Virus record (IMG/VR): IMGVR_UViG_3300045988_177924
Source of the DNA: a virus
DNA length: 64,000 nt
Strand: one strand, 5' to 3'
Positions within the stretch are counted from its first letter, which is position 1; every line of letters starts with the position of its first letter. Position numbers and translations under genes: made by a program. Shown here one piece after another: positions 1 to 64,000 of the stretch. The notes beneath the pieces were generated by a model. It was not told the origin of the DNA, did no database searches, and saw only the letters and a program-made list of their open reading frames with translations.

Positions 1-163
1 TAAGGCTTATGGCCTTAATTATTTCTTTATCTTTGAGGGAATACCCCCAAAGTTTTGCGCGTTTGTCGCCTTCAAGGGAAAGGATATTTAATCCTTTCCC
101 GGCGTCCGACGCTGTTTGTGCCAGACAAATATGTCTGGCAATTTCTTTATTGAGATTAAACAT
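1..163 (-). CDS. small hypothetical protein (first 54 aa visible; continues past the window start)
   Basis: Hand translation of the minus strand (below the 60-aa cutoff of the ORF track). ATG at 163-161, AAGGAGG about 10 nt upstream (rc of 171-180). MFNLNKEIARHICLAQTASDAGKGLN... stays open to position 1. Confidence 0.4.
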   Translation of the reverse strand, partial: MFNLNKEIARHICLAQTASDAGKGLNILSLEGDKRAKLWGYSLKDKEIIKAISL

Positions 164-178
164 ATTGAATTTACCTCC

Positions 179-343
179 TTATTCTTGTGTCAAAGACACA
201 ATTTTTACAGCGCTGTGGCCGCAAGCCCGCAGTTGTTGCGCGGTTTCTTCAGCACTCTTTCGAGTGATGAAAAAGTTGTTAAAGACCTGCACGGTCTTTG
301 ACCTGTCGCCGTAAGCGACGTAGTGTATAATCCAAATCTTCAT
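179..343 (-). CDS. small hypothetical protein, 54 aa (MKIWIIHYVAYGDRSKTVQVF...)
   Basis: Hand translation. ATG at 343-341 preceded by GGAGGA (rc of 351-356). The TAA stop at 181-179 overlaps the RBS of the next ORF, giving tight operon packing with 358..657. Confidence 0.45.
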   Translation of the reverse strand: MKIWIIHYVAYGDRSKTVQVFNNFFITRKSAEETAQQLRACGHSAVKIVSLTQE

Positions 344-357
344 TAGATTGTCCTCCT

Positions 358-657
358 TTATTTGATGTATTCAGTAAGAACGACGGTGATTTCGCCGTCG
401 TGTTCGTCTTCATCTTCACAGAAGTAACTGGCAGTTACTCCTTTGATTTTATTGAGGGATTGCGCGACTAACTCAGAGTTATAGAACCAAATGTTGGCAG
501 GATTTTTGCTTTCAAGCGCCGCTTGAAATACTTCAAAATCCGTAATGTGCATTACGGGTTTCCCAAATGTTTTATATTGCATTTGGATTTTGTTATAGAG
601 GATATCAGCGATTGTGTCGTTGATAAGCACGGGGTTGTTGTTTTGATTATTTAGCAT
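358..657 (-). CDS. hypothetical protein, 99 aa
   Basis: ORF track. Phage-like K/E/N-rich composition, and co-oriented with the tightly packed downstream small ORFs. Confidence 0.6.
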   Translation of the reverse strand: MLNNQNNNPVLINDTIADILYNKIQMQYKTFGKPVMHITDFEVFQAALESKNPANIWFYNSELVAQSLNKIKGVTASYFCEDEDEHDGEITVVLTEYIK

Positions 658-679
658 AAGTTTGCCTTTTCCCTTATCC

Positions 680-1420
680 CTGGGAGCTAGGAGTTATTTT
701 TGTGCTTTCAGTTCATCTTTCGATGATGCAGAGCCACGACGAGCACGTAAGCACTTGGCTCCATTACTTCTATCCCTTAGACAGTCCTCTCATCCTTGCT
801 CTTTCTGGTGAGCCCCCTGTCATTTCCGCACCAGGTTTTGCACCCTGGCACGTTTCGGGATATCGGCAATCAGGCTTGCCGCGATTTAGGTTTTGTGCCC
901 TCTTTGTAAGTGGGACACACGCAGTTGTCTCTGCGCCTGGGGTTGGTTTAACTCCCAGATATACCAATATCAAGTCGTTGCTTGACTCGGAGTGTGCTTA
1001 ACGTAGACTCCTCTACAGGTTAGTTTGTTATTATGTGCAGTCCAACACACCTGAATGTCGTGTTGGGCTTCCAACTTGGTGTGAAAACACACCAACGCTA
1101 ACAAGTACGGCTTTCCCTTTAGCTCCATACTTGTTACGGGAACTGATGAATTTTTCGTTGGCTAGACTACTTACCTCGTTTAAGGTCCCTTCATCTGGGT
1201 TGCTACACTTATTGACGCCAGTGGCAGGCGTATGTTGTTCCCCCGAAAGGAAACATGGGAGTTCCTTGTGGATGGTAAGATTTCATCCCTCTCAAGGGCC
1301 AATCGAGAAGGCCACAAGGAACCATTTATTCCATTCCTGAGAATGGAGTGGGGTGATTAACCCCAACGTGTCAAGTTGTACCGCGAGCGTACTGACTTGA
1401 CACGGAAATTATTTTTTTCG
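680..1420. ncRNA. candidate large (~740 nt) structured non-coding RNA; class and strand unresolved
   Basis: No credible ORF. GC is about 50-55% (66/120 counted for 781-900) against about 35-40% in the flanks.
Dense perfect helices: 1076-1095 ttggtgtg/cacaccaa; 1100-1135 aacaagta/tacttgtt; 1261-1322 gttccttgtgg/ccacaaggaac; 1349-1365 tggggt/acccca; 1367-1404 cgtgtcaagt/acttgacacg; 731-761 gagcca/tggctc; 1042-1067 ccaacac/gtgttgg.
Plus-strand GNRA loops (cc-GAAA-gg near 1243; c-GCGA-g near 1385) and a T7 run after the 1367-1404 hairpin slightly favour the + strand. Confidence 0.6.
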
Positions 1421-1505
1421 ATTGTTGACGGCAGAGCGTCATATTTCCAATCAAAGCTCCTTTTCATCACAGTCTTCACCGTATAAAAAGGCAAGCTAAA
1501 AGTGA

Positions 1506-1534
1506 AATTTACACTTTTTGGAAAGTATTTTCAA
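1506..1534 (-). promoter_or_regulatory. putative sigma-70-type promoter (TTGAAA-17-TAAATT) reading leftward into the structured region and small ORFs
   Basis: rc of 1529-1534 = TTGAAA, 17-nt spacer, rc of 1506-1511 = TAAATT. It lies just downstream of the tandem minus-strand terminators. Confidence 0.4.
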
Positions 1535-1602
1535 TCGAAAATACAATTTCAGGACAAAAATATTCATAAACCCATTTTCCCGCCCCAACCCAATTTCCCC
1601 AT

Positions 1603-1634
1603 AAAAAAAAGGCGCCGACATCCGTAGTCAGCGC
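1603..1634 (-). terminator. intrinsic terminator (second of a tandem pair)
   Basis: On the minus strand, stem gcgctgac/gtcggcgc (one G-U pair) is followed by T8 (A-run 1603-1610 on +). Confidence 0.65.
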
Positions 1635-1654
1635 TCATCTCACCTCACACACAT

Positions 1655-1684
1655 AAAAAAAAGAGGAGCCAGGCACTCCTCTTC
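1655..1684 (-). terminator. intrinsic terminator after the 1689..1994 gene
   Basis: On the minus strand, stem agaggag/ctcctct (1662-1668 / 1676-1682) is followed by T7-8 (A-run 1655-1661 on +). Confidence 0.75.
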
Positions 1685-1688
1685 TTAA

Positions 1689-1994
1689 TCAAAACCAGAA
1701 AAAGTCATTCAAGACATCGAACATCGACGGCATCGAACTCTTCCCATTATAACTTATATGGAAAGAGCCGTAGTCCTTGACGAACTCTTTCAGCAACTTT
1801 TGTGCTTCGGCCTCAGCCTCTCGCGCCTTTTTAAAGGCGTCGACGACAGCCTTCGACCTCGTCTCGCGTTCGTTTTTAAGAGCCAGCTGTTTCTCTTCTT
1901 CGGCTTTCTTTTTTGCGACAATAGCCTCTTCGGCTTTTTCGCACTCTTCTTTTGTTTCATAGACCTTGTCGGTCATCTCACTGTAATACTTCAT
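1689..1994 (-). CDS. hypothetical coiled-coil protein, 101 aa
   Basis: ORF track. Charged K/E-rich helical sequence, with a terminator immediately downstream. Confidence 0.65.
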   Translation of the reverse strand: MKYYSEMTDKVYETKEECEKAEEAIVAKKKAEEEKQLALKNERETRSKAVVDAFKKAREAEAEAQKLLKEFVKDYGSFHISYNGKSSMPSMFDVLNDFFWF

Positions 1995-2064
1995 ATTGTA
2001 CTCCTTTTGAGCGTTCCTTATCTTCGCTCTAATTTATATTTCCCATCGTTCTCTGCTGACGGGA

Positions 2065-2496
2065 TTATTCACCCAAACCTGCCTGGTCGGTATCGGATTT
2101 TTCTTTTTCAGCCTGCATCATATGCCGAAACTCAGCATCCGTGCGTGAGGCATACTCCCTCACTTTCTGACGTCGACAGCGCTCGTAGACATCAGCGACA
2201 TCCTTCGCCTGTTGTTTGGTATAAAACCACCCTTTGATCAATCCTGTAGTCGTTGACGTTATTGGTCTGAGGACGTACTCGGGGTAAACACCATTATGAT
2301 CATCGAAGTCGTAAACCAGCGGAATATATCGGACAACTTTAGTGTCTTTATCTTTCACCTTTTTATACTTTATTGGGAATGGAAACTCGAGGGTACCATA
2401 ACTTGCCCAACAGGCCACGAGGTAAATCTTTGGCAGCTTAGCGAGCTTGTCTTTGGTTTTTTGATTGTAGGGCAGATGTTTTCTTACTATACACAT
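2065..2496 (-). CDS. hypothetical protein, 143 aa
   Basis: ORF track. Co-oriented and downstream of iscB; the + strand ORFs overlapping it look like antisense artefacts. Confidence 0.6.
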   Translation of the reverse strand: MCIVRKHLPYNQKTKDKLAKLPKIYLVACWASYGTLEFPFPIKYKKVKDKDTKVVRYIPLVYDFDDHNGVYPEYVLRPITSTTTGLIKGWFYTKQQAKDVADVYERCRRQKVREYASRTDAEFRHMMQAEKEKSDTDQAGLGE

Positions 2497-2573
2497 GGGG
2501 TTGCTCCTTATTTATATTTGTATTTTTTAAGCGAGAAAACCCGTTGGTCTTTAGCCAATGGGATGAATCGCTA

Positions 2574-3836
2574 TTAATCTTGACTGTTAATGATATTTTG
2601 ACTTATATATAAGCAACTTCTTCTCGCTGAGATTCTGTTACAGTTTGATAATTTTGGTGTCTTATAGCCTCTCGGCATATAACTAAAATCTATCTGATTA
2701 TTAAATATGTCCATAAGTATAGCAAATCCAGAACTCATCTTTCCTTTGATGAAATACTCTTTTCCAAAGTATTTGACCTTATCAAATTTTCTAAATCCTT
2801 GAATCTTACCTACAGGGATTTTTTGTTCTCCACGAACGCCCCTAGTTAATTGATAATTTCCTTTGGATACTCTTCGCTTTTGATAGATAGTGTCATTGAG
2901 CGTGAACTCTTTACCACCGGAAGAGATGACACAAGCATCTATGAAATGGTCTTTTGGTAGATGGAGACTTTCACGATTCGTCTTAGTAACAAATCCAAAA
3001 GTCTCAATAGCGTCAGGATAGACCTTAAGCAACCGACTTCTGATGATACTCATGTGAGTTGCATACTTTAAATTCATCTTTTTAGGTTTTTTGTTTAGTG
3101 CAATTTTCCCACTATGGACTCCGGTGTGGCAATCTTCACATAAGGTTATGAGATTGCTCTCATCATCTGTTCCACTTTGACTTTTAAAGACGATGTGATG
3201 AACCTCTAATCTGGTATGTTTCTTACCGCAAATCTGGCAGGTATAACCATCACGATTAAGTATGGCTTCTCGTCTACTGGCCCATTCATAGTTAAAACCC
3301 TTTTGATACCCCCAGTGTTTGACCTTCTCCAAAATCAAACTTGGATTTTTCATCAGATGTGTATCAAACTGACTGACTTCAAGTACAATCTTTGAAATTG
3401 GGAGTATCTTTTTGCAGAACTCGATTTCATCAATGTGTGCTTGTACCTTGTGCTTGACGGAAGGTGGAAGCCTGTTTAATTTGGTAGAGTTATTACGGTT
3501 GAGGAATCTTGACTCACGATAACGAGTCTTTCTGTTGCGTCTATTCCTACGAGCCTGTCTCCTACTATCCATCTTCGACTTGATATCGTCTCGAAGTTTT
3601 ACATTTGACTGATACAAAACTTTGTTATTGCCAACACAAGCAGTACCAATATATTTTGAGCCTGTATCTTGTCCTAAGACAACGTCTTGTGTATACTCAG
3701 TGGAGTCATAAGTAAGTTGAATTGTAAATGGACATCTCTTTTTGACTTTAGCTTTGCCATCTTTGAGAAGCAATCTTGCGACCACATTCTCGCATGGCAT
3801 TAGCGGTTTCCCACTTTTTGAAATTACATAAACCAT
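2574..3836 (-). CDS. iscB: IscB, OMEGA-family RNA-guided RuvC/HNH nuclease (420 aa)
   Basis: All IscB modules are recognisable in order:
- PLMP domain: MVYVISKSGKPLMP...PFTIQLTY
- RuvC-I: VLGQDTGSKYIG
- Arg-rich bridge helix: RRQARRNRRNRKTRYRESRF
- RuvC-II: IVLEVSQFD
- HNH: CQICGKK..EVHHIV..NLITLCEDCH
- RuvC-III: KDHFIDACVIS
Catalytic residues appear intact. Confidence 0.9.
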   Translation of the reverse strand: MVYVISKSGKPLMPCENVVARLLLKDGKAKVKKRCPFTIQLTYDSTEYTQDVVLGQDTGSKYIGTACVGNNKVLYQSNVKLRDDIKSKMDSRRQARRNRRNRKTRYRESRFLNRNNSTKLNRLPPSVKHKVQAHIDEIEFCKKILPISKIVLEVSQFDTHLMKNPSLILEKVKHWGYQKGFNYEWASRREAILNRDGYTCQICGKKHTRLEVHHIVFKSQSGTDDESNLITLCEDCHTGVHSGKIALNKKPKKMNLKYATHMSIIRSRLLKVYPDAIETFGFVTKTNRESLHLPKDHFIDACVISSGGKEFTLNDTIYQKRRVSKGNYQLTRGVRGEQKIPVGKIQGFRKFDKVKYFGKEYFIKGKMSSGFAILMDIFNNQIDFSYMPRGYKTPKLSNCNRISARRSCLYISQNIINSQD

Positions 3837-4162
3837 AAATAAGTCTCCTTAAAATTCTCACTCTTAATGAGTGGTAACGCCTATCTTAACTCTGTTACCA
3901 AGTTAAGAATTGGTCTTCCTTTCGTCAATGTTAATTAGGCTTTTGCGACATACACACAGGGCTTTTCTTACTCCAACCCAACTTAATGTATATCGACAGA
4001 GCGACGGTCTAAGGCGACAACCGAAGGTGTCATGACCTAACTAACGTAGCTCTCATTTCTGAGGCTGAGACTTGTGAACTATTTAATGGAAGCCTACGAG
4101 TTTTTAGCTCATAGGTGGCTCACTAGGATTATTACATCACTTTACTCCTTTATATCTTATAT
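3837..4162 (-). ncRNA. putative omega RNA (HEARO-type guide RNA) of IscB
   Basis: About 325-nt ORF-free leader directly 5' of iscB, the canonical omega-RNA position.
Predicted helices on the minus strand: cctatgag/ctcgtagg, ggtaac/gttacc, cactc/gagtg, and a UUCG-loop hairpin.
A consensus promoter places the TSS near 4162. The exact 5' guide/scaffold boundary is not determinable by eye. Confidence 0.7.
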
Positions 4163-4168
4163 ATTAAT

Positions 4169-4209
4169 ATTATACACTATTTGATTATAAAAGTCAACTG
4201 TAGATGACA
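4169..4209 (-). promoter_or_regulatory. promoter for omega RNA-iscB: TGTCAT-N6-TTGACT-N17-TATAAT
   Basis: rc of 4192-4197 = TTGACT, 17-nt spacer, rc of 4169-4174 = TATAAT. The upstream TGTCAT (rc of 4204-4209) is shared with four other promoters in the window. Confidence 0.75.
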
Positions 4210-4286
4210 TAATTCTTTAAGATTCTGTGAGTATGTGTGGTAGTTTTTCTTTGGGAAAAATATTTTTTATTTTTTTTTGTATTTTC

Positions 4287-4327
4287 TGTCATTGGTAGTT
4301 GACAAATGGTATTTTTCTGTGTATAAT
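4287..4327 (+). promoter_or_regulatory. consensus promoter TGTCAT-N6-TTGACA-N17-TATAAT firing rightward into the AT tract
   Basis: TTGACA at 4299-4304, 17-nt spacer, TATAAT at 4322-4327. The transcript would begin with GGGGTGGGTGGTCGGG. Confidence 0.75.
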
Positions 4328-4357
4328 AGGGGTGGGTGGTCGGGAGAATGAGATCAC

Positions 4358-4558
4358 TATTTTTTATTATATTATATTTTAATATATATTTAACATATTA
4401 TATGTTATAATGATAGAATATATGTTATATGATCATATATTATATATATTTAATTATATTTTAATATATTATTACTTTTTTAATATATAATAATATTAAT
4501 TATAATTAATATTATTTATATTAATATTTATAATTATTATATATTTATATATAAATAA
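4358..4558. other. about 200-bp tract of 96% A+T (candidate DNA-unwinding element)
   Basis: I counted only 8 G/C in 201 nt, and 4441-4558 holds a single C. No ORF and no repeat-spacer periodicity. Confidence 0.8.
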
Positions 4559-4594
4559 GCAAGATCTTCTTATCTATACCCGCCCACCACCCAA

Positions 4595-4635
4595 ATTATA
4601 ACAACTTTGAAAAGAAAAGTCAACCTACAATGACA
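4595..4635 (-). promoter_or_regulatory. consensus promoter TGTCAT-N6-TTGACT-N17-TATAAT firing leftward into the AT tract
   Basis: rc of 4618-4623 = TTGACT, 17-nt spacer, rc of 4595-4600 = TATAAT. The transcript would begin with GGGTGGTGGGCGGG. It mirrors the 4287-4327 promoter. Confidence 0.75.
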
Positions 4636-4669
4636 CAAAAATAAAAAAAATTTTAAAACTTTACAAAAA

Positions 4670-4710
4670 TGTCATCATATGTTGATATTAAATATGATAT
4701 GTGTTATAAT
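4670..4710 (+). promoter_or_regulatory. promoter for the rightward gene block: TGTCAT-N6-TTGATA-N17-TATAAT
   Basis: TTGATA at 4682-4687, 17-nt spacer, TATAAT at 4705-4710. The first gene starts at 4785. Confidence 0.7.
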
Positions 4711-4724
4711 ATAAATATAATAAG

Positions 4725-4748
4725 AAGAAAGAGAATATCCTCTTTCTT
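4725..4748 (+). promoter_or_regulatory. 9-bp perfect hairpin in the 5' leader of the 4785 gene
   Basis: aagaaagag (4725-4733) pairs with ctctttctt (4740-4748), with a 6-nt loop. Function unknown (RNA stability, attenuation or a protein site). Confidence 0.35.
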
Positions 4749-4784
4749 TAGGAATCTATATCACTTCTAAGGAACTACATTATT

Positions 4785-5354
4785 ATGAGCAAACACTTAC
4801 ACCTAATTGTAGAAGACAATGTAATTTTTAATTGTGCGGAGACAATAACCAAAAAACTTAATGAAAAATACAACACTAATTATTCTGTAATCGATTTTTA
4901 CGAAAACAAATTCCAAACGGTCTGTGGTCAAGATCATGATTTCGAAATCATTGATTGTATCAAAAGTCTGAATGTACCTGACTTGCGGATTCGAGAAGGC
5001 GCGGAAGATTTTCTTGATACCATCACAGAACTTGCGGAGAACTGTAAGCTCACTATCGAGATTGAAAGTTATGCTGAAGCTTATAGAACGGCAACAATGG
5101 AAGATGTAGAAAAAATTCGTCTTTTTGGAGACTCGGTTATATATATAGGCAGCGATTACCGTATGTGCGCTAATTATTTAGCTGATATGGTCGTGTTATT
5201 TACTGGCGATGTTGAACATCAGCGTAACCGTGTTGAAGGTAATGAGGAAGATTTTTATATCATACATAACTTTAACGACTTAGAAGCGTTGGTGAAGTTT
5301 TATGCCGATTACCCTGAATTTGTGGGGAACCCTTCGTCGATTATTGAGGAGTAA
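4785..5354 (+). CDS. hypothetical protein, 189 aa
   Basis: ORF track. First gene after the 4670-4710 promoter. Confidence 0.65.
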   Translation: MSKHLHLIVEDNVIFNCAETITKKLNEKYNTNYSVIDFYENKFQTVCGQDHDFEIIDCIKSLNVPDLRIREGAEDFLDTITELAENCKLTIEIESYAEAYRTATMEDVEKIRLFGDSVIYIGSDYRMCANYLADMVVLFTGDVEHQRNRVEGNEEDFYIIHNFNDLEALVKFYADYPEFVGNPSSIIEE

Positions 5355-5355
5355 A

Positions 5356-5904
5356 ATGAAAACATTATTTTGTGTACTTGGCAGAAGTGGAACCGGAAAA
5401 GATACAGTCGTTGATCGTGTGTGCCAGCTGACAGGAATGAAGAAAGTGTGTTCTTATACCACGCGCCCCAAGAGAATTAACGAAGGTGACACCCACATTT
5501 TTATTCGACCTGAGGATGTGGATAAATATAAAGATGATATTATTGCGCAGACTGTAATTGGAGATGTGGAATATTTTGCTACAGTTACACAAGTGTTAAA
5601 TAGTGATTTTTATATAATCGATCCTAAAGGGCTTGGAGATTTGTGGAAGTATTGGAATTTCGAAAAACATCCATTAAAAATTGTGGCTGTTTTGATTTCT
5701 GTACCTACGGATGTACAACGTGGATTCTTGATGAAACGGGGCGATGATGTTGAAATTGCCCAGAAGAGAATGGCTGCGGAAGACGCGCAGTTCTGTGAGT
5801 TCGAGAAGGAATATAAAAATAAATACGTTTTGACAAATTTAGATTTGACACAAACGGTGAATGATTTGCTAGATATTATTAAACGCGAAAAAGAGGAAGA
5901 TTAA
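5356..5904 (+). CDS. guanylate kinase-like / nucleoside monophosphate kinase
   Basis: P-loop GRSGTGKDT and the guanylate-kinase signature TTRPKRINEGDTHIF. I placed the start at ATG 5356, after GAGGAG, rather than at the track start 5302, which overlaps the previous gene. Confidence 0.7.
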   Translation: MKTLFCVLGRSGTGKDTVVDRVCQLTGMKKVCSYTTRPKRINEGDTHIFIRPEDVDKYKDDIIAQTVIGDVEYFATVTQVLNSDFYIIDPKGLGDLWKYWNFEKHPLKIVAVLISVPTDVQRGFLMKRGDDVEIAQKRMAAEDAQFCEFEKEYKNKYVLTNLDLTQTVNDLLDIIKREKEED

Positions 5905-5906
5905 GA

Positions 5907-7541
5907 GTGCCTAATTTACAAAACCTATATCAAGTTTTTAAACTTAAATCTAGTTTTATTGTAGAGAACAACTTAAATATAGTTAATTATTCAAAATCTA
6001 AGGCAGCTCGCGATGGAGCGCTGGTATCAATTGGTGATAATCTGGTTTTTCAACAAATCAGAAAATATTATAATGATACCAGAAGTCATCGAGAGATTTT
6101 TAACGATGTCCAACAATTTCGTCGCGCTATAAGAGCCGCGAAGAGAGAGGGACGAACTAAGGAAGCTGGTATTCTTAATCGGTTTTTGACAGATGCGTTG
6201 TTTGTTAAAGATATTATTAACGTTGAAGTCGTGACCAAGAAAGAATATAAAGAATTGGCCAAGAATGGTTTTGACGTTAACGGTATTCATTATGTGAGAT
6301 TTTGTTGTGGTTCGGGACAAATGAGGCGCAACACTATTACCTTTATTAACGAAGCTCTTTATGACACCTTGTACAAAAACCTGATGTGCGGGTTGGACAC
6401 CAAGATTTCAGAAATGAATTTGGCGAAATATCATGCGTATTTTGCGTTGGCGTTTTCAAGTGTTATGTGGGTGCGAACTCCGAGGGTATGCGTAGTTAAG
6501 GATTTCTTTAATGTGGTGAAGGATCAATCGGTTGATTGGATTTGCCCCAATCCCGAGACTGGGAAAAAACAGATTAAAGAAAGAATAATGGATATCGAGT
6601 TAAACTGCGCTGATGGACAGGGGTTGATAGATCCTAAGTTTGCGGCGCTGTGGGCAGAAGATATGAATTTATCATATACGCCGTCGTCGTTCGTTGTCCG
6701 TAGCGTTTTTGTGAAGGGGTGCTTGGTTCCATTTGATTTTCGAGAATTTGGAGCTGTACACGGTATTGACTCAATTCGTGACCGGTGGGGAATCTCGCAT
6801 AGGTTAGAGGATATTGATGTTATATTGAGTGAATCTCAATTCAAGATGTATAAATATTATGTATCTTGGTATGAATATCAAAAGTATGTAGATGCGGCTG
6901 GTATTCAGTGGGGAGTTGCGAGATATAATAAAAAGTACGATGACGAATATGTGCTGGCTAATTATCAATATCTGCAAGTGTTGGATATCAATAAGGATGA
7001 TATTCTGGAATTGATTCAACCGACGATTGATTGGATTAAAAAGATTTGTTCAGGTGACCAATTGTATACAATGCTGTATATGTTGGGTTGCAAGGGCGAA
7101 CAGGTCAGTTTTAAAGAGCTGTACAATGGAGCGCAAAGCACGGCGTTGAGGGCTATTATTAAAAACCCGATAATGTTGGAAGACGCTCATGTACAGAAGA
7201 AAATATATCGCAATATTGCTGAGACGATAAACAAGGCGAAGATTGGTAAGATATGGGTGAGAGGAAATTATAGTTTTATGATTTCCGATCCCGTGGCACA
7301 GTGCCAATCGGCGCTTGGGTTGGAACCGGTGGGGTTAATTGGGCCTGACCAAGTGTATTCAAATTTCTGGAGGCAGCGAAGTGTGGGTTGTGTTGACCTG
7401 TGCCGCAGCCCGATGATTGACTCGCACGAACACAACCCTTGTAAAGTAGTATCGTCCGAAGATATGGATTATTGGTATCAATATATTAAGAGTGGAATCA
7501 TTTATAGTATATATGATACTTCAACATTACGACACTCCGAT
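5907..7541 (+). CDS. YonO / RdRP-family single-subunit two-barrel RNA polymerase, exon 1
   Basis: Family-type motifs CADGQGLID, VVRSVFVKGCLV (R..KG) and CRSPMIDSH. The ORF runs into an in-frame stop 4 codons after the proposed 5' splice site. Exon 1 ends ...RHSD with a U at 7541. Confidence 0.7.
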
Positions 7542-8587
7542 AGTGACTTAACATAATGGGTCCGTCGGATGGTAACATTCGATTGCTACTCAGTGAACCT
7601 GGCAATCCAGGGTGTGGGATAAAATCCTGCTAACAGTAAAAATCGTAAGTTTTGTTGGTCGGCCTGGAGAGAAATGCCGACAGAAGAAAAAGAATTCTAT
7701 GTCTATGAATGGATAAACAAAGACACGGGAGAGATTTTCTACGTAGGGAAAGGTAGTGGTTATCGTTGGAAACGTAAAACCGCCAGCTCTCGAAACAGAT
7801 ATTTCAATCGTTATGTCCAAAAATATCCAAATTGTGAACCTCGAAAAGTTTATGAAAATTTAACTGAAGAAGAGGCTTACAACAAAGAGCGAGAATTAAT
7901 AGCCGAATATAAAGCACAAGGCGTTCAGCTGGTTAACTTCGACGAAGGAGGACGACGAGGTGGACGCTCACCTGGAAAGCTAAATGGTATGTATGGGAAA
8001 ACACATACACCAGAAGCTCGAAAGAAAATAAGCGAAGCCAATTCCGATGGCCACAATGCGGGAATCAACAATACTCAATATGGAATTAGTCCAAGAGAGC
8101 GTATGAGTCCTGCGATATACGAGCAGTGGCGTACGGCACACAAGAAAGTAGTTGGTGCAGCAAATCCAAATTGCCATCATACAATTTTGTTTAATCTTGA
8201 ACATGAGATTGTGAAAGAGTTTGAATATACGATTGAATGTGCGCATTTTTTGGAAGAGCAAGAGCATTTAACTAATGGAATTGAGAATATTCGCTCGCAA
8301 ATCAAATATTACAGCAATACAGGACACGTTATGTTCAATAAGTATTATGTAAAAGTGATTCGGCCAACAAAACAAGACAATACTGTGCCAAGCCTCGTGA
8401 AAGAGGAAGGTTAAACGACTACCGAAAGCATATCAAGCGAGAAAAACGTTTGAAAAGAAGCAAGTAGGGTAGAGAACGGTGCAAATCCGGTTCTCGAAGT
8501 GCTGAGGGAACTATGAACGGTAAAAGAACATAGCTCTAAGAGATAGTCTACTCCCCTAATAAATATCGGGAAACCGAGGGTATAAAG
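7542..8587 (+). mobile_element. group I intron (1046 nt) carrying a GIY-YIG homing endonuclease ORF
   Basis: The 5' exon ends in U (7541) and the intron ends in G (8587). P1 pairs exon tccgaU (7536-7541) with the internal guide Gtcgga (7564-7569), with the U-G wobble at the splice site. Splicing restores one frame and creates the motif DVDGD. ORF-free structured arms lie at 7542-7673 and 8415-8587. Confidence 0.8.
7674..8414 (+). CDS. GIY-YIG homing endonuclease (I-TevI-like) with NUMOD3-type motif
   Basis: GIY-YIG region FYVYEW..GEIFYVGKGSGYRWKRK, the NUMOD3-like NGMYGKTHTPEARKKISEAN, and its own RBS GGAGAG. It lies wholly inside the intron. Confidence 0.85.
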   Translation: MPTEEKEFYVYEWINKDTGEIFYVGKGSGYRWKRKTASSRNRYFNRYVQKYPNCEPRKVYENLTEEEAYNKERELIAEYKAQGVQLVNFDEGGRRGGRSPGKLNGMYGKTHTPEARKKISEANSDGHNAGINNTQYGISPRERMSPAIYEQWRTAHKKVVGAANPNCHHTILFNLEHEIVKEFEYTIECAHFLEEQEHLTNGIENIRSQIKYYSNTGHVMFNKYYVKVIRPTKQDNTVPSLVKEEG

Positions 8588-9820
8588 GTTGACGGAGATG
8601 TAGTAATGTCCACGGATAATAAAATCTTTATCAAGGGTGCGCAAAAATGGCACAATGTCATCACATATGAGAAAGGTGCGGTGCCGGTTCAGAAGATTTG
8701 TTTAAAGAATTCAATCGCGACCGATATTCGCGGCTTGGGAACTGGGGTTGGAGGTTTTTCTAACTGCGCAACAATAATGCACGCAATGAAGGGAATTTTC
8801 CAAAAAGACACCCAAAAAGAACAAAGAGACGAACTCACTTTGCGTATTAAATTACTTCGAGAAATTGTTGGTCAAGAAATTGATAGAATTAAAGGAACAG
8901 CCGCGCCGGAGCTGCCAAAAGAGTGGAAAAAATTCATCCGAATTAATGATGATGACACTGATGCGGTTAAGGCTGATAAATATAAAAGAAATTCGATGGT
9001 TATTTCTAAAAAACCCTATTTCTTTAGATATTTATATCCAGAGCTAAACCAACAGTTCAAGCAATACGAAAACAGTTACAATATGGCGTCCAAAAACATG
9101 TTTGGTATTAAATTTAAAAAGCTTTTAACCAAACCTAATAAGTCAGAAGACGAGATGAATTTGGTACGCCGTTATCAAAAGTATTCGCCGCTAATCACCG
9201 CACCGTGCATAATGAATATATTGTGTAAGGAATTTGAAAATGTCGATTTTGATATTAATTTCAATAAAAACGCGGTAAGTATGTTGCCTACCTTTGAGGA
9301 TTGTTTTGAATTTGATCAAGAACGGTTTGCTATTGTTAAAGATTTGTATCGCAAATATACAGCGCGTAAACAAGTAAAAACCTTGGAGAGTATTGTTGAT
9401 AATATTGATTTACCGAATCGTGACGAATATGATGAGATTAGATTCGGGGCAATGACATTTATCAGAACGGAAATTCAAGAGGCGATTGAGTCTGCGTCGT
9501 TCAGTGGCAAAGAATTGCTTTACTACTGCCATTGTTTATCAAAAGAATACAAACAGTTTAATTGGGATTTTGCTTGGGACATTTTAGACGAAAGCGTGTT
9601 GGATTTAATCCCTCGTGGAATTGTTCAGATTCCCGTAAAAAATGAGACTGGATTTGAATACCTTGGTAATCGATACACTTTACAAGTAATTCACGAAGAT
9701 CGCGTCAGCGAGTTGTGTGATGATGACGATTGGAATCAAACGGCGTGGGAAGAAATTTTGGGGCAAGATTTAGATTTTGACTTCGATGCTGATAACTTAT
9801 TTGGAGGCGATGACGTATGA
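8588..9820 (+). CDS. YonO / RdRP-family RNA polymerase, exon 2
   Basis: The reading frame is open from 8540 and reads ...VDGDVVMSTDNK. Joined to exon 1 it gives HS-DVDGD-VV, the DxDGD metal-binding motif, 45 aa after the RSP motif. The spliced product is about 955 aa. Confidence 0.7.
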   Translation, partial: VDGDVVMSTDNKIFIKGAQKWHNVITYEKGAVPVQKICLKNSIATDIRGLGTGVGGFSNCATIMHAMKGIFQKDTQKEQRDELTLRIKLLREIVGQEIDRIKGTAAPELPKEWKKFIRINDDDTDAVKADKYKRNSMVISKKPYFFRYLYPELNQQFKQYENSYNMASKNMFGIKFKKLLTKPNKSEDEMNLVRRYQKYSPLITAPCIMNILCKEFENVDFDINFNKNAVSMLPTFEDCFEFDQERFAIVKDLYRKYTARKQVKTLESIVDNIDLPNRDEYDEIRFGAMTFIRTEIQEAIESASFSGKELLYYCHCLSKEYKQFNWDFAWDILDESVLDLIPRGIVQIPVKNETGFEYLGNRYTLQVIHEDRVSELCDDDDWNQTAWEEILGQDLDFDFDADNLFGGDDV

Positions 9821-10398
9821 CAATTGAAGAACAAATTTGTAAGAAATCGATCGAAAAAGGCAGCAGTGTTGTAAAAATCATTAATTTGTTAAGAGCCGAA
9901 GGTATGACCGACGGCTCTATACGAGAATTTCTCCTTGAGTGTGAACGCGGGTTTGAATTAAATAACCAATGTTTTGAACAAATTGTGGACTGTTTATTAA
10001 AAGCCCCTCTTGATACCAAAAATACATTCACAACCTTCGTGGTTTATGAGGATGAATGGAACTTTTTATTAAATATTAGTAATGAGGAAGTTCGAGCCTT
10101 ATTTGGGGTGTTAATATATGTGGCTAAAACAAATTGGCACGACTCGGGGTGGATCAAATATAACGAACCACAAATTATGCAATTGTTGGGGATGAAGGAT
10201 CATAAGAAGTTTTTAGAATTGGTGCATCAGGCCGTGAAGCTTAAATTAGAATTTAGAGTGGTGGGTAGTAAAAATCCGATCTTATGTTTTAAACTCCCGG
10301 TGTTCGTGCGAGAAAATGAAGATGAGCTGTTCGCCCTTGATTATTCTTTACAAGAATTCTTGGCTGTACTGCGCACATCGGTGATGACAAGGAGTTAA
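9817..10398 (+). CDS. hypothetical protein, 193 aa
   Basis: ORF track. ATGA overlap with the upstream stop indicates translational coupling. Confidence 0.6.
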   Translation: MTIEEQICKKSIEKGSSVVKIINLLRAEGMTDGSIREFLLECERGFELNNQCFEQIVDCLLKAPLDTKNTFTTFVVYEDEWNFLLNISNEEVRALFGVLIYVAKTNWHDSGWIKYNEPQIMQLLGMKDHKKFLELVHQAVKLKLEFRVVGSKNPILCFKLPVFVRENEDELFALDYSLQEFLAVLRTSVMTRS

Positions 10399-10401
10399 TC
10401 T

Positions 10402-11154
10402 ATGTTAATTTTGGACTGGAATAAAAATTCAGAAGCGGTGTTAAAACAAGGGTATTATAACACACGACGTAGTATTAACACTGAACAAACACACCTTTGT
10501 CAATATTGGCAAGAACAAGGGGTGACTAAAGAGACCGCCTATAAGATTTGGGTGGAACTAGAGTCACCGCAAGTTGTAGGGTGTTTTAGTGAAGAAGAAA
10601 CTCGTGAGTATTTTGACAAGTTTTGGGAGAAGGCGTTACATTACGGCTTTAATAGAAAATATATTTATGGGCTAACAGCAAAAGAATATAATTTTATTGA
10701 AGGTTTAGATGTAGATAAAGAATACAAAGAGTTTTTGCGAATTTTAGTTGAGTGCCAACGCTCCTTTGGACGAGCCGATGGATTTTTTTGTAGCCAGGAA
10801 GTTTGGGAAGGGTTGGTTAAAGGTACCCGCCGCCAGCGCCGCCCATATAGAGTTGCACAAATGGACAAGTGGAATGCCCAATACAACTTATATACTATGC
10901 ACCAGAAAGCCTATTTCAGAGACGGGAAACCTGTTTACGGGAACGTAATCGAATTAAATTTTTTTGATAATAAAGGGACGGTTAAGACAGATTTCCAATT
11001 TAGCGAATATAGTGGTACTTGTAGGTCGTGTGGTAAGAGGTTTATCGTGGGGAAAAAGAAATATAAGGATTTATGCCCCGATTGTTATAAAACCGAATTA
11101 ACACAGCGTAAAAACGAGTTAAAACGGCGTTCTCGACAGGCCAAAAAAACCTGA
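10402..11154 (+). CDS. hypothetical protein with C-terminal zinc ribbon (CRSCGK...CPDCYK) and a basic tail
   Basis: ORF track, with a CxxC...CxxC pair near the C-terminus. Confidence 0.6.
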   Translation: MLILDWNKNSEAVLKQGYYNTRRSINTEQTHLCQYWQEQGVTKETAYKIWVELESPQVVGCFSEEETREYFDKFWEKALHYGFNRKYIYGLTAKEYNFIEGLDVDKEYKEFLRILVECQRSFGRADGFFCSQEVWEGLVKGTRRQRRPYRVAQMDKWNAQYNLYTMHQKAYFRDGKPVYGNVIELNFFDNKGTVKTDFQFSEYSGTCRSCGKRFIVGKKKYKDLCPDCYKTELTQRKNELKRRSRQAKKT

Positions 11155-11255
11155 TTTAGGGTAGATGTCGAAAGGTACGGTGTTCTAATATTCTATGGAA
11201 AGAGTAAAATAATAGTTTTATAGTTGGTTTTTTGCTCTTCATTAGAGAATTGGGA

Positions 11256-11296
11256 TGTCACTAAAATTTGACAAAAAATAGAGATTGTGATAGTAT
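11256..11296 (+). promoter_or_regulatory. promoter TGTCAC-N6-TTGACA-N17-TAGTAT
   Basis: TTGACA at 11268-11273, 17-nt spacer, TAGTAT at 11291-11296. The upstream TGTCAY element has the same N6 spacing as the four promoters at 4169-4710. Confidence 0.65.
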
Positions 11297-11326
11297 TAAA
11301 CTATCTAGAAGCACAAGGAGAAATAC

Positions 11327-12562
11327 ATGACTCAAACCGATTTTTTAGAGTTCCTCAAAAAGTTTAATGAAGAAAACTTAACCGAGGACGATTTGTTTGA
11401 AATAGGGGTAACCCACAAAGAGTTACCATTAGGAGTAAAAAACTGGAGTGCCCTGAATGAGATGTTGGGGATGCCTTTTACGACAGGTGAAAATTATCGT
11501 TGTTGGGTAAAGCAAAAACTTGCACGCTCCGGCGAATTACCTAGAAACTCAAAATTATTATCCAACAAAACAGTTGAAGAATTGTCCACCCAAGAAATGG
11601 AAGATGAAATCCAAGGACAAATTCAAGATTTATATAAGCAACAAGTTAAAACACGCGATTCTTTAAACGCTTATCGAAGAATGATGAGAGAAGAAGCGCG
11701 TTTGGATGATTTTAAAGCTTTGATGAAAGAGTTGGTTGTGGATATTACAAAACTTCCCAAAGTTGTGTATCATCCTGTTGGAAATACTTACACAGAAGCG
11801 GTTTTAATGTTGTCGGACTTACATATTGGTGTAGAGATTGATAATTATTATAATAAATACAATCTCACCATCGCTCGTAAAAGAGTGAATAAACTAATCC
11901 AAGATGTAATTAGATATTGTGTAAACAACAATGTCCAAAGATTAAATATTTTAGGACTTGGCGATTATTGCCAAGGGCATATTCACACAAGTGCAAGATT
12001 GGAGCAACAAATCGACGTTGTTGAACAAATCATGGTTGCATCCGAGATTATTGCAGACACGCTCAATCAACTACAGGCTGCCGCACCAGATGTGAGATAT
12101 TATTCTGTTACCGATAATCATTCACGAATGACGCCTTCTCTTAAAGAAAGTATTGAGGCCGAAAACTATGGTAAACTGATTACTTTTTATCTAAAAGAAA
12201 GGTTGAGGGATACTAACATTACTTTTGAGGAAAATGTTCTCGATCAGGAAATTGGTATGATTAATTTCCAAAACGGGAAGACCGGTGTGTTTGTGCATGG
12301 GCATCATGATAATATCACAACGCTTTTCCAAAATATGACCGCTTACACTGGGATAGTGGTAGATTATGCTTTTGTCGGCCATTATCATTGTGAAAAACTG
12401 AAAACGTTCAACAATTTCAAAGTTTATGTAAATGGTAGTATTGTTGGCGTAGATCAATATGCGTTTAGCAAACGCCTGTTTGGTAAACCAAGCCAAACCC
12501 TGTTGATCTTTGATGGTGACAACGTGTTGCATCATAGTATTAACTTAGATATTCAAGAGTAA
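11327..12562 (+). CDS. calcineurin-like metallophosphoesterase with about 150-aa N-terminal extension
   Basis: Ordered motifs SDLHIG, GLGDYCQGH, TDNHSR, VHGHHD and VGHYH. Confidence 0.8.
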   Translation: MTQTDFLEFLKKFNEENLTEDDLFEIGVTHKELPLGVKNWSALNEMLGMPFTTGENYRCWVKQKLARSGELPRNSKLLSNKTVEELSTQEMEDEIQGQIQDLYKQQVKTRDSLNAYRRMMREEARLDDFKALMKELVVDITKLPKVVYHPVGNTYTEAVLMLSDLHIGVEIDNYYNKYNLTIARKRVNKLIQDVIRYCVNNNVQRLNILGLGDYCQGHIHTSARLEQQIDVVEQIMVASEIIADTLNQLQAAAPDVRYYSVTDNHSRMTPSLKESIEAENYGKLITFYLKERLRDTNITFEENVLDQEIGMINFQNGKTGVFVHGHHDNITTLFQNMTAYTGIVVDYAFVGHYHCEKLKTFNNFKVYVNGSIVGVDQYAFSKRLFGKPSQTLLIFDGDNVLHHSINLDIQE

Positions 12563-12584
12563 TTCAAGGATATGCTGTTCAAAG

Positions 12585-12612
12585 AGCCTTCGCTGTTGCG
12601 GGGGCTTTTTTG
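12585..12612 (+). terminator. intrinsic terminator
   Basis: Stem agccttcgc / gcgggggct (two G-U pairs, consistent with the + strand), loop tgtt, then T6. Confidence 0.8.
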
Positions 12613-12643
12613 AATGGTTGTGTGTAGATTACAAGGAGGGCTT

Positions 12644-13819
12644 ATGGCCACTGAAAGGAAGATTTTATCAGCTTTTGGCACAATAGCCCAAAAGTTATAT
12701 TGTGTAGGATGCAAGACCAGTTTGGACCCCGAAGAGTTTTGGGGCAGTAATGGGACAATATCCGCACTTCGAACGGTGAAAGATAAAGAGCACAAATCTT
12801 TATTATGTAAAGAATGTACTCGTGCATTATATAATAAAATATTAGCAGAATGTGAAAATGACCATCTTGAGGCACTTTTCCAACTCTGCGCAATCAATGA
12901 CTGGTATTATGATGATTTACTTGCGTCAAGTGTGGCAACATCATTGGATGCGACTGAAATAATGCCAGATAAATATTTAGAGATTATTTTTACAAACGAA
13001 GAATATTGTAATAGGTCTTTTTGCAAACAGTTAAGCCGGTCAGTATTTATAAAGATGGCCAGTTTCAAAGAGGGTGAAGACGAGCTTACGGAAGATGATA
13101 AACAAAATCGTAATGATATTAAAAAAAGTTTTGGTTACGACCCGTTTGAATCTAAACCTATATCACAACGTTCAATGTTGTATCGTTCACTCAGCCAAAT
13201 GATCGATCCGACTTTAAATAATGACTTGGTACGTCAAAGAGCGGCAATTGAAATAGTGACTAACTATGAGGAAATTGACCGATTGGATTTGGCGATTGCA
13301 AAATTATCTATAACACCTGACGACATCGTAAAAAACGCCAAAGACTTGGAAGTTTTGCGAAAAATGAAATCAGATGTTAATAAAAATATTTCAATGTTAT
13401 GTAAAGACCACGGATTGTCGGCGAAATATGCTAACTCCAAGAGTCGAGGTGCTGGTACGTTGTCAGGTATTATGCGCGACATGGAAGAGAGCAATTATGA
13501 TGATGGCAAAACTAATCTTTACGATATTGAGACAAGTTCAAGTATTCAGCAGTGTTCTGATATTAGTGCAAAATCAATTATGGCACAATTGAGGTTGTCA
13601 GATTCTGATTACGCTCAAATGGTTGAGGAACAAGCAATGGTTGTACGCAGAGAGATTGCGGCGCGTAAGCAAGCGGAAGAAGCTTTGCGAATGTGCAAAG
13701 AATATTTGCGTAAACAAGAGTTGATTGCTGAACTTATTAAAGAATATAAACGTAAAGGGATTCCTTCAGAAGAAATAGAGGAACTGCTTGCTCCTGAGTT
13801 TAAGGAGAGCAGCACTTGA
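12644..13819 (+). CDS. putative terminase small subunit (positional call), with N-terminal zinc ribbon
   Basis: Start chosen at ATG 12644, after AAGGAGGG. CVGC...CKEC motif. It ends overlapping the terminase large subunit start. No diagnostic motif was recognised. Confidence 0.4.
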   Translation: MATERKILSAFGTIAQKLYCVGCKTSLDPEEFWGSNGTISALRTVKDKEHKSLLCKECTRALYNKILAECENDHLEALFQLCAINDWYYDDLLASSVATSLDATEIMPDKYLEIIFTNEEYCNRSFCKQLSRSVFIKMASFKEGEDELTEDDKQNRNDIKKSFGYDPFESKPISQRSMLYRSLSQMIDPTLNNDLVRQRAAIEIVTNYEEIDRLDLAIAKLSITPDDIVKNAKDLEVLRKMKSDVNKNISMLCKDHGLSAKYANSKSRGAGTLSGIMRDMEESNYDDGKTNLYDIETSSSIQQCSDISAKSIMAQLRLSDSDYAQMVEEQAMVVRREIAARKQAEEALRMCKEYLRKQELIAELIKEYKRKGIPSEEIEELLAPEFKESST

Positions 13820-15492
13820 TTTCAGTCTATGGGAATCTCACAGATAACGAAGTAAATATTCGCAAACAAGAAAGTTTTGAAAGATATAATCGGTTAATTC
13901 AATGGGGCCGCAAGCACCCCACGCGATTTATTGAAAAAATTCTTGGAATACAATTGTTGGATTATCAACGGTGGATTATTATGGGCACCTGGACGGCAGA
14001 AAAAGCCGCTTGGGTATGTTCACGAAACGCGGGTAAAACATTTTTGGGAGCGGTATATTTGATGGCGAAGGCTATTTTGTTCCCACAATTTAAAATAAAT
14101 ATCATGAACGTTTCGGGGCGTCAGTCTTTTGACACCTTTATGAAAATCGAAGATATTGCAAAAAAGAATATTGCTTCATTATTGAATACGACAGACGTGT
14201 TTTTTGATGAACTCATCAAGAGCAACGCTAATACCGACGGGTTTACCCATAGCCAAAAGGGTTATGAGTGTAATCTGTATAACGGTTCGCGTATTAGGGC
14301 GCTTGTGGGTAAACCAGAGACCGTCGTCGGTGTTCGTTCTAATATTAACTTCTATGACGAGGCGGGAAAGATTCCACAGGCATTTTTCGATTTAACAGAA
14401 CCTTTTACAGCGCAAAACCGCGACTTTAAAACTGGTTCTGGTTTTGACGCGTCGGTTTATCCTAAGGATATACCAACACAGTGTATTTACTCGTCGTCAG
14501 CCGAAGACATTAATACCCATTTATGGTCAATGTATAAACTTTGTGCTACAAATATGATGATGGGTATACCTGGATATTTTTGTGCAGATGTCAACTGCGA
14601 TATTCCACTTGCACCGAAACTCAACGGGAAACCAATGTCACCATTGCTTAAACAAAGTGAGATAGATGACGCGCTAAAAAGCAATGAGTCTCGAGCAATG
14701 CGCGAGTATTATAACATATTCGATAACACGGGTGGTATTGACGCGTTAGTAAAACGACAAGATATTTTACGAAACGAACAAGACTATTTACCAATCTTTA
14801 AATCAGAAGGTCCAGAACACCATTATGGTTTATTTTTTGACCCCGCATTGCAACAAGACAACAGTTTTGTGCTTATTGTTGAATATTGGAAAGACAAAAA
14901 ACGCGGATGGATGGGTAAAATTGTTAATGGTATTAACCTTATCGAAAAATTACCAAACGGCGATAAGAAGCCCTTGCGTTCTCCTGAACAATTAGAGTGG
15001 ATTCGCAAGCTTATTGTAGCATACAATGGGAAATCACCTGAGTACGAAAACGTTATGTTTTATGTTGACGCTGGTTCCGGTGGTGGTGGTCGTAGTTATG
15101 CTGACAACCTAATGCTTCCTTGGACAGATCGTGATGGAGTAGAGCATGCGGGGATTATCGACTTAACTGATGATACAGCCAAAGAACAGGCAGAAAAATT
15201 CAGGCAAGCTAAGGATGTTTGTCGAATCATTGAGCCTCGTAAATGGCGTCCTACTATGTTTAGCGAATGCGCTGAAATGATTATCAACGATTATCTTATT
15301 TTCCCTATGCCCGTACCAAAACAAGGTGTTTGGGAAAAAGATGGCGAAAAATATGAACTTTCAAAAGAAGAATTAAGAGCATTGCTTGAAATTGATCTTA
15401 TGAAAGAAGAACTTGTAGCAATTGTGAAAACAAAGACTCCGAGTGGTGATGTAAAATACGGATTACCACCCGATAAGTCTCGTAAAATGCAT
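13816..15492 (+). CDS. terL: terminase large subunit, exon 1
   Basis: Walker A-like CSRNAGKT and Walker B NFYDEAG. The C-terminal nuclease region is interrupted just before the conserved H-DD motif, and the track ORF continues for only 9 aberrant codons (EQHCALAA*). Confidence 0.85.
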
Positions 15493-15731
15493 GAACAACA
15501 TTGTGCACTTGCGGCATAATACATAAACCGCTCGATTAAATCTTGTCTAATTGACTTGGAGGTCCAGAAGTGGATAACAAGGCGGAAGTCAATGACACCG
15601 TGAACGACTAAACGACGAGAGCCCGCGTTAGCGGGTGTGCGCTAGTCTGAACTCGCGATATAACAACAGAAACGCGAGAGAGGGGATGAAGAGCCCCTCC
15701 GCTTAGAAATAAGTCTTAAAGTAACAGAATG
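15493..15731 (+). mobile_element. ORF-less group I intron (239 nt) in terL
   Basis: The 5' exon ends in U (15492) and the intron ends in G (15731). P1 pairs exon tgcaU (15488-15492) with Gtgca (15503-15507).
Internal helices: ttgactt/aagtcaa, cccgc-gtta-gcggg, ctcgcg/cgcgag, gagggg/cccctc.
Splicing gives the in-frame ...SRKMH-DDRCYTCVLAAHH. Confidence 0.7.
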
Positions 15732-15926
15732 GATGATAGATGCTACACCTGTGTGTTGGCAGCTCACCACTTAGCACAATTGCGAAGAGAAGAAATTTTA
15801 GGTTCGGCTGAACCAACTACAAATATGGATGTTTTGTTTAGTAATCGAATTGCTCAAGGATTCAAGCAAAGACAAAGCGCCAATCCGTTTAGTGGATTCA
15901 CTAATCCATTTGGGCGGAGAAGATAG
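15732..15926 (+). CDS. terL: terminase large subunit, exon 2 (C-terminal 64 aa)
   Basis: The frame is open from 15720. DDR...LAAHHLAQL completes the RNase-H-like nuclease C-terminal Asp motif. The stand-alone 65-aa ORF in the track has no RBS. Confidence 0.7.
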   Translation, partial: DDRCYTCVLAAHHLAQLRREEILGSAEPTTNMDVLFSNRIAQGFKQRQSANPFSGFTNPFGRRR

Positions 15927-15946
15927 AAGCAAAAGGAGGCAGAAGG

Positions 15947-16360
15947 ATGATCTGTAAAATAATTTTCGATCATACTGGGATTGACATAGAAAATCTCTTA
16001 GATAAAATTGGGAAAATGGGCTCTTTTATGCTAATAAAAGGAGTAATTTATTTCCAAACACTGGGAGAGTGTTCTAAACAAAAATTAAAATCTGCTATCA
16101 AACGCAGTGGCGTGTCGGATTGTGTAATTTTGGAGATTACAGAAGACAGCCTTTGTAATGAGGGCGGATATGTTGCTGATTGGGCGCGTGAGCATTTTAC
16201 TAATCTTGCAACCAAACGGGCGATAGACGAATTAAATAGCGAGAAATATCGGAAGAAAATGGAAATCGAGGCACTTAAACTTGAGTTAGCCCAAGCCTTG
16301 GCTTCCGGCCAATTAATCGCAGTACCGAAACATCAAAAGGAGGATTGCACCAATGGGTGA
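15947..16360 (+). CDS. hypothetical protein, 137 aa
   Basis: ORF track, with RBS AGGAGG upstream. Confidence 0.6.
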   Translation: MICKIIFDHTGIDIENLLDKIGKMGSFMLIKGVIYFQTLGECSKQKLKSAIKRSGVSDCVILEITEDSLCNEGGYVADWAREHFTNLATKRAIDELNSEKYRKKMEIEALKLELAQALASGQLIAVPKHQKEDCTNG

Positions 16361-18305
16361 AGCCAATAAGACCACAAACAAAGGTGGCCGTCCAAAGAAA
16401 CAAATTCCCATTACCGAACAAGAACAACCGCAAGACTCCAAGTTGTTGATGACGACAGGAGGCGCTGGGACCGAAGTTAAAGATGTGTTGCAAGGCTGCA
16501 CGGATTTCTTTAATCGGTTTTTAGGAGATGTTGATTCCAACAGTGTTCTTGGTCAAGGTATTTATAATTTAAATCAATATAATCCATTTTTACAAAATAC
16601 ACGATTGAAGACGTTGGCGGGTCTGCCAATTGAGATGAGCAAAGATGGTATTATCAATGCGTTAAAAAACCCTCAATTCCACGAGGAAGATATTCGTGGG
16701 GCAGCGGCTTCATTATCGTCAAGCCAGTATTTGTATTATAAAATACTTCGTCAAGCGGGTGATATCCCTCTAATGAAGTATGTTAAATATCCGCCTTTTT
16801 TAGAAGCATCTGAATATAAAACGGAAAAATTCAAAAAAGATGACGACTTTGTGGACGAGTGGCTCGAAAAATTCGATATAGTGAACACTTTTAAACGCAT
16901 TGCGATTGAAGTGAAACGCGAAGGTAAGCCGAGTTATTTGTTGCGTAGTCATGTGACAAAAAAAGGTGGTAAAAAGATTGTAGATTATGCGGCGTTGCAA
17001 AAACTCCCGCCACAATTTGTCAAACTTACGGCAATTGGGGAACATGGTTTTGTAGCAAGTTTTAATTTAATGGTCTTTATGAATCCAGCATTTGTTCCTG
17101 ATCAATACCCCGCTTTTATTCAAAGAGTGTGGAGTGATATGATCAATAATAAAATTGCAGTCTTCGATCCTAAGAAAAATTCATACAAATTGGACATTGC
17201 GAAAGCGACTAACTACGCGTTCGTCGATGAGGACGGCAATTCTTATGATACATTGCTGGAGAGGACTGAAAAAAGGACATATATGTTCTGGGTCCAATTA
17301 CCTCAAGATTTGTGTTATACTTTCTGTAGCGATACCTCTACAGCTACCGCAGCGCCTGATACAGCAGGTCTATTTATGGATTTGCAAGAATTGACGGATT
17401 ACTCGGTACTGGCGGGACTTATTGCTAGTACACCTTTGACGTCGTTGCTGACGGGTGAAATTGAGCTGATCCCTAATCCATCAACCGGTCGTGATCAGAC
17501 GGCAATGAACCCCGAAACGGTTTTAAAATTCCAAAACTTGTTTAACAGTATGACGAGCACTAATACGGAAGCGTTCTTTGCTCCGTTGAAGAATTTAAAA
17601 TTGCAAAGTCTTAATAACGTTCCTAACAGTAGTGACATTAAGACTAAAGCGGTTTCAAACTTTATTAGTGTCGCGGGCGAAGGGGGCAATATTATCGCTA
17701 CTGAAAAACCGAGTATTGCGCAGGTAAAAACTGCTAATATGCTTTCGGCTGCCCAATATGATTTTGTGGTGAAACAGTTTAAATCAGCACTTAACAATAT
17801 TGTTCAAGAATGTATAGGTGCCGATTACAAATGGAAAGTGGATATCTTTGGGGATATTTTCTCTGAACAAAATCAGAAAAAGTATTTGAAAGAACTGGTT
17901 ACCGCAGGTATGAAAGGTTTGGTTCCTAAACTTCTTGCTTACGAGGATATAACTGTTAAAGACTCTAAAGCAGCAGAATTGTATTTGGACTCAATTGGAT
18001 TCTATGACAATTTAACAACGCTCACGCAAGTTGCGGCCTCAAAGTTAAATACACAACAAGAAAAGTCAGCCGACTTAAACACTAACGAAGATGGTTCGGC
18101 TAAGAAAGTTGGCCGTCCCGCATTAGAAGATGAAGATATAGAGTCTGATGAGACTGCTGCGTCACGCGAAAAAGGCGAAAACACAAGCGAGAATAAGGAT
18201 ATATATGCCGCAAAACGGTGTGCAATTTGCGGGGCAGAATTAGACAACGAAGATGATGTTCTTTGCGATGATTGTTGCGAGGCATATCTCGAAGAGCACA
18301 ACTAA
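16353..18305 (+). CDS. putative portal protein (positional and size call), with C-terminal Cys cluster
   Basis: 650 aa, downstream of terL. Acidic C-terminus ending CAICGAEL..CDDCCE. No motif-level proof. Confidence 0.5.
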   Translation: MGEANKTTNKGGRPKKQIPITEQEQPQDSKLLMTTGGAGTEVKDVLQGCTDFFNRFLGDVDSNSVLGQGIYNLNQYNPFLQNTRLKTLAGLPIEMSKDGIINALKNPQFHEEDIRGAAASLSSSQYLYYKILRQAGDIPLMKYVKYPPFLEASEYKTEKFKKDDDFVDEWLEKFDIVNTFKRIAIEVKREGKPSYLLRSHVTKKGGKKIVDYAALQKLPPQFVKLTAIGEHGFVASFNLMVFMNPAFVPDQYPAFIQRVWSDMINNKIAVFDPKKNSYKLDIAKATNYAFVDEDGNSYDTLLERTEKRTYMFWVQLPQDLCYTFCSDTSTATAAPDTAGLFMDLQELTDYSVLAGLIASTPLTSLLTGEIELIPNPSTGRDQTAMNPETVLKFQNLFNSMTSTNTEAFFAPLKNLKLQSLNNVPNSSDIKTKAVSNFISVAGEGGNIIATEKPSIAQVKTANMLSAAQYDFVVKQFKSALNNIVQECIGADYKWKVDIFGDIFSEQNQKKYLKELVTAGMKGLVPKLLAYEDITVKDSKAAELYLDSIGFYDNLTTLTQVAASKLNTQQEKSADLNTNEDGSAKKVGRPALEDEDIESDETAASREKGENTSENKDIYAAKRCAICGAELDNEDDVLCDDCCEAYLEEHN

Positions 18306-18324
18306 ATAAAGGAGGAAGTTAATC

Positions 18325-18828
18325 GTGAGATTACATGAAGAAACTTATAATGCGTTAAATGAGCTAATGAAGATGTGTTTTGAGATGAATGCTGTTGCTG
18401 ACAATATCTACTATAATATGGCAAATCTGTATTATAATCATTCAGCAGAGTTATTCCATCATAGTTATGCACACGCTTGGGGTCAAGTTGCGGATATGAT
18501 TAGCGACGAAATGCTCAAATTAAACGCGAGACCAATTAGGCTACCCGTGGAGGGAGCAAATGAAGAATATGATAATCTTGAACTCATGATGGTCGTCAAT
18601 TTGGCTGCTGTTAATAAGGTTTTTGAGAAGTGTAAGGAAATCGTAGATTTGGCGGATATGCTGGACGATGTGGACATCAGAATTTTTGGAGAAAATTTAC
18701 TTAATGGTGTATTGTTGAATTATGTAAAACAATCAGACGAGTGGCTTAAGGTTATAAAAACCGTACCGGCGTACCATTTTGATATTCACTTTAGCGATTA
18801 TACACACTTCATTCCTATTGTCGAATGA
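18325..18828 (+). CDS. hypothetical helical protein, 167 aa
   Basis: ORF track (GTG start after GGAGGA). Confidence 0.55.
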   Translation: MRLHEETYNALNELMKMCFEMNAVADNIYYNMANLYYNHSAELFHHSYAHAWGQVADMISDEMLKLNARPIRLPVEGANEEYDNLELMMVVNLAAVNKVFEKCKEIVDLADMLDDVDIRIFGENLLNGVLLNYVKQSDEWLKVIKTVPAYHFDIHFSDYTHFIPIVE

Positions 18829-18836
18829 GGTAAATT

Positions 18837-19547
18837 ATGGGTCCTGGAGAAATTGTAAAATTAATTATTGAATATGGTATTTATCCTGTTCTTATGGGAA
18901 TTCTTTTGTGGCTACTTTTAGCTATACAAAAACGGCAAAACCGTGCAGCAGAAGAACAGGAGAAACGCCTAACAGGTCTTATCGATTCGAGTGTTAAATT
19001 AGCCATACACGATTCTAAAAAACATGGTCCAATAGAAGAGGCCGACAACCGTAAGGTTGCGACCTACATTAAATCTCAATTAAACACAATCGTTCAGGAA
19101 AATGGTGCAAATCGCGCCTTTTGTGTAGCATATCATAATGGCGGCACATATCTAAACGCGCGTAATTTTTCTAAATGCAGCATAGTGGCTGAAAGTGTGG
19201 ATAACCAAACAAGACCGTTTATGATGGATTATCAAAATGTCCAACGGGCTTTGTTTATTGAGTTGGATAATGAGTTGGCCACAAAGGGCGAATGTTATAT
19301 TGATGATATTGAGTCGATAAAAGATAGAAACCCTGGTAGTTATCATTTTTTAAAGTGCTGGGGTAGTGATGCTATTTATTTCAAAGCTTTGGTGGATAAC
19401 ACTTCTGATGTTGTGTTAGGGTTCATTGCGGCTGAATTTAATACAAAAACGCCCGAGGATAAAGAAGCTTTAAAATTATGTTTGAGTAAAAGAGCTCAAC
19501 GCATTTCTGGAGCCCTTCAATTTTCTCACGCTGAATCAGAAATATAG
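18837..19547 (+). CDS. hypothetical protein with N-terminal transmembrane helix
   Basis: Hydrophobic segment IYPVLMGILLWLLLAI near the N-terminus. Confidence 0.6.
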   Translation: MGPGEIVKLIIEYGIYPVLMGILLWLLLAIQKRQNRAAEEQEKRLTGLIDSSVKLAIHDSKKHGPIEEADNRKVATYIKSQLNTIVQENGANRAFCVAYHNGGTYLNARNFSKCSIVAESVDNQTRPFMMDYQNVQRALFIELDNELATKGECYIDDIESIKDRNPGSYHFLKCWGSDAIYFKALVDNTSDVVLGFIAAEFNTKTPEDKEALKLCLSKRAQRISGALQFSHAESEI

Positions 19548-19564
19548 TAAGGAGGCTGAAACTT

Positions 19565-21025
19565 ATGAATCCAATGGTGTTTAGCCTAGAGGCCGATAGG
19601 ATTAAGTTAAAGAAAATACTTGGTAGTAATTTCTTACAACTTGAGATGAAGGCTATTTCAGAAGGCGAAAATCGTAATCACAGTAGCTTCTCTTTAGAAG
19701 CGATGCAGGGGGCTCTTCCCAGTTTTAGAAACAAACCAATTTTGGGATATTTTAATACAAAAGAGCAAGATTTTGAATCTCACAACGGCACTTGGAAAAG
19801 AGATTCTGAGACCGACACACCTTATTGGGACACAACTATGCCCAACGGTGAGAGAATATTAGGATTGATCAGAGAGTCTGATTCTATCTCTATAGAGCCT
19901 GATAATAAGGGGAAAAATTGGATTGTACTTACATGCGCTCTGTGGGTACAATACGCTTTGCCTCAAATTAAAAGGTTGCTTAAAGATAAGAAAAAGAAAG
20001 TCTCTGTTGAGATCGATATAAAGGACTACGAGGATAGGGATGGTATCAGATATATCAATAAGTTTGAACTTCTGGGCATCACTATATTAGGTTCGAAAAA
20101 CGGGAAACCAGTTACGGAAGGTATCGAGGGTGCATCGGCGTCAGTCTTGGATATCATCGATAATGAGGTTTTCAACAGACAGAAGACGGCATTGTGTTTT
20201 GCCTACAAAGAATTGGATGGCGACGCAATGGAAGTCGAAAAATCTAACAAGGAGGATAGCGAGCAGTTGGACAATGAATTGACTTTACAGGAAGAAGCCC
20301 AAGTCGTTAACTGTAGTGAAGGTGAAGTGGCGCAAGAAGAGTGCCCAGTTGCACCGGAACAAGAAGACGCTCAGTGTCAAGATTGCCATATGGACGACGA
20401 TAACGACGACGATCAAGATGACGATCAAGATGATGACGATTCAGATGACGACAAAGGTACCGATAATCCTGAACCTGCATATTCGGAATGTCCCTCTGGT
20501 GAAGAAGGTGCAGAACCTGCTTATTCGGGAGAGCCCGAAGGCGACGGCGAACCTGCCCCTAATCCAGAAGCAGAGCTTTTGATGAAATGCGGCGAACTCG
20601 AAGCAAAAAATTGCGAACTTATGAAACGCATTGAAGAGCTTGAGTGTAAGATGGCCGAAAAAGAAGAAGCTTATTCTAAATATTTCGATTATGACGAGAT
20701 CAAAGAACAACTCGCTAAAGCCAACCAAGCGCTATTTGCTATTGAGTGCGAGAAGCGTGTGGCAGAAGCGCACGAGCTTTTGGATGACGAAAACGTCAAT
20801 AAAGAGCAATGTGATGCGATTTTCGATAAGTGCGCACGTGGCGAGTATGCTTCGTCTGACGCATTGCGTGCAGAAGTAGCATTGGCAGTCTTTAACGCGA
20901 ACAAGGGCAGTAAAACTCACAAAAAAGAGACGTTTACCACACCTATCGCAAAACCCGTAGAAATCAAATCTGAGAAGAATATGAGTGCTATGGACAAACT
21001 AAAACTGTATGTTGGAAGAGAATAA
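19565..21025 (+). CDS. putative scaffolding / prohead-maturation protein with poly-acidic linker and coiled-coil C-terminus
   Basis: Sits upstream of the capsid genes. DDDNDDDQDDDQDDDDSDDD tract and a heptad-like C-terminal region. Confidence 0.45.
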   Translation: MNPMVFSLEADRIKLKKILGSNFLQLEMKAISEGENRNHSSFSLEAMQGALPSFRNKPILGYFNTKEQDFESHNGTWKRDSETDTPYWDTTMPNGERILGLIRESDSISIEPDNKGKNWIVLTCALWVQYALPQIKRLLKDKKKKVSVEIDIKDYEDRDGIRYINKFELLGITILGSKNGKPVTEGIEGASASVLDIIDNEVFNRQKTALCFAYKELDGDAMEVEKSNKEDSEQLDNELTLQEEAQVVNCSEGEVAQEECPVAPEQEDAQCQDCHMDDDNDDDQDDDQDDDDSDDDKGTDNPEPAYSECPSGEEGAEPAYSGEPEGDGEPAPNPEAELLMKCGELEAKNCELMKRIEELECKMAEKEEAYSKYFDYDEIKEQLAKANQALFAIECEKRVAEAHELLDDENVNKEQCDAIFDKCARGEYASSDALRAEVALAVFNANKGSKTHKKETFTTPIAKPVEIKSEKNMSAMDKLKLYVGRE

Positions 21026-21080
21026 TCAGCATACGAAAAATAATACATTTTATTTAATTATATAAAGGAGAAAACTTATT

Positions 21081-21641
21081 ATGGCAAAAGTGTTTAGAGC
21101 GGCTGAAATGATGTCGGAAGACGTTCAGTCCTATGTAATTTCCTGCCAATACCAAGCTAACAGCGTCGACGCTCCTATCGAAGACGGCGCGTTTGTTAAA
21201 CTTGGCGAACTCAAAGACGATAAAACTTATGTTGCAGCTGGCGATAAAGATTACAACGTTTATCTCGCTGCTGCGCCGACCGCTGTGACCGACGAAGTTG
21301 TCGTTATCGATTATCCTGGCGTTTCTGAAGGAGCTATCTCTGGTAACTCTTATAGAATTGGCGTCAAACTTTTTGACCTTGTAGCACCTGCTGGCCGTCC
21401 TGTTCGTGCTCGCAGACTTGCTCTCCATGACAGATTCTGGCTTGGCGAAGGCAACTTTAATGGTGCTGTTGTCGTTGGCAACATCGCGGGTCTTGAAGCA
21501 AACAAAACGACCCTTAAAGACAGTGGTGCGCAAACTATTGTTGAGGGTCAACTCAATGTCAAAATTCACCTCGGCAAAGATTTCAACTATGGCCAGTCGG
21601 CCAATGGCAAACTCTATCTTTGCGAAGTCGTTGGACTTTAA
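21081..21641 (+). CDS. putative head decoration / minor capsid protein
   Basis: 186 aa, directly upstream of the capsid candidate. Strong RBS and a codon pattern like the other abundant virion genes. The long minus-strand ORFs here are antisense artefacts. Confidence 0.4.
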   Translation: MAKVFRAAEMMSEDVQSYVISCQYQANSVDAPIEDGAFVKLGELKDDKTYVAAGDKDYNVYLAAAPTAVTDEVVVIDYPGVSEGAISGNSYRIGVKLFDLVAPAGRPVRARRLALHDRFWLGEGNFNGAVVVGNIAGLEANKTTLKDSGAQTIVEGQLNVKIHLGKDFNYGQSANGKLYLCEVVGL

Positions 21642-21660
21642 TTAAGGGAGGACTACAGCA

Positions 21661-22758
21661 ATGATGGAACATTTCAATTTTAATAGTCAAGACGACAATT
21701 TCAACGCAATCATCAATTCGATCGTTGAAAGTGCTCAAGCTCATTATGAAGCAAAATCTGAGCCCTCGAAAGACGACCTCAGACTCCAAAACGAAGCAAT
21801 CGTTAAATACGCGCTTGAAGGCACCCGTTTCGAAGCTAAATTCGAGCAGGAAGGCCTTGCTTGCATGAAGAATCCTCAAATCACGAAAAACGAAACCGTT
21901 CGTAGCAACTTCGAAGCTGTTATCGCTGAAGTAGTCAATGCGATCGCTCCGTCGGTTACCAGTGCGGATTATTCGAGATTCCTTGCTGAAGTTCGTCAAA
22001 TCGGTTGGGGCGACACTGGTCGTTTCATTATCCGTTCTAACGAGCTCTTCAAAGTCAACGAAATCGCAGAAGGTGTAAACCGTGGTGTATTGCAACCCAT
22101 CTTCGATAACGAAGTTACGGTTAACCCCTCGCCGATCGAAATCGCAACGGCTATTGACTGGTATGCAGTCGCGGCTGGTGTGTTCGATTGGGGTGACTTC
22201 GGTCTCCGTGCTGGTCGTTCGTTCGAAGCATATATCTTCCTGAAAGTTATTGCTGCTATGACTTCGGTCACGGGCGATATGATGGGCGCTGGTTATATTG
22301 CTAACGGCTACACTCCCGCTAACTGGACCGGCCTTGTTCAGAAAGTTTCGGCGGCAAACGGTGGCGCTCCCGTTTATGCAATTGGTTCGCTTGGTGCGTT
22401 GATGAAAGTCAACACCACGGGTGCTAACGGCCTTGGCCTTCAATATTTTGTTGGCGAAGATTATCTCTCCAAGGGCTATCTTGATAAATTCCTTGGCGCG
22501 AGAATGATTCCCGTTGATCCCGCTCTCGTTCCGACAACCATCAATACGACGGCTGACCTTGCGGTTCCCGATAACAAGATTTATCTGGTTGCGGCAGATG
22601 CGTACAAACCTGTTAAGATCGTTTTCGAAGGCACTTCGATGACGGTTGAAAGAATCCCCGAAGAAACCACTGACAAGAGATACGGTATCCGTATTCAAAT
22701 GAGGGTTGGTGTTTCGGCGATCGTTGGTTCGAAATTTGGTCGTATCGATCTTCAATAA
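21661..22758 (+). CDS. putative major capsid protein
   Basis: 365 aa, positioned after the scaffold gene. Strong RBS GGGAGG and a strong terminator immediately downstream. Positional call only. Confidence 0.55.
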   Translation: MMEHFNFNSQDDNFNAIINSIVESAQAHYEAKSEPSKDDLRLQNEAIVKYALEGTRFEAKFEQEGLACMKNPQITKNETVRSNFEAVIAEVVNAIAPSVTSADYSRFLAEVRQIGWGDTGRFIIRSNELFKVNEIAEGVNRGVLQPIFDNEVTVNPSPIEIATAIDWYAVAAGVFDWGDFGLRAGRSFEAYIFLKVIAAMTSVTGDMMGAGYIANGYTPANWTGLVQKVSAANGGAPVYAIGSLGALMKVNTTGANGLGLQYFVGEDYLSKGYLDKFLGARMIPVDPALVPTTINTTADLAVPDNKIYLVAADAYKPVKIVFEGTSMTVERIPEETTDKRYGIRIQMRVGVSAIVGSKFGRIDLQ

Positions 22759-22777
22759 TTAATTTAAAGTCTAATTA

Positions 22778-22803
22778 GGGCCTCCTTTTGGAGGCCCTTG
22801 TTG
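22778..22803 (+). terminator. intrinsic terminator after the capsid gene
   Basis: gggcctcc-tttt-ggaggccc, followed by a T-rich stretch. Confidence 0.75.
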
Positions 22804-22845
22804 AGACTTATTATCTTAGATTTTTAGTTCACAAGGAGACTTATT

Positions 22846-23538
22846 ATGGCAAATAACAAGGAAGCTACCCAGACGGTAGAAAAGGCAATAAAAGAAGAAA
22901 AGGTTGTAAAAACTGAAATTAAACCTGATAACAAACAGGAAGAAATAGATTTTTTGCGTAATCAAAACGCAGAACTTCAAGATGCAATGAAGTCTTTGAT
23001 GGCTCAGTTTGCAGAATTGAAGAATAATATAGCGACGCCTGTTGCTCAATCGACGAGTTATAATCGTAATGACGAAGTGACGATTGTCCATCTGTTTGAT
23101 AATGCGCCTGGTATTACCACACACATCGATCTGTCAAATTATTCTATTGATATGGCAGCATTCGGCGAAGTAAGAACTCTTACGGTTCAACAATTTGAAG
23201 AGTTGGTCGGCAGATATCGCTCTTGGTTTGATCGTGGTATTATTGCTGTCGGTGCTGGTTCGGAATACTATGCACGTCGTAACAATCTTAAAATGGCGTC
23301 TGAGTCGTTGATAAGCTCTGAGTTTATTCGCAAACTTGGTACACTTCCTATGAATGAAGTGCAGGATATTTATGAAAAAGTTTGCGATGGTCAAAAAGAT
23401 TTCATTGTAAGTTACTGGAAACGTAAATTCATTGAAAAAGCACCGGAATTCAGAGATTTGAAAAAGTTGCAGATTCTTAATGGTTTTACCAACAACGCGT
23501 TCGAGTACGAAATCCTCGAGCTAACTACTAACAAATAA
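22846..23538 (+). CDS. hypothetical virion-module protein, 230 aa
   Basis: ORF track, with RBS AAGGAG. Confidence 0.6.
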   Translation: MANNKEATQTVEKAIKEEKVVKTEIKPDNKQEEIDFLRNQNAELQDAMKSLMAQFAELKNNIATPVAQSTSYNRNDEVTIVHLFDNAPGITTHIDLSNYSIDMAAFGEVRTLTVQQFEELVGRYRSWFDRGIIAVGAGSEYYARRNNLKMASESLISSEFIRKLGTLPMNEVQDIYEKVCDGQKDFIVSYWKRKFIEKAPEFRDLKKLQILNGFTNNAFEYEILELTTNK

Positions 23539-23557
23539 TTTTTAATAGGGGGTCGTT

Positions 23558-24250
23558 ATGATTCTATTTGAAGATATTTTTAATCGCGCGGTGAATTTAT
23601 TCGATGACCCCGATATTTTACGTGCTTATGAACTCAACCCCGTTGAATTTTCAAAAACAATGAGACCATACTTGATTAACGGCTTAGGGATGTTTGCAAA
23701 TCCCACAACAGTTTCCTCAAGGTTTTCTAATTATACAGAAGCTCAAGGAAGGTTAGAGGTTTTTGACGGCAACGGTGGCGCTAGTTATACTTTGTCTACG
23801 ACTCCGCTGGATAATGCGGTAATGAGTTTTTTCATTGGAAAAACACCCGATCCACTGGCGGAGTACAATCCCGAAACCAAAGTCGTGACATTCTCGCACG
23901 ACGTGCCAAACGGAACACCTTGTTCGGCTGAGTGGTATTATGCTGGCGAGTTTGCGGCAGATTTCACAGGGTTTTCGTCAAACATTTCGTCTGCGTTTAT
24001 AGAATCGCGTACGAAAGATATTTTAGCACACTGTTTGCTTTTGGGGTGGGCTGAGAATGAAAAGAACTTCATGTTGGATATTCGCAATATTTTAACTGAT
24101 ACAGATTTTAAATTACATTCGCCGGCCAATTCTGTAAGAGCAAAAACCGAGTGGTACCAAAATATCCGTGAAGGTTTAAATGATTTGACACAGAAGTTAT
24201 CATGGGATTTATGGTCAGGAGCAATTGGAGGTAAACAAATTGGCAAATAA
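23558..24250 (+). CDS. hypothetical virion-module protein (head-tail connector region by position)
   Basis: ORF track, with RBS GGGGG. Confidence 0.55.
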   Translation: MILFEDIFNRAVNLFDDPDILRAYELNPVEFSKTMRPYLINGLGMFANPTTVSSRFSNYTEAQGRLEVFDGNGGASYTLSTTPLDNAVMSFFIGKTPDPLAEYNPETKVVTFSHDVPNGTPCSAEWYYAGEFAADFTGFSSNISSAFIESRTKDILAHCLLLGWAENEKNFMLDIRNILTDTDFKLHSPANSVRAKTEWYQNIREGLNDLTQKLSWDLWSGAIGGKQIGK

Positions 24251-24563
24251 GTTAATACTACCCTTAGAGGCAAAAAAAGATTACCTTCACAAACTGAGTA
24301 AGCGATGTATAAAAATTCTGTATCTTATTGAAGATGAAACCAAAAACACTGTTCAAGATGAACATAGAATCACTGCGGATGATTATATTGTAAGCCAGTT
24401 GTTTGAGGTGAATTCGGCCAATATTTTATTTGATGGTGCTTTGGTTGATGTAATTGTAAAACTAAACGGTATTCGAGATTATAAAAATCTCCCTTATTCG
24501 TTGGTGCGGAAACAAATTTTTGAAACCAAAGGCATTATCGATCATTTGTTAAAAAGCTTGTGA
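24225..24563 (+). CDS. hypothetical protein, about 107-112 aa
   Basis: ORF track. An alternative TTG start at 24240 lies after GGAGGT. Confidence 0.5.
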   Translation: MEVNKLANKLILPLEAKKDYLHKLSKRCIKILYLIEDETKNTVQDEHRITADDYIVSQLFEVNSANILFDGALVDVIVKLNGIRDYKNLPYSLVRKQIFETKGIIDHLLKSL

Positions 24564-24582
24564 TAATGAGGAGGTGGTGCGA

Positions 24583-25725
24583 ATGGGTAAAGTTTATGAT
24601 ACTACAAACAGACCAAATCCTTATAATTTGATTTCACAAACTCCACGCAATTACGTACCTCAAAATTATTGGCTAAAAGAAATTCAAGATAAGGTAGATG
24701 CCGACTGGGATTATCGTCCCAATCGTGCATTGATTGAACAAGAGACGGCAATTGGGACAAACCAGTTCGTCCCCTTGGAGGTCGTTTTACAAACAGTTAA
24801 AACCGATAAAGGCGTTCCGATTTCTGACGACTGGCGTCGCGTGGTATTTCGCGATGTGCACTATCAATGTCCCTTGGGATTAAAATTTAAATTTTCATTC
24901 CAATATGATATTGATGAGCCAGAGGAAAACAAGAGTATTTGGTTAACGACTAACCGTAATACCGGTGGCGCAACCGCAAGCGCCATTATTGCGCGATGCA
25001 ACGGTACTTTAGGTAGCGAATACTTAGACGCTCAAGGTATAACACATTATCATTATGAGCCTGCAGTTCAAACAAAAGAGCTTGCTGGCGTTAACATAGT
25101 GTATAATCAGACAGCGGTAAGCCAATCATCGGATTTAACCGTAATTGTGCAGCACAATGAGTTTACGCGTAAATATTATGTCAACCAACGGTTTATTGTT
25201 GGATATGATCAAGTTTATCGTATACAAGCAATTAGCAAATTTGCTTCAAATCGCACATTTGTGGATGATGATTTAGGAACAATTATTCTGTATTTTGAAG
25301 TTGTCCAAAAATCTGAATACGATAATTTTCAAACGCGCATTGCGTATAACCAAAAAGAAAGCGTTGTTGTTGAAGAAACTGGCACAGAAACGGATTATCA
25401 AATCCGATTAGACGAACCATCTGTTATTCCCGAAACGCTTTCAAATGAGCCGTTGATATTTAAGCCTGTGGTATATGCTTCTGGTGTATCTACCGATACG
25501 CCGGTTGTAACTACGTATCAACTTATGAATGCCTCTAGTCCACCACAACCCGTTGACGATTCAGTTAGAGACAAATATGTCAAATTTGAGCAATTGGAAG
25601 GTAATAGCTTTTCGTTGCAAAAATTAAAATTCTATCCGGCGGGGAATTTAGAAGTTACCTGCAAGGCAATTCTTGAAGGTGTGGACGTGACATATAAATT
25701 TAATATTTCACTAAGGGGGTTATAA
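24583..25725 (+). CDS. hypothetical virion-module protein, 380 aa
   Basis: Start moved to ATG 24583, which is 8 nt after AGGAGG. Confidence 0.6.
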   Translation: MGKVYDTTNRPNPYNLISQTPRNYVPQNYWLKEIQDKVDADWDYRPNRALIEQETAIGTNQFVPLEVVLQTVKTDKGVPISDDWRRVVFRDVHYQCPLGLKFKFSFQYDIDEPEENKSIWLTTNRNTGGATASAIIARCNGTLGSEYLDAQGITHYHYEPAVQTKELAGVNIVYNQTAVSQSSDLTVIVQHNEFTRKYYVNQRFIVGYDQVYRIQAISKFASNRTFVDDDLGTIILYFEVVQKSEYDNFQTRIAYNQKESVVVEETGTETDYQIRLDEPSVIPETLSNEPLIFKPVVYASGVSTDTPVVTTYQLMNASSPPQPVDDSVRDKYVKFEQLEGNSFSLQKLKFYPAGNLEVTCKAILEGVDVTYKFNISLRGL

Positions 25726-25731
25726 GGTATT

Positions 25732-26424
25732 ATGGCAGGATATCAAGGTAGTTATGATGAGATGAGCAACTATAATAGGTTTACCAACCTTGACAGCATC
25801 GAGTGGAAAATCATATCCCATTTGTTGTATAGTCAAACGAAAAATGCTCAAAATATTTGGAAAATCTTAAAGTATCCAACCATGGATTGTTTGTTTAAAG
25901 ACAATGTTTCACTCGAAGAGCGTTATGCTCTAATCGACACTGAAGATGGTCAAGAAACAAATAAAAGAGTGTTTTTATCCAGATATGTTGACGACGCGTG
26001 GACTGAACAATGTGCACATCTCCATATTTATATAGACGGCATTTTCCCGACTAACCACGAGGTTGCTGTAGTTAATATTGCGTTAGAAACAATTTCACAC
26101 AGCAAGATTATTAAAATTATGGGAGATGCCGACGCACAAGATATAAACCCCTTACTTCCCAATCCGAATCCCAACGATTCGGATAAAAAAGGAGAAGCGG
26201 TGGTTTTATATAAAAATCGCGAGAGCGTTCTGTTAAAGAGCGTGATTGCAGAGTTGAACGGTTTGTATTTGGATGGAATTGGGTACTTCCAGTTTAACCA
26301 AAAAACAAATTATTATAACAACTCACAACAAAATTTGTGGAATGGTCGAACCTATCTGGGCCACGTTACCAAGATGGCAATGTTGGTATCAGGATTAGCG
26401 GAAGGACCGAATAGCAATTTCTAA
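25732..26424 (+). CDS. hypothetical virion-module protein, 230 aa
   Basis: ORF track. Confidence 0.6.
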   Translation: MAGYQGSYDEMSNYNRFTNLDSIEWKIISHLLYSQTKNAQNIWKILKYPTMDCLFKDNVSLEERYALIDTEDGQETNKRVFLSRYVDDAWTEQCAHLHIYIDGIFPTNHEVAVVNIALETISHSKIIKIMGDADAQDINPLLPNPNPNDSDKKGEAVVLYKNRESVLLKSVIAELNGLYLDGIGYFQFNQKTNYYNNSQQNLWNGRTYLGHVTKMAMLVSGLAEGPNSNF

Positions 26425-26497
26425 AGGATTTCAATAGCTTAAAATGAGCGCAATATATTAATAGCTACTGAAATATAAGGATGAGAGGGAGGATAGA

Positions 26498-27421
26498 ATG
26501 GACAGATATGGGTGTTTGAACGAAAAAATAGCCAACGAAATTCAACAGTATGAGGCTACGTATTTTACCTATGATGAACCCGTTCCCTTTTGTGGGTTAC
26601 AAATTTATCCAATAATTATGCGGAACTACAACGATTTTATGTTGGTAAATCCGTGTTTAACGTTGAATAAAAACGAAACCCTTGAAGGCCTTAAACAAAC
26701 TCATCTAGATTTTTTGATCGGAAAACTTAATGATCAAGAAGAAGGACAACTTTGGACTCTTCGTTTGAGTAAGTTGTTTGAGTTGATTTTCCATTTAAAA
26801 GATGGGGTGTGGTGCCCTCAATGTGGCAACACAATGACTTACGCCGAGTTTATAACTCAACACAGAGAAATTCTCACTCAGGAAAAACCAGAAGAGGAAA
26901 AGTTGGTGGCTTGTCCCAAGTGTGGTTCAACACAACTTGAGGCAATGATACGGTATGTTGCAGATCCGGAAACGAAGAAGTATAAGTTAGTCGTAGCGGG
27001 ACATTCAATCGACGCTGCGGCGTTTGAGCGTTTAAGGCAAATTGTAATGTATCAGAATTTACCTGATTATTATGATGACAGCAAGATTGATCCTGACTTG
27101 AAGGCTGACTACGCAGAACGTATCAGAATCAAAAGCCAAAAGAGTGGAAAAGCGACCACTGAGAAAAAGATGGTGTGTGTTTCGGCTAAAACCAGCTATA
27201 AGCTGAGCGAGCTGTATGATATGCCAATCCGAAAGTTCTTGATGTTGTTAACGACGGTCGATGATGTAATCCAATATGAGGCCACTCGTGTTGGTATGAT
27301 GACCGGAATGGTTTCAATGAAAGAACCGCCTGAACATTGGATATATAAAAAAGAGACAGATGTTTTGGGCGACGCTTACAGGACTCTTGATGAATTCAAG
27401 GGTGAAATGTCTCAAATCTAA
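26498..27421 (+). CDS. hypothetical protein with zinc ribbon (CPQCGN...CPKCGS)
   Basis: ORF track, with RBS GGGAGG. Confidence 0.6.
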   Translation: MDRYGCLNEKIANEIQQYEATYFTYDEPVPFCGLQIYPIIMRNYNDFMLVNPCLTLNKNETLEGLKQTHLDFLIGKLNDQEEGQLWTLRLSKLFELIFHLKDGVWCPQCGNTMTYAEFITQHREILTQEKPEEEKLVACPKCGSTQLEAMIRYVADPETKKYKLVVAGHSIDAAAFERLRQIVMYQNLPDYYDDSKIDPDLKADYAERIRIKSQKSGKATTEKKMVCVSAKTSYKLSELYDMPIRKFLMLLTTVDDVIQYEATRVGMMTGMVSMKEPPEHWIYKKETDVLGDAYRTLDEFKGEMSQI

Positions 27422-27454
27422 AAACATAATTTAATTATATAAGGAGAAACTAAT

Positions 27455-28471
27455 ATGGCAAAATATTTTTTAGGCTCCGTTGGTAGCGCTGAAGCTTTCC
27501 GTATGGTTAATGGCCAACCGAAAATGGCTTTCGTCGCAAAGACTTTGACGGACTCTTCGATTTCTGTCACGATCACGAAAGACGAACTTCGTGGTGGTAC
27601 TGGCGCACCTGTTGTGACCAACTTCTTCCACGATCCTGCAGTGGCAATTACGCTTACTGACATTCTTTTCAAAGAAGGTTATGTTGAGGCACAACTTGGT
27701 ACCAACTTCACCGCTTCTGCGGAAGCTTATCAGAGCGAAACCATCAAAGCGGCTGAAGCCGGAAAACTCGTTTTGAGCAAAACCCCTGTTGATCTGGGTG
27801 TTTTAAAATGCAGTGACGGCGGCACCATTATTGCTTGGTATTCCGAAGAAGGGAAAGACGACTATAAGGCCGTTATTATTTCTGCTGTGGATGCTGGTAC
27901 GAAAACCTTGAGCGACAGCGGTATCGAAAATGGCAAAACCTATTGCGTACGTTATCTTGCGTCTGATAACAATGCCCTCGAAGCAATCGTTAAGAGCGAT
28001 ATGATTCCTCATGAACTTGCTCTTATTATTACGGTTCCTATTTTTGCAGGCGATGCTTGTGCGGCTTCTAAAGGCAGCAAGGCTGGTACGCTCACCTTCG
28101 AAGTTCCGAGATTCCAACTTGATGGTGGCCAAGAATTCACGTTCAATATGAGCTCGAATGCCACGATGAACCTCAATGGTACTGCTATGGTTATGACCGA
28201 AGGTTGTGACGTTAATAGTGGTAAACTCTTCCGCATGATCGAGGTGATTGAGGGTAGAGTTGTGGAAGACATCATGATTGATGAAGCAACGGCAAAAGTT
28301 GGAGCATCCAAAGAAGACGTCGTTGTTTATGCACTTTATAGCGATAAAAAGATAGCCGTTGTGAACAATCCTGAACTTTCTGGTGCAGCGATTGGCGAAG
28401 ACGGTATTTTGAAAGCTGGTGAACTTACCGCTGCTGCTCTTGGCAAGACTGCGAGCTATACGATTGAATAA
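27455..28471 (+). CDS. putative major tail (tube) protein
   Basis: 338 aa. It shares a conserved leader with the 21081 gene, and codon usage suggests abundance. Positional call. Confidence 0.45.
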   Translation: MAKYFLGSVGSAEAFRMVNGQPKMAFVAKTLTDSSISVTITKDELRGGTGAPVVTNFFHDPAVAITLTDILFKEGYVEAQLGTNFTASAEAYQSETIKAAEAGKLVLSKTPVDLGVLKCSDGGTIIAWYSEEGKDDYKAVIISAVDAGTKTLSDSGIENGKTYCVRYLASDNNALEAIVKSDMIPHELALIITVPIFAGDACAASKGSKAGTLTFEVPRFQLDGGQEFTFNMSSNATMNLNGTAMVMTEGCDVNSGKLFRMIEVIEGRVVEDIMIDEATAKVGASKEDVVVYALYSDKKIAVVNNPELSGAAIGEDGILKAGELTAAALGKTASYTIE

Positions 28472-28473
28472 TT

Positions 28474-28659
28474 ATGAGTAAATATCACAATTGCCTTCAC
28501 GCCGAGGGCGATGGATTTGATTGTTTTAAATGTTCAATTTTTATTGAACAAAAACAGGATAATTCAATTTGCCCTTTTCAGCGTTATTGTCACAACGAAA
28601 AACGCTGGGTTTCTACAAATTGTAAGGACAATTGTAAAAATTTTCAGTCGGCAAATTGA
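28474..28659 (+). CDS. small Cys-rich protein, 61 aa
   Basis: 8 Cys. The C-terminal CKDNCKNFQS resembles the CPTECKKFQS of the 60796 ORF. Confidence 0.5.
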   Translation: MSKYHNCLHAEGDGFDCFKCSIFIEQKQDNSICPFQRYCHNEKRWVSTNCKDNCKNFQSAN

Positions 28660-28673
28660 TTTTAAGGATTTTT

Positions 28674-28713
28674 GGGGTCGTACATTTGTGTATGGCCCCA
28701 ATTTTCTCTTTTA
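28674..28713 (+). terminator. possible intrinsic terminator
   Basis: ggggtc/ggcccc stem followed by aattttctctttt. Confidence 0.4.
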
Positions 28714-28716
28714 CAA

Positions 28717-28732
28717 ATAGACACGTGTCTAT
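28717..28732. promoter_or_regulatory. perfect 16-bp palindrome ATAGACACGTGTCTAT (operator-like)
   Basis: Read directly from the sequence, in the intergenic gap between the tail tube block and the holin-like gene. Confidence 0.4.
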
Positions 28733-28805
28733 CCTAACTATGAAAACAATCCCACAGCGTGTGGGTACAAATAAAAATATCATTTTATTTAACGAGGTGG
28801 AATCC

Positions 28806-29132
28806 ATGAGTAATGTAGATATTGGATTAATCGTCTCACTTGTTAGTGTTGTCGTTGCTGCGATTACTGCTATGGTTGCAATGTTTACAAAACTGAAAAA
28901 GAAGTTTGGCGAATTAGCAAAAGATGGCAATTGGAAAAAACTTTATCCTATGATTTTGCGGGCTATGGCAGATGCCGAAGCCACTGGGCAATCTGGGGCA
29001 GAAAAAAAAGAAATTGTTATGGCAGCTGTGGATTCTTTTGCGAAGGAATTAGGTGTTCAATATGAGGCTGATCAAATTTCCGACGCAATTGAATTTATTA
29101 TTGATTTTTCAAAAAAAGTAAATAAGAAGTGA
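28806..29132 (+). CDS. LL-H-family holin-like membrane protein, 108 aa
   Basis: Start at ATG 28806, after GAGGTGG. One N-terminal TM helix (IGLIVSLVSVVVAAITAMVAMF), then a GAEKKEIVMAAV...AIEFII pattern typical of that family. Confidence 0.5.
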   Translation: MSNVDIGLIVSLVSVVVAAITAMVAMFTKLKKKFGELAKDGNWKKLYPMILRAMADAEATGQSGAEKKEIVMAAVDSFAKELGVQYEADQISDAIEFIIDFSKKVNKK

Positions 29133-29142
29133 GGGGAAAATT

Positions 29143-29349
29143 ATGGGACAAAAATATGAAGGCACACTGATTATTCAAACCAACGATAATTATAGTCCTA
29201 CGGGCGAATATCGTTTGGAGTCAATACCTGATCTGGCATCCGAAGAAGACATCCTGAAAGGTAAAAAAGCTTATGGAGCACAGGGCGTGGTATTGAACGG
29301 GTCTTATGTCGCACCGGAGAAAGATCCTGAACCTGAACCTGCGGCGTAA
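29143..29349 (+). CDS. small protein, 68 aa, paralog of 29410..29730
   Basis: N-terminus MGQKYEGTLIIQTNDNYSPTGEY is shared with the next gene. Confidence 0.55.
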   Translation: MGQKYEGTLIIQTNDNYSPTGEYRLESIPDLASEEDILKGKKAYGAQGVVLNGSYVAPEKDPEPEPAA

Positions 29350-29409
29350 ACAACTATCGCAAAAGCATCCACACTATTGGTTATGGGTGATTTGGCAGGA
29401 GGAGAAAGT

Positions 29410-29730
29410 ATGGGACAAAAATACGAGGGGACGCTAATTATCCAAACTAATGATAATTATAGTCCAACAGGAGATTATGTATTAACCCCTCTTGGCAATC
29501 AGGCAGATGCGGCCAAGGTTTTAAAGGGTTATTCAGCTTACGATTCGTATGGAAAGGTAATTAATGGTACTGGAGAACTTGGTTCGATCGAAAACCCCAT
29601 TATAGCCAAAACCGAAGAAGAGATGAACAAGCTGAATGTGAGTGAGTTTTTTGGCAAATTTGTTAAGTATGTGGGACCGACCACGGAAAAATATGTTCAA
29701 AACGCTTACTATATAATTACAGAGGGTTAA
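29410..29730 (+). CDS. small protein, 106 aa, paralog of 29143..29349
   Basis: Start moved to ATG 29410, after GGAGGAG. N-terminus MGQKYEGTLIIQTNDNYSPTGDY. Confidence 0.55.
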   Translation: MGQKYEGTLIIQTNDNYSPTGDYVLTPLGNQADAAKVLKGYSAYDSYGKVINGTGELGSIENPIIAKTEEEMNKLNVSEFFGKFVKYVGPTTEKYVQNAYYIITEG

Positions 29731-29733
29731 AAG

Positions 29734-30204
29734 ATGATTCAAAGAATTATGATTGCTGATTATAATCAGCTGCTTAACACTCCAATTGAGAACAAAGATC
29801 TGAGTTCTTTTTCTCCGAAGGACGCAAGCGATAATAAAATCTATCATCATCTTGGTGCCACAACGGAGAAATTAGAACACAACGGTCTATATCGTTCAGA
29901 TGGTTCTAATTGGATAGCCTTGGATTCAACCGAGGAACTACAAAAGTATCAACAAAAATTAACAGCTGGTTCTGGAATTACAATTGACGAAAATAACGTT
30001 ATTTCTGCTTCGGGCGTTACCGCAGGGGCTGTTCAAGTGAGTACACGCGAACAACTACCCACTGTTGGCGATGTTGGTGGTGTGTACTTTGTATTATCAG
30101 AACAAGCAACCTATTGCTGGGATAAGGAAGAAAAATCTTATAAAAGCATGGGACAAAATTACGAGCATTTTATTTTCAATGGCGGAGACGCGTTGAATGA
30201 ATGA
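29734..30204 (+). CDS. hypothetical fibre-associated protein, 156 aa
   Basis: ORF track. Confidence 0.55.
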   Translation: MIQRIMIADYNQLLNTPIENKDLSSFSPKDASDNKIYHHLGATTEKLEHNGLYRSDGSNWIALDSTEELQKYQQKLTAGSGITIDENNVISASGVTAGAVQVSTREQLPTVGDVGGVYFVLSEQATYCWDKEEKSYKSMGQNYEHFIFNGGDALNE

Positions 30205-30230
30205 CAAACTTATTCCAAAAAGGAGAGTTT

Positions 30231-31496
30231 ATGGAGAAACAAATACGTACTACTTTAATTTTACGTAATGACACCAGCACCAATTGGGCTGCTTCCAAGC
30301 TTGTTTTGAAAAAAGGTGAAGTTGGTTATGATACCGATTTACACATTTTCAAGGTTGGAGATGGCACCAAAACTTGGAGCGAAATTACCATTTCATTTGT
30401 GGATTTGGCAGCCGTCGAAAAAGCAATCGGCGATGCTACCAAAAATTTGCACACAACCGATGTTTATCAGAAAGACATCGCGTTGGGTGGTGACAAAGCG
30501 GCAGCGCTTGCTGAAATCACAGCACCTGTCAAAGGTGATATTGCGATCATCAGGGAAGCGTTGGCTGGTGGAAAATATCAGTATACCGCATATGTACGCG
30601 GCGAGACCAACTGGGAAGCCATGGATGGCAATTACGACGCAGGTAATGTCTATTTTAAAGATGATATCACAGCAACCACAGCGTTTGGTATTTATGCTCC
30701 TGACGCATCTGGTTCGGTTGTGTTGCCTGCAAGTGGTAAGTCTGTAGAAGAATTCTTAAAAGGAGCGCTCGCAAAGGCTAATAACACTCCTACGGTGAAA
30801 CAACCGTCGGTTTCAATCAGTTTGACTGGAGCTGGAGCAAAAGAAGTTGGTAGCGAATTCACTCCTGCATATACGGTAAGTTTTAATAAAGGTAGTTATC
30901 AATATGGCCCTGATACGGGCATTACGGCAACCTATGCGGTCAGTGATACGGCTTCGCACACGGCTACTACAGCCACGGGTTCGTTTGCTAAGTTTACAGT
31001 TGGTGACAGCACTAATTACAAGGTCAGTGTTGTTGCTACGCACACGGCTGGTGCTGATCCTAAAAACAATCTTGGTGTGACTGAGGGTGTAGCTGGTAAA
31101 ATTGCGGCTGGCACAAAGAATGCTACTTCGGGTGCTGTTACTGGTTATAGAAACAGCTTCTGGGGTGGTGTCAACTCTAAAGAAGGCATTCCCACGAGTG
31201 CGATTATTAGAGGTTTGGCTGGTAAGAAAGGCGGCGCAATTGCGGCAGGTAATACGGGCGATGCTCAAGAGGCTGTTGGTGACATGCGTGTTATCATAGC
31301 TGTTCCTGCACCGAGAACCATCAATTCAATCAAAGACGTTAACGGATTGAACGCAGAAGCGTTCAGCGCATTTACCCATGTTACTGTGGATGTAGAAGGC
31401 GCGAATGGCTATGAGGCTAAGTCGTATAACGTATATTACAAAGATAATGCTGCAGCTTGTGACAAAGCGAATAAGTGGCATTTCACCGTAGCATAA
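30231..31496 (+). CDS. tail fibre protein (paralog family 1 of 4)
   Basis: N-terminal anchor pattern R.D...NW......L.KGE.G.D.....FKVGDGTKTW. Start at ATG 30231, after AAAGGAG. Confidence 0.65.
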   Translation: MEKQIRTTLILRNDTSTNWAASKLVLKKGEVGYDTDLHIFKVGDGTKTWSEITISFVDLAAVEKAIGDATKNLHTTDVYQKDIALGGDKAAALAEITAPVKGDIAIIREALAGGKYQYTAYVRGETNWEAMDGNYDAGNVYFKDDITATTAFGIYAPDASGSVVLPASGKSVEEFLKGALAKANNTPTVKQPSVSISLTGAGAKEVGSEFTPAYTVSFNKGSYQYGPDTGITATYAVSDTASHTATTATGSFAKFTVGDSTNYKVSVVATHTAGADPKNNLGVTEGVAGKIAAGTKNATSGAVTGYRNSFWGGVNSKEGIPTSAIIRGLAGKKGGAIAAGNTGDAQEAVGDMRVIIAVPAPRTINSIKDVNGLNAEAFSAFTHVTVDVEGANGYEAKSYNVYYKDNAAACDKANKWHFTVA

Positions 31497-31514
31497 TAGA
31501 GGGAGGTATATACT

Positions 31515-33212
31515 ATGTCAATGGATTTTGGTAAATTAAATTTTGCTGTTGGCTTTAATAGGACTTCTGCTTTCCCACTGGATGCTAATAGCTATTTTGA
31601 GAATTATAATGACGCCGTCACTGCTGCTGCGGGTGCCGCAGAAGTAGGCAGTGCAGATAGTGCATATTATATTGGTCAATTATTGATCGTTAAGGATACC
31701 ACCGAAGGTGTTGGTCTTTATCAAATCAATGCAGGTAAAACCCTTACGAAGTTTGGTCAGGCTTCTAGCGCAGACGAACTTGCAGGCAAAATTAGTGCAC
31801 TTGAAGCACGTTGCGCGGTAATCGAAGGTAAACTCATTCTTGCGACAACGGAAAAAGATGGTTTCCTGTCGAAAGAAGACAAAGCAAAACTTGACGGTAT
31901 TGCCGCTGGCGCACAAGTTAACGTTCTTGAAGGTGTTAAGGTCGACGGCGTTGATGTTGAAATAGTCGACAAAAAAGTAAACATTGATTTAAGTCCCTAT
32001 GCTAAGACTACGGAAGTTGAGGCTGTGCAAGCTATTGCAGACGCCGCAATGCCTAAAGCAGGTGGTGCTTTCACTGGCGCTATAACAATTCAAGCTCCGG
32101 CGGAAGATATGAACCCCGCAACGAAGAAATACGTTGATGATGCTATTAGCGGTATAACCGAATTTGAATTCAGCGTTGTTAATGCACTTCCTCAGACTGG
32201 CGAAAAGGGTATTATATATCTTGTAGCGCATGCACACGGAACGGGCGACATATATGATGAATATATCTGGGTAACCGATAAGTTTGAAAAGATTGGTAAT
32301 ACAGATATTGACTTGTCTTCTTATGTAACTGATGACGAACTTACAGCAGAAATCAGTAAGCTGACTCTTGCACAAGTAGCTATTGGGGCTGGTAAAACAC
32401 TCAAAACTATTAAACAAGAAAATGGTAAGGTTACAGTTGAACTTCAAGATATTGCAATTACTCAAGCTCAGGTTGAAGGGTTAGCGGACGCATTAGCAGG
32501 CAAACAGGCTGCTAACGCAAATCTCGATAAGTTAAACGCTATAACTGGTACTGGTCTTGTTAAGAAAACTGCTGACGGTTACGAAGTCGACAATTCTGCA
32601 TACATTACTGGGGCAGCTCTTGATGGTTATGCTAAATCAGCAGATGTCACGAGTGAAATCGGCACAGCGGTTAGCGGAGTAAAGGCTGAACTCGAAGGCG
32701 AGATTAATAAAAAACAATCTATTATCGACGCTGACCACAAATTGAGTGGTGCATTGATTGAAGGAGCCGTAGCGAACGCGGGTGTTGCTGATTCGGTTAA
32801 AAACATTTTAACGGCCGGTGGTAAAACTTATAACGGCTCTGAAGCTGTTGAAATTACTGCTGCTGATCTTGGCGCACTGACCGAGATCCCCCAAGCCACA
32901 ACTGATGCTCTTGGTGGTATCAAACTTGGACACACGGAAGGCGGAAACGAACACGCGGTTGTGTTGGACGCAGAAGGGAAAGCTTATGTTACGGTTCCCG
33001 TACCTGAACCCCTTACGTATAACGTCCTTGTTAACGGTGGTCTTGCCATCAATGAGCAACGCGAGTTCTCAATTGCTCCCGGTGGCGTGTTGACGGCGAT
33101 GATTGGGGATGGTCAAGTGACTGACGCAAAAATTAGTGCGTTGAATGTGAACAAGCTTGTCCAGACGGACGGAGATGAGCTCATTCTTAATGGCGGCACC
33201 GCAAACGCTTAA
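31515..33212 (+). CDS. tail fibre protein with coiled-coil and repeat modules
   Basis: Shares the module MPKAGGAFTGA.T.QAP...MNPATK.YVD...IGNTDIDLS.YV with 33234..34925. Confidence 0.65.
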   Translation: MSMDFGKLNFAVGFNRTSAFPLDANSYFENYNDAVTAAAGAAEVGSADSAYYIGQLLIVKDTTEGVGLYQINAGKTLTKFGQASSADELAGKISALEARCAVIEGKLILATTEKDGFLSKEDKAKLDGIAAGAQVNVLEGVKVDGVDVEIVDKKVNIDLSPYAKTTEVEAVQAIADAAMPKAGGAFTGAITIQAPAEDMNPATKKYVDDAISGITEFEFSVVNALPQTGEKGIIYLVAHAHGTGDIYDEYIWVTDKFEKIGNTDIDLSSYVTDDELTAEISKLTLAQVAIGAGKTLKTIKQENGKVTVELQDIAITQAQVEGLADALAGKQAANANLDKLNAITGTGLVKKTADGYEVDNSAYITGAALDGYAKSADVTSEIGTAVSGVKAELEGEINKKQSIIDADHKLSGALIEGAVANAGVADSVKNILTAGGKTYNGSEAVEITAADLGALTEIPQATTDALGGIKLGHTEGGNEHAVVLDAEGKAYVTVPVPEPLTYNVLVNGGLAINEQREFSIAPGGVLTAMIGDGQVTDAKISALNVNKLVQTDGDELILNGGTANA

Positions 33213-33233
33213 TAATTTGGAGGAATAAAAACA

Positions 33234-34925
33234 ATGGCAACTACTACACTTAATACAAGAATTGCTTTAAAATATGATACTTTAACCAATTGGAACGCTT
33301 CCGAATTCATCCTGAAAAAGGGTGAGGTCGCAATTTGTTCATTGGCGAATAGTGAGACTGCCGAACAATCCACGCCTCCTGCGGTATTGTTCAAGGTGGG
33401 CGATGGTGTTCACAAATTTAGAGAGCTTCCGTGGGCGAGCGGTCTTGCTGCCGATGTTTATGGATGGGCCAAAGCGGCGACCAAACCATCCTACACCCCA
33501 GGTGAAGTTGGTGCCGATAGTGCTGGTTCAGCGGCTAGTGCATTAGCCAGCGCTAAAGCTTACACAGATCAACAAATTGGGGCTCTTCCAGCACAAGCTG
33601 AATACATGCTTGAAACCGGAGCTGCTGATGGCTCGCTTGTTCTGAAAAAGGACGGTGTCGCAGTTGGTGATGCTGCTGTTGTTAAAGGCTGGGCTACGCT
33701 GCTTGCCAAAGCTCAGAAAGGTGTCGATGACGCTGCTGCTGCCGCAGCTGCTGCACAAGCTGCACAATCTACAGCAGACGGTAAATATTCAAAACCTAAG
33801 GACGGCATTCCTAAAACAGATTTAGCACAAGCTGTTCAAACCTCTTTAGGTAAAGCTGACACTGCTCTTCAGAATCACCAGACAGTTACTCTTGAGTCTG
33901 GTACTAACAACGGTACAGTAAAGATTACCGTTAATGGCACTGCTACTGACAATGTTGCTGTTAAAGGTCTTAAGAGCGCGGCTTATACCGAAAGTTCTGC
34001 TTATGCAACTGCGGCACAAGGCACGAAAGCTGACAATGCAATGCCCAAGGCTGGTGGCGCGTTTACAGGTGCTGTAACGGTTCAAGCGCCTACGGCAGAA
34101 ATGAACCCTGCAACCAAACAGTATGTTGATACCGCAATAAATGCTGTTAAACAATTTGAATATCAAGTTGTTACTGAGCTACCCACTGCTGCACAAGCAA
34201 CAATGGGCAAGATTTATCTTAAGGCTCATTCGCACAATCCGAGCGACGGACAGCCTGATAGTTACGATGAATTCATCACAGTTCAGTCTGGGTCAACTTA
34301 TAAGTGGGAGCGTATCGGCAATACAGACATTGACCTTTCTGGATATGTTCCTACAACAAGAAAAATCAACAACAAAGCACTTTCAAGTGACATTAACTTG
34401 AGTGCTGCTGATGTTGGCGTTAATGAAACAGCATTTCCTGGCTTGAACAAAACTGGTACTGTTACTGCTGTTAAGATGAACGGCACAACAAAGAATCCAG
34501 CTTCTGGTGTTGTTGACCTTGGTACTGTTATCACCGCTCACCAAGATATTTCGGGTAAACAAGATAAGTTGACCGCTGAACAACTTAATGCAGTCAACTC
34601 TGGTATTACCGAAGCAAAAGTTAGCACGTATGACGGTTATGCAACCACTATTGCTGGCAAACAAGATAAACTTTCGACTGCACAACTCGGCGCCGTTAAC
34701 TCTGGTATCACTGCAGCAAAAGTTGGCACTTATGATGGTTATGCAGATAAGATTACTGCTCTTGAAGGCAAACCTGGTCTAGATAAAGTTGGTACCGTTA
34801 CTAATGTTAGCGCCGGAGTTGGTTTGAAAGTGACTGGCACCGCTACTGTTGCTCCGAAAGTCGAAATTGACGATTCGGTAGTGTTCGTGTTTGACTGTGG
34901 TTCAGCTACGGTAAATATCGACTAA
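33234..34925 (+). CDS. tail fibre protein (paralog family 2 of 4)
   Basis: N-terminal NW..S.FILKKGEVA...FKVGDG anchor, an Ala-rich coiled coil, and modules shared with 31515, 35048 and 37985. Confidence 0.7.
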   Translation: MATTTLNTRIALKYDTLTNWNASEFILKKGEVAICSLANSETAEQSTPPAVLFKVGDGVHKFRELPWASGLAADVYGWAKAATKPSYTPGEVGADSAGSAASALASAKAYTDQQIGALPAQAEYMLETGAADGSLVLKKDGVAVGDAAVVKGWATLLAKAQKGVDDAAAAAAAAQAAQSTADGKYSKPKDGIPKTDLAQAVQTSLGKADTALQNHQTVTLESGTNNGTVKITVNGTATDNVAVKGLKSAAYTESSAYATAAQGTKADNAMPKAGGAFTGAVTVQAPTAEMNPATKQYVDTAINAVKQFEYQVVTELPTAAQATMGKIYLKAHSHNPSDGQPDSYDEFITVQSGSTYKWERIGNTDIDLSGYVPTTRKINNKALSSDINLSAADVGVNETAFPGLNKTGTVTAVKMNGTTKNPASGVVDLGTVITAHQDISGKQDKLTAEQLNAVNSGITEAKVSTYDGYATTIAGKQDKLSTAQLGAVNSGITAAKVGTYDGYADKITALEGKPGLDKVGTVTNVSAGVGLKVTGTATVAPKVEIDDSVVFVFDCGSATVNID

Positions 34926-34943
34926 TTTTTTCTAAATTCAAAA

Positions 34944-35290
34944 ACTTAAATAATCGACGGGGGTGTAGCAACCCCCGTCGAGCTTTGAGTGAAATCGATC
35001 TCAAAGCTCTGTTTCGGCTTAATTTGAAATTGATAAAGGAGGCCCAAATGGCTACTGAAAAAAAAATAAATTCACGAATTCAACAAAAACATGACGTCGC
35101 TGCCAATTGGGCAAAAGCGACAAACTTTATTCCTCAAAAAGGGGAAATTATTATATATGACGCAGAATACAATGCAAGTGGAAGTGAAACCCAGGCTGTT
35201 AGATTTAAAATCGGTGATGGCACTAGAACGGTTAATAATCTCCCATTTGCTGTTATAGATTATAACAATAGAATCACTGCTCTTGAGAGC
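34944..35290 (+). repeat. direct repeat copy A (347 bp): terminator hairpins + RBS + 5' end of a fibre gene
   Basis: Aligns by eye with 37881-38227 at high identity (roughly 85%). It includes gacggggg...cccccgtc and gagctttgag...ctcaaagctc hairpins, AAGGAGGCCC, and about 80 codons. Confidence 0.8.
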
Positions 35291-35737
35291 AAGCCTGGTT
35301 TAGACAAGGTTGGTACTGTCACATCGGTGAAAGCCAATGGAACAAATTTTAACCCTGACGCAACAGGTAAAGTTGATTTAGGGAACTTGGGTGGCGGTTC
35401 GGGACCTCTCACATTCGCTGATGTCGTTGTTATGACAGAGGCTGAATTTTCTGAAGCGTATCTGGCTGGCACTTTACAAGATGATAAATTATATTTAATT
35501 GAAGGCGAAACAGGAACGGTAAATTTTGTTTCTACCGCTGACCATATAGTTTATAATAATGCTAATTCAGGGCTCACAGCGACGAATTTACAGAGTGCTG
35601 TTGATGAAATGTGCCAAAGATTACTAACAACTGCACAATTAAATAAACTGATTGCTTTATTAGACAAACTCACTGTTGCTAATGATTCCGTTACCTTTAA
35701 TACAATAGTTAAAGCAACAACCTTTGATGTTCAGTAA
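35048..35737 (+). CDS. tail fibre protein (paralog family 3 of 4), 229 aa
   Basis: Start at ATG 35048, after AAGGAGG. MATEKKINSRIQQKHDVAANW...RFKIGDGTRT is nearly identical to the N-terminus of 37985. Confidence 0.7.
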   Translation: MATEKKINSRIQQKHDVAANWAKATNFIPQKGEIIIYDAEYNASGSETQAVRFKIGDGTRTVNNLPFAVIDYNNRITALESKPGLDKVGTVTSVKANGTNFNPDATGKVDLGNLGGGSGPLTFADVVVMTEAEFSEAYLAGTLQDDKLYLIEGETGTVNFVSTADHIVYNNANSGLTATNLQSAVDEMCQRLLTTAQLNKLIALLDKLTVANDSVTFNTIVKATTFDVQ

Positions 35738-35748
35738 TGAGGTGAGTT

Positions 35749-37854
35749 ATGCCTATTTATATTTATAAAGGGAATAGTCAAATTAGCACAAATGCTGTAA
35801 GAAATGATAAAGTAGTTAAAGCAATTTACGCCAAAGAACAAGGACAAGAAGCTGTGTGTGTATGGGGTGGTGGCGTAAATCTTTTGCCTTTTGCGTACAC
35901 TAAAGATGCTACTTCGGTAACGATTACTGGATTAAGGACCGGTCTTACCTGGGAGCACTTAACCATTCCTGAAAGAGTTGAAAATTTACCAGTTACTCAA
36001 ATAACATCAAACGCATTTAAGGATAGCACAACACTTCAATCAATTGAATTGCCCAATTCCTTAATTAGTATTGGTAATGATGCTTTCAATGGCTGTACCG
36101 GGCTTACGAGCATCACAATCCCCGACAGTGTCACAAGCATAGGCTCTGATGCCTTCCGTGGTTGCACAGGTCTTACTAATATAATAATCCCTAATGGTGT
36201 GACGTATATCAGCGCTGCCTTTAGAGATTGTGCATCGCTTGAAAGCATAACGATTCCGTTTGTTGGCGCCTATGACCCAGAGGGGTTTGGATACGATGAG
36301 GTGTTTGGCTATATATTTGGATATACTACGACAAGCAGTGAGTCCTCGGTACCAGGAGCGACTTATCAATATTATTATGGTGGTTCTTCCAGGTATTTTT
36401 ATTACTACATACCATCAAGCATAAAGTCCGTAATTATAAGAGGGGGAAACATTCCATCCTGTGCTTTCAAAAATTGCACCGAACTCACAAGCATAACAAT
36501 CCCTGACAGCGTCACAAATATTGGCGATGATGCCTTCTCGGGTTGTACTAGTTTGACAAGCATAACGATTCCCGACAGCGTGACGAGCATCAGCTCTAAT
36601 GCCTTCGCGGGTTGCACGGGGCTTACGAGCATTACAATTCCTGATAGCGTAACGAGCATAGACCGCAATGCCTTCGATAATACAGCATGGTACAACAATC
36701 AGCCTGACGGTCTTGTATATGTGGGTAAATTCGCTTATAAGTACAAAGGCGAGATGTCAAGTGATACCTCGATTGTTTTAAAAGAAGGAACATTAGGTAT
36801 TAGTAATTATGCCCTTAGTGATTACAGAGGTCTTACGAGCGTTACAATCCCTGACAGCGTGACGAACATTGGTGATTCTGCCTTTTGGGCTTGCTCTAAT
36901 CTTACGAGCGTAACAATAGGCAACAGTGTGACAAGCATCGGCGATGATGCCTTCTCCGGTTGCACCAGGCTTACGAGCATAACAATCCCCGACAGCGTGA
37001 TGAGTATCGGCGATGATGCCTTCTATGGCACTACTTGGTACAACAATCAACCTGATGGACTTGTGTACGCAGGTAAAGTCGCTTATAAGTATAAAGGAAC
37101 TATGCCAAGCAACACCTCGATTGTATTAAACGAAGGAACATTGGGCATTGCCGATTTGGCCTTCTATGGTTGCAGCAGCTTGACGAGCATAACTATCCCA
37201 AACAGCGTGACGAGCATCGGCGAGCGTGCCTTCGATGGTTGCACCGGACTTACGAGTGTGACAATCGGAAATAGCGTGACGAGCATCGACGATGAGGCTT
37301 TCCGTAATTGCAGTGGTTTAACAAGCATCACAATCCCCGACAGCGTGACGAGCATCGGCGTTCAGGCCTTCTCTGATTGCACAGGGCTTACAAGTGTGAC
37401 AATAGGCAACGGTGTGAAGAGTATAGACTATTGGGCCTTTCTTCGTTGCACGGGGCTTACGAGTATCACGATCCCTGATAGTGTGACGAGTCTTGGCAAG
37501 CAGGTTTTCCAGGATTGTGCTGGGCTTACGAGCGTGACAATTGGAAACGGCGTTACGCGCATCAGAAGGTATGCCTTCGATGGTTGTACAAGTTTGACCA
37601 ATATAACGATTCCTGACGGTGTGACGAGCATCGACGTTGCCGCCTTCTGTGATTGTACTAGTTTGACACACATAACGATTCCAAACAGCGTGACGCGCAT
37701 TGGCGGAATAGTCTGCCGTAACTGCACTGGTCTTACAAACATTATATTTAAGGGTACAAAAGCACAATGGAATGCAATAACAAAGAGCACTTCGTGGAAC
37801 TCCAACACAGGTAATTATACGATCCATTGTACAGATGGAGATATACCGAAATAA
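35749..37854 (+). CDS. BspA-type leucine-rich-repeat (LRR_5) surface-binding protein, 701 aa
   Basis: About 20 tandem copies of L(T/E)SITIP(D/N)SVTSIG..AF.GC.. Confidence 0.85.
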   Translation: MPIYIYKGNSQISTNAVRNDKVVKAIYAKEQGQEAVCVWGGGVNLLPFAYTKDATSVTITGLRTGLTWEHLTIPERVENLPVTQITSNAFKDSTTLQSIELPNSLISIGNDAFNGCTGLTSITIPDSVTSIGSDAFRGCTGLTNIIIPNGVTYISAAFRDCASLESITIPFVGAYDPEGFGYDEVFGYIFGYTTTSSESSVPGATYQYYYGGSSRYFYYYIPSSIKSVIIRGGNIPSCAFKNCTELTSITIPDSVTNIGDDAFSGCTSLTSITIPDSVTSISSNAFAGCTGLTSITIPDSVTSIDRNAFDNTAWYNNQPDGLVYVGKFAYKYKGEMSSDTSIVLKEGTLGISNYALSDYRGLTSVTIPDSVTNIGDSAFWACSNLTSVTIGNSVTSIGDDAFSGCTRLTSITIPDSVMSIGDDAFYGTTWYNNQPDGLVYAGKVAYKYKGTMPSNTSIVLNEGTLGIADLAFYGCSSLTSITIPNSVTSIGERAFDGCTGLTSVTIGNSVTSIDDEAFRNCSGLTSITIPDSVTSIGVQAFSDCTGLTSVTIGNGVKSIDYWAFLRCTGLTSITIPDSVTSLGKQVFQDCAGLTSVTIGNGVTRIRRYAFDGCTSLTNITIPDGVTSIDVAAFCDCTSLTHITIPNSVTRIGGIVCRNCTGLTNIIFKGTKAQWNAITKSTSWNSNTGNYTIHCTDGDIPK

Positions 37855-37880
37855 TGATTAACATCAATAAATACACATAA

Positions 37881-38227
37881 ACTTAAATAATAGACGGGGG
37901 TGTGGCAACCCCGTCGAGCTTTAAGTGAAAACGATCTTAAAGCTTTTATTTTCGGCTTAATTTGAAAACGATAAGGAGGCCCGAATGGCTGCTGAAAAAA
38001 AAATAACTTCTAGAATACAACAAAAGCACGACACTGCTGCCAACTGGGCAAACGCAACGACTTTTATTCCCAAAAAGGGAGAAATTGTGATATATGATGC
38101 GGAATATAACACCAGCGGAGTCCAGACACAAGCAGTGCGTTTTAAAATTGGCGACGGTTCGAGAACGATCAACAATCTCCCGTTTGCCCTAATAGATTAT
38201 GACAATAGAATTACTAGTCTCGAAAGC
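37881..38227 (+). repeat. direct repeat copy B (347 bp)
   Basis: See copy A. Confidence 0.8.
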
Positions 38228-39367
38228 ACGGTCAATGGACTAGGCACTGCTGCTCAAAAAGACGTAGGGTTCTTTGCTACCGCAGCACAAGGCACAAAAG
38301 CAGACAACGCTGTACCCAACACAAGAAAAGTTAATAATAAAGCTCTAAGTACAGACATTAAACTAGAACCAAGCGATGTGGGTGTCACAGAATCCGCGTT
38401 CCCTGGTTTGAATAAAACTGGTACTATTACTGAAATTAAGATGAACGGTGCAAGCAAGGGTACTAGCGGTGTTGTTGATTTGGGAACTGTTTTAACATCC
38501 TCTGACAATCTTGCAAAACTTGATACTGAAAACACCTTTACCGCTAAACAGACAATAAATTCTGGTTATGGCACTGTCAGCTTAAAAACACAGGGATATG
38601 TGGAAATAAACGCATCCTGGTTAAGCGGAAACTTGGGGGGTTTGTTAGGCATAAAACGTGACGATACAAGTGGTAGAATATATGCCGTCGCTACGAAGAA
38701 CTTAGGGCTTGTTAGCGCTATCAGGATTAATAATTCTACCAAACAACCCGATGGCGACTGCGTTGTCGACCTTGGAACTGTTTTAACTACTCATCAAACT
38801 ATTAAAACACTAAAAACAAATAACGATACAGCACAAGAAGTAAGTGCAAGTGAAGCTATTTCAGGGTCAGGAACAATAAATCTACACAAAGTTGCAAAAA
38901 CTGGCAATTATAATGATTTATCTAATAGGCCAACGATTCCAACAGATACTGGTGCCACGAGTGTAGAAGTGACTGGAACAGGTAATGCTGTTACTGCGGC
39001 GTCTTACAACGCTACAAACAGAAAATTAACCTTAACAAAAGGTTCAACATTTCTCACAAGTCATCAAGATATAAGTGGAAAGGCAAACCTTGCTGGAAAT
39101 AACACGTTCACAGGAGGGCAAACAATAACAGGGCAAACTTCTGGCGGATATTCGGTAGACGCAAGCGGATATGTAAGAGGCAGTTGGTTGCAATCAAGTG
39201 TTAAGTCAAATTATGGTAGGGGAACTGGAATGGTTTGTGTATTTGACAGCTCAGGCTGGATATATTACAGGACACCGAGCGAGATTTTGACCGAAGCTGG
39301 CGGTGCCAAGGCAAGCGATATACCCACCTTCGAACTTTCGGGAGACACGTTAATTATCAACTTCTAA
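37985..39367 (+). CDS. tail fibre protein (paralog family 4 of 4), 460 aa
   Basis: MAAEKKITSRIQQKHDTAANW...RFKIGDGSRT anchor. The AFPGLNKTGT.T..KMNG module is shared with 33234. Confidence 0.7.
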   Translation: MAAEKKITSRIQQKHDTAANWANATTFIPKKGEIVIYDAEYNTSGVQTQAVRFKIGDGSRTINNLPFALIDYDNRITSLESTVNGLGTAAQKDVGFFATAAQGTKADNAVPNTRKVNNKALSTDIKLEPSDVGVTESAFPGLNKTGTITEIKMNGASKGTSGVVDLGTVLTSSDNLAKLDTENTFTAKQTINSGYGTVSLKTQGYVEINASWLSGNLGGLLGIKRDDTSGRIYAVATKNLGLVSAIRINNSTKQPDGDCVVDLGTVLTTHQTIKTLKTNNDTAQEVSASEAISGSGTINLHKVAKTGNYNDLSNRPTIPTDTGATSVEVTGTGNAVTAASYNATNRKLTLTKGSTFLTSHQDISGKANLAGNNTFTGGQTITGQTSGGYSVDASGYVRGSWLQSSVKSNYGRGTGMVCVFDSSGWIYYRTPSEILTEAGGAKASDIPTFELSGDTLIINF

Positions 39368-39415
39368 GGTAACATAGTACACAAGGTAATACACAAGGAA
39401 AACAAGGAGAAACGA

Positions 39416-40147
39416 ATGGAAGCAAAATTCCTCAAACGGTTAAGTGATTATAAGTACGCTCTCGTATGCGATTTGGCGCAATACGAGAGCGGCTTTGCTC
39501 TTTTAGATGTATCAACAAATGCCCTCATAGAGGTGCAACAGATATCCGTATCTCGAACGACAGATCAGCCTACCGGTGAAATGTATCAAATGTTCGACGA
39601 GATGGTCAATGACTTCTTGGATAGGTACAATCTTCAGGCAGAAGATTTAATTATTATTAAAGAACAACTGCCTATTAACTGCGGACCACACTCAACGGCT
39701 CAAACATTACAGGCCCTTGCGGCGGCACACGCAGTTTTCAATATCAACACTTATTTAAGAAAACTCTATACTTATTCCAACGGTATTCATTCGATTTCTG
39801 TGAAGACATATTTCAAGAAACTTCTAGGGATTGAGAAACCGCAAAAAGACGACATCCGTGCGGCGGTATGTAAATATTACGACATCGATCCCGAATCGAT
39901 TACGCGCGACGAATCAGACGCCATCGCACTTTGGTTCTGTCTTCGAGGTGCCAAATGGAATAAAGATATAGACGACCAAATTAAACTTGAAAAAAAACAT
40001 CGCAAAACTTTGACAGCAAATCATGCCATCAAAGATGTCGATAATGAAATAGAAAGATTGGAGGGACTCAAATGGGACGAACAACAGTTTACAACGCAAA
40101 TCTCACTCAAGCTTGGCCTTCAGTCAGTAAGCCAAACAGACAATTAG
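39416..40147 (+). CDS. RuvC-like Holliday junction resolvase
   Basis: RNase-H-like acidic pattern: ALVCDLAQYESG, IIIKEQLP, and a C-terminal DESDAIALW typical of RuvC-family resolvases. Confidence 0.55.
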   Translation: MEAKFLKRLSDYKYALVCDLAQYESGFALLDVSTNALIEVQQISVSRTTDQPTGEMYQMFDEMVNDFLDRYNLQAEDLIIIKEQLPINCGPHSTAQTLQALAAAHAVFNINTYLRKLYTYSNGIHSISVKTYFKKLLGIEKPQKDDIRAAVCKYYDIDPESITRDESDAIALWFCLRGAKWNKDIDDQIKLEKKHRKTLTANHAIKDVDNEIERLEGLKWDEQQFTTQISLKLGLQSVSQTDN

Positions 40148-41064
40148 TTAAAGAGTTTATAGATTATTGCAAAGCGAATGACCGCAGTGCGCAAACCATC
40201 AAGCAGTATGAGGCTCAGTTGAAGGTTTTCTTCTGTTGGAATTATACCGAGAATGAAGACAAGTTTTTCATCGATCTCAAAAAGCGAGATTTTGTGAGAT
40301 ACATTGGTTATTTGCGCGGGCTCGGTTTGAGTTCTAATAGGGTGGCTTCTTTAAAGTCCGCCATCAGCAGTCTGTCGAACTGTATTGAGGTTTTGGACGA
40401 AGATTTATATCCAAACTTTAGGAATTTAATCAAAAGCCTTGAACCGGTGCACAAAGAACCAGTACGCGAAAAAACGGTGTTGACCGACGAACAAGTCGAA
40501 GAGTGTTTAGACAAACTCTTGGCACAAGGTCAGTGTCAAATAGCCTGTGCACTCGCATTAAGTTTTGCGTCGGGAATGAGAAAGGCCGAATTGACCAGGA
40601 TGAAGGTTGAGTTTTTTGATGACGCACATTTAATTCTTAATGGTAAAATGTACAAAACGGGTGTCATTAAGACAAAAGGACGCGGCTCAAACGGAAAGCA
40701 GATTCCTAAATATGTATTAAAAAATAAATTTCAACCCTATTTTGATGCTTGGATGAAACAGCGCGAGGAGCGCGGAATAGAATCGCCATGGCTATTTGTG
40801 ACTACCAGTGATGGCAAATTTGTTCAAGCAACGGTGTCGCAAATGAATACGTACGCTGAGAAGATTGGTGCGTTGATGAATGTGCCTTTTTATTTCCACT
40901 GTATGAGACATTTGTGGACAACTAATATGCAAAAAGAAGGTATTTCGGATTCGGCTATTGCTGAAATCCAATCTTGGGATTCTCTTGAAATGGTCAAGAG
41001 ATATTCAGATATTCCGACAGAAGAGCGTTGGGCTCAATTTTTTGTTGGAGACGAAGAGGAGTGA
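40072..41064 (+). CDS. tyrosine site-specific recombinase (XerC/D / phage integrase family)
   Basis: SAM-like N-domain. Catalytic pattern ASGMRKAEL (R), HCMRHLW (HxxR..H/W) and LEMVKRY (Y). RBS GGAGGG. It overlaps the resolvase ORF by 76 nt. Confidence 0.8.
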   Translation: MGRTTVYNANLTQAWPSVSKPNRQLVKEFIDYCKANDRSAQTIKQYEAQLKVFFCWNYTENEDKFFIDLKKRDFVRYIGYLRGLGLSSNRVASLKSAISSLSNCIEVLDEDLYPNFRNLIKSLEPVHKEPVREKTVLTDEQVEECLDKLLAQGQCQIACALALSFASGMRKAELTRMKVEFFDDAHLILNGKMYKTGVIKTKGRGSNGKQIPKYVLKNKFQPYFDAWMKQREERGIESPWLFVTTSDGKFVQATVSQMNTYAEKIGALMNVPFYFHCMRHLWTTNMQKEGISDSAIAEIQSWDSLEMVKRYSDIPTEERWAQFFVGDEEE

Positions 41065-41066
41065 AT

Positions 41067-41723
41067 ATGGAAAACAAGGTTTTATTATCAAATATAGTAT
41101 TAAAATGGCTTCGGTATCGCGAAGCGTTGCAAAAGGGGGAAGCGACCGCCGAGCAAGCGGAAGACTTTGACAAAATCTTCCCTCAAATTTTGGTAAAAGA
41201 TTATTTACCAATGGCCCAAAAAGAAAACTTGGTTGCACAAATTGTATGGTATACTTTTGATAAACAAGCAGACGAGACTTATATAGATTATATGACCAAT
41301 TTTGAAATTTGTTTAATTTTATATGGTCTATTGGGTTATACAACCATCGAAAATGATTTACAAATGGCAGCGTTAAGCTCGGCGATTGTAGACATATTAT
41401 ATGAGTGTGGTTTTGTAGATAAAATTTTAAATTTTTGTAAGAAAGACTACGACCGACTGTGCACAATGGCCGATCGTGCGGTGAACTTTAGAACGGGATT
41501 AGAATTGATTAATTCTATCGCGACGTTTGACCCGCAGCAATTACAAACAGTTACAAAAGAGTTAAAAAACACTGTGGGAGGATTGCAACCCGAAGTGGTT
41601 GAAAACTTGATTAAAATTGCTCACATTAACGATCCGGTGACATTGGCGGTAGCCGATGCTTTGGATAGGTATGGAGTTTTGCAAAGTAAAGAAGAAATTA
41701 TAACAGAAGAGAAGCGGGATTAA
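41067..41723 (+). CDS. hypothetical protein (tail assembly chaperone position)
   Basis: Start moved to ATG 41067, after GAGGAG. Immediately upstream of the tape-measure-containing gene. Confidence 0.45.
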   Translation: MENKVLLSNIVLKWLRYREALQKGEATAEQAEDFDKIFPQILVKDYLPMAQKENLVAQIVWYTFDKQADETYIDYMTNFEICLILYGLLGYTTIENDLQMAALSSAIVDILYECGFVDKILNFCKKDYDRLCTMADRAVNFRTGLELINSIATFDPQQLQTVTKELKNTVGGLQPEVVENLIKIAHINDPVTLAVADALDRYGVLQSKEEIITEEKRD

Positions 41724-41777
41724 GGGCGGATTGGAACCACATTGCCCCGCGCTCATTCATAAAGAGAGGAGGCTATT

Positions 41778-44700
41778 ATGGAAGGAATGGACTATACTCC
41801 CATTTTAACAAGCGTTGGTTCGGCTGATAGTGCAATTATTGCGATGCTCGAAGATTCGCAACTTACCGCAGAGAATTTAGGGACGACAGCCGCATATTTA
41901 ACAGACACTTTAAAAACAACAACTGATAAACAGTTAGAGGCTGCAGTTCAACAACAAAAAATCACACAAGCCCAACAAAAGGCGCTTGCTTGGATTCGAG
42001 ATAATTTTGAACAATTTCCTGGTGAAGTAAGGAAAACTCTTAAAGACACTTTTTCGAGTTTGTCAACACAGATGGCCAAATTGCCTCCCGCTGTAGTCCA
42101 CGAAGCTACTCGAACGTTAGTGTTGCCGTTGGTTGATAAAATTATCGGTAGCTTAAACGATGAGGAAATTGGCCGCTTGGCTATGGCGAAGATAAATCAG
42201 GGTTTAGGTGTGGACAACTTAAACAAGTACTCTGCTGGTTATAGAGCAATCTTTGAACAAATTAACAAAGAGTACAAATCGGTTTTAAAAGATTCTACTG
42301 ACCTTAGTGAACAATTTAAAAAAGCCAAGAAAGCACTTGCTAACACCACTTTAGCGGACTTTTCATCCACGAGTGGCTCGCCAGCGGTGAATAGAGAAAT
42401 TGCCACATTGCTAGATATGGCAAAAAAGGCCAAACAACAAAAAAATCCCGATTACAATCCAACGATAACCAACAAGGATGTTACTGGTAGTGCTCGTAGA
42501 GTAACAAAGGTCGCAGAAAAAATACAACAAAACGCTTTCTCGACGCAGAAAGAAGCGGAAAGTATTATTCTTCAATATTTTGATCCCAAAAAATTGACTC
42601 AAGAGGGGAAAAATCGTGCCAAGCAAGCCGCGGAATATGCTGCTAATATGCAAAAAGCGGGATATGGAGTAAGCTTCGCCCAAGATAACGGTTCTCAAGA
42701 GATTAAAGTTATTGTTTATGACAAAAATAGTGTCAATGCTTTCGATAGAAAGGGAAGGGTAAATCGTCAAAATGCCGCCATTGCTTCTTTTGCGGTTGGG
42801 GGCTTAGATAAGCGAAATGACGATTATGTAATTGATCAAGCCAAGAGAGTGAAAGTGTCGGATGCCGAGGCTCAAAAATTTGTTGAGATGTCTCAACATG
42901 CTCCCAAAACAATCGCAAGTGCGCGTAAACGTATTGGGGACATTAAAAACGAAACTGTTCACAAATCAACCTCAAAGTTTGATCGACAAGACAACCTGTA
43001 TGGTGTTGGCGCAGATAAGGCGTTAGTTGAAAGCAGAACTCGTTTTGAGAATGAGGCGAAACGTTTAGCAAAATTTGAGAAAGATCAAGGTTCTACCATG
43101 ACCGAATCGGAACTCGTTAAGTTGTTTTCTCAAATGTTTGTTAGCTTTGCTGGATTTGGGGAGCGGGATATTGGCGTACAAAAGAGTTTACGAGACCAAC
43201 AAATGAAAAACGGTCTCTCAGACGCAGTTATACGAGAATTTAATAAAAACTTTTCTTGGTTACCTTTGGTTGGCTCAATGGGTGAGGAAGATTCTGGCCA
43301 CTATCGACTGTGGGGCGCCAAAGAAATGAAGGACAAAATGGCCCTCGTAACTCGTAAAATACAAGGTCGTGATATCCAGCCTTACGCTAAACAAGGTAAA
43401 CCCGAACGTGTACAAAACATAGAAGTTGACGTCAACCGTTTGTTTGATCAAGTTGACGATTTGCTTAATAGCGCAGACGACAAAAAACGCGAGGCGGCGC
43501 AACTCCTTGATAAAAATCGTGACTTAATCGAGGGTTTGGTTGATGGTATGGCCCTGGTGTCGAAAGATCAAATTCAAAATTTGGACACAATTCGAGAGGG
43601 CGTATCGGTTAAGATTTCTAAAGCCGATTTGTTCAAATACGGGTTAAAAGGCAAGAAGAAGAAAAGTGCCGAAAACAGACGAAAAGCCTATCAAAAACTT
43701 TTGGCGGCCGAAGGCCGAGAGGCCACGGATGATAATGTTGATTTTTATATTGATCCTGAGACAGGAGATGTAACCTTAACCGGGAAAGAGGTGGTTAGGG
43801 CGCATACGGGTACAAAAGCCAATAGTGCCTACGGTAACTTACGTGTCGTTTATCGTGAAGTAGTTCCAGAAGTTATTAAGGCTATTTCCACAATAACAGG
43901 AGTTGAATTAATGCCCGAAAAAGACTCGCGCGCGACTGTGGTGTCAGCAAGAGAAGAAACCAGTTCAAGAAATATCGGACCGCTTGTAACTAGGGCTATA
44001 GACAACGCGATAAATGAACTAGATAAGAGTCAGATTGAAGCCAGTGTGAACAAACTTGGTACCACAAACCTGTCGACCAACATTGGACAAGCCTTAGTTG
44101 ACGTTTTGTTGAAAAAATTGAGCTTTAGCGATGCTTTGGACAAGTACGTGGGCTCAAACGTATCGGCTCGTACCAAATTTACGGGTGAAACCTTATATCT
44201 GTTAGATGAGTTGACGGGCGGAAAAAATGGATATGAAATTGTTGATGGGAAATTACAAACTAAGGCCCTTGCGTCTAGCTTTACTGATGTTGTTGGCGCA
44301 CGTTATGGTGAATATGAACCAAGAGGTGCGGCCAGCTTGCCAACAAACTGGGAAGTAGAAGATCTTGAACGTTCGGCTCGTGCAGCCGGTGTGGAAATAA
44401 CCCCCGAAAATAGTGATTTTTTACGCACTGTTCAACTTGTTGCTTTTGGAGCAACCGCAAACGATATCGAAGAAAAAAAGAAACTTATACGAGACTATAA
44501 TGAACATATTGAGCGTCAAGCTCAACTAATAGGTTCGCGAGCGGGGTTAAACCCTGATTATATCAATCGAAATGCGGGTGTTAACACAATCGTTGTTGGC
44601 TCAAAAGACATATATGGCAATCAAGCACACTTTATTGACATAAACGCACTTCGTCGCACTGAGAAATTAGACAACGGACAAAGTGATCCCGAACAAAGAG

Positions 44701-47700
44701 GTGAAACCATTTGGGGTAAACTTGATGAGCAGTTGCAATCTATAGACCAAACTCAAGCAAAAATTTTGGTTGATTTGGGCGCGGATATGGGAGAAGCGCG
44801 ATATTTCGATTTGGGCAAATACACTGATGAAATTGGAGATTATAACGAAAGTTTAGAAAGTTTACTTGACGCGGTTCGAACGGGGAAAACAGCGTCCGAA
44901 AAGAAAGACTTGCTAACCGCTGTCTTAAAGGCAGAGGCTTACAACTTTGAAAACACTGGCGGGGCTGTTAATGAACAATTCTTAGCAAAAATGGCTCGCC
45001 ACCAAGAAGAGGCAAGGAAAGCGGCTCAAGAGAGATATGATAAGAAATATAAGAAACGTTTAGCGTACTCTACGTTTTATGGCGAAAATACCAATATTGT
45101 AGCGACAGATACTACGAATGAAGTTGACGCCTTGCAAGAACGCATGAAGGATAGCGGTACTTATGTCGATAAAGAACATATTAGAGCAAGTGTCGCGCTT
45201 GGGTTGAATGCCTATAAGGGTGATGATAATGATGCTTTTGTAAAAAACTTAGCGCAATATTTGCAACTTTTTGCAGAACAGGGGCAAGACAAAGCTATCG
45301 AATCAGCTCTCGCCAATCAAAACTTTAAGAATTTTGCCGAAATGGTCGATTTTGCGACCAATATTTTTACCACGGGAACCTCAGAACATGAGAATTTTTA
45401 TGGCGGCACGAATCCTATTTTAAGTCGCGGTGTTGAAGCTGTATTGGGGAGGCAGCCTTATAGCCAAGCCATTAACTTACAATACGGAGGGTTGGTCTTT
45501 GGTAAAGAGGGCCTAGGAACAAACGTAATCGAAAGTAACCGTGGTCTCAACAAATTGATCATGGGGGATTTTGACGGTGATAAATTATACACCGCTTTAG
45601 TTCAACTTCGACAGGCTGCCCAGCTAATAGGCGCTACTTCCGAACAGTTTGGCTGGTTAGACGAAACCTTGGAAAGAGTCAAACGTTATAATGAATTTTT
45701 ATATAGAGTTATAGGAAAGAATATTCCGGCTATTACCTCATCCGACGCCGACTCATCGGTAATTCTTGATTTGGCGAAAAATCAAGTGTTAAACGATAAG
45801 CAAATGGCAATAGTGCGTTCCTATCAAAACCAGGCGAAAGACAAAACGGGTAACTGGTCCAACGTTGCAAAAGGTGCTCGAAATGTTTTAGAGTTACAAA
45901 AGTTGGGTACGGGTGCTGTTGTAGGCGGAGATTTGAATTCAACTATCGACTTTATTAAGGGGTCGTTTGTTTTTGAAGCACTAGAACAAGCTGAGCAAAA
46001 TGCGATTTCTTCTAAGAAACTTTGGGACGTTGCAATCCAAGATATGCAAACCACGCTTGGTTCCGATTTGGATAAAGTTGATGAACAAACGTTCGCTGAG
46101 CAACTTGACAAGTCTTTTAATATCGCGATTAACAAAGTTATTGATGAAGTTTACAAAAATAAAGCAAATGTGAACGATGTGATTCAAGCCGGTGCGGAAC
46201 AAGGAATCTATAAAGACAACAAATTAGAGGCCTGGCGTTCCCAACGAATATTGGGCACTTTGGCGATGAGCAAAAACGTTTCAGCGTACAAAGCTTTGGA
46301 AGAGTCTGGTATTTCCCCAGGTGACTTGGAAGCAATTGCTCAAATTGTTAAACCGGGCCGGAATTGGGAAAGTTTCAGAGGTCAACAAGGTGACTTTCAA
46401 AGTCAGTTACTGGACCAACTGAATCAAGGCGCTTTTAACCAATTTGGCTTTAGTGTAGACACATTAAAGGCATTTGGCGGCAATTTAGATGATGATTTTT
46501 TAGCGCAGGCTAAACAAGCACACGGGCGATTCCGTGAAGAAACAGGTCCTACAGGGCTTGGTACGGCAGCTGGAGAACTTATCAAAGCTATTAACAAATT
46601 AACGGTAGCAGAGACAAAAGTTGATAAGACAGGATTCGACCCTAAAATTGTTAGTATATTAGAAGAAATTCGAGACTTGCTTGCTAAACAAGGCCGAGGC
46701 GGTCTTAACGGACGTTATGGGCAGACCTATATGACACCAACGGGTATTGTCTCGAGTTTAAATCCTTCTTCGATCGATGAATCGGCTTGGGGTTATTTAC
46801 AGGGAAGAATGTTAGGGTTTAAGGGTTCAAATATCGATTGGACAAAACTAAATGTCAAAGAAAAGGCAAAACAGTTTGGCTACGCGGATATAGAACAATT
46901 TAAACAAGATAGAGAAGGTGTAGTTAGTACGTTTATAGGAACACTAGCTCACGCATTTTCTGAAGGTGAGATTAAACAGGATCCTGAAATTTTTAAACAA
47001 GCAACAAAGGATTTTACACAAGCTTTATCAATGCTGTTTGATAAAAAGGATGTCGACAAATATTTACTTGTTGCAAATGAATATGCACAAAGGGGTTATA
47101 ACGCATACGACCGATTAGCTGGACCAGACGCGTATCGTGCGGCGGAAGAACGGGTGCGATTAAATGAGAATTCTGATGTGGTAAAAGGTAAGACTGACGC
47201 CATTTACACAAGTAAGCGTATGGCTGAAAGTGGTCAAGAATATCAAGTGTTTAATGTTGTTGACTTTAAAAACAAGGCTAAAGTTGATGCTAATAGTATA
47301 GAACAGGTCTTGATTTATGTCGAGATGTACCGCCGTATTAAACAAGATTTGGATAAATTGGTGCGAGAAATTGGAGAAGACGCTGCTTTGGAAAAAATGA
47401 GCAAGCAGACACTCTTGTCGGCTGATACATTACGCCAATTACACGAATCGTTGGATGTTAGTGCTCAAATTGTCCAAAATTATCAAGGGAAAACCAAAGT
47501 GTATGATGTCGCAAATGTTCCCAGAGACATTGCGCAAGCTCTGGTGGAGGGGCGTTCTTTAACGGCAGAACAACAAAAGATTATAAATAATGCTGCCACA
47601 GCGTCGTCGCCACTGACACAAACCATGTCGCCTGATTTCCAAAAAAAATATTATAAGCTCACCGGTGAAATTTTTGGGGTAGATGGGTATAGTAAAAATA

Positions 47701-50700
47701 CGGTTGATTATGAGAAAAAAATAGCTGAACAAAAAGCTCTTGAGGAACAATTAAATAAAGTTCAAACAGAGCAAGGCGAAGAATCAACCGTGTTTAAGAA
47801 ACTCACACAATATTACAACAATCTTCTCGAAGAAATTAAGGCTCTGGAAGAAATTCGCAAACGACAGGTTCAAGAATTAAAACTTACCAAAGGTATGAAG
47901 GGGTCGGTGACACGCACGACTCGCAATCAAGTTCAACAACTTCTCGAAACGGGAGATTTACACTTTGGGTATGAAAAAATTCTAAAAGATGATGAGAAAC
48001 AGCGCTTACTTGCCCAAAAGCAACGAGAAGCCGTATTGAACCAGTACAAACGCTATAACGATCAGATTGCTAAGACGGAAAAGGACATGTTGGTTTTGGA
48101 CAAACAATCTAGAACCACACCGAGTAAACTCGAAAGAGGAATTCAAGCCGATAGAGGACAAATTGATATACTAAAGGCTGAACTCAAAGAGTTAGTTGAA
48201 AAACGTAATCTGCTTGTTGAAAACAATAAATTGACACAGGCAGAAACCGCCGAAGCCGATGCTCAACTTCAAACCAAGAGAGAATTAAACAGGCTTAAGG
48301 TTGCTGGAATGGCCAAGGGCGCCGGGAATTGGTTAGATGTTATTGGAAGTGGTGTTAAAAATACCATTACGAGAATGTTCGATTACAATGGTGTATATCG
48401 TATTCTGAATCGTATAACACAAGGTTTGCGTCAGCTTGTGCAACAGGTAAATGAGCTTGATGTTGCAATGTTCAACTTGCAAGTTGTTAGTGGTGACAGT
48501 CGTCAAGAAGTTTCAGCATTAATTAATGATTATGGCAAACTTGCTCAACAATTACACACTACTACAACTCAAATTGCTGCTTCGGCAAACGAGTGGCTTA
48601 GACAAGGTTATGAAGCAGGACAGGCTAACGAGCTGATCAAAGCTTCAACATATTTGAGCAAATTAGGCATGATTGAGGCTGGCCAAGCTACAACTTATTT
48701 GACGTCTATGATCAAGGGCTTCAAATTAGAGGCTGCCGACGCAGTTAATATTGTTGACAAGTTAACCGCTGTTGATATGGAAGCGGCTGTTAGCGCTGGT
48801 GGTATTGCTGCAGCAATGCAAAACGTTGCAACAACTGCTCAGTTAGCGGGGTTATCCATTGATAAAACAATTGGTTACTTGTCAACCATGATTGAAGTTA
48901 CCCAACGAGACCCTTCCTCTATGGGTATGGCTTTGCGCACGGTTTTAGCGCGTTATGGTAATGTTAAAGCAGGGACTTTCACAAATATGACGGGTATAGA
49001 AAGTTCCGATGCTGATTTAGAAAATGTTAACGATATTGAAAAAGTTTTAGGCAAAGTAGGAATACGCATTCGCGAAAATGCACAAGAGTTTAGAGATTTC
49101 GGAGACGTAATTGATGAACTGAGTGAAAAGTGGCAAAAATACGATTCTGTTACTAAAAACGCGATTGCTACTGCTATGGCTGGTGTTCGTCAACGTGAAT
49201 CTTTCTTGGTTTTAATGGAAAACAAAGATAGGGCTGACGAGTTGGAAGATGTGTCATCTTTATCAAAGGGCACCGCCGACACAAAATATGCTGCTTACCA
49301 ACAGACGTTAATGGCAGCAAAGGCCGATTTACAGACGTCACTACAAAGTTTGGCAAAATCAATACAAGACAGCGGATTACTTATTGCCTTTACCAAGTTG
49401 GCTAATATTTTGATTAAAACGGTTGTTCCTGGGTTTAACGCGCTTGCTTCTATGCTATGGGCGCGAAATTCGTTTAAACTAACAGAACAAATCAAATATA
49501 GTTTAAACCAACGTAAAACAACTTCCGCAGCCTCTCTCGGATTTTTTGCACAAAAAACACAACAAGAAGCATTAAGAAGACAAGAGTGGCAACAGGAGTT
49601 TTATAAAAAGAAAGAGGGCACTAATCAAACGTATGTTGACAGGTTATTGGGGAAAACATCACCCAAGACTGCGCTTTCGTCGTTTACTAATGTGTTGAAT
49701 GATGCGTCTACAGCAGTACGTGGTTTTACGGGTGCCATAAATGGCTCACCGGTTCAGTCCACAACCTCTTCTCAAGCACCATCGAAGACGCCTGTGGTAG
49801 ATCCAAGGCGTCTGGTGTATACCGAGGCCGGCGAGTGGCCTAGTGTAGATGAATACGCCAAAGGTTCTAGGTTTAGACGCCTTAATAGGGCAAAAATTCG
49901 TAAAGATTTACAAAGCGGTCGCATAACCACTGTTGACGCGAGCAATATTAAACAAAAATATAAACAAATAGCAAAAGAAGATCGACAACAAGCCAAAGCA
50001 CTTTTAGGCCAGCAAATTACAGGGAACGTAGCAGGTGCGGTTGGCGCCGGTGTCACCTCTGCATTAACCACGGGGTTTAACCAAGAGGGTTCCGCAGGGG
50101 CGAAGGCGACTGCTGGAGTTACAGCTGGTGCTTTGACAGGTGTTGGTGCATTATTTGGTCCAATGGGAGCGGTTATAGGTTCCACTTTGGGTTCAATATT
50201 GGGACCGGTTTTTGCTAAATTGGTTGACAAAGAAGAAAACGAACGTAAACAACGTGCAGAAGCAGCTCAGAAACAATTGGACGCTTTAAATTCATTAAAC
50301 AATACATTTGATGAAGTGCATGATTATACCGAGAAAGAGTATTTAACTTCAGAGGCCATTTTAGCTATTAAAGAGCGAGTTGACTCTATTGACGAGCAGA
50401 TGGCTACAAGTGGTTTAAGTTTCGACGATTATCTTAAACAAGCTGCTACCCAACTTGGATTGGGTGAGGATTTTCAAACTATAGAAGATATTCGTGAGCT
50501 ATTAACCGCTGCTGATGAGAAAACTCGTCAAAAGGCACAAGAGGTGTTTGACTTAGCCCAAAGTATGGCCAAAGTACAAACAACGCAAGAGTCCAAGGCA
50601 GTGTCGGATATGTCATATGATGAGAAGAGAGTTTATTGGCGGGCATTAGACAAAGAGTATATTAAACAAGCGTTTATTACATCTGGTCTGGAGCAAATGT

Positions 50701-53105
50701 CGCTTCGTCAGTTGTCTCAAACAAATCTTGATGACGCAATCAAACAAGTTGCCGCACAATTTGAAAAATTGGAACTTACGCCCAAGTCGTTTGCTCTTTA
50801 TGACTCGAAAGGAAATGTGACAGAAGAGGCTGCGAAGTATATTACCGATCAATTGCGTAAATCCGACAGGATGCAGGAGTTACTGCAAGGTTCTGTTTTG
50901 ACGCTTTCTGAGGCTTTACAGGATAAGGACAAAAACGCCAATGTGATAGAATCTTTTGCGTCGGCTTTGGGGGTTTCAACGACGCGTCTTGAAGAGATGT
51001 CGAAGCAACTGGGGGCGCTTAAATTATCTGATTTGGTTAAATCCTCTTCTCAGTTACGCGAAATGCTCAACGGGTTGTACAGCATTCTAGACAGTTATTA
51101 CGAAACGGGGTATTTGGACTTAGATGCTCAGGAAAAAATTATTTCTAATTATCCCGAATATGTTGATTTCATTTCAGATCCCAGCAAGATTGTTGACCAC
51201 ATCAACCAAATAACGGCGGGTGTGAAAGAGTTGCATATAAGAAACTCTTTAAACGATTGGGCAAAAAACGAAAAAAATGCCGAGATTTACGTACGTGATT
51301 TTCTCAAGAGTTACCAAAATGGTGATTACAAAGGCTTGTTTACGGACAAAAGGTATTTTGGCGAACTTAGTACTCCCGAACAAATGCTTCAGCGCATCGA
51401 GCTCCTGCTCAACGCCGATGACGAGAACGAGGCTGTTTTAAATGCCGTAAAAAACAATATTACACAAGGTATGAAGAACCATGAGGCTATAGCTACAGCT
51501 TTAGCCGAACAGCTAGATAATTCTAAGAAACTTGAAAGTGTCAATAAGTATTTGGATAAATCTTATGAAAAACAAATTAACGCACTAGAAGAACAAAAAT
51601 CTGCACTAGAGCAAATCAACAGTCAACGGGAATATGAAAATAAACTTATTGAGGCTAAAATTAAACTTGAGAACGCTCAAAACGAAAAGAAGAAAGTGTG
51701 GAGAGAAGGCGTTGGTTGGGTTTACGAAGCAGATACTGCCGCAATCGCAGATGCTCAAAAAGAGTTGGAAGATTTGGACAATGAGAAAAAAATTAACGAA
51801 TTACAAACTCAAATTGATGAACTGCAGGCACAGCGCGAATATCTTGGGGACATTGCCAGTACCCAAGAGCTTGAGGGATTAAAAAAGGTTTATGAAAGTT
51901 GGCAAAAAGAAATAGGTATTAGTAACACAGGACAGGCACAGGCATTACATTATTTTGCTGAGGCTTATACCAAAATTCAACGACTAAACCTTGATACAAC
52001 TCAAACAGGCTCCGACGGCAAGAAGACAGAGGATTATTTAAAAAATATCTCGGATAAACGCATTGAAGCCTTGGGTGCTGCCAAGGGAGCTTTTGAAGCA
52101 GGCATCACTGAAGCACCAGCATCGCGACAAGATTATACAGTAGCCGCTGTTGAGCAAGTTAACAAATACAATAGTAAACTATCAGATTTTAAAAAAAGTG
52201 CTGATAAGTATTTGGAAGCTGGCGGTTCAAAAGAAGAATTGGCAAAAGAACTGGGGCTTACAACGGATGATAAAGGGACTGCAGTAGACAAACTCGACGC
52301 AATGCTAAATCGTGAAGAAGTGAAATTGGCGCCTGTTCGAGGAGCATATTTTGACTGGGATGGGCGGAAAAATATTTATGCGACTTGGCAACCGAGTCAA
52401 ACCACCGATGCAGGGTGGAAAAAAGCCAAATCCAAAGACACGTACGTTTTACTAAACGGTGGAAAATGGGCTCGTGTAGATCAAGCGTTTGGCATTTCGG
52501 AAAACAAAGGGTTGGACGACCCTAAATATGCTGGGCTATTTTTTGTTGAACTTAAGGGCAAAGATCAACTTTTTTGGAATTCTGGGAATGGCATGTACAA
52601 AGCCTCTTTAAACGAAAAGGATTATGCGCAGACCCAAGGTGTTGATGATAGCGCGCCCGTTTCGTTCCCTACTCTAGAGGGCGGTTTTAACAAAGGTTAC
52701 GATCTCGATCGCACTAAAAAATGGTTAGCATTAGAAGGCTTTGGGGCACACGCCGATGGTACTCTATCTACCGCCGGTGGCCTCTCTCTCGTCAATGACG
52801 ATCCTCAATATGGTCTTGAAGGCATCATTACTCCTCAAGGTACTTTGACGGCTCTTCCGTCGAAGTCTGGAGTTGTTCCCGCCGACCTTACGCGCAACGT
52901 ATGGCAACTGGGCGAGGTTGCTCCTAACCTGATTAAACAACTTGTGGACATCAATGGCAAGTTCAGTCACACAACAGGGTTCGGAACCGACGAATCGTTT
53001 AATGTTGAACATCTGGATGTTCATATGGTTGCTCAACCTGGGTTTGATATGGATGACTTTGTGCGACAACTTCAAGCTGCACGTAATCTCACAAGACATT
53101 CTTAA
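41778..53105 (+). CDS. giant 3775-aa virion protein: N-terminal two-barrel RNAP-like region fused to a TP901-type tape measure domain
   Basis: Single uninterrupted ORF.
- Beta-like motif TGKEVVRAHTGTKANSAYG (around nt 43780-43830).
- Beta-prime-like motif LGRQPYSQAINLQYG...(39 aa)...IMGDFDGDKLY (RQP at nt 45450-45458, DFDGD at nt 45567-45581).
- TP901-family TMP core NELDVAMFNLQVVSGDS...TYLSKLGMIEAGQATTYLTSMIKGF...AAMQNVATTAQLAGLS (around nt 48440-49000).
- Gly/Ala-rich hydrophobic segment (around nt 50020-50220).
- Long coiled coils. Confidence 0.8.
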   Translation: MEGMDYTPILTSVGSADSAIIAMLEDSQLTAENLGTTAAYLTDTLKTTTDKQLEAAVQQQKITQAQQKALAWIRDNFEQFPGEVRKTLKDTFSSLSTQMAKLPPAVVHEATRTLVLPLVDKIIGSLNDEEIGRLAMAKINQGLGVDNLNKYSAGYRAIFEQINKEYKSVLKDSTDLSEQFKKAKKALANTTLADFSSTSGSPAVNREIATLLDMAKKAKQQKNPDYNPTITNKDVTGSARRVTKVAEKIQQNAFSTQKEAESIILQYFDPKKLTQEGKNRAKQAAEYAANMQKAGYGVSFAQDNGSQEIKVIVYDKNSVNAFDRKGRVNRQNAAIASFAVGGLDKRNDDYVIDQAKRVKVSDAEAQKFVEMSQHAPKTIASARKRIGDIKNETVHKSTSKFDRQDNLYGVGADKALVESRTRFENEAKRLAKFEKDQGSTMTESELVKLFSQMFVSFAGFGERDIGVQKSLRDQQMKNGLSDAVIREFNKNFSWLPLVGSMGEEDSGHYRLWGAKEMKDKMALVTRKIQGRDIQPYAKQGKPERVQNIEVDVNRLFDQVDDLLNSADDKKREAAQLLDKNRDLIEGLVDGMALVSKDQIQNLDTIREGVSVKISKADLFKYGLKGKKKKSAENRRKAYQKLLAAEGREATDDNVDFYIDPETGDVTLTGKEVVRAHTGTKANSAYGNLRVVYREVVPEVIKAISTITGVELMPEKDSRATVVSAREETSSRNIGPLVTRAIDNAINELDKSQIEASVNKLGTTNLSTNIGQALVDVLLKKLSFSDALDKYVGSNVSARTKFTGETLYLLDELTGGKNGYEIVDGKLQTKALASSFTDVVGARYGEYEPRGAASLPTNWEVEDLERSARAAGVEITPENSDFLRTVQLVAFGATANDIEEKKKLIRDYNEHIERQAQLIGSRAGLNPDYINRNAGVNTIVVGSKDIYGNQAHFIDINALRRTEKLDNGQSDPEQRGETIWGKLDEQLQSIDQTQAKILVDLGADMGEARYFDLGKYTDEIGDYNESLESLLDAVRTGKTASEKKDLLTAVLKAEAYNFENTGGAVNEQFLAKMARHQEEARKAAQERYDKKYKKRLAYSTFYGENTNIVATDTTNEVDALQERMKDSGTYVDKEHIRASVALGLNAYKGDDNDAFVKNLAQYLQLFAEQGQDKAIESALANQNFKNFAEMVDFATNIFTTGTSEHENFYGGTNPILSRGVEAVLGRQPYSQAINLQYGGLVFGKEGLGTNVIESNRGLNKLIMGDFDGDKLYTALVQLRQAAQLIGATSEQFGWLDETLERVKRYNEFLYRVIGKNIPAITSSDADSSVILDLAKNQVLNDKQMAIVRSYQNQAKDKTGNWSNVAKGARNVLELQKLGTGAVVGGDLNSTIDFIKGSFVFEALEQAEQNAISSKKLWDVAIQDMQTTLGSDLDKVDEQTFAEQLDKSFNIAINKVIDEVYKNKANVNDVIQAGAEQGIYKDNKLEAWRSQRILGTLAMSKNVSAYKALEESGISPGDLEAIAQIVKPGRNWESFRGQQGDFQSQLLDQLNQGAFNQFGFSVDTLKAFGGNLDDDFLAQAKQAHGRFREETGPTGLGTAAGELIKAINKLTVAETKVDKTGFDPKIVSILEEIRDLLAKQGRGGLNGRYGQTYMTPTGIVSSLNPSSIDESAWGYLQGRMLGFKGSNIDWTKLNVKEKAKQFGYADIEQFKQDREGVVSTFIGTLAHAFSEGEIKQDPEIFKQATKDFTQALSMLFDKKDVDKYLLVANEYAQRGYNAYDRLAGPDAYRAAEERVRLNENSDVVKGKTDAIYTSKRMAESGQEYQVFNVVDFKNKAKVDANSIEQVLIYVEMYRRIKQDLDKLVREIGEDAALEKMSKQTLLSADTLRQLHESLDVSAQIVQNYQGKTKVYDVANVPRDIAQALVEGRSLTAEQQKIINNAATASSPLTQTMSPDFQKKYYKLTGEIFGVDGYSKNTVDYEKKIAEQKALEEQLNKVQTEQGEESTVFKKLTQYYNNLLEEIKALEEIRKRQVQELKLTKGMKGSVTRTTRNQVQQLLETGDLHFGYEKILKDDEKQRLLAQKQREAVLNQYKRYNDQIAKTEKDMLVLDKQSRTTPSKLERGIQADRGQIDILKAELKELVEKRNLLVENNKLTQAETAEADAQLQTKRELNRLKVAGMAKGAGNWLDVIGSGVKNTITRMFDYNGVYRILNRITQGLRQLVQQVNELDVAMFNLQVVSGDSRQEVSALINDYGKLAQQLHTTTTQIAASANEWLRQGYEAGQANELIKASTYLSKLGMIEAGQATTYLTSMIKGFKLEAADAVNIVDKLTAVDMEAAVSAGGIAAAMQNVATTAQLAGLSIDKTIGYLSTMIEVTQRDPSSMGMALRTVLARYGNVKAGTFTNMTGIESSDADLENVNDIEKVLGKVGIRIRENAQEFRDFGDVIDELSEKWQKYDSVTKNAIATAMAGVRQRESFLVLMENKDRADELEDVSSLSKGTADTKYAAYQQTLMAAKADLQTSLQSLAKSIQDSGLLIAFTKLANILIKTVVPGFNALASMLWARNSFKLTEQIKYSLNQRKTTSAASLGFFAQKTQQEALRRQEWQQEFYKKKEGTNQTYVDRLLGKTSPKTALSSFTNVLNDASTAVRGFTGAINGSPVQSTTSSQAPSKTPVVDPRRLVYTEAGEWPSVDEYAKGSRFRRLNRAKIRKDLQSGRITTVDASNIKQKYKQIAKEDRQQAKALLGQQITGNVAGAVGAGVTSALTTGFNQEGSAGAKATAGVTAGALTGVGALFGPMGAVIGSTLGSILGPVFAKLVDKEENERKQRAEAAQKQLDALNSLNNTFDEVHDYTEKEYLTSEAILAIKERVDSIDEQMATSGLSFDDYLKQAATQLGLGEDFQTIEDIRELLTAADEKTRQKAQEVFDLAQSMAKVQTTQESKAVSDMSYDEKRVYWRALDKEYIKQAFITSGLEQMSLRQLSQTNLDDAIKQVAAQFEKLELTPKSFALYDSKGNVTEEAAKYITDQLRKSDRMQELLQGSVLTLSEALQDKDKNANVIESFASALGVSTTRLEEMSKQLGALKLSDLVKSSSQLREMLNGLYSILDSYYETGYLDLDAQEKIISNYPEYVDFISDPSKIVDHINQITAGVKELHIRNSLNDWAKNEKNAEIYVRDFLKSYQNGDYKGLFTDKRYFGELSTPEQMLQRIELLLNADDENEAVLNAVKNNITQGMKNHEAIATALAEQLDNSKKLESVNKYLDKSYEKQINALEEQKSALEQINSQREYENKLIEAKIKLENAQNEKKKVWREGVGWVYEADTAAIADAQKELEDLDNEKKINELQTQIDELQAQREYLGDIASTQELEGLKKVYESWQKEIGISNTGQAQALHYFAEAYTKIQRLNLDTTQTGSDGKKTEDYLKNISDKRIEALGAAKGAFEAGITEAPASRQDYTVAAVEQVNKYNSKLSDFKKSADKYLEAGGSKEELAKELGLTTDDKGTAVDKLDAMLNREEVKLAPVRGAYFDWDGRKNIYATWQPSQTTDAGWKKAKSKDTYVLLNGGKWARVDQAFGISENKGLDDPKYAGLFFVELKGKDQLFWNSGNGMYKASLNEKDYAQTQGVDDSAPVSFPTLEGGFNKGYDLDRTKKWLALEGFGAHADGTLSTAGGLSLVNDDPQYGLEGIITPQGTLTALPSKSGVVPADLTRNVWQLGEVAPNLIKQLVDINGKFSHTTGFGTDESFNVEHLDVHMVAQPGFDMDDFVRQLQAARNLTRHS

Positions 53106-53123
53106 TGTATTTTAACTTATTTC

Positions 53124-53157
53124 ACGCAGATTCCCCATTTATTAGGGGATTCTGCGT
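53124..53157 (+). terminator. long hairpin after the giant gene (terminator-like; weak T-tract)
   Basis: acgcagattcccc / ggggattctgcgt, 13 bp with one mismatch. Confidence 0.4.
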
Positions 53158-53272
53158 TGAAATAATAAAATCTTCATTTTATTTGAAGGTTGATAACGAG
53201 TTTTTAGCGACGTTCTCGAAAAAACGTCTCTTCCAAAATACTTTAGGGGGCTTAGTCCCGAAGGAGTGAAAC

Positions 53273-56200
53273 ATGAGTTATAAATTAACCCAAACGGGGC
53301 AAAAAGTTCAAGAACTGCTCAATCAGATGCAGAACGATGGGCAATCACAAGTCACTGATGCGGTGTTGTATTCTGAGCAGGCTCTCAATGAAAAAGAACA
53401 AGCACAAGCAAGGAAAAATATAGGGGCCGCTGCTGAAAATCAAATTCCCACCGGAGCGGTGTTGTATTCCCAACAACAAAACCTCACAGGTGACCAACAA
53501 GCGCAAGCGAGAACTAATATTGGTGTGCCTAACAAGGTAAGTGAATTAGAAAATGATGCTCACTACATTACCGAAAGCCAAGTGCCCATTGCTCTTCCTC
53601 AAAAAACTGGAGCTATACAAAGTGGTGTCTTACCCACATCTGGGTGGAGCACCTTTGACAAAGAGTGGGTACAAACCACACTACCTGCAAATAGAAGGTG
53701 GCATGATGTGGCCTATGGCGACGGTAAATTTGTCGCGGTTGCAAGTGATAGTGACAAAGGTGCATACTCAACTGATGGTATAAGTTGGACAGAAATGAGT
53801 ATGCCTGCAAACCGTGATTGGTACAGCGTAACATACGGTAACGGTAAGTTTGTTGCGGTCGCACTTGGAACAGATAAAGGTGCATACTCTACCGATGGTA
53901 TAAACTGGACAGAATTCACAATGCCCGCAAGCCGTGATTGGCGAAGCGTAACCTATGGCGACGGCACGTTTGTTACAGTAGCACATAATAGTTCCGTGGG
54001 CGCATACTCGCCTGACGGCATCACTTGGACTACAACGACTTTGCCCGCAAATCGATATTGGTACAGTGTAACCTATGGCAACGGAAAGTTTGTTGCGGTC
54101 GCAGAAAATTACAATAGTAGCGCGTGTGATAAAGGGGCATGTTCTAATGACGGAATAAATTGGGTTGAAGTTACTTTACCCGCACGCCAACGGTGGCGGT
54201 GTGTAGCCTATGGCAGTGGTAAATTTGTTGCGATGGGGCTAGATTCTAGATACGGAGCATACTCAACTGATGGCATCAATTGGGGGCGAATGTCTTTGTC
54301 TGCAAGCCGTAGTTGGCTCAATATAACATATGGCGATGGTAGATTCGTGTCGCTGGCGAGTAGTAGCGAAAAAGGTGCATACTCTACTGACGGCATAAAT
54401 TGGGTTGAATTTACTTTGCCTTCGACGGAATTTTGGAGTGGTGTAACCTACGGCAATGACAAGTTTGTAGCCGTGGCGTCACAGACCAACAAAGGGGCAA
54501 GTGGCCCAAAAGTAACCTATTTAATTACCGACACTTTCATAACCGCCAACAGTGATATCCTTATGGAACTCACAGATGAAGGCGGAGTAAAGTCCTATTC
54601 AATGGAAGCAGGCAAGATAACGGTTATCCGCGACACAGTGCCTACACAGCCTATCCCGTACACCTACAAGGTCAAGCAGACGAACGCAAGCGGGCAGTTT
54701 ACTTTGGTAAACCACTATGTGCCCCAAAAGGTAAGCGAATTCGAAAACGATGCGCATTATGTCACCCAAAACCAGGTGCCAGTTGCTCTTCCTCAAAAAA
54801 CTGGTGTAATACAAAGTGGTGTCTTACCAACAACCGGGTGGAGTCCGTTTGATGGAGACTGGCAAGACACAACGATGCCTTGGGAGCAACCCTGGAACGA
54901 TGTGGCCTATGGCGATGGCAAATTTGTCGCTATAGCCGAACAAACATCACGCGGAGCTTATTCTGAAGATGGTATAACATGGAAACAAATGAACATGCCA
55001 GTTTCGGCCTATTGGAGCAGTATAGCTTATGGTAACGGGAAATTTGTTGCTGTTTCGTACAATCATTCAACAGTGAGTGCTTATTCGCTCGACGGTGTAA
55101 ATTGGACTCAAACAACGATGCCTGCGAGCGCCAACTGGTGTAGCGTGATTTATGGGGCGGATAAATTTGTTGCGGTTGCCAATCCAAGCGATCGTGCGGC
55201 ATACTCTTTAGACGGCATCACTTGGGTTGAGACAACGATGCCATCTAATTCTCCTTGGCTCGACATCGCATATGGTAATAATAAATTTATTGTAGTTAGT
55301 TATGAAGGGGGTAATTTAGCTTACTCAAACGATGGAATCACTTGGGAACAAACCACCATGTTTCCATATGCCGGCTGGAGAAGCGTTGCTTATGGCAATG
55401 GCGTATTTGTAGCTGTTGAACGTGACAGTAATAATGCGGCCTATTCTTCCGACGGGATCAACTGGACGATGACAAAATTGCCAGCAAGCGGGTTTTGGGG
55501 GCATGTGGTCTATGGTAATGGTTTGTTTGTGGCAACCATAGGAGATGGCTCTGCCGCCGCGTATTCTCGCGATGGTATTAATTGGACTTCGTTAGGTAAA
55601 ACAACTAGGGATTATTGGGATGTGGCCTATGGTGATGGCAAATTTGTTGCTGTGTTTTATGGCCAAGAGGGGGCATATTTAAAAATTGCTCCTGGGGTTG
55701 TGTACACTATTCGTGATAATTCGATTACAGAGACTAGTGATGTGTTAATGGAAGTGTCAGACAGTGGACAGATTCAAGCACACGGAATTTCAAAATATAA
55801 CATCACTATTATTCGTGACACAGAGCCCACAGCTTCAATTCCATACACTTACAAAGTTAAGGAGACAAATAATCAAGGGCAGTTTACCATTGTTAATAAC
55901 TATTTGCCAGACATCCCCACAAAGGTGAGTCAATTAGAAAATGATGCCCACTATATTACCGAATCTCAGGTTCCTACTAAAATTAGCCAATTCGCGAATG
56001 ATATGGATTATGCCACTGTAGGGCAAATACCGACAAAAGTGAGCCAACTTAATAACGATCAGAATTTCACTGATAACATTGGTACCATCACCCAAATTAA
56101 AATTAACGGCAAAGTTAAAAATCCACAACCTAGTGGTCTCATCGATTTGGGCAATATTACACCAGAGCCTACGGATTGGACAACGGTGCCTATCACTACG

Positions 56201-58192
56201 GCTTTAGAAAACGGGAAAACTTATGTTGTTAAACTTGACACGACACCTTACCCATTGACCGCAATCTTCACAATGAGCGAAGCTCTGGATGCTATTGACG
56301 CTAATGTTGTTGGTGGCACCCAGCAGGGAACAGATGGTGCATCCACATATGAACTGAAGTCTGCAACCATCACGGTGAAAGATGGTAAGTTGACTGGACT
56401 CAAATCGACCAACCTGGTTTCTAATGCTAATCCCGGCGCGGCGAATTTGGCTTACAGTGAGTCCACGTTTGCTGATTTGGGAATTACACAGTATCACTAT
56501 ATTGAATTGCTGAACTCTGTTGGCGGCGGAATGTCTGGCAAGGGGGTAAACTACACCGCGATTAAAGACACTCTGGCGATAGACAAATGGACAACTGATG
56601 AAATTCACGTTGAGGGAGAAATCTTACCTACGGCAGAAATTGTGTTGATGACCTTCGATAGCACTGTGCAACACACCATCGACAAGACGAAAGAAAATAC
56701 CTTGTTAATTGGTCACGCAACGGCGGACGAGTTGAAAAATATTGGGTATTGGGCTTTTGATGGACAATCTTTGGTTGTGAACGTAATCTCCTCTACCGAC
56801 CCAGACACCAACACTCCTCTTCCGGTGCTGTTTAGTGAAACAACTGATACGTATTTTAAATATCTTTACCAGGAAAGGAATACTACGTTGGCTACATTAT
56901 ATGTATATAAATCAAATTACGATACGTATACAGCTGGGGATATTGTGCTTGTGCTTAGTGCGGATGTGGCCAGTGGTATTGATTGGTTAAAATGTAGCAC
57001 GTTAACACCCTCTTCGGAGCTTGCAGGAATGTCGGCAGTTAATTTTTACGGATATACGTTCCCTTCGGATTTAACAGGAACCTCTATTACCATAGATGTT
57101 TTGTGCACAAAAACAGATAACCCTGATATACGCAAAACTTTGCTGATGCCGTATATGGGCGCCGAAGAAGTCGCCCCTGGCGCAATGCTTCATATGTATA
57201 TTTATGAACCAGCTACAGCAGAGGAGGCGCAGGCCTTCCCAATGGCTTTTATGGCTTATGTATTTACCTCAAACATACCTGAGCTTGCACCGGCTGGGAC
57301 GATAATTGTATTCGGCGGAGATCAAAGTTCGGGGAGTGATCCCAAATATGTGTTCTCAAAGCTTTTTTCTTTGACTACTGCTGGGATGGCGCCCGTAACC
57401 TACACATATTTAAACGAGAATATTAAACTTGAATCTGCAATTAAAGTATATTTGAACGACAGTGAAAATATTCAAATCATTGACAGACAAGAGGGGTATG
57501 TTCAGTTCAAGCGTGCTAAGGTGGCAGACATTCCGTTTAGTATGGAGATCCTTGACACGGAAGAAGAAGGGTTGTTGCGACTGTTCAATTCTTATATGCC
57601 ACAAAAGATTAGTGCATTCCAAAACGATGCCAAGTACTTAACGGCCCAGAATTTGGATTATAGTTCTCCAATATCTCTTGATAAGGCGGAGGACGGGACG
57701 GTTACGATTGGTATATCATCAAGCGGTAACACAGCATTTGCTCAATATTCTTCTTCGCCGACAAGCGGTACTCTACAGGTCGACAAATGGGTTGAAGAAA
57801 GTGGGTATTATACTTATACTATTTCGGATTATTCTATTTATTACGACACTGATATCATCTTGAACGTGAATACGCCAGTAGCATTGTCAGCGTTGAGTTT
57901 AAGCAGTGACACACTTAAGATTAAAGCCTTGACTAAGCCTACCGAGTCGATTGATTATTCGTACAAAGCTTTGCGCACTAATCGAAGTGGTCAATTCACA
58001 ATTGTTAATAGTTATATGCCAACTATGCCAACCAAGGTTAGCGAATTGGAGAATGACAGTGGTTATATTACGCAGCTAGTGACTGAAACATTGCACGGAA
58101 CCAAACGATATAAAACATTTGAAGATTTAACCGATTGTGTATTAGAGTTGGGACAATACGACGCGGAGGGCAAGTATGTATATTGTGTATAA
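53273..58192 (+). CDS. 1639-aa receptor-binding-type tail protein with two 7-bladed beta-propeller repeat arrays
   Basis: Two sets of seven W..V.YG.GKFVAV....G.YS.DGI.W units (approximately nt 53680-54530 and 54830-55670). Each is followed by a conserved I.RDT.PT..IPYTYKVK.TN..GQFT.VN.Y.P module and KVS.LENDAHY.T..QVP linkers. Confidence 0.75.
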   Translation: MSYKLTQTGQKVQELLNQMQNDGQSQVTDAVLYSEQALNEKEQAQARKNIGAAAENQIPTGAVLYSQQQNLTGDQQAQARTNIGVPNKVSELENDAHYITESQVPIALPQKTGAIQSGVLPTSGWSTFDKEWVQTTLPANRRWHDVAYGDGKFVAVASDSDKGAYSTDGISWTEMSMPANRDWYSVTYGNGKFVAVALGTDKGAYSTDGINWTEFTMPASRDWRSVTYGDGTFVTVAHNSSVGAYSPDGITWTTTTLPANRYWYSVTYGNGKFVAVAENYNSSACDKGACSNDGINWVEVTLPARQRWRCVAYGSGKFVAMGLDSRYGAYSTDGINWGRMSLSASRSWLNITYGDGRFVSLASSSEKGAYSTDGINWVEFTLPSTEFWSGVTYGNDKFVAVASQTNKGASGPKVTYLITDTFITANSDILMELTDEGGVKSYSMEAGKITVIRDTVPTQPIPYTYKVKQTNASGQFTLVNHYVPQKVSEFENDAHYVTQNQVPVALPQKTGVIQSGVLPTTGWSPFDGDWQDTTMPWEQPWNDVAYGDGKFVAIAEQTSRGAYSEDGITWKQMNMPVSAYWSSIAYGNGKFVAVSYNHSTVSAYSLDGVNWTQTTMPASANWCSVIYGADKFVAVANPSDRAAYSLDGITWVETTMPSNSPWLDIAYGNNKFIVVSYEGGNLAYSNDGITWEQTTMFPYAGWRSVAYGNGVFVAVERDSNNAAYSSDGINWTMTKLPASGFWGHVVYGNGLFVATIGDGSAAAYSRDGINWTSLGKTTRDYWDVAYGDGKFVAVFYGQEGAYLKIAPGVVYTIRDNSITETSDVLMEVSDSGQIQAHGISKYNITIIRDTEPTASIPYTYKVKETNNQGQFTIVNNYLPDIPTKVSQLENDAHYITESQVPTKISQFANDMDYATVGQIPTKVSQLNNDQNFTDNIGTITQIKINGKVKNPQPSGLIDLGNITPEPTDWTTVPITTALENGKTYVVKLDTTPYPLTAIFTMSEALDAIDANVVGGTQQGTDGASTYELKSATITVKDGKLTGLKSTNLVSNANPGAANLAYSESTFADLGITQYHYIELLNSVGGGMSGKGVNYTAIKDTLAIDKWTTDEIHVEGEILPTAEIVLMTFDSTVQHTIDKTKENTLLIGHATADELKNIGYWAFDGQSLVVNVISSTDPDTNTPLPVLFSETTDTYFKYLYQERNTTLATLYVYKSNYDTYTAGDIVLVLSADVASGIDWLKCSTLTPSSELAGMSAVNFYGYTFPSDLTGTSITIDVLCTKTDNPDIRKTLLMPYMGAEEVAPGAMLHMYIYEPATAEEAQAFPMAFMAYVFTSNIPELAPAGTIIVFGGDQSSGSDPKYVFSKLFSLTTAGMAPVTYTYLNENIKLESAIKVYLNDSENIQIIDRQEGYVQFKRAKVADIPFSMEILDTEEEGLLRLFNSYMPQKISAFQNDAKYLTAQNLDYSSPISLDKAEDGTVTIGISSSGNTAFAQYSSSPTSGTLQVDKWVEESGYYTYTISDYSIYYDTDIILNVNTPVALSALSLSSDTLKIKALTKPTESIDYSYKALRTNRSGQFTIVNSYMPTMPTKVSELENDSGYITQLVTETLHGTKRYKTFEDLTDCVLELGQYDAEGKYVYCV

Positions 58193-58216
58193 AAAATTAG
58201 ATGGGAGGAATAAAGA

Positions 58217-60700
58217 ATGGCAACATTAGGAAGTCTGCCCATCGGGGCGAAAATAAAAGTACCTCATTCGGTAATAGGGGATATCATATTTCTCAAGTGT
58301 GACCAAAATCACGAGGGATATCCCGAAAACTCAACGACGCTTATTACGGACAGCATTATTTTATTCCGTCCGTTTGATGCAAAAGAGCCACAGAATGACA
58401 CTTTTGCACAACAGAGGAATAAAGAAGGAAACAACCGCTATTCTGTATCAAACATAGACCAATGGTTAAATTCATCAGCTTCTGCCGGCAATTGGTATTC
58501 GCCACAACACTCCAAAGATCAGGCTCCAGACAGCTGGAGTGTTGCAACTCAAAATTTTTATGCTGCAGATGCTGGATTTCTGAGGGGGTTTAACGCACGG
58601 TTTGTTTCAGCACTTAAAGATACTACGATAACAGTTGCGCGAAGCACAACAGAAGACGGGGGCGGTTATGATACTCTTGTAAGGAAAGTTTTTTTACCGT
58701 CAAAAGCAGAACTCTTTAATCAGGCCGAAAACTCAATTATGGAAGGCTCATTGTTGCAGTATTTCCAAGCAAACACCGATGATATAAGAATAGCTATTAT
58801 GTCTAGATACTGTGCGGAAGACAACAACAAGCGGGCAGAACAATTAGGCGAATCGATTCGATATTTACTTGAGGCGGGGAAAAATGGAGCATACCGGTTG
58901 AGAACGCCACAAGCTAGCCACGGTTCTTTCGTTAGATACGTAACCACTTCGGGTGCATTATATCAGAATGCGGCATTTTCTACTTATGAAAGTGGTATTC
59001 GCCCAATGTGTAATTTGGCTTCCGACACTTTCGTCTCTGACCAACCCGATAGCGACGGAACTTATCAAATTGAAGATCCGCCTATGGAAATTTCTGGCAA
59101 TGAAGAACCGTTGGGCACATTTGTTTTTCCATTTGTTTATAAGTATAATATACTTAACGCAACCGGCGTTACCGTGGTTGAAAAACTAAATCAAACACAA
59201 GTGCGCAGCTATACTGCCACCAGCGACGAAGAACAAACTTTCGCTTTAACTAATGAGCTGTGGGCTACTGTGTCAAATGGAGACAACTTCATTCAGATTA
59301 CCGCCACAAAAGATGACAAAACAGTTACACAAACAAAGCATTTTATTAAAAACTCGACTTTGCAACTAAAATACACTGTGAGTCCATCTACAACGACACA
59401 ACCGACCGCAATCAACGTAGAACTAGACTATGCCAAACCATTTGGCGCAGATTTAGAAGTGTTAGTATGTAACAACGGCAACGATGAACAACCCACTTGG
59501 GAAGATATGACCACGGCGGTCAAAATGGGGGCAAATCACATTTTTAAAAACACCGCGAAAACAGCCACACAATGGAAACCCATGCTTCAAGTTTCTATAA
59601 CGCGCGATTCATCAACCGGCGACATAAGATTACGCGGTATTAAAACCGTATTTAACAAAGACCTTGATCAAGGACGACTTGAAAACATATATGGTGTAGA
59701 CTTTGTTGGTTCTGAGGATCCAAACGCCCTTGTACGAACGGACGATGCTGTTGGTTTGAATGTAACGGTCGGCACTTCAGAAATCACGAGCGATTTCGAC
59801 AACTGTTATCCTTGGAATAATATCAAAGAGATCACCGACGAATTTGGGAACGTGTTTATCAAGATACCGAAATTCTATAGCAAAATTACAAAAAACGCGG
59901 ACGGCACCTATAAGCACCAACTTTCTGGCATAAAACATGAAGGTTATGACACATTGTTTAAAGTTGGGGATAAAGAAATAGACTACGTCTTGGTCGGCAA
60001 GTACGAAGGAAGTGGCTCGTCGTCAAAAGTATGGTCGAAATCGGGACAAACGCCGCTTGTAGATATTACAATGGACGACTTCCGTAACGGGTGTAAGGCG
60101 CACGGCGCAGGCTATCAGCAGTACGACTTTTTGATTGACCTTATCTTGAAAGAATTGTGGCTTGTCGAAATGGCGACTACAAACTGTCAGTCGATTATGT
60201 ATGGATATGTCAATGGCTCCTTATCAACGAGTAACACGGGCACAACTGACAGCGTTGCCACTCCGTCCGGTTCACCAGAAAGCAATACCGACGGCGAACA
60301 CGCTTGTAAATACCGTGGTATAGAAAACCCGTGGGGTAATATCTCTAAGTGGTGCGACGGTATATCATTCAGCGGCTCATCGGTGTATGTATGTACAGAA
60401 CCAAACGCCTATTCTGCGGGCAAGACTACGGATACTTATGTACTATATGGTGAAAGAGCGGTTACCAGCGGTTGGGTAAAGACTGTTGCCCCGCTTAAGG
60501 AAAACTCACTTATCCAATACGTAACAAACATCGGTGGCGACGAAAGCACTTATTATAGCGACAAGTCGTATCAAGGCGGAACCGTTCTCTATTGCGGTTA
60601 CATCAGCACGAACGCTGGCTTGTGGTCTTGGAATGGTGGCAAATCTGCGTCGTACTCAAGCTACAGCCTTGGTGGTCGCCTTTGCTATAAACCTGTTTAA
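58217..60700 (+). CDS. 827-aa tail protein with C-terminal FGE-sulfatase / C-type-lectin-like domain
   Basis: C-terminal motifs YRGIENPWGNISKWCDG (compare the GNVWEW motif) and the terminal ...GGTVLYCGYISTNAGLWSWNGGKSASYSSYSLGGRLCYKPV. Confidence 0.65.
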   Translation: MATLGSLPIGAKIKVPHSVIGDIIFLKCDQNHEGYPENSTTLITDSIILFRPFDAKEPQNDTFAQQRNKEGNNRYSVSNIDQWLNSSASAGNWYSPQHSKDQAPDSWSVATQNFYAADAGFLRGFNARFVSALKDTTITVARSTTEDGGGYDTLVRKVFLPSKAELFNQAENSIMEGSLLQYFQANTDDIRIAIMSRYCAEDNNKRAEQLGESIRYLLEAGKNGAYRLRTPQASHGSFVRYVTTSGALYQNAAFSTYESGIRPMCNLASDTFVSDQPDSDGTYQIEDPPMEISGNEEPLGTFVFPFVYKYNILNATGVTVVEKLNQTQVRSYTATSDEEQTFALTNELWATVSNGDNFIQITATKDDKTVTQTKHFIKNSTLQLKYTVSPSTTTQPTAINVELDYAKPFGADLEVLVCNNGNDEQPTWEDMTTAVKMGANHIFKNTAKTATQWKPMLQVSITRDSSTGDIRLRGIKTVFNKDLDQGRLENIYGVDFVGSEDPNALVRTDDAVGLNVTVGTSEITSDFDNCYPWNNIKEITDEFGNVFIKIPKFYSKITKNADGTYKHQLSGIKHEGYDTLFKVGDKEIDYVLVGKYEGSGSSSKVWSKSGQTPLVDITMDDFRNGCKAHGAGYQQYDFLIDLILKELWLVEMATTNCQSIMYGYVNGSLSTSNTGTTDSVATPSGSPESNTDGEHACKYRGIENPWGNISKWCDGISFSGSSVYVCTEPNAYSAGKTTDTYVLYGERAVTSGWVKTVAPLKENSLIQYVTNIGGDESTYYSDKSYQGGTVLYCGYISTNAGLWSWNGGKSASYSSYSLGGRLCYKPV

Positions 60701-60795
60701 TTCAAGAGCTACTAATCAACAAAATGTCTGGGTGGCTAAGTTAATTAGCCCCCAGACGACAAATAAAACAATACTTTTATTCGGGAGGCAATGAT

Positions 60796-60999
60796 ATGCC
60801 AGACACAAACCGTTTTAATAAAAAATGTAAATTTTTAATTCCCGACGGGAATTTTTATTTGTGTGCCGCAACTGAAAGCGACCGCATTAAGAATTGCATC
60901 TCATTTTGCCCAACCGAGTGCAAAAAATTTCAAAGTAAAAAAGGTAAAACAGCCGAGGATTCCTCGGTAATTGAAGGAGGAACAAATGGCAGTTTATAA
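60796..60999 (+). CDS. small Cys-rich protein, 67 aa
   Basis: RBS GGGAGG. The CPTECKKFQS motif is shared with 28474..28659. Confidence 0.5.
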   Translation: MPDTNRFNKKCKFLIPDGNFYLCAATESDRIKNCISFCPTECKKFQSKKGKTAEDSSVIEGGTNGSL

Positions 61000-63898
61000 A
61001 CCTACTTATTGTTACCCTTATCTTGAACCCGTGGATTTAACCATCCCGGATGGTGAAAAATATTTTACTTGCCAAATTGACACGTCGAATATTGCAATCA
61101 CGGGTTACAAGATTGAGGTTTACGACGAAAACAATACACTGGTATTTCCACACAAGGATAATAAAAATAAGATTAGCCCCGTTAGCGAATTATCAAGTGT
61201 AACAAATATAGATGGTCTAAATGGCAGCGAATTGCGTATTCCATTTATTCAACATTTTGAACCAAAAATTACCGCATCGTATAACGCTATTTATTTTAAG
61301 GCGACACGGTATGTGGATTATTACCGAGAAGAAATATGGAACACCGGTAAGACATATAAAATAGGCGATAATGACCAACTCTGTGAGGAAATTGAGATAG
61401 ACCCCAACACAAAAAGTAAGATCTTAAAACCGGTTGAGATTGATGGTTCCCTTATATTTGTTGGAGATACGTTTTTAGCAAAAGACTCAATCTACACCGT
61501 AACCGCATCAGGCGCTACGGCTGCCCCTGCGCTGACAGAAATTGATATTATCTACGTTAAAAGTGGATATACATACGCGGGAAGTATTTTCCAATATAAA
61601 GATGGAAAGTTGGTTGAATCTATAGACGGCGTATGGGTAGATTGCGATGGAAACGCTTTATCCCTATCTAATCAAGGTAAGACATATAAATGGCAAATAA
61701 CCTTATACTCTGGTTCTAAAGGAGCTACTCTAGAACCGCCAATGGCCGGTTCGGGGGACCCAGGTCCTCAAAACCTTGTTGCACGTACCATTAACTACGA
61801 TGCAATGGCCGACTCTGAATTTGACACACTGTTGACCAGTGGAACAATTCTGGGCTCGACCGAAGATAGGATTCAAGGTCCAATAAGTGATAAGATTTAT
61901 GCTAAACAATGGTTACAGTTGTTACGGAAAGACGGTGACAAGTGGGGGCAAGTTGGCACGCGCACTTATATAGAATCATACAGCCAGAGTCTAGGGCATA
62001 TTTATCCTGTTTCGGGTGATTCTCGTGGTTTTGACAATAGTGATTTATATGATACTAAAACCGTGATAGTAAACGACGAAGAAAAAACGATTCCGCCTGC
62101 GACTCATTTTGCAGTTTACAAATACTCTAACGATCCTAATTCTATAACTTCACAAAACTCGGTTGATGAATCAATTAATTTTGTTTTGACAAATTACGGA
62201 GCTTCTCATACCACAGGGAGTTATTCTTATGAAGTGACTGGTAGCACGCAAAAAGAGGCTTTAGCAAACATTAAGGAATTTAATGAGCAATGTATCGCAG
62301 ACAGGTCGACCCCGCTTTGTAAAATTAGTGATGATGGAACTTCGGGAGTTTATAGTGGCAAATCTGTTCTTATTTGGAACAAATCGGGCACAACTGGCAC
62401 AACTGGGAACCCGCTAACTGGTTATTTCACTATTGGTTTTTCCCTTGTGAATGGTAGTAATAATGAAAAAATCCCCAAATTTGTGTTTGACATGGTTTAT
62501 GCTTATCGTAAGGTTTCTTCTTACATCGGTAAAGTGTTCTTTGTCAAAGAGGGCTCTTTCGCGAACGAGAATATAGTATCAAAGGCAGAAGCGACAGGAG
62601 AACAGGATGTTGCATCTTTGGGCTTCCCAATTCCTTTCAATGAAGAAGAACCTTTGGAAATTTATCCTGATGCACCCGACGCAACTGGAAAACTCTATGG
62701 TGAAATTTACAAAAACAGTGTTAAAGATGAAATAGGCACCGTTTACGTCTCTCCGTTTGTTGGATTACAAGCGGGGGCAAGACTCTATGTTTCCGATGGG
62801 ACAGTTATTAAAGCACAAACTGTTGACACGACGACTTGGGCAGTAACCTATGGTGTCACCGCACCTGCTTCGACGAGTGCTTATTCTTCTACTAATCCAT
62901 TGAAGTACGAAATTCGTACTAACTTTAAATCAAGTGACGAAACGCCGTTTTATGCTTATGATTCGCCGCGTCTCGTACCTTGGGTTTTAGAACATCTAGC
63001 GGTTGCAAACGAGCATGGACATGAGTTTCTATTAGAATCCGGTGGAGAAATTTTAACAGTGCCGATTTTGTGTTCACAAAAAGTTGATCGCCGTTATATC
63101 GAAGTCGGTGGTCAATATTTACAAGCACAAAACAAATCCTGGACTTCATATCGTTGGCTATTGGTCGACGCATATGGTAATATCATTCAAGACACTGGCA
63201 AGCAATATGATGGCGCCATTAAAACAACCTTCTATGGATTAGATGGACCTACGTCTAAAGCAGTTGCGCAACATCAGGCGATACCTAATGTCTATTACAT
63301 TGTGTTAATTGTAGAAGACGAACTTGGCAACGTGTTGTTAATGGGTATTAAGATTGAGGTTACTATCGATCCTACCGACTTGATAGCACAGTTTTCAAGG
63401 GAGTTTGATTGTAAGACACATTCGGTGAAATTAGGTATTCAAGATTATGGTTACCCCGCTTTATCAAAGGATAAAGATAATACAGCGATCAAACTTGGTG
63501 ATGCTGATGGTGTGGTAACACATAAAGGGGTACCATCATATGTTGGCTTACAAGGGGTTGACAAGGGGACAGGCAACACGGGGAATTCTGTGACAACGCC
63601 CTCGTGGAAGGCTGCTTCAAAAATGGCACTCCCCTTAGAAGGAGCGCAACTGAAGCGATTCTTTAAATACAAAGCCAATCAGATTACTGATATCACACAA
63701 ACTCCAAGCAAAATGGTCGCTAACAAGGAAGGCAACATAGAATTCCACACACAGGTGGAGTTAGATGCCAACTTCTGTGGCGACATCTTCACATATGTGG
63801 TTGATATCGGTGACCGTTTTGGCAATACAGATAAATTACGCATTTCATTGGCGTTACCAGAGAACTTTTTAACATTACAAGGGGGCGATAAGGCATGA
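60986..63898 (+). CDS. 970-aa tail / baseplate-type structural protein
   Basis: Start moved to ATG 60986, after GAAGGAGG. Large beta-rich protein in the distal tail block. Confidence 0.6.
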   Translation: MAVYKPTYCYPYLEPVDLTIPDGEKYFTCQIDTSNIAITGYKIEVYDENNTLVFPHKDNKNKISPVSELSSVTNIDGLNGSELRIPFIQHFEPKITASYNAIYFKATRYVDYYREEIWNTGKTYKIGDNDQLCEEIEIDPNTKSKILKPVEIDGSLIFVGDTFLAKDSIYTVTASGATAAPALTEIDIIYVKSGYTYAGSIFQYKDGKLVESIDGVWVDCDGNALSLSNQGKTYKWQITLYSGSKGATLEPPMAGSGDPGPQNLVARTINYDAMADSEFDTLLTSGTILGSTEDRIQGPISDKIYAKQWLQLLRKDGDKWGQVGTRTYIESYSQSLGHIYPVSGDSRGFDNSDLYDTKTVIVNDEEKTIPPATHFAVYKYSNDPNSITSQNSVDESINFVLTNYGASHTTGSYSYEVTGSTQKEALANIKEFNEQCIADRSTPLCKISDDGTSGVYSGKSVLIWNKSGTTGTTGNPLTGYFTIGFSLVNGSNNEKIPKFVFDMVYAYRKVSSYIGKVFFVKEGSFANENIVSKAEATGEQDVASLGFPIPFNEEEPLEIYPDAPDATGKLYGEIYKNSVKDEIGTVYVSPFVGLQAGARLYVSDGTVIKAQTVDTTTWAVTYGVTAPASTSAYSSTNPLKYEIRTNFKSSDETPFYAYDSPRLVPWVLEHLAVANEHGHEFLLESGGEILTVPILCSQKVDRRYIEVGGQYLQAQNKSWTSYRWLLVDAYGNIIQDTGKQYDGAIKTTFYGLDGPTSKAVAQHQAIPNVYYIVLIVEDELGNVLLMGIKIEVTIDPTDLIAQFSREFDCKTHSVKLGIQDYGYPALSKDKDNTAIKLGDADGVVTHKGVPSYVGLQGVDKGTGNTGNSVTTPSWKAASKMALPLEGAQLKRFFKYKANQITDITQTPSKMVANKEGNIEFHTQVELDANFCGDIFTYVVDIGDRFGNTDKLRISLALPENFLTLQGGDKA

Positions 63899-64000
63899 AA
63901 GGAAATATAGAAAAAATTTACGGCGTAAACCTTGTTGGTTCTCAAGATCCCAATGCGCTTATACGTGTGGATGATGCAGTGGGATTGAATATAACAGTTG
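63895..64000 (+). CDS. tail protein paralogous to the C-terminal domain of 58217..60700 (5' end only)
   Basis: ATGA overlap with the upstream stop. MKGNIEKIYGVNLVGSQDPNALIRVDDAVGLNITV aligns with LENIYGVDFVGSEDPNALVRTDDAVGLNVTV at about nt 59670. Confidence 0.6.
   Translation, partial: MKGNIEKIYGVNLVGSQDPNALIRVDDAVGLNITV

What the first reader, a model, noticed from the sequence alone, without database searches (positions are those of the whole stretch)
5907..9820. YonO/RdRP-type phage RNA polymerase gene split inside its DxDGD catalytic motif by a GIY-YIG-bearing group I intron
ORF 5907..7556 stops 4 codons after ...TLRHSD. ORF 8606..9820 is open upstream to 8540 and reads ...VDGDVV.

Splicing U7541 to G8588 obeys the group I rules: the 5' exon ends in U, the intron ends in G, and a 6-bp P1 (tccgaU:Gtcgga) carries the U-G wobble. 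It produces HS-DVDGD-VV, the metal-binding loop of two-barrel RNAPs, 45 aa after an R-S-P motif (compare beta-prime RAP...NADFDGD).

The intron encodes an I-TevI-like GIY-YIG/NUMOD3 endonuclease.

An intron targeting the catalytic codons of a non-canonical phage RNAP is unusual. It also makes RNAP production splicing-dependent.
Basis: partly seen in the sequence, partly recalled or inferred. Interest (0 to 1): 0.7.

Follow-up and report, generated by a model that had tools for sequence, protein, structure and literature searches.

The report
Mobile intron splitting phage RNA polymerase

Summary
Closely related viral contigs (97% DNA identity) carry the same gene uninterrupted. Aligned to the window, they put the insertion at 7549..8588, so the 5' exon ends in U7548 (not U7541) and the intron ends in G8588.

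Splicing there gives a 957-aa protein reading HSDSDFDGDVV. It is 99.3% identical, without gaps, to the intronless homologue. The intron lies in the Phe codon of DFDGD.

The protein is a YonO/RdRP-type two-barrel RNA polymerase (Pfam RdRP; model matches RDR2, QDE-1 and crAss gp66).

The intron belongs to a large family of Firmicute and gut-phage group I introns. Its structure is backed by strong covariation: 90% of cells paired, and 34 of 59 pairs changed on both sides. Rfam's model misses this copy but accepts two family members.

Alleles exist with no intron, with a 314-nt ORF-less intron, and with the intron plus a GIY-YIG/NUMOD3 endonuclease gene in the P5 loop. Intron-bearing alleles share identical flanks, which looks like co-conversion.

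Other YonO-like genes are interrupted 1 nt upstream or 5 nt downstream. A published precedent exists: the PhiPA3 RNAP intron. I call it a new member of a known kind, of modest interest.

The parts
5907..7548 (+). Exon 1 of the YonO-like RNA polymerase gene (GTG start). It ends ...CAC TCC GAT AGT GAC T, i.e. H S D S D plus the first base of the Phe codon.
   Evidence: Colinear with intronless alleles L008/L009 up to 7548/7549. Pfam RdRP PF05183 E=1.6e-10. phrog_8308.
7549..8588 (+). Group I intron, 1,040 nt. It starts UAAC and ends in G8588 (the terminal G).
   Evidence: It is absent from L008-L011. It is present at the same site, without an ORF (313-314 nt), in L012-L016. Covariation supports the fold. 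A second sample carries the same ORF-bearing intron.
7536..7569 (+). P1 hairpin. Exon strand: UCCGAU (7536-7541), AGU, GACU (7545-7548). Loop: 7549-7558. Internal guide strand: GGUC (7559-7562), C, GUCGGA (7564-7569). The wobble pair at the splice site is U7548-G7559.
   Evidence: Read from the sequence. Family members have the same layout: U, then UAAC..., then the guide sequence.
7589..7595 (+). P3, 5' strand (CUCAGUG). It pairs with 8500-8506.
   Evidence: 21 distinct fully paired sequence variants across the family. Helix 1 is 96% paired, with 3 pairs changed on both sides.
7598..7628 (+). Two small hairpins between P3 and P4: CCUGG-CAAU-CCAGG (7598-7611) and GGGAU-AAA-AUCCU (7616-7628), separated by the conserved GGUGU. 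My labels are Ha and Hb.
   Evidence: 24 distinct Ha variants keep the stem. Helices 2-4 are 92-100% paired, and 8 of their 10 pairs are changed on both sides (one is invariant, one departs only by an unpaired cell). No such hairpins are in the T4 td layout as I recall it (from memory).
7633..7637 (+). P4, 5' strand (ACAGU). It pairs with 8382-8386 (ACUGU).
   Evidence: Helix 5 is 100% paired, with 2 pairs changed on both sides. The Rfam alignment of family member L187 assigns the same element.
7649..7662 (+). 5' strand of a 14-bp helix (extended P5). It pairs with 8360-8373 and closes the loop that holds the endonuclease gene.
   Evidence: All 14 positions pair. In ORF-less alleles a short P5 hairpin sits here instead.
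7658..7681 (+). Possible hairpin GUCGGC/GCCGAC that encloses the GGAGAG ribosome-binding site and the AUG of the endonuclease gene. It cannot form together with the top of the 14-bp helix.
   Evidence: Read from the sequence only. Any role in limiting translation is inference.
7674..8414 (+). Intron-encoded homing endonuclease gene, 246 aa: an N-terminal GIY-YIG domain followed by NUMOD3. Its last ~55 nt overlap P5', P4', P6 and J6/7.
   Evidence: phrog_314 homing endonuclease 4.5e-17. NUMOD3 22.5 bits against a cut-off of 20.4. The family profile hits PDB GIY-YIG 9u75 at E=1.2e-9 and the I-TevI DNA-binding domain 1i3j at E=0.023.
8360..8373 (+). 3' strand of the 14-bp P5 closing helix.
8382..8410 (+). 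P4 3' strand (8382-8386) and the P6 hairpin CC-AAG-CCUC-GUGAAA-GAGG-AA-GG (8388-8410).
   Evidence: Helices 5-7 are 97-100% paired; all 6 P6 pairs (helices 6-7) and 2 of the 5 P4 pairs (helix 5) are changed on both sides. The Rfam alignments place P6 here.
8417..8421 (+). P7, 5' strand (GACUA, within the R element GUUAAACGACUA). It pairs with 8544-8548.
   Evidence: Family-wide compensatory variants: GACTA/TAGTC 67, GATTA/TAATC 6, GACCA/TGGTC 4, GATCA/TGATC 4, GAGCA/TGCTC 3.
8434..8495 (+). P7.1 (8434-8452) and P7.2 (8472-8495), the peripheral hairpins typical of subgroup IA introns.
   Evidence: Helices 9-11; compensatory changes between the window, L012 and L016. The names follow the usual IA nomenclature (from memory).
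8500..8506 (+). P3, 3' strand (UGCUGAG).
8511..8533 (+). P8 hairpin (CUAUG...CAUAG).
   Evidence: Helix 12 is 65% paired in the MAFFT alignment, which is poor in this region.
8544..8588 (+). P7 3' strand (UAGUC, 8544-8548, within the S element), the P9 hairpins (8554-8580) and the 3' tail ending in G8588.
   Evidence: Window 8536-8590 is 94-100% identical to the 3' ends of introns in 210-259 phage records. One is the Romulus terminase intron, annotated 'group I intron protein'. The exact 20-mer occurs in at least 120 IMG/VR stretches.
8589..9820 (+). Exon 2: UU GAC GGA GAU GUA GUA ..., i.e. (F)DGDVV... to the stop codon.
   Evidence: Colinear with the intronless alleles from 8589. The spliced product is 957 aa and 99.3% identical to P0001 over 955 aa without gaps.

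Best explanation
Window 5907-9820 is one gene for a YonO-type single-chain two-barrel RNA polymerase. It is interrupted at 7549..8588 by a mobile group I intron of the Firmicute-phage IA-like kind.

Shown:
- Where the insertion lies, to the base.
- That removing it restores a reading frame colinear with uninterrupted alleles, and the invariant D-x-D-F-D-G-D motif.
- That the intron RNA has a conserved group I core (P1, P3-P9, P7.1/P7.2) kept by compensatory changes.
- That alleles with no intron, with an ORF-less intron and with an ORF-bearing intron coexist in near-identical phages.
- That intron-bearing alleles share identical flanking exon sequence.

Inferred:
- The transcript splices itself, with guanosine attacking after U7548 and exon ligation after G8588. 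This yields a 957-aa polymerase whose catalytic loop is complete only after splicing.
- The 246-aa GIY-YIG/NUMOD3 protein, encoded in the P5 loop, cuts intronless alleles of co-infecting relatives near the DFDGD codons.
- Repair from the intron-bearing genome copies the intron together with about 25-45 nt of upstream and about 10 nt of downstream exon sequence (homing with co-conversion).
- The ORF-less 314-nt form is the same ribozyme before gaining, or after losing, the endonuclease gene.
For: Host gene:
- Intronless relatives L008/L009 (97% nt identity) align to window 5907-7549 and 8589-9811 contiguously.
- The uninterrupted protein P0001 is 99% identical and reads HSDSDFDGDVV.
- The corrected spliced product is 957 aa, 99.3% identical, with no gaps.
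- Pfam RdRP E=1.4e-10, above its cut-off, and phrog_8308 spans the junction.
- SPbeta YonO aligns across the junction in one piece.
- AlphaFold model pLDDT 84.9. Foldseek gives RDR2 1e-17, QDE-1 1e-13 to 1e-15 and crAss gp66 2.5e-4.
- R500, P502, D545, D547, D549, G550 and D551 are invariant in 44 homologues.

Intron:
- L012-L016 carry the same intron, ORF-less, at the same site.
- Covariation: 90.3% of cells paired against 74.6% when shuffled (0/500) and 30-44% when slid; 34 of 59 pairs are changed on both sides.
- P7 and P3 variants recur family-wide.
- Two family members pass Rfam RF00028's gathering score (59.2 and 54.0 bits).
- The 3' 50 nt are 94-100% identical to annotated phage group I introns.
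- A 14-bp helix closes the ORF loop.

Endonuclease and mobility:
- The endonuclease family profile hits a solved GIY-YIG protein at E=1.2e-9 and the I-TevI DNA-binding domain at E=0.023; NUMOD3 is found in 34 of 41 homologues.
- Flanks are identical from -43 to +10 in all intron-bearing alleles, including L016, whose exons are only about 80% identical. Intronless alleles differ at -14, -11, -8, -5, -2, +8 and +11.
- An independent sample has the same ORF-bearing intron.
Against: - No RNA data, so splicing itself is not shown.
- Rfam's group I model gives only 12.5 bits (E=3.4) for this copy and nothing for its ORF-less relative.
- The P10 pairing is weak in the window copy.
- Two hairpins between P3 and P4 do not fit the textbook layout I know.
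- The GIY-YIG Pfam model alone is below threshold for this one sequence (E=0.41), and TIGR01453 is far below its cut-off.
- Endonuclease activity and its target are inferred only from the allele pattern.
Confidence: 0.9

Rival explanations
1. One reading: the intron is 7542..8587/8588, spliced after U7541 using the 6-bp P1 tccgaU/Gtcgga, giving HSDVDGDVV.
For: The 6-bp complementarity with a terminal U-G exists. The product would still contain a DxDGD string.
Against: - Bases 7542-7548 (AGTGACT) are homologous to exon sequence in intronless alleles (AGTGATT).
- All 44 homologues have D-x-D-x-D-G-D with invariant D545, D547 and D549, so this product would delete two residues.
- The stated coordinates break the frame.
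Confidence: 0.02
2. There is no splicing. The gene is permanently split by an inserted endonuclease cassette, and two polypeptides (549 aa, and about 404 aa starting at ATG 8606) assemble into the enzyme, as happens with some phage genes split by free-standing endonuclease genes.
For: - Gene callers and the c-st annotation treat the halves as separate ORFs.
- Intron-bearing alleles read GGAGAT, an SD-like string, 8 nt before ATG 8606, where intronless alleles read GGCGAC.
Against: - The break would separate the first from the second and third catalytic aspartates. It would also drop F548-D551 from both fragments, because exon 1 runs into a stop after DLT and the second ORF starts at M554.
- A 314-nt ORF-less insert at the same site, with a conserved and covarying ribozyme fold, has no role in that model.
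- The exons stay 97-99% identical to uninterrupted alleles, with the motif codons intact.
Confidence: 0.03
3. The intron is real but has decayed in this copy. It no longer splices, so this phage's RNA polymerase gene is a pseudogene.
For: No RNA evidence. P10 is weak. The Rfam score is low.
Against: - All core helices are intact in the window copy, and differences from L012-L016 are compensatory.
- An independent sample is 96.4% identical over 1,172 nt without gaps.
- Both exons and the endonuclease ORF are free of frameshifts or stops.
Confidence: 0.05

Closest known systems
PhiPA3 gp210 intron in the virion RNA polymerase beta-like subunit gene gp211/209 (Birkholz et al., Science 2024, PMC11620839)
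   Same: A putative group I intron with a homing endonuclease gene interrupts a non-canonical phage RNA polymerase gene right next to conserved active-site aspartates. The endonuclease targets the intronless homologue of a related co-infecting phage.
   Different: - There the host gene is the beta-like subunit of a multi-subunit jumbo-phage enzyme and the endonuclease is an HNH nickase.
- Here the host gene is a single-chain YonO-type enzyme, the site is the beta-prime-like DFDGD triad, and the endonuclease is a GIY-YIG/NUMOD3 protein.
- Activity and competition effects were tested there and not here.
Phage T4 td intron with I-TevI
   Same: - A phage group I intron of the IA kind with P7.1/P7.2.
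- A GIY-YIG endonuclease with an I-TevI-type DNA-binding region (profile hit to 1i3j).
- It sits in conserved codons of an enzyme gene and homes with co-conversion of flanks.
- The P4-P6 sequence is very similar (from memory: td ...AACGGGGAACC...CAAUCCCGUGCUAAA).
   Different: - td carries its ORF in the P6 region, while here the ORF is in the P5 loop and runs on into P4', P6 and J6/7.
- This family has two extra hairpins between P3 and P4.
- The host gene differs.
- The td comparison rests on my memory of the td sequence, not on a tool result.
Group I introns of Herelleviridae and other Firmicute phages (Twort, K, Romulus/Remus terminase, Bastillevirinae; PMC11878797)
   Same: - The last ~50 nt (P7', P9 and tail) are 94-100% identical.
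- Romulus annotates the adjacent ORF as 'group I intron protein'.
- phrog_314 GIY-YIG endonucleases are reported inside such introns.
- The published work also found that Rfam and GISSD models often miss one side of these introns.
   Different: Those introns sit in terminase, DNA polymerase, ribonucleotide reductase, thymidylate synthase and lysin genes. I found no paper reporting one in a YonO-type RNA polymerase gene.
SPbeta YonO (Forrest et al. 2017, PMC5467207)
   Same: Homologous single-chain two-barrel RNA polymerase (28% identity over residues 65-607). Its aspartate triad was shown to be catalytic by a 3D>3N mutant.
   Different: yonO of SPbeta is uninterrupted (one tblastn piece across the motif). 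The window protein belongs to a distinct, larger clade (phrog_8308) from gut metagenome phages.

Membership tests
Group I intron | The 5' exon ends in U, which forms a U-G wobble with the internal guide sequence in P1. | tested here: met
   U7548-G7559 lies within GACU/GGUC, and the helix continues with UCCGAU/GUCGGA. The position is fixed by intronless alleles.
Group I intron | The last intron nucleotide is G. | tested here: met
   G8588. The 1-nt alignment ambiguity (T7549 = T8589) is resolved by this rule and by family members that all start UAAC.
Group I intron | A conserved core of P3-P8 with the P3/P7 pseudoknot, kept by compensatory changes. | tested here: met
   - 90.3% paired, 34 of 59 pairs changed on both sides, 0/500 shuffles reach this, slid controls 30-44%.
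- P7: five compensatory variants.
- P3: 21 variants.
Group I intron | Match to Rfam RF00028 at its gathering score (50 bits). | tested here: not met
   - Window copy: 12.5 bits, E=3.4.
- ORF-less relative L012: no match at E<=1.
- Two members of the same sequence family do pass: L187 59.2 bits and L169 54.0 bits.
- Published work reports the same weakness of the model for phage introns.
Group I intron | Precise excision restores a reading frame colinear with intronless alleles. | tested here: met
Group I intron | Guanosine-dependent self-splicing. | not testable with these tools
   Needs an in vitro transcript or RNA from infected cells.
GIY-YIG homing endonuclease (I-TevI-like) | GIY-YIG catalytic domain with the conserved Tyr/Tyr, Arg, Glu and Asn. 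| tested here: met
   - The single sequence is below Pfam's threshold (PF01541 E=0.41).
- A profile of 41 homologues hits the solved GIY-YIG protein 9u75 at E=1.2e-9 over residues 9-101.
- E72 and N88 are invariant.
- The motifs FYVYEW, IFYVGKG and YRWKRK can be read in the sequence.
GIY-YIG homing endonuclease (I-TevI-like) | A C-terminal DNA-binding region with NUMOD3 / I-TevI-type elements. | tested here: met
   - NUMOD3 22.5 bits against a cut-off of 20.4.
- 34 of 41 homologues have it.
- The profile hits the I-TevI DNA-binding domain 1i3j at E=0.023.
GIY-YIG homing endonuclease (I-TevI-like) | NCBIfam TIGR01453 'group I intron endonuclease' at its cut-off. | tested here: not met
   16.1 bits against a cut-off of 56.
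GIY-YIG homing endonuclease (I-TevI-like) | Cleaves the intronless allele and drives homing. | not testable with these tools
   Indirect only: the presence/absence polymorphism and the shared flanks of intron-bearing alleles.
YonO-like / cellular-RdRP-type two-barrel RNA polymerase (Pfam PF05183) | Pfam RdRP match above its gathering score. | tested here: met
   41 bits against a cut-off of 23.8.
YonO-like / cellular-RdRP-type two-barrel RNA polymerase (Pfam PF05183) | The DxDGD aspartate triad and the upstream R-x-P. | tested here: met
   The motif is complete only after removal of 7549-8588: D547-F-D549-G-D551, with R500-S-P502. All are invariant in 44 homologues.
YonO-like / cellular-RdRP-type two-barrel RNA polymerase (Pfam PF05183) | Fold similar to solved members (QDE-1, RDR2, crAss gp66). 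| tested here: met
   The model is of the 99%-identical intronless homologue (pLDDT 84.9, pTM 0.80). Foldseek: 7w82 1.1e-17, 7y7t 8.7e-15, 2j7n 3e-13, 6vr4 2.5e-4; TM about 0.45 for the RDR2 and QDE-1 matches, 0.23 for 6vr4.
YonO-like / cellular-RdRP-type two-barrel RNA polymerase (Pfam PF05183) | DNA-templated RNA synthesis. | not testable with these tools
   Shown only for SPbeta YonO (PMC5467207).

The most novel reading that the evidence does not exclude
The aspartate-triad codons of YonO-type phage RNA polymerases may be a recurrent homing hot spot. Within six bases there are three distinct insertion positions: D|F in L121, one base into the Phe codon here, and DxD|GD in MT835481, c-st, CB473P3, L136 and L183. 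At least two unrelated ribozyme lineages use them.

The endonuclease could act as a competition weapon between co-infecting gut phages, by knocking out a rival's transcription enzyme, as shown for PhiPA3 gp210.

The ribozyme family itself has two covarying hairpins between P3 and P4, is mostly missed by Rfam, and occurs in at least 120 viral contigs. It may be a group IA subclass that has not yet been classified.
Probability: 0.35. Interest if true: 0.5.

Novelty: new member of a known kind. Interest (0 to 1): 0.33.

Why it matters
1. Annotation. Gene callers split this polymerase into two 'hypothetical proteins' plus an unnamed ORF. The same happens in Clostridium phage c-st ('YonO N-ter only / C-ter only') and Enterocloster phage CB473P3. 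Recognising the intron restores a complete catalytic enzyme.

2. A worked example of the homing cycle in uncultured gut phages. Alleles with no intron, with an ORF-less intron and with an endonuclease-bearing intron coexist, and co-conversion tracts are visible.

3. Detection. The standard Rfam model misses most of a large phage intron family. A family-specific model would recover many split genes.

4. A testable idea. By analogy with PhiPA3, the endonuclease may disable a competitor's RNA polymerase gene.

None of this changes what is known in principle about group I introns.

Tried and rejected
- Rfam scan of the whole window at gathering scores: only a HEARO RNA elsewhere.
- Rfam at relaxed E-value on 7450-8700 and on the ORF-less relative: 12.5 bits and nothing. 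Rfam on five relatives' loci: nothing.
- Sequence search of the polymerase profile against PDB: no hits. The fold search was needed.
- Single-sequence search of the endonuclease against PDB: only noise. The profile worked.
- The look-up of encoding contigs for P0001: not on record. I used the search for related loci instead.
- My first regular expression for P3 was one base out of register and was corrected. My first 'contiguous' test for the motif was too lax and was corrected.
- Pfam on the L121 protein: no hit. The profile-profile comparison showed homology.
- I considered building a covariance model. I dropped the idea because a full-length model would exceed the calibration limit and cannot encode the P3/P7 pseudoknot.

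Full report
OBSERVATION. The frame of the last one is open back to 8540 and reads ...VDGDVV. The complementarity tccgaT (7536-7541) / Gtcgga (7564-7569) is also there.

The stated junction is not consistent. Joining 7541 to 8589 gives 19 stops. The peptide HSDVDGDVV requires exon 2 to begin at 8588.

WHERE THE INSERTION REALLY IS. A protein search with the joined exons found an uninterrupted 960-aa protein, P0001, that is 99% identical. About 775 further homologues (776 proteins at E <= 1e-10) were found; the 120 listed are 883-1,096 aa long and cover 91-100% of the query, so they span the junction region.

Its DNA was found in IMG/VR contigs. L008 and L009 are 97% identical in nucleotides. 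They align to window 5907-7549 and to 8589-9811 at adjacent positions with a 1-nt overlap. The inserted segment is therefore 7549..8588 (1,040 nt). The 5' exon ends in U7548 (GAC U|UU GAC GGA GAU) and the insert ends in G8588.

Splicing there gives a 957-aa protein that is 99.3% identical to P0001 over 955 residues without a gap.

THE HOST GENE.
- The joined protein matches Pfam RdRP PF05183 at 41 bits (cut-off 23.8), and phrog_8308 matches across the junction.
- tblastn finds SPbeta YonO (28% identity, residues 65-607, one piece) and other phage 'RNA-dependent RNA polymerase' genes.
- In an alignment of 44 homologues, R500, P502, D545, D547, D549, G550 and D551 are invariant. These are the R-x-P and Asp-triad positions shared by two-barrel polymerases according to PMC2919709. 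The triad of YonO was shown to be catalytic (PMC5467207).
- An AlphaFold model of P0001 (pLDDT 84.9, pTM 0.80) matches maize and Arabidopsis RDR2 (E=1e-17 to 1e-15), Neurospora and Thielavia QDE-1 (1e-15 to 1e-11) and the crAss-like phage phi14:2 virion RNA polymerase (2.5e-4).

The 'YonO/RdRP-type two-barrel RNAP' reading is therefore supported. The intron sits one base into the Phe codon of D547-F-D549-G-D551, between the first and second catalytic aspartates.

THE INSERT IS A GROUP I INTRON.

(a) Allele series. L012-L016 carry the same insert at the same site but only 313-314 nt long. They have window 7549-7640 and 8379-8588 with a short hairpin in place of 7641-8378. L008-L011 have none. 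A Logan contig from another sample (L206) has the 1,040-nt form, 96.4% identical over 1,172 nt.

(b) Homology.
- Window 8536-8590 is 94-100% identical to the 3' ends of inserts in 210-259 phage records from Staphylococcus, Listeria, Enterococcus and Bacillus phages, in terminase and other genes.
- Among these, the Romulus record annotates 'group I intron protein' just upstream.
- The exact 20-mer AATATCGGGAAACCGAGGGT occurs once in the window and in at least 120 IMG/VR stretches.

(c) Structure. Comparison of ORF-less members gave this layout:
- P1
- an optional P2
- P3
- two small hairpins
- P4, P5, P4'
- P6
- P7, then P7.1 and P7.2
- P3'
- P8
- P7'
- P9

Family-wide counts support it:
- P7 occurs as GACTA/TAGTC (67), GATTA/TAATC (6), GACCA/TGGTC (4), GATCA/TGATC (4) and GAGCA/TGCTC (3).
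- P3 occurs in 21 distinct fully paired versions.
- The first small hairpin occurs in 24 versions.

On an 8-sequence alignment, with the structure taken from the window copy:
- 90.3% of cells pair, against 74.6% when shuffled (0 of 500 shuffles reach it) and 30-44% when the partner is slid.
- 34 of 59 pairs show changes on both sides.

The structure was derived from one of the aligned sequences, which inflates the 'paired' figure somewhat. The double changes are not affected by that.

(d) Rfam. RF00028 gives only 12.5 bits for the window copy and nothing for L012. Two members of the same family pass its gathering score: L187 at 59.2 bits and L169 at 54.0 bits. For L187, Rfam's alignment agrees with my P4-P6, P7, P8 and P9 assignments. 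It forces a poorly paired P3 next to P4, where covariation supports the distal partner. A 2025 study of Bastillevirinae introns reports the same weakness of the Rfam and GISSD models for phage introns that have endonuclease loops (PMC11878797).

In the window copy the endonuclease gene replaces the short P5 hairpin. A perfect 14-bp helix (7649-7662 with 8360-8373) closes the loop. The ORF reads on through P5', P4', P6 and J6/7 to a stop at 8412-8414.

THE INTRON ORF.
- Alone it matches phrog_314 'homing endonuclease' (4.5e-17) and NUMOD3 above threshold. GIY-YIG is matched only weakly, at E=0.41. TIGR01453 is far below its cut-off.
- A profile of 41 homologues hits a solved GIY-YIG protein (9u75, E=1.2e-9, residues 9-101) and the I-TevI DNA-binding domain (1i3j, E=0.023). 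NUMOD3 is present in 34 of 41 homologues.
- The motifs FYVYEW, IFYVGKG, YRWKRK, E72 and N88 are visible.

The 'I-TevI-like GIY-YIG/NUMOD3' reading is supported. Its activity is untested.

SIGNS OF HOMING. All intron-bearing alleles are identical from -43 to +10 around the site. This includes L016, whose exons are otherwise only about 80% identical to the window and resemble the intronless L010/L011. Intronless alleles differ at -14, -11, -8, -5, -2, +8 and +11, all at synonymous sites. This is the pattern expected from co-conversion of flanking markers during endonuclease-initiated repair. The changed bases may also protect the intron-bearing allele from being cut.

THE SITE IS USED REPEATEDLY. 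Of 83 YonO-like loci examined, 69 are uninterrupted at the motif and 8 are interrupted. The other 6 alignments stop before the motif. Five of the 8 are at the window's position. Three are 5 nt downstream, at DxD|GD:
- MT835481, with the same intron family and its ORF in P6.
- Clostridium phage c-st, with a ~300-nt ORF-less intron of a different lineage (RF00028 25.4 bits, E=1.5e-4). This explains its 'YonO N-ter only' annotation.
- Enterocloster phage CB473P3.

The scan for the intron tail added L136 and L183/L197 at DxD|GD. It also added L121/L149/L202, a YonO-like gene (hhalign probability 99.8%) with DFDSD and the intron one base upstream of the window's position.

COMPARISON WITH WHAT IS KNOWN.
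- Group I introns with GIY-YIG or HNH endonuclease genes in the most conserved codons of phage enzyme genes are classic (T4 td/I-TevI; Twort, SPO1 and Bastille-type phages).
- For RNA polymerases there is direct precedent. The PhiPA3 intron with the HNH endonuclease gp210 interrupts a beta-like subunit gene right after two conserved aspartates and harms the co-infecting PhiKZ (PMC11620839). An intron in 201phi2-1 gp273/274 was also noted (PMC2919709).
- I found no report of an intron in a YonO-type gene. The paper library is incomplete, so this is not proof of absence.

VERDICT. This is a real, well-supported mobile group I intron in the catalytic motif of a YonO-type RNA polymerase gene. It is a new member of a known kind. 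Its interest is modest and lies mainly in annotation, in the complete allele series, and in the poorly modelled intron family.

Noticed in passing
window 2574-4123 (- strand): A 420-aa ORF (2574-3836) with RRXRR (9.5e-59) and HNH (2.7e-13) domains lies directly downstream of a HEARO/omega RNA (RF02033, 94.6 bits, 3910-4123). This looks like a phage-borne IscB-type RNA-guided nuclease unit, about 1.8 kb from the polymerase gene.
   Followed up: partly
L003 (Enterocloster phage CB473P3) 2345-3524: Its YonO-like gene appears to hold two introns. One follows ...CDFD, with exon 2 starting GDAIYSTNN. The second follows ...GQLFQQNELD, inside the invariant GQEIDRIKG motif, with exon 3 starting GIIAKDMPKNW. 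The record annotates five small 'hypothetical proteins' there.
   Followed up: partly
L002 (Clostridium phage c-st) 3160-3473: The genes annotated 'YonO-homolog (N-ter only)' CST179 and 'hypothetical' CST178 are separated by an ORF-less insert of about 300 nt at MDMD|GD. It matches Rfam Intron_gpI end to end at 25.4 bits (E=1.5e-4), so this is probably one spliced gene. The ribozyme lineage differs from the window's.
   Followed up: partly
L121 6545-6852 (also L149, L202): A more distant YonO-like gene (hhalign probability 99.8% against the family profile, no Pfam hit) has DFDSD instead of DFDGD. It carries the same intron family inserted GAT|TTT, one base upstream of the window's position.
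   Followed up: partly
window 8594-8608: Intron-bearing alleles read GGAGAT for the Gly-Asp codons, an SD-like string 8 nt before ATG 8606. Intronless alleles read GGCGAC. This is probably just co-converted sequence, but it could allow translation of a C-terminal fragment from unspliced RNA.
   Followed up: no
window 8360-8414: The last ~55 nt of the endonuclease ORF overlap ribozyme elements P5', P4', P6 and J6/7. These are present with nearly the same sequence in ORF-less alleles. The ORF therefore seems to have entered the P5 loop and read on to the first stop in the core.
   Followed up: partly
L183 10269-11841: A ROOL RNA (RF03087, 303.8 bits) sits among six tRNA genes in a viral contig that also has an intron-split YonO-like gene.
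   Followed up: no
window 35749-37854 and 41778-53105: A 701-aa BspA-type leucine-rich-repeat protein (LRR_5, 3e-142) and a 3,775-aa ORF lie downstream. Most other large ORFs tested have no Pfam match.
   Followed up: no

What the first reader, a model, noticed from the sequence alone, without database searches (positions are those of the whole stretch)
41778..53105. 3775-aa single ORF fusing a beta/beta-prime-like RNA polymerase signature to a tape measure protein
The C-terminal ~1500 aa carry a textbook TP901-family tape-measure core, a Gly/Ala hydrophobic segment and coiled coils.

The preceding ~2200 aa are not typical TMP. They contain LGRQPYSQAINLQYG followed 39 aa later by IMGDFDGDKLY. 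This mirrors the beta-prime active-site barrel (NRAPTLHRLGIQAF, then NADFDGDQM with its first Asp 35 residues after the Arg).

About 570 aa upstream there is TGKEVVRAHTGTKA, which resembles the beta barrel GDK..RHG.KG.

Virion-packaged, ejected RNAPs are known (N4 vRNAP; crAss-like gp66). I am not aware of one covalently joined to a tape measure, the protein that exits first through the tail channel.

Together with the intron-split YonO-type enzyme at 5907-9820, the phage would carry two distinct two-barrel RNAPs: an ejected early enzyme and a synthesised middle/late one.
Basis: partly seen in the sequence, partly recalled or inferred. Interest (0 to 1): 0.85.

Follow-up and report, generated by a model that had tools for sequence, protein, structure and literature searches.

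The report
Tape measure protein carrying RNA polymerase module
A gut-phage tail "tape measure" protein of 3775 residues carries, ahead of its ordinary tail-length core, a conserved region with the catalytic signature of cellular RNA polymerases plus a DNA-cutting domain. This looks like a second, apparently independent case of the polymerase-on-a-tape-measure arrangement first shown in 2024 for a Thermus phage.

Summary
The ORF (41778-53105, 3775 aa) and all quoted motifs are real. The fusion is not an artefact. At least eight lineages, down to 15-20% identity, join the same N-terminal module to a TP901-type tape measure core. Where relatives look "split", the cause is a group I intron (or intron-sized insert) inside the core, or a scaffold gap.

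A profile of the region around DFDGD has only R-x-P and D-x-D-G-D invariant. It hits PDB RNA polymerase largest subunits almost exclusively (59 of the top 60, best E 1.6e-5). The beta-prime-like catalytic barrel is therefore supported by sequence.

The proposed beta-like motif at aa 668 and a bridge-helix candidate are conserved but match no polymerase. AlphaFold failed twice, so the second barrel is unproven.

Thermus phage P23-45 gp96 is a proven tape-measure-fused virion RNAP, paired with a second non-virion RNAP. This phage pairs its module with a YonO-type enzyme. The family shows no detectable kinship to gp96 beyond the motif, so I class it as a new variant of a known kind.

The parts
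41778..53105 (+). Single 3775-aa gene: N-terminal polymerase-like module, then nuclease, coiled coil and TP901-type tape measure
   Evidence: Full-length relatives of 3766-3899 aa exist (L010-L012, L019, P0015).
41778..45344 (+). N-terminal ~1190 aa, conserved within the family, function not assigned. It would have to hold the second (beta-like) barrel if there is one.
   Evidence: No Pfam, PHROG, PDB or GenBank-phage hit. Homologous in L014, L022, L019 and the L007 upstream ORF.
43764..43844 (+). Conserved basic motif, aa 663-689 (G663, K680, R689).
   Evidence: G663 and R689 are invariant, and position 680 is K or R in 8 lineages. The region's profile finds no polymerase in the PDB.
45345..45602 (+). 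Beta-prime-type catalytic segment, aa ~1190-1275: R1225-Q-P ... D1264-F-D-G-D1268
   Evidence: These are the only invariant residues across at least 8 lineages. The profile hits RNAP beta'/Rpb1/Rpo1N/rpo147, best E 1.6e-5. Relatives give sub-threshold Pfam RNA_pol_Rpb1_2 and LEF-9 hits.
45837..46019 (+). Conserved segment, aa 1354-1414 (K..TG..SN..K..RN.L ... EQ.AISSKK). Bridge-helix candidate, unproven.
   Evidence: Present about 80 aa after DxDGD in all lineages (hmmsearch E 3e-9 to 2e-22; alignment). No PDB polymerase hit.
46860..47327 (+). RecB/AddB-type PD-(D/E)xK nuclease domain, aa ~1695-1850 (H1725, D1807, D1829-x-K1831, Q1843...Y1847)
   Evidence: Catalytic-type residues are invariant. 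Pfam PDDEXK_1 passes its threshold in relatives: P0016 scores 30 bits against 22, and the best E in A8 is 5e-11. The top PDB profile hits are AdnAB nuclease domains, E 0.014.
47655..48317 (+). Coiled-coil-like linker, aa ~1960-2180
   Evidence: Sequence composition. Covered by PHROG tape measure families.
48414..49436 (+). TP901-type tape measure core, aa 2213-2553
   Evidence: TIGR01760 scores 102.5 bits. PF10145 E 3e-26. Relatives carry a group I intron or intron-sized inserts inside this core.
50022..50225 (+). Gly/Ala-rich hydrophobic segment, aa 2749-2816, the putative membrane-inserting part
50226..53105 (+). C-terminal tape measure part with coiled coils
   Evidence: PHROG tape measure families reach aa ~3511. 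Weak similarity to the tape measure proteins of SPbeta-type and Enterocloster phages.
5907..9820 (+). Second, YonO-type single-chain RNAP gene. It is interrupted inside its DSD|GD catalytic motif by a ~1 kb insert carrying a homing-endonuclease ORF (7674-8414).
   Evidence: There is no Rfam intron hit.

Best explanation
The gene encodes a tail tape measure protein whose first ~1900 residues are cargo. The cargo is a module with the catalytic barrel of two-barrel RNA polymerases, followed by a RecB-type nuclease domain.

Proposed mechanism:
1. The protein is made late. Late genes are probably transcribed by the phage's YonO-type polymerase, as in SPbeta.
2. It is built into the tail tube, where the C-terminal ~1900 residues set tail length.
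3. At infection it is expelled through the tail. The hydrophobic segment helps form the channel across the envelope.
4. The N-terminal module lies at the head-proximal end, next to the incoming DNA. It reaches the cytoplasm and transcribes the first genes to enter, independently of host RNA polymerase. This may also help pull the genome in.
5. The nuclease acts on host or incoming nucleic acid.

Shown here: the gene architecture, its conservation, the beta-prime-type catalytic signature and the nuclease signature.

Inferred by analogy with P23-45 gp96: presence in the virion, ejection, RNA synthesis and early-gene specificity.
For: - Architecture conserved in all lineages found. The RxP...DxDGD module and a TP901 tape measure core share one gene in the window, in P0013/P0016/P0017/P0018 and in L009-L025.
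- The 95%-identical relative L001 is interrupted only by a group I intron: RF00028, 83 bits.
- In an 11-sequence alignment at 15-20% identity, the only invariant residues are R, P, D, D, G, D.
- That profile against 177635 PDB sequences gives 59 RNAP largest subunits in the top 60. Phage AR9 beta' scores 1.6e-5, vaccinia rpo147 1.9e-5, mycobacterial beta' 1.2e-3 and Rpb1 1.4e-3.
- Relatives read almost canonically. P0018 has NRYPSISKHS...NGDYDGDTVNL and L019 has NADFDGDKL.
- Pfam LEF-9 (4e-5) and RNA_pol_Rpb1_2 (6.5e-4) match the same residues of P0018. RNA_pol_Rpb1_2 recurs in L020 and L022.
- Nuclease domain.
- Precedent: P23-45 gp96 has 779-DFDGD-783 in the N-terminal part of a 5002-aa tape measure, is active in vitro, is present in virions and is paired with the non-virion RNAP gp64 (PMC10770324).
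- This phage likewise has a second RNAP of YonO type. YonO transcribes SPbeta late genes (PMC5467207).
Against: - No structure. Two AlphaFold runs gave mean pLDDT 44 and 55, with the motif region below 50. Foldseek on the model gave nothing.
- The second barrel is not shown. The profile of aa 590-800 hits no polymerase.
- The bridge-helix candidate hits none either.
- hhalign to gp96 is not significant (probability 0.7%). The window sequence by itself gives no Pfam polymerase hit.
- Several distant relatives were found with a pattern that includes D[FY]DGD, so part of the motif's invariance comes from how they were selected.
- SPbeta itself manages without a virion polymerase.
- Activity, virion location and processing are untested.
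Confidence: 0.55

Rival explanations
1. The module does contain a beta-prime-type metal-binding barrel, but it is not a DNA-dependent transcriptase. It could be another nucleotidyl transferase such as a primase, an RNA-dependent polymerase or a PolD-like DNA polymerase. It could also work with the adjacent nuclease on DNA ends, or act mainly as a DNA-translocation or anchoring device.
For: Only one barrel is supported by sequence. The beta-like and bridge-helix regions match no polymerase. A RecB-type nuclease is always attached, and it has no counterpart in what I read of the gp96 paper. Double-barrel folds also occur in the DNA polymerase PolD (PMC10770324).
Against: 59 of the top 60 profile hits are DNA-directed RNA polymerase catalytic subunits. 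The RxP...DxDGD spacing of 39 residues matches beta' (35) and gp96 (38). The only characterised tape-measure fusion of this kind is a transcriptase.
Confidence: 0.25
2. The N-terminal module is an RNAP-like enzyme that is cleaved off during assembly. It would work in the producing cell, for instance in late transcription or tail assembly, and would not be ejected.
For: Many tape measure proteins are proteolytically processed (own knowledge). A folded ~200 kDa module is hard to fit in a tail tube. SPbeta-type phages do not need a virion RNAP.
Against: The fusion is kept in every lineage over deep divergence. That is hard to explain if the parts act separately. gp96 is detected in virions with antibodies to its N-terminal fragment.
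Confidence: 0.12
3. DFDGD is a chance match in a long, ordinary tape measure protein, or the long ORF is an assembly or sequencing merge of two genes.
For: D.DGD occurs in 8% of shuffles of a protein this long, and the loose published filter in 17%.
Against: RxP and DxDGD are the only invariant residues across lineages at 15-20% identity, and the profile hits RNAPs. Independent assemblies give the same architecture: Logan, ENA, IMG/VR and a GTDB MAG. The window ORF contains no ambiguous bases.
Confidence: 0.03

Closest known systems
Thermus phage P23-45 gp96, a tape-measure-fused virion RNA polymerase (Chaban et al. 2024, PMC10770324)
   Same: A giant tape measure protein whose N-terminal part carries R-x-P...DFDGD with the same spacing (38 vs 39 residues). 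The polymerase part sits at the N-terminus and the tape measure and membrane segment at the C-terminus. The phage also encodes a second, non-virion two-barrel RNAP.
   Different: No detectable sequence kinship beyond the motif: hhalign probability 0.7%, and the family's catalytic profile gives gp96 only 5.7-7.9 bits against 22-28 bits for canonical beta' types. The distance from the start to DFDGD is longer (1264 vs 779). A PD-(D/E)xK nuclease is added here, and the metallopeptidase domain annotated in gp96 gave no Pfam match here. The tape measure core is of TP901 type. The host is a gut Firmicute rather than Thermus. The partner RNAP is YonO-type rather than gp64-type.
Catalytic double-psi beta-barrel of multisubunit RNAP largest subunits (beta', Rpb1, Rpo1N, vaccinia rpo147, phage AR9 and phiKZ beta'-like subunits)
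   Same: NRxP...NADFDGD-type signature, detected by profile search at E 1.6e-5 to 1e-2. A proline 9 residues before the first Asp is present in L019 and L020, as in beta'.
   Different: Nothing else aligns. A beta partner is not detectable. It is a single chain inside a virion structural protein.
YonO of SPbeta, a single-chain two-barrel RNAP (PMC5467207)
   Same: Same phage neighbourhood: the window encodes a YonO homologue at the head of the structural operon.
   Different: The tape measure module is not a YonO paralogue by sequence. The catalytic profile does not hit the window's own spliced YonO.
Ejected virion RNAPs: N4 vRNAP and crAss-like gp66
   Same: Large virion proteins that deliver a polymerase into the cell (discussion of PMC10770324).
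   Different: Those come from podovirus-type virions and are not tape measures. N4 vRNAP is T7-like, not two-barrel (own knowledge).
RecB/AddB/AdnAB-type PD-(D/E)xK nuclease domains
   Same: Motifs G..D, D-x-K and Q...Y. Pfam PDDEXK_1 matches relatives, and AdnAB nuclease domains are the top PDB hits.
   Different: Embedded in a tape measure protein. I know of no report of such a domain in one.

Membership tests
Two-barrel (double-psi beta-barrel) RNA polymerase superfamily | Beta-prime-type barrel with R/K-x-P followed 20-100 residues later by the metal-binding DxDxD (DxDGD) loop | tested here: met
   R1225-x-P1227 and D1264-F-D-G-D1268. Invariant in 11 sequences. The profile hits RNAP largest subunits, best E 1.6e-5.
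Two-barrel (double-psi beta-barrel) RNA polymerase superfamily | Second, beta-type barrel carrying conserved basic residues that face the active site | tested here: inconclusive
   A conserved G663/K680/R689 motif exists, but its profile hits no polymerase. The AYNFENT resemblance to beta's GYNFEDS is not conserved in distant lineages. No structure was obtained.
Two-barrel (double-psi beta-barrel) RNA polymerase superfamily | Bridge helix and trigger loop after the catalytic barrel | tested here: inconclusive
   A strongly conserved segment lies at aa 1354-1414 in all lineages. It has no PDB polymerase hit.
Two-barrel (double-psi beta-barrel) RNA polymerase superfamily | Templated RNA synthesis | not testable with these tools
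   Needs a biochemical assay of the aa 1-1900 fragment.
Tape-measure-fused virion RNAP (P23-45 gp96 type) | Polymerase module and tape measure in one polypeptide, with the polymerase at the N-terminus | tested here: met
   True of all lineages.
Tape-measure-fused virion RNAP (P23-45 gp96 type) | Sequence homology to gp96 | tested here: not met
   hhalign probability 0.7%, and only the DFDGD stretch aligns. hmmsearch gives 5.7 and 7.9 bits.
Tape-measure-fused virion RNAP (P23-45 gp96 type) | Presence in virions and transcription of pre-early genes | not testable with these tools
   Needs virion proteomics and early-transcript mapping.
Tape-measure-fused virion RNAP (P23-45 gp96 type) | A second, non-virion two-barrel RNAP in the same genome | tested here: met
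   YonO-type gene at 5907-9820, with spliced DSDGD.
TP901-type tail tape measure protein | TIGR01760 / PF10145 core above threshold | tested here: met
   102.5 bits against a cut-off of 28.8. 93 bits against 33.2.
TP901-type tail tape measure protein | Position in the tail module between tail-tube/chaperone genes and distal tail/baseplate genes | tested here: met
   Terminase, portal, virion and tail proteins lie upstream, and tail proteins downstream. The two ORFs just upstream are atypical: one is integrase-like.
PD-(D/E)xK nuclease (RecB/AddB-like) | Motifs D, (D/E)-x-K and Q...Y in order; Pfam PDDEXK_1 | tested here: met
   D1807, D1829-x-K1831, Q1843 and Y1847 are invariant. PDDEXK_1 is above threshold in relatives. 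The window sequence itself falls below Pfam detection.

The most novel reading that the evidence does not exclude
A tape-measure-tethered, ejected enzyme combines an msRNAP-like polymerase with a RecB-type nuclease. It arose independently of the Thermus phage case and is the rule in a broad, previously unrecognised group of large gut siphophages of Clostridia, including TAG-recoded phages of 155-214 kb. Tethering a transcriptase to the DNA-entry channel would then be a recurrent solution for host-independent early transcription and genome pulling, here coupled to nucleic-acid cleavage.
Probability: 0.35. Interest if true: 0.75.

Novelty: new variant of a known kind. Interest (0 to 1): 0.6.

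Why it matters
Until now there was one known family of RNA polymerases joined to a tape measure protein, confined to Thermus phages. This finding adds a second family.

- It is unrelated in sequence to the first and sits in gut Firmicute phages that also carry a YonO-type polymerase.
- Its catalytic region looks closer to canonical cellular-type beta' than to gp96 or YonO. That would make the fusion convergent, which argues that tethering the first transcriptase to the DNA-entry channel has a real functional advantage.
- The attached RecB-type nuclease is a new passenger for a tape measure. It suggests that the ejected protein also cuts nucleic acid.
- The family gives a tractable route to test transcription-coupled genome entry in Gram-positive hosts.
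- It shows that very long tape measure genes are worth scanning for enzymatic cargo.

Tried and rejected
- **AlphaFold2, aa 600-1500** (7-row alignment): mean pLDDT 44. Unusable.
- **AlphaFold2, aa 1100-1480** (8 rows including P0016/17/18): mean pLDDT 54.8, motif region below 50. Unusable.
- **Foldseek** of the second model against the PDB: best E 0.98. Meaningless, as expected for a low-confidence model.
- **Direct searches with the N-terminal 1900 aa**: no phage match by megablast or tblastn. phmmer, and a 14-sequence profile of close relatives, found no polymerase in the PDB.
- **hhalign**, family against gp96 and against E. coli beta': only the DFDGD stretch aligns, and not significantly.
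- **Profiles of the beta-like region and the bridge-helix candidate** against the PDB: no polymerase.
- **'AYNFENT' (aa 1054-1060)** looked like beta's GYNFEDS. It is not conserved in distant lineages, so I rejected it as probably chance.
- **An apparent split form.** In L007 an 849-aa ORF precedes P0018, which I first took as a natural split. A run of ten N (a scaffold gap) lies between the two ORFs, so this is an assembly break and not evidence of separate subunits.
- **Short ORFs in L016-type loci.** These come from in-frame TAG codons, pointing to a recoded genetic code, not from truncation.
- **Third homologue search**, with the P0018 N-terminus: nothing returned.
- **Rfam on the insert in the YonO gene**: no intron model found.
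Full report
**1. The observation**

The ORF 41778-53105 (+) is real. It is 3775 aa, has no ambiguous bases and has a strong ribosome-binding site. The quoted motifs sit at aa 668, 1223 and 1261, with DFDGD at 1264-1268.

The tape measure part is firm:
- PF10145 at aa 2254-2469, E 3e-26.
- TIGR01760 tape_meas_TP901, 102.5 bits against a cut-off of 28.8, at aa 2213-2553.
- PHROG tape measure families over aa ~1855-3511.
- A Gly/Ala hydrophobic segment at aa 2749-2816.

The first ~1850 residues match nothing directly. Pfam, PHROGs, PDB sequences and GenBank phages all gave no hit.

**2. Genomic setting**

The window is the late/structural region of a large siphovirus distantly related to SPbeta-type and Enterocloster phages. 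In order it holds:
- a YonO-type RNAP gene (5907-9820);
- an exonuclease, terminase and portal;
- virion and tail proteins;
- an integrase-like ORF;
- the tape measure gene;
- distal tail genes.

The YonO gene is interrupted inside its catalytic motif. Joining the exons gives ...HSDSD|GDVVMS.... The ~1 kb insert carries a homing-endonuclease ORF, but Rfam recognises no intron in it. YonO of SPbeta transcribes the late operon (PMC5467207).

**3. The fusion is real and general**

Only a very small family exists. There were 14 close hits among 5.8 billion clusters. An exhaustive HMM search of 1.84 billion representatives found four clusters at 50% identity.

Many relatives looked truncated at ~2270 or ~2400 aa, ending abruptly inside the tape measure core. 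For the 95%-identical relative L001 the cause is established. A group I intron (RF00028, 83 bits) with a 538-aa ORF sits exactly there, and the rest of the tape measure follows.

Pattern scans of IMG/VR and GTDB genomes added 19 loci. An HMM of the tape measure core shows that every lineage has the module and the core in one gene:
- It is uninterrupted in L010-12, L014/15 and L019 (3899 aa).
- It is broken at three recurrent core positions, resuming downstream after 0.3-2 kb inserts, in L013, L022 and the L016 group. I read these as introns by analogy with L001. Only the L001 intron was confirmed with Rfam.

The L016 group uses TAG as a sense codon. The one apparent split of the N-terminal half, in L007, coincides with a run of N in the scaffold and is an assembly break.

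A Lachnospiraceae MAG carries a 37%-identical copy. This fits the Enterocloster/Clostridium affinities of the other genes.

**4. Is it a polymerase?**

*The catalytic barrel.* An alignment of the 170 residues around DFDGD was built from 11 sequences of at least 8 lineages, most only 15-20% identical to the window. Exactly six columns are invariant: R, P, D, D, G, D.

Some relatives read nearly canonically:
- P0018: NRYPSISKHS...NGDYDGDTVNL.
- L019: NADFDGDKL.
- P0017: NADYDGDRIAV.

A profile of this alignment was searched against all PDB sequences. It returned 121 hits at E ≤ 10. Of the top 60, 59 are RNA polymerase largest subunits:

| Hit | E-value |
|---|---|
| Phage AR9 beta' | 1.6e-5 |
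| Vaccinia rpo147 | 1.9e-5 |
| Mycobacterial beta' | 1.2e-3 |
| Rpb1 | 1.4e-3 |
| phiKZ gp55 | 5e-3 |

All align over RxP...DxDGD. Pfam LEF-9 and RNA_pol_Rpb1_2 give sub-threshold hits at the same residues in three lineages. I take the beta-prime-type catalytic barrel as supported by sequence.

*Cautions.* The bare motif is not rare in so long a protein. Some distant members were fished with a pattern that contains it.

*The rest of a two-barrel enzyme is not shown.*
Its profile finds no polymerase.
- A very well conserved segment about 80 residues after the Asp triad (K..TG..SN..K..RN.L ... EQDAISSKK) is a bridge-helix candidate. It also finds none.
- AlphaFold2 failed twice because the family is too shallow. 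Foldseek on the model was empty.

**5.

Residues ~1695-1850 carry the RecB/AddB-type PD-(D/E)xK signature: H1725, D1807, D1829-x-K1831 and Q1843...Y1847. These are invariant in the lineages that could be aligned.

Pfam PDDEXK_1 passes threshold in relatives. AdnAB nuclease domains head the PDB profile hits, though marginally, at E 0.014.

**6. Comparison with what is known**

The arrangement has a published precedent. P23-45 gp96 is a 5002-aa tape measure whose N-terminal ~1100 residues are a flat, clamp-less two-barrel RNAP with 779-DFDGD-783. It is present in virions and transcribes pre-early genes, including the gene for a second RNAP, gp64 (PMC10770324).

The logic here is parallel: polymerase at the N-terminus of the tape measure, and a second RNAP in the genome. 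But this is not the same family:
- hhalign to gp96 is not significant.
- The catalytic profile scores gp96 at 5.7-7.9 bits and finds no hit in the window's own YonO. It scores canonical beta' types at 15-28 bits.

This suggests an independent fusion, though the basis is a short region. I found no later paper describing such fusions outside Thermus phages.

**7. Likely mechanism** (inferred)

The protein is made late and threaded into the tail tube. On infection it is expelled, and the hydrophobic segment inserts in the membrane.

In studied siphophages the tape measure's C-terminus sits at the tail tip (own knowledge). The N-terminal module would therefore leave last, next to the leading DNA end. 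It would then transcribe the first genes as they enter, as Chaban et al. propose for gp96. The nuclease may attack host DNA or process nucleic acid at entry. Its role is open.

**8. Verdict**

- Novelty is reduced to a new variant of a known kind.
- It is still of real interest because of the apparent independent origin, the nuclease passenger and the breadth of the family in gut phages.

Noticed in passing
window 2574-4123 (-): A HEARO RNA (Rfam RF02033, 94.6 bits, 3910-4123) lies directly upstream of a 419-aa HNH-endonuclease ORF (2574-3836). This looks like an IscB/HEARO-type RNA-guided nuclease module carried by the phage.
   Followed up: partly
L016, L018, L021, L023, L024, L025 (IMG/VR contigs, 36 kb and 155-214 kb): The homologous gene has only TAG as in-frame 'stops' over more than 7 kb. 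Read with TAG as sense, it is a 2470-2486-aa protein with DFDGD at 1487. These relatives appear to be TAG-recoded phages.
   Followed up: partly
L001 10896-11180; L013, L022 and the L016 group; ends of P0001/P0006/P0013: The TP901-type tape measure core is interrupted at three recurrent positions (about window aa 2277, 2335 and 2400). One is a confirmed group I intron with a 538-aa DUF7487/Mom-like ORF. The window's copy has no insert.
   Followed up: partly
window 40072-41064 (+): A tyrosine-recombinase (integrase-like) ORF sits immediately upstream of the tape measure gene inside the tail module, where tail chaperones are expected. It is conserved in the relative L001.
   Followed up: no
window 7548-8593 (+): The insert in the YonO-type gene splits the DSD|GD catalytic motif and carries a homing-endonuclease ORF (7674-8414). 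Rfam finds no group I or II intron model there, even at E ≤ 1.
   Followed up: partly
L007 3359-3368: A run of ten N (a scaffold gap) separates the 849-aa ORF from P0018. The apparent two-gene form of the module in that contig is an assembly break.
   Followed up: yes
window 44937-44957 (aa 1054-1060): AYNFENT resembles the GYNFEDS metal-binding motif of the RNAP beta subunit.
   Followed up: partly
window 53273-58192 (+) and 31515-34925 (+): A 1639-aa ORF just after the tape measure gene shares a short PHROG 24103 segment with two tail-region ORFs (31515-33212, 33234-34925). This may be a repeated domain in several tail proteins. Function unknown.
   Followed up: no
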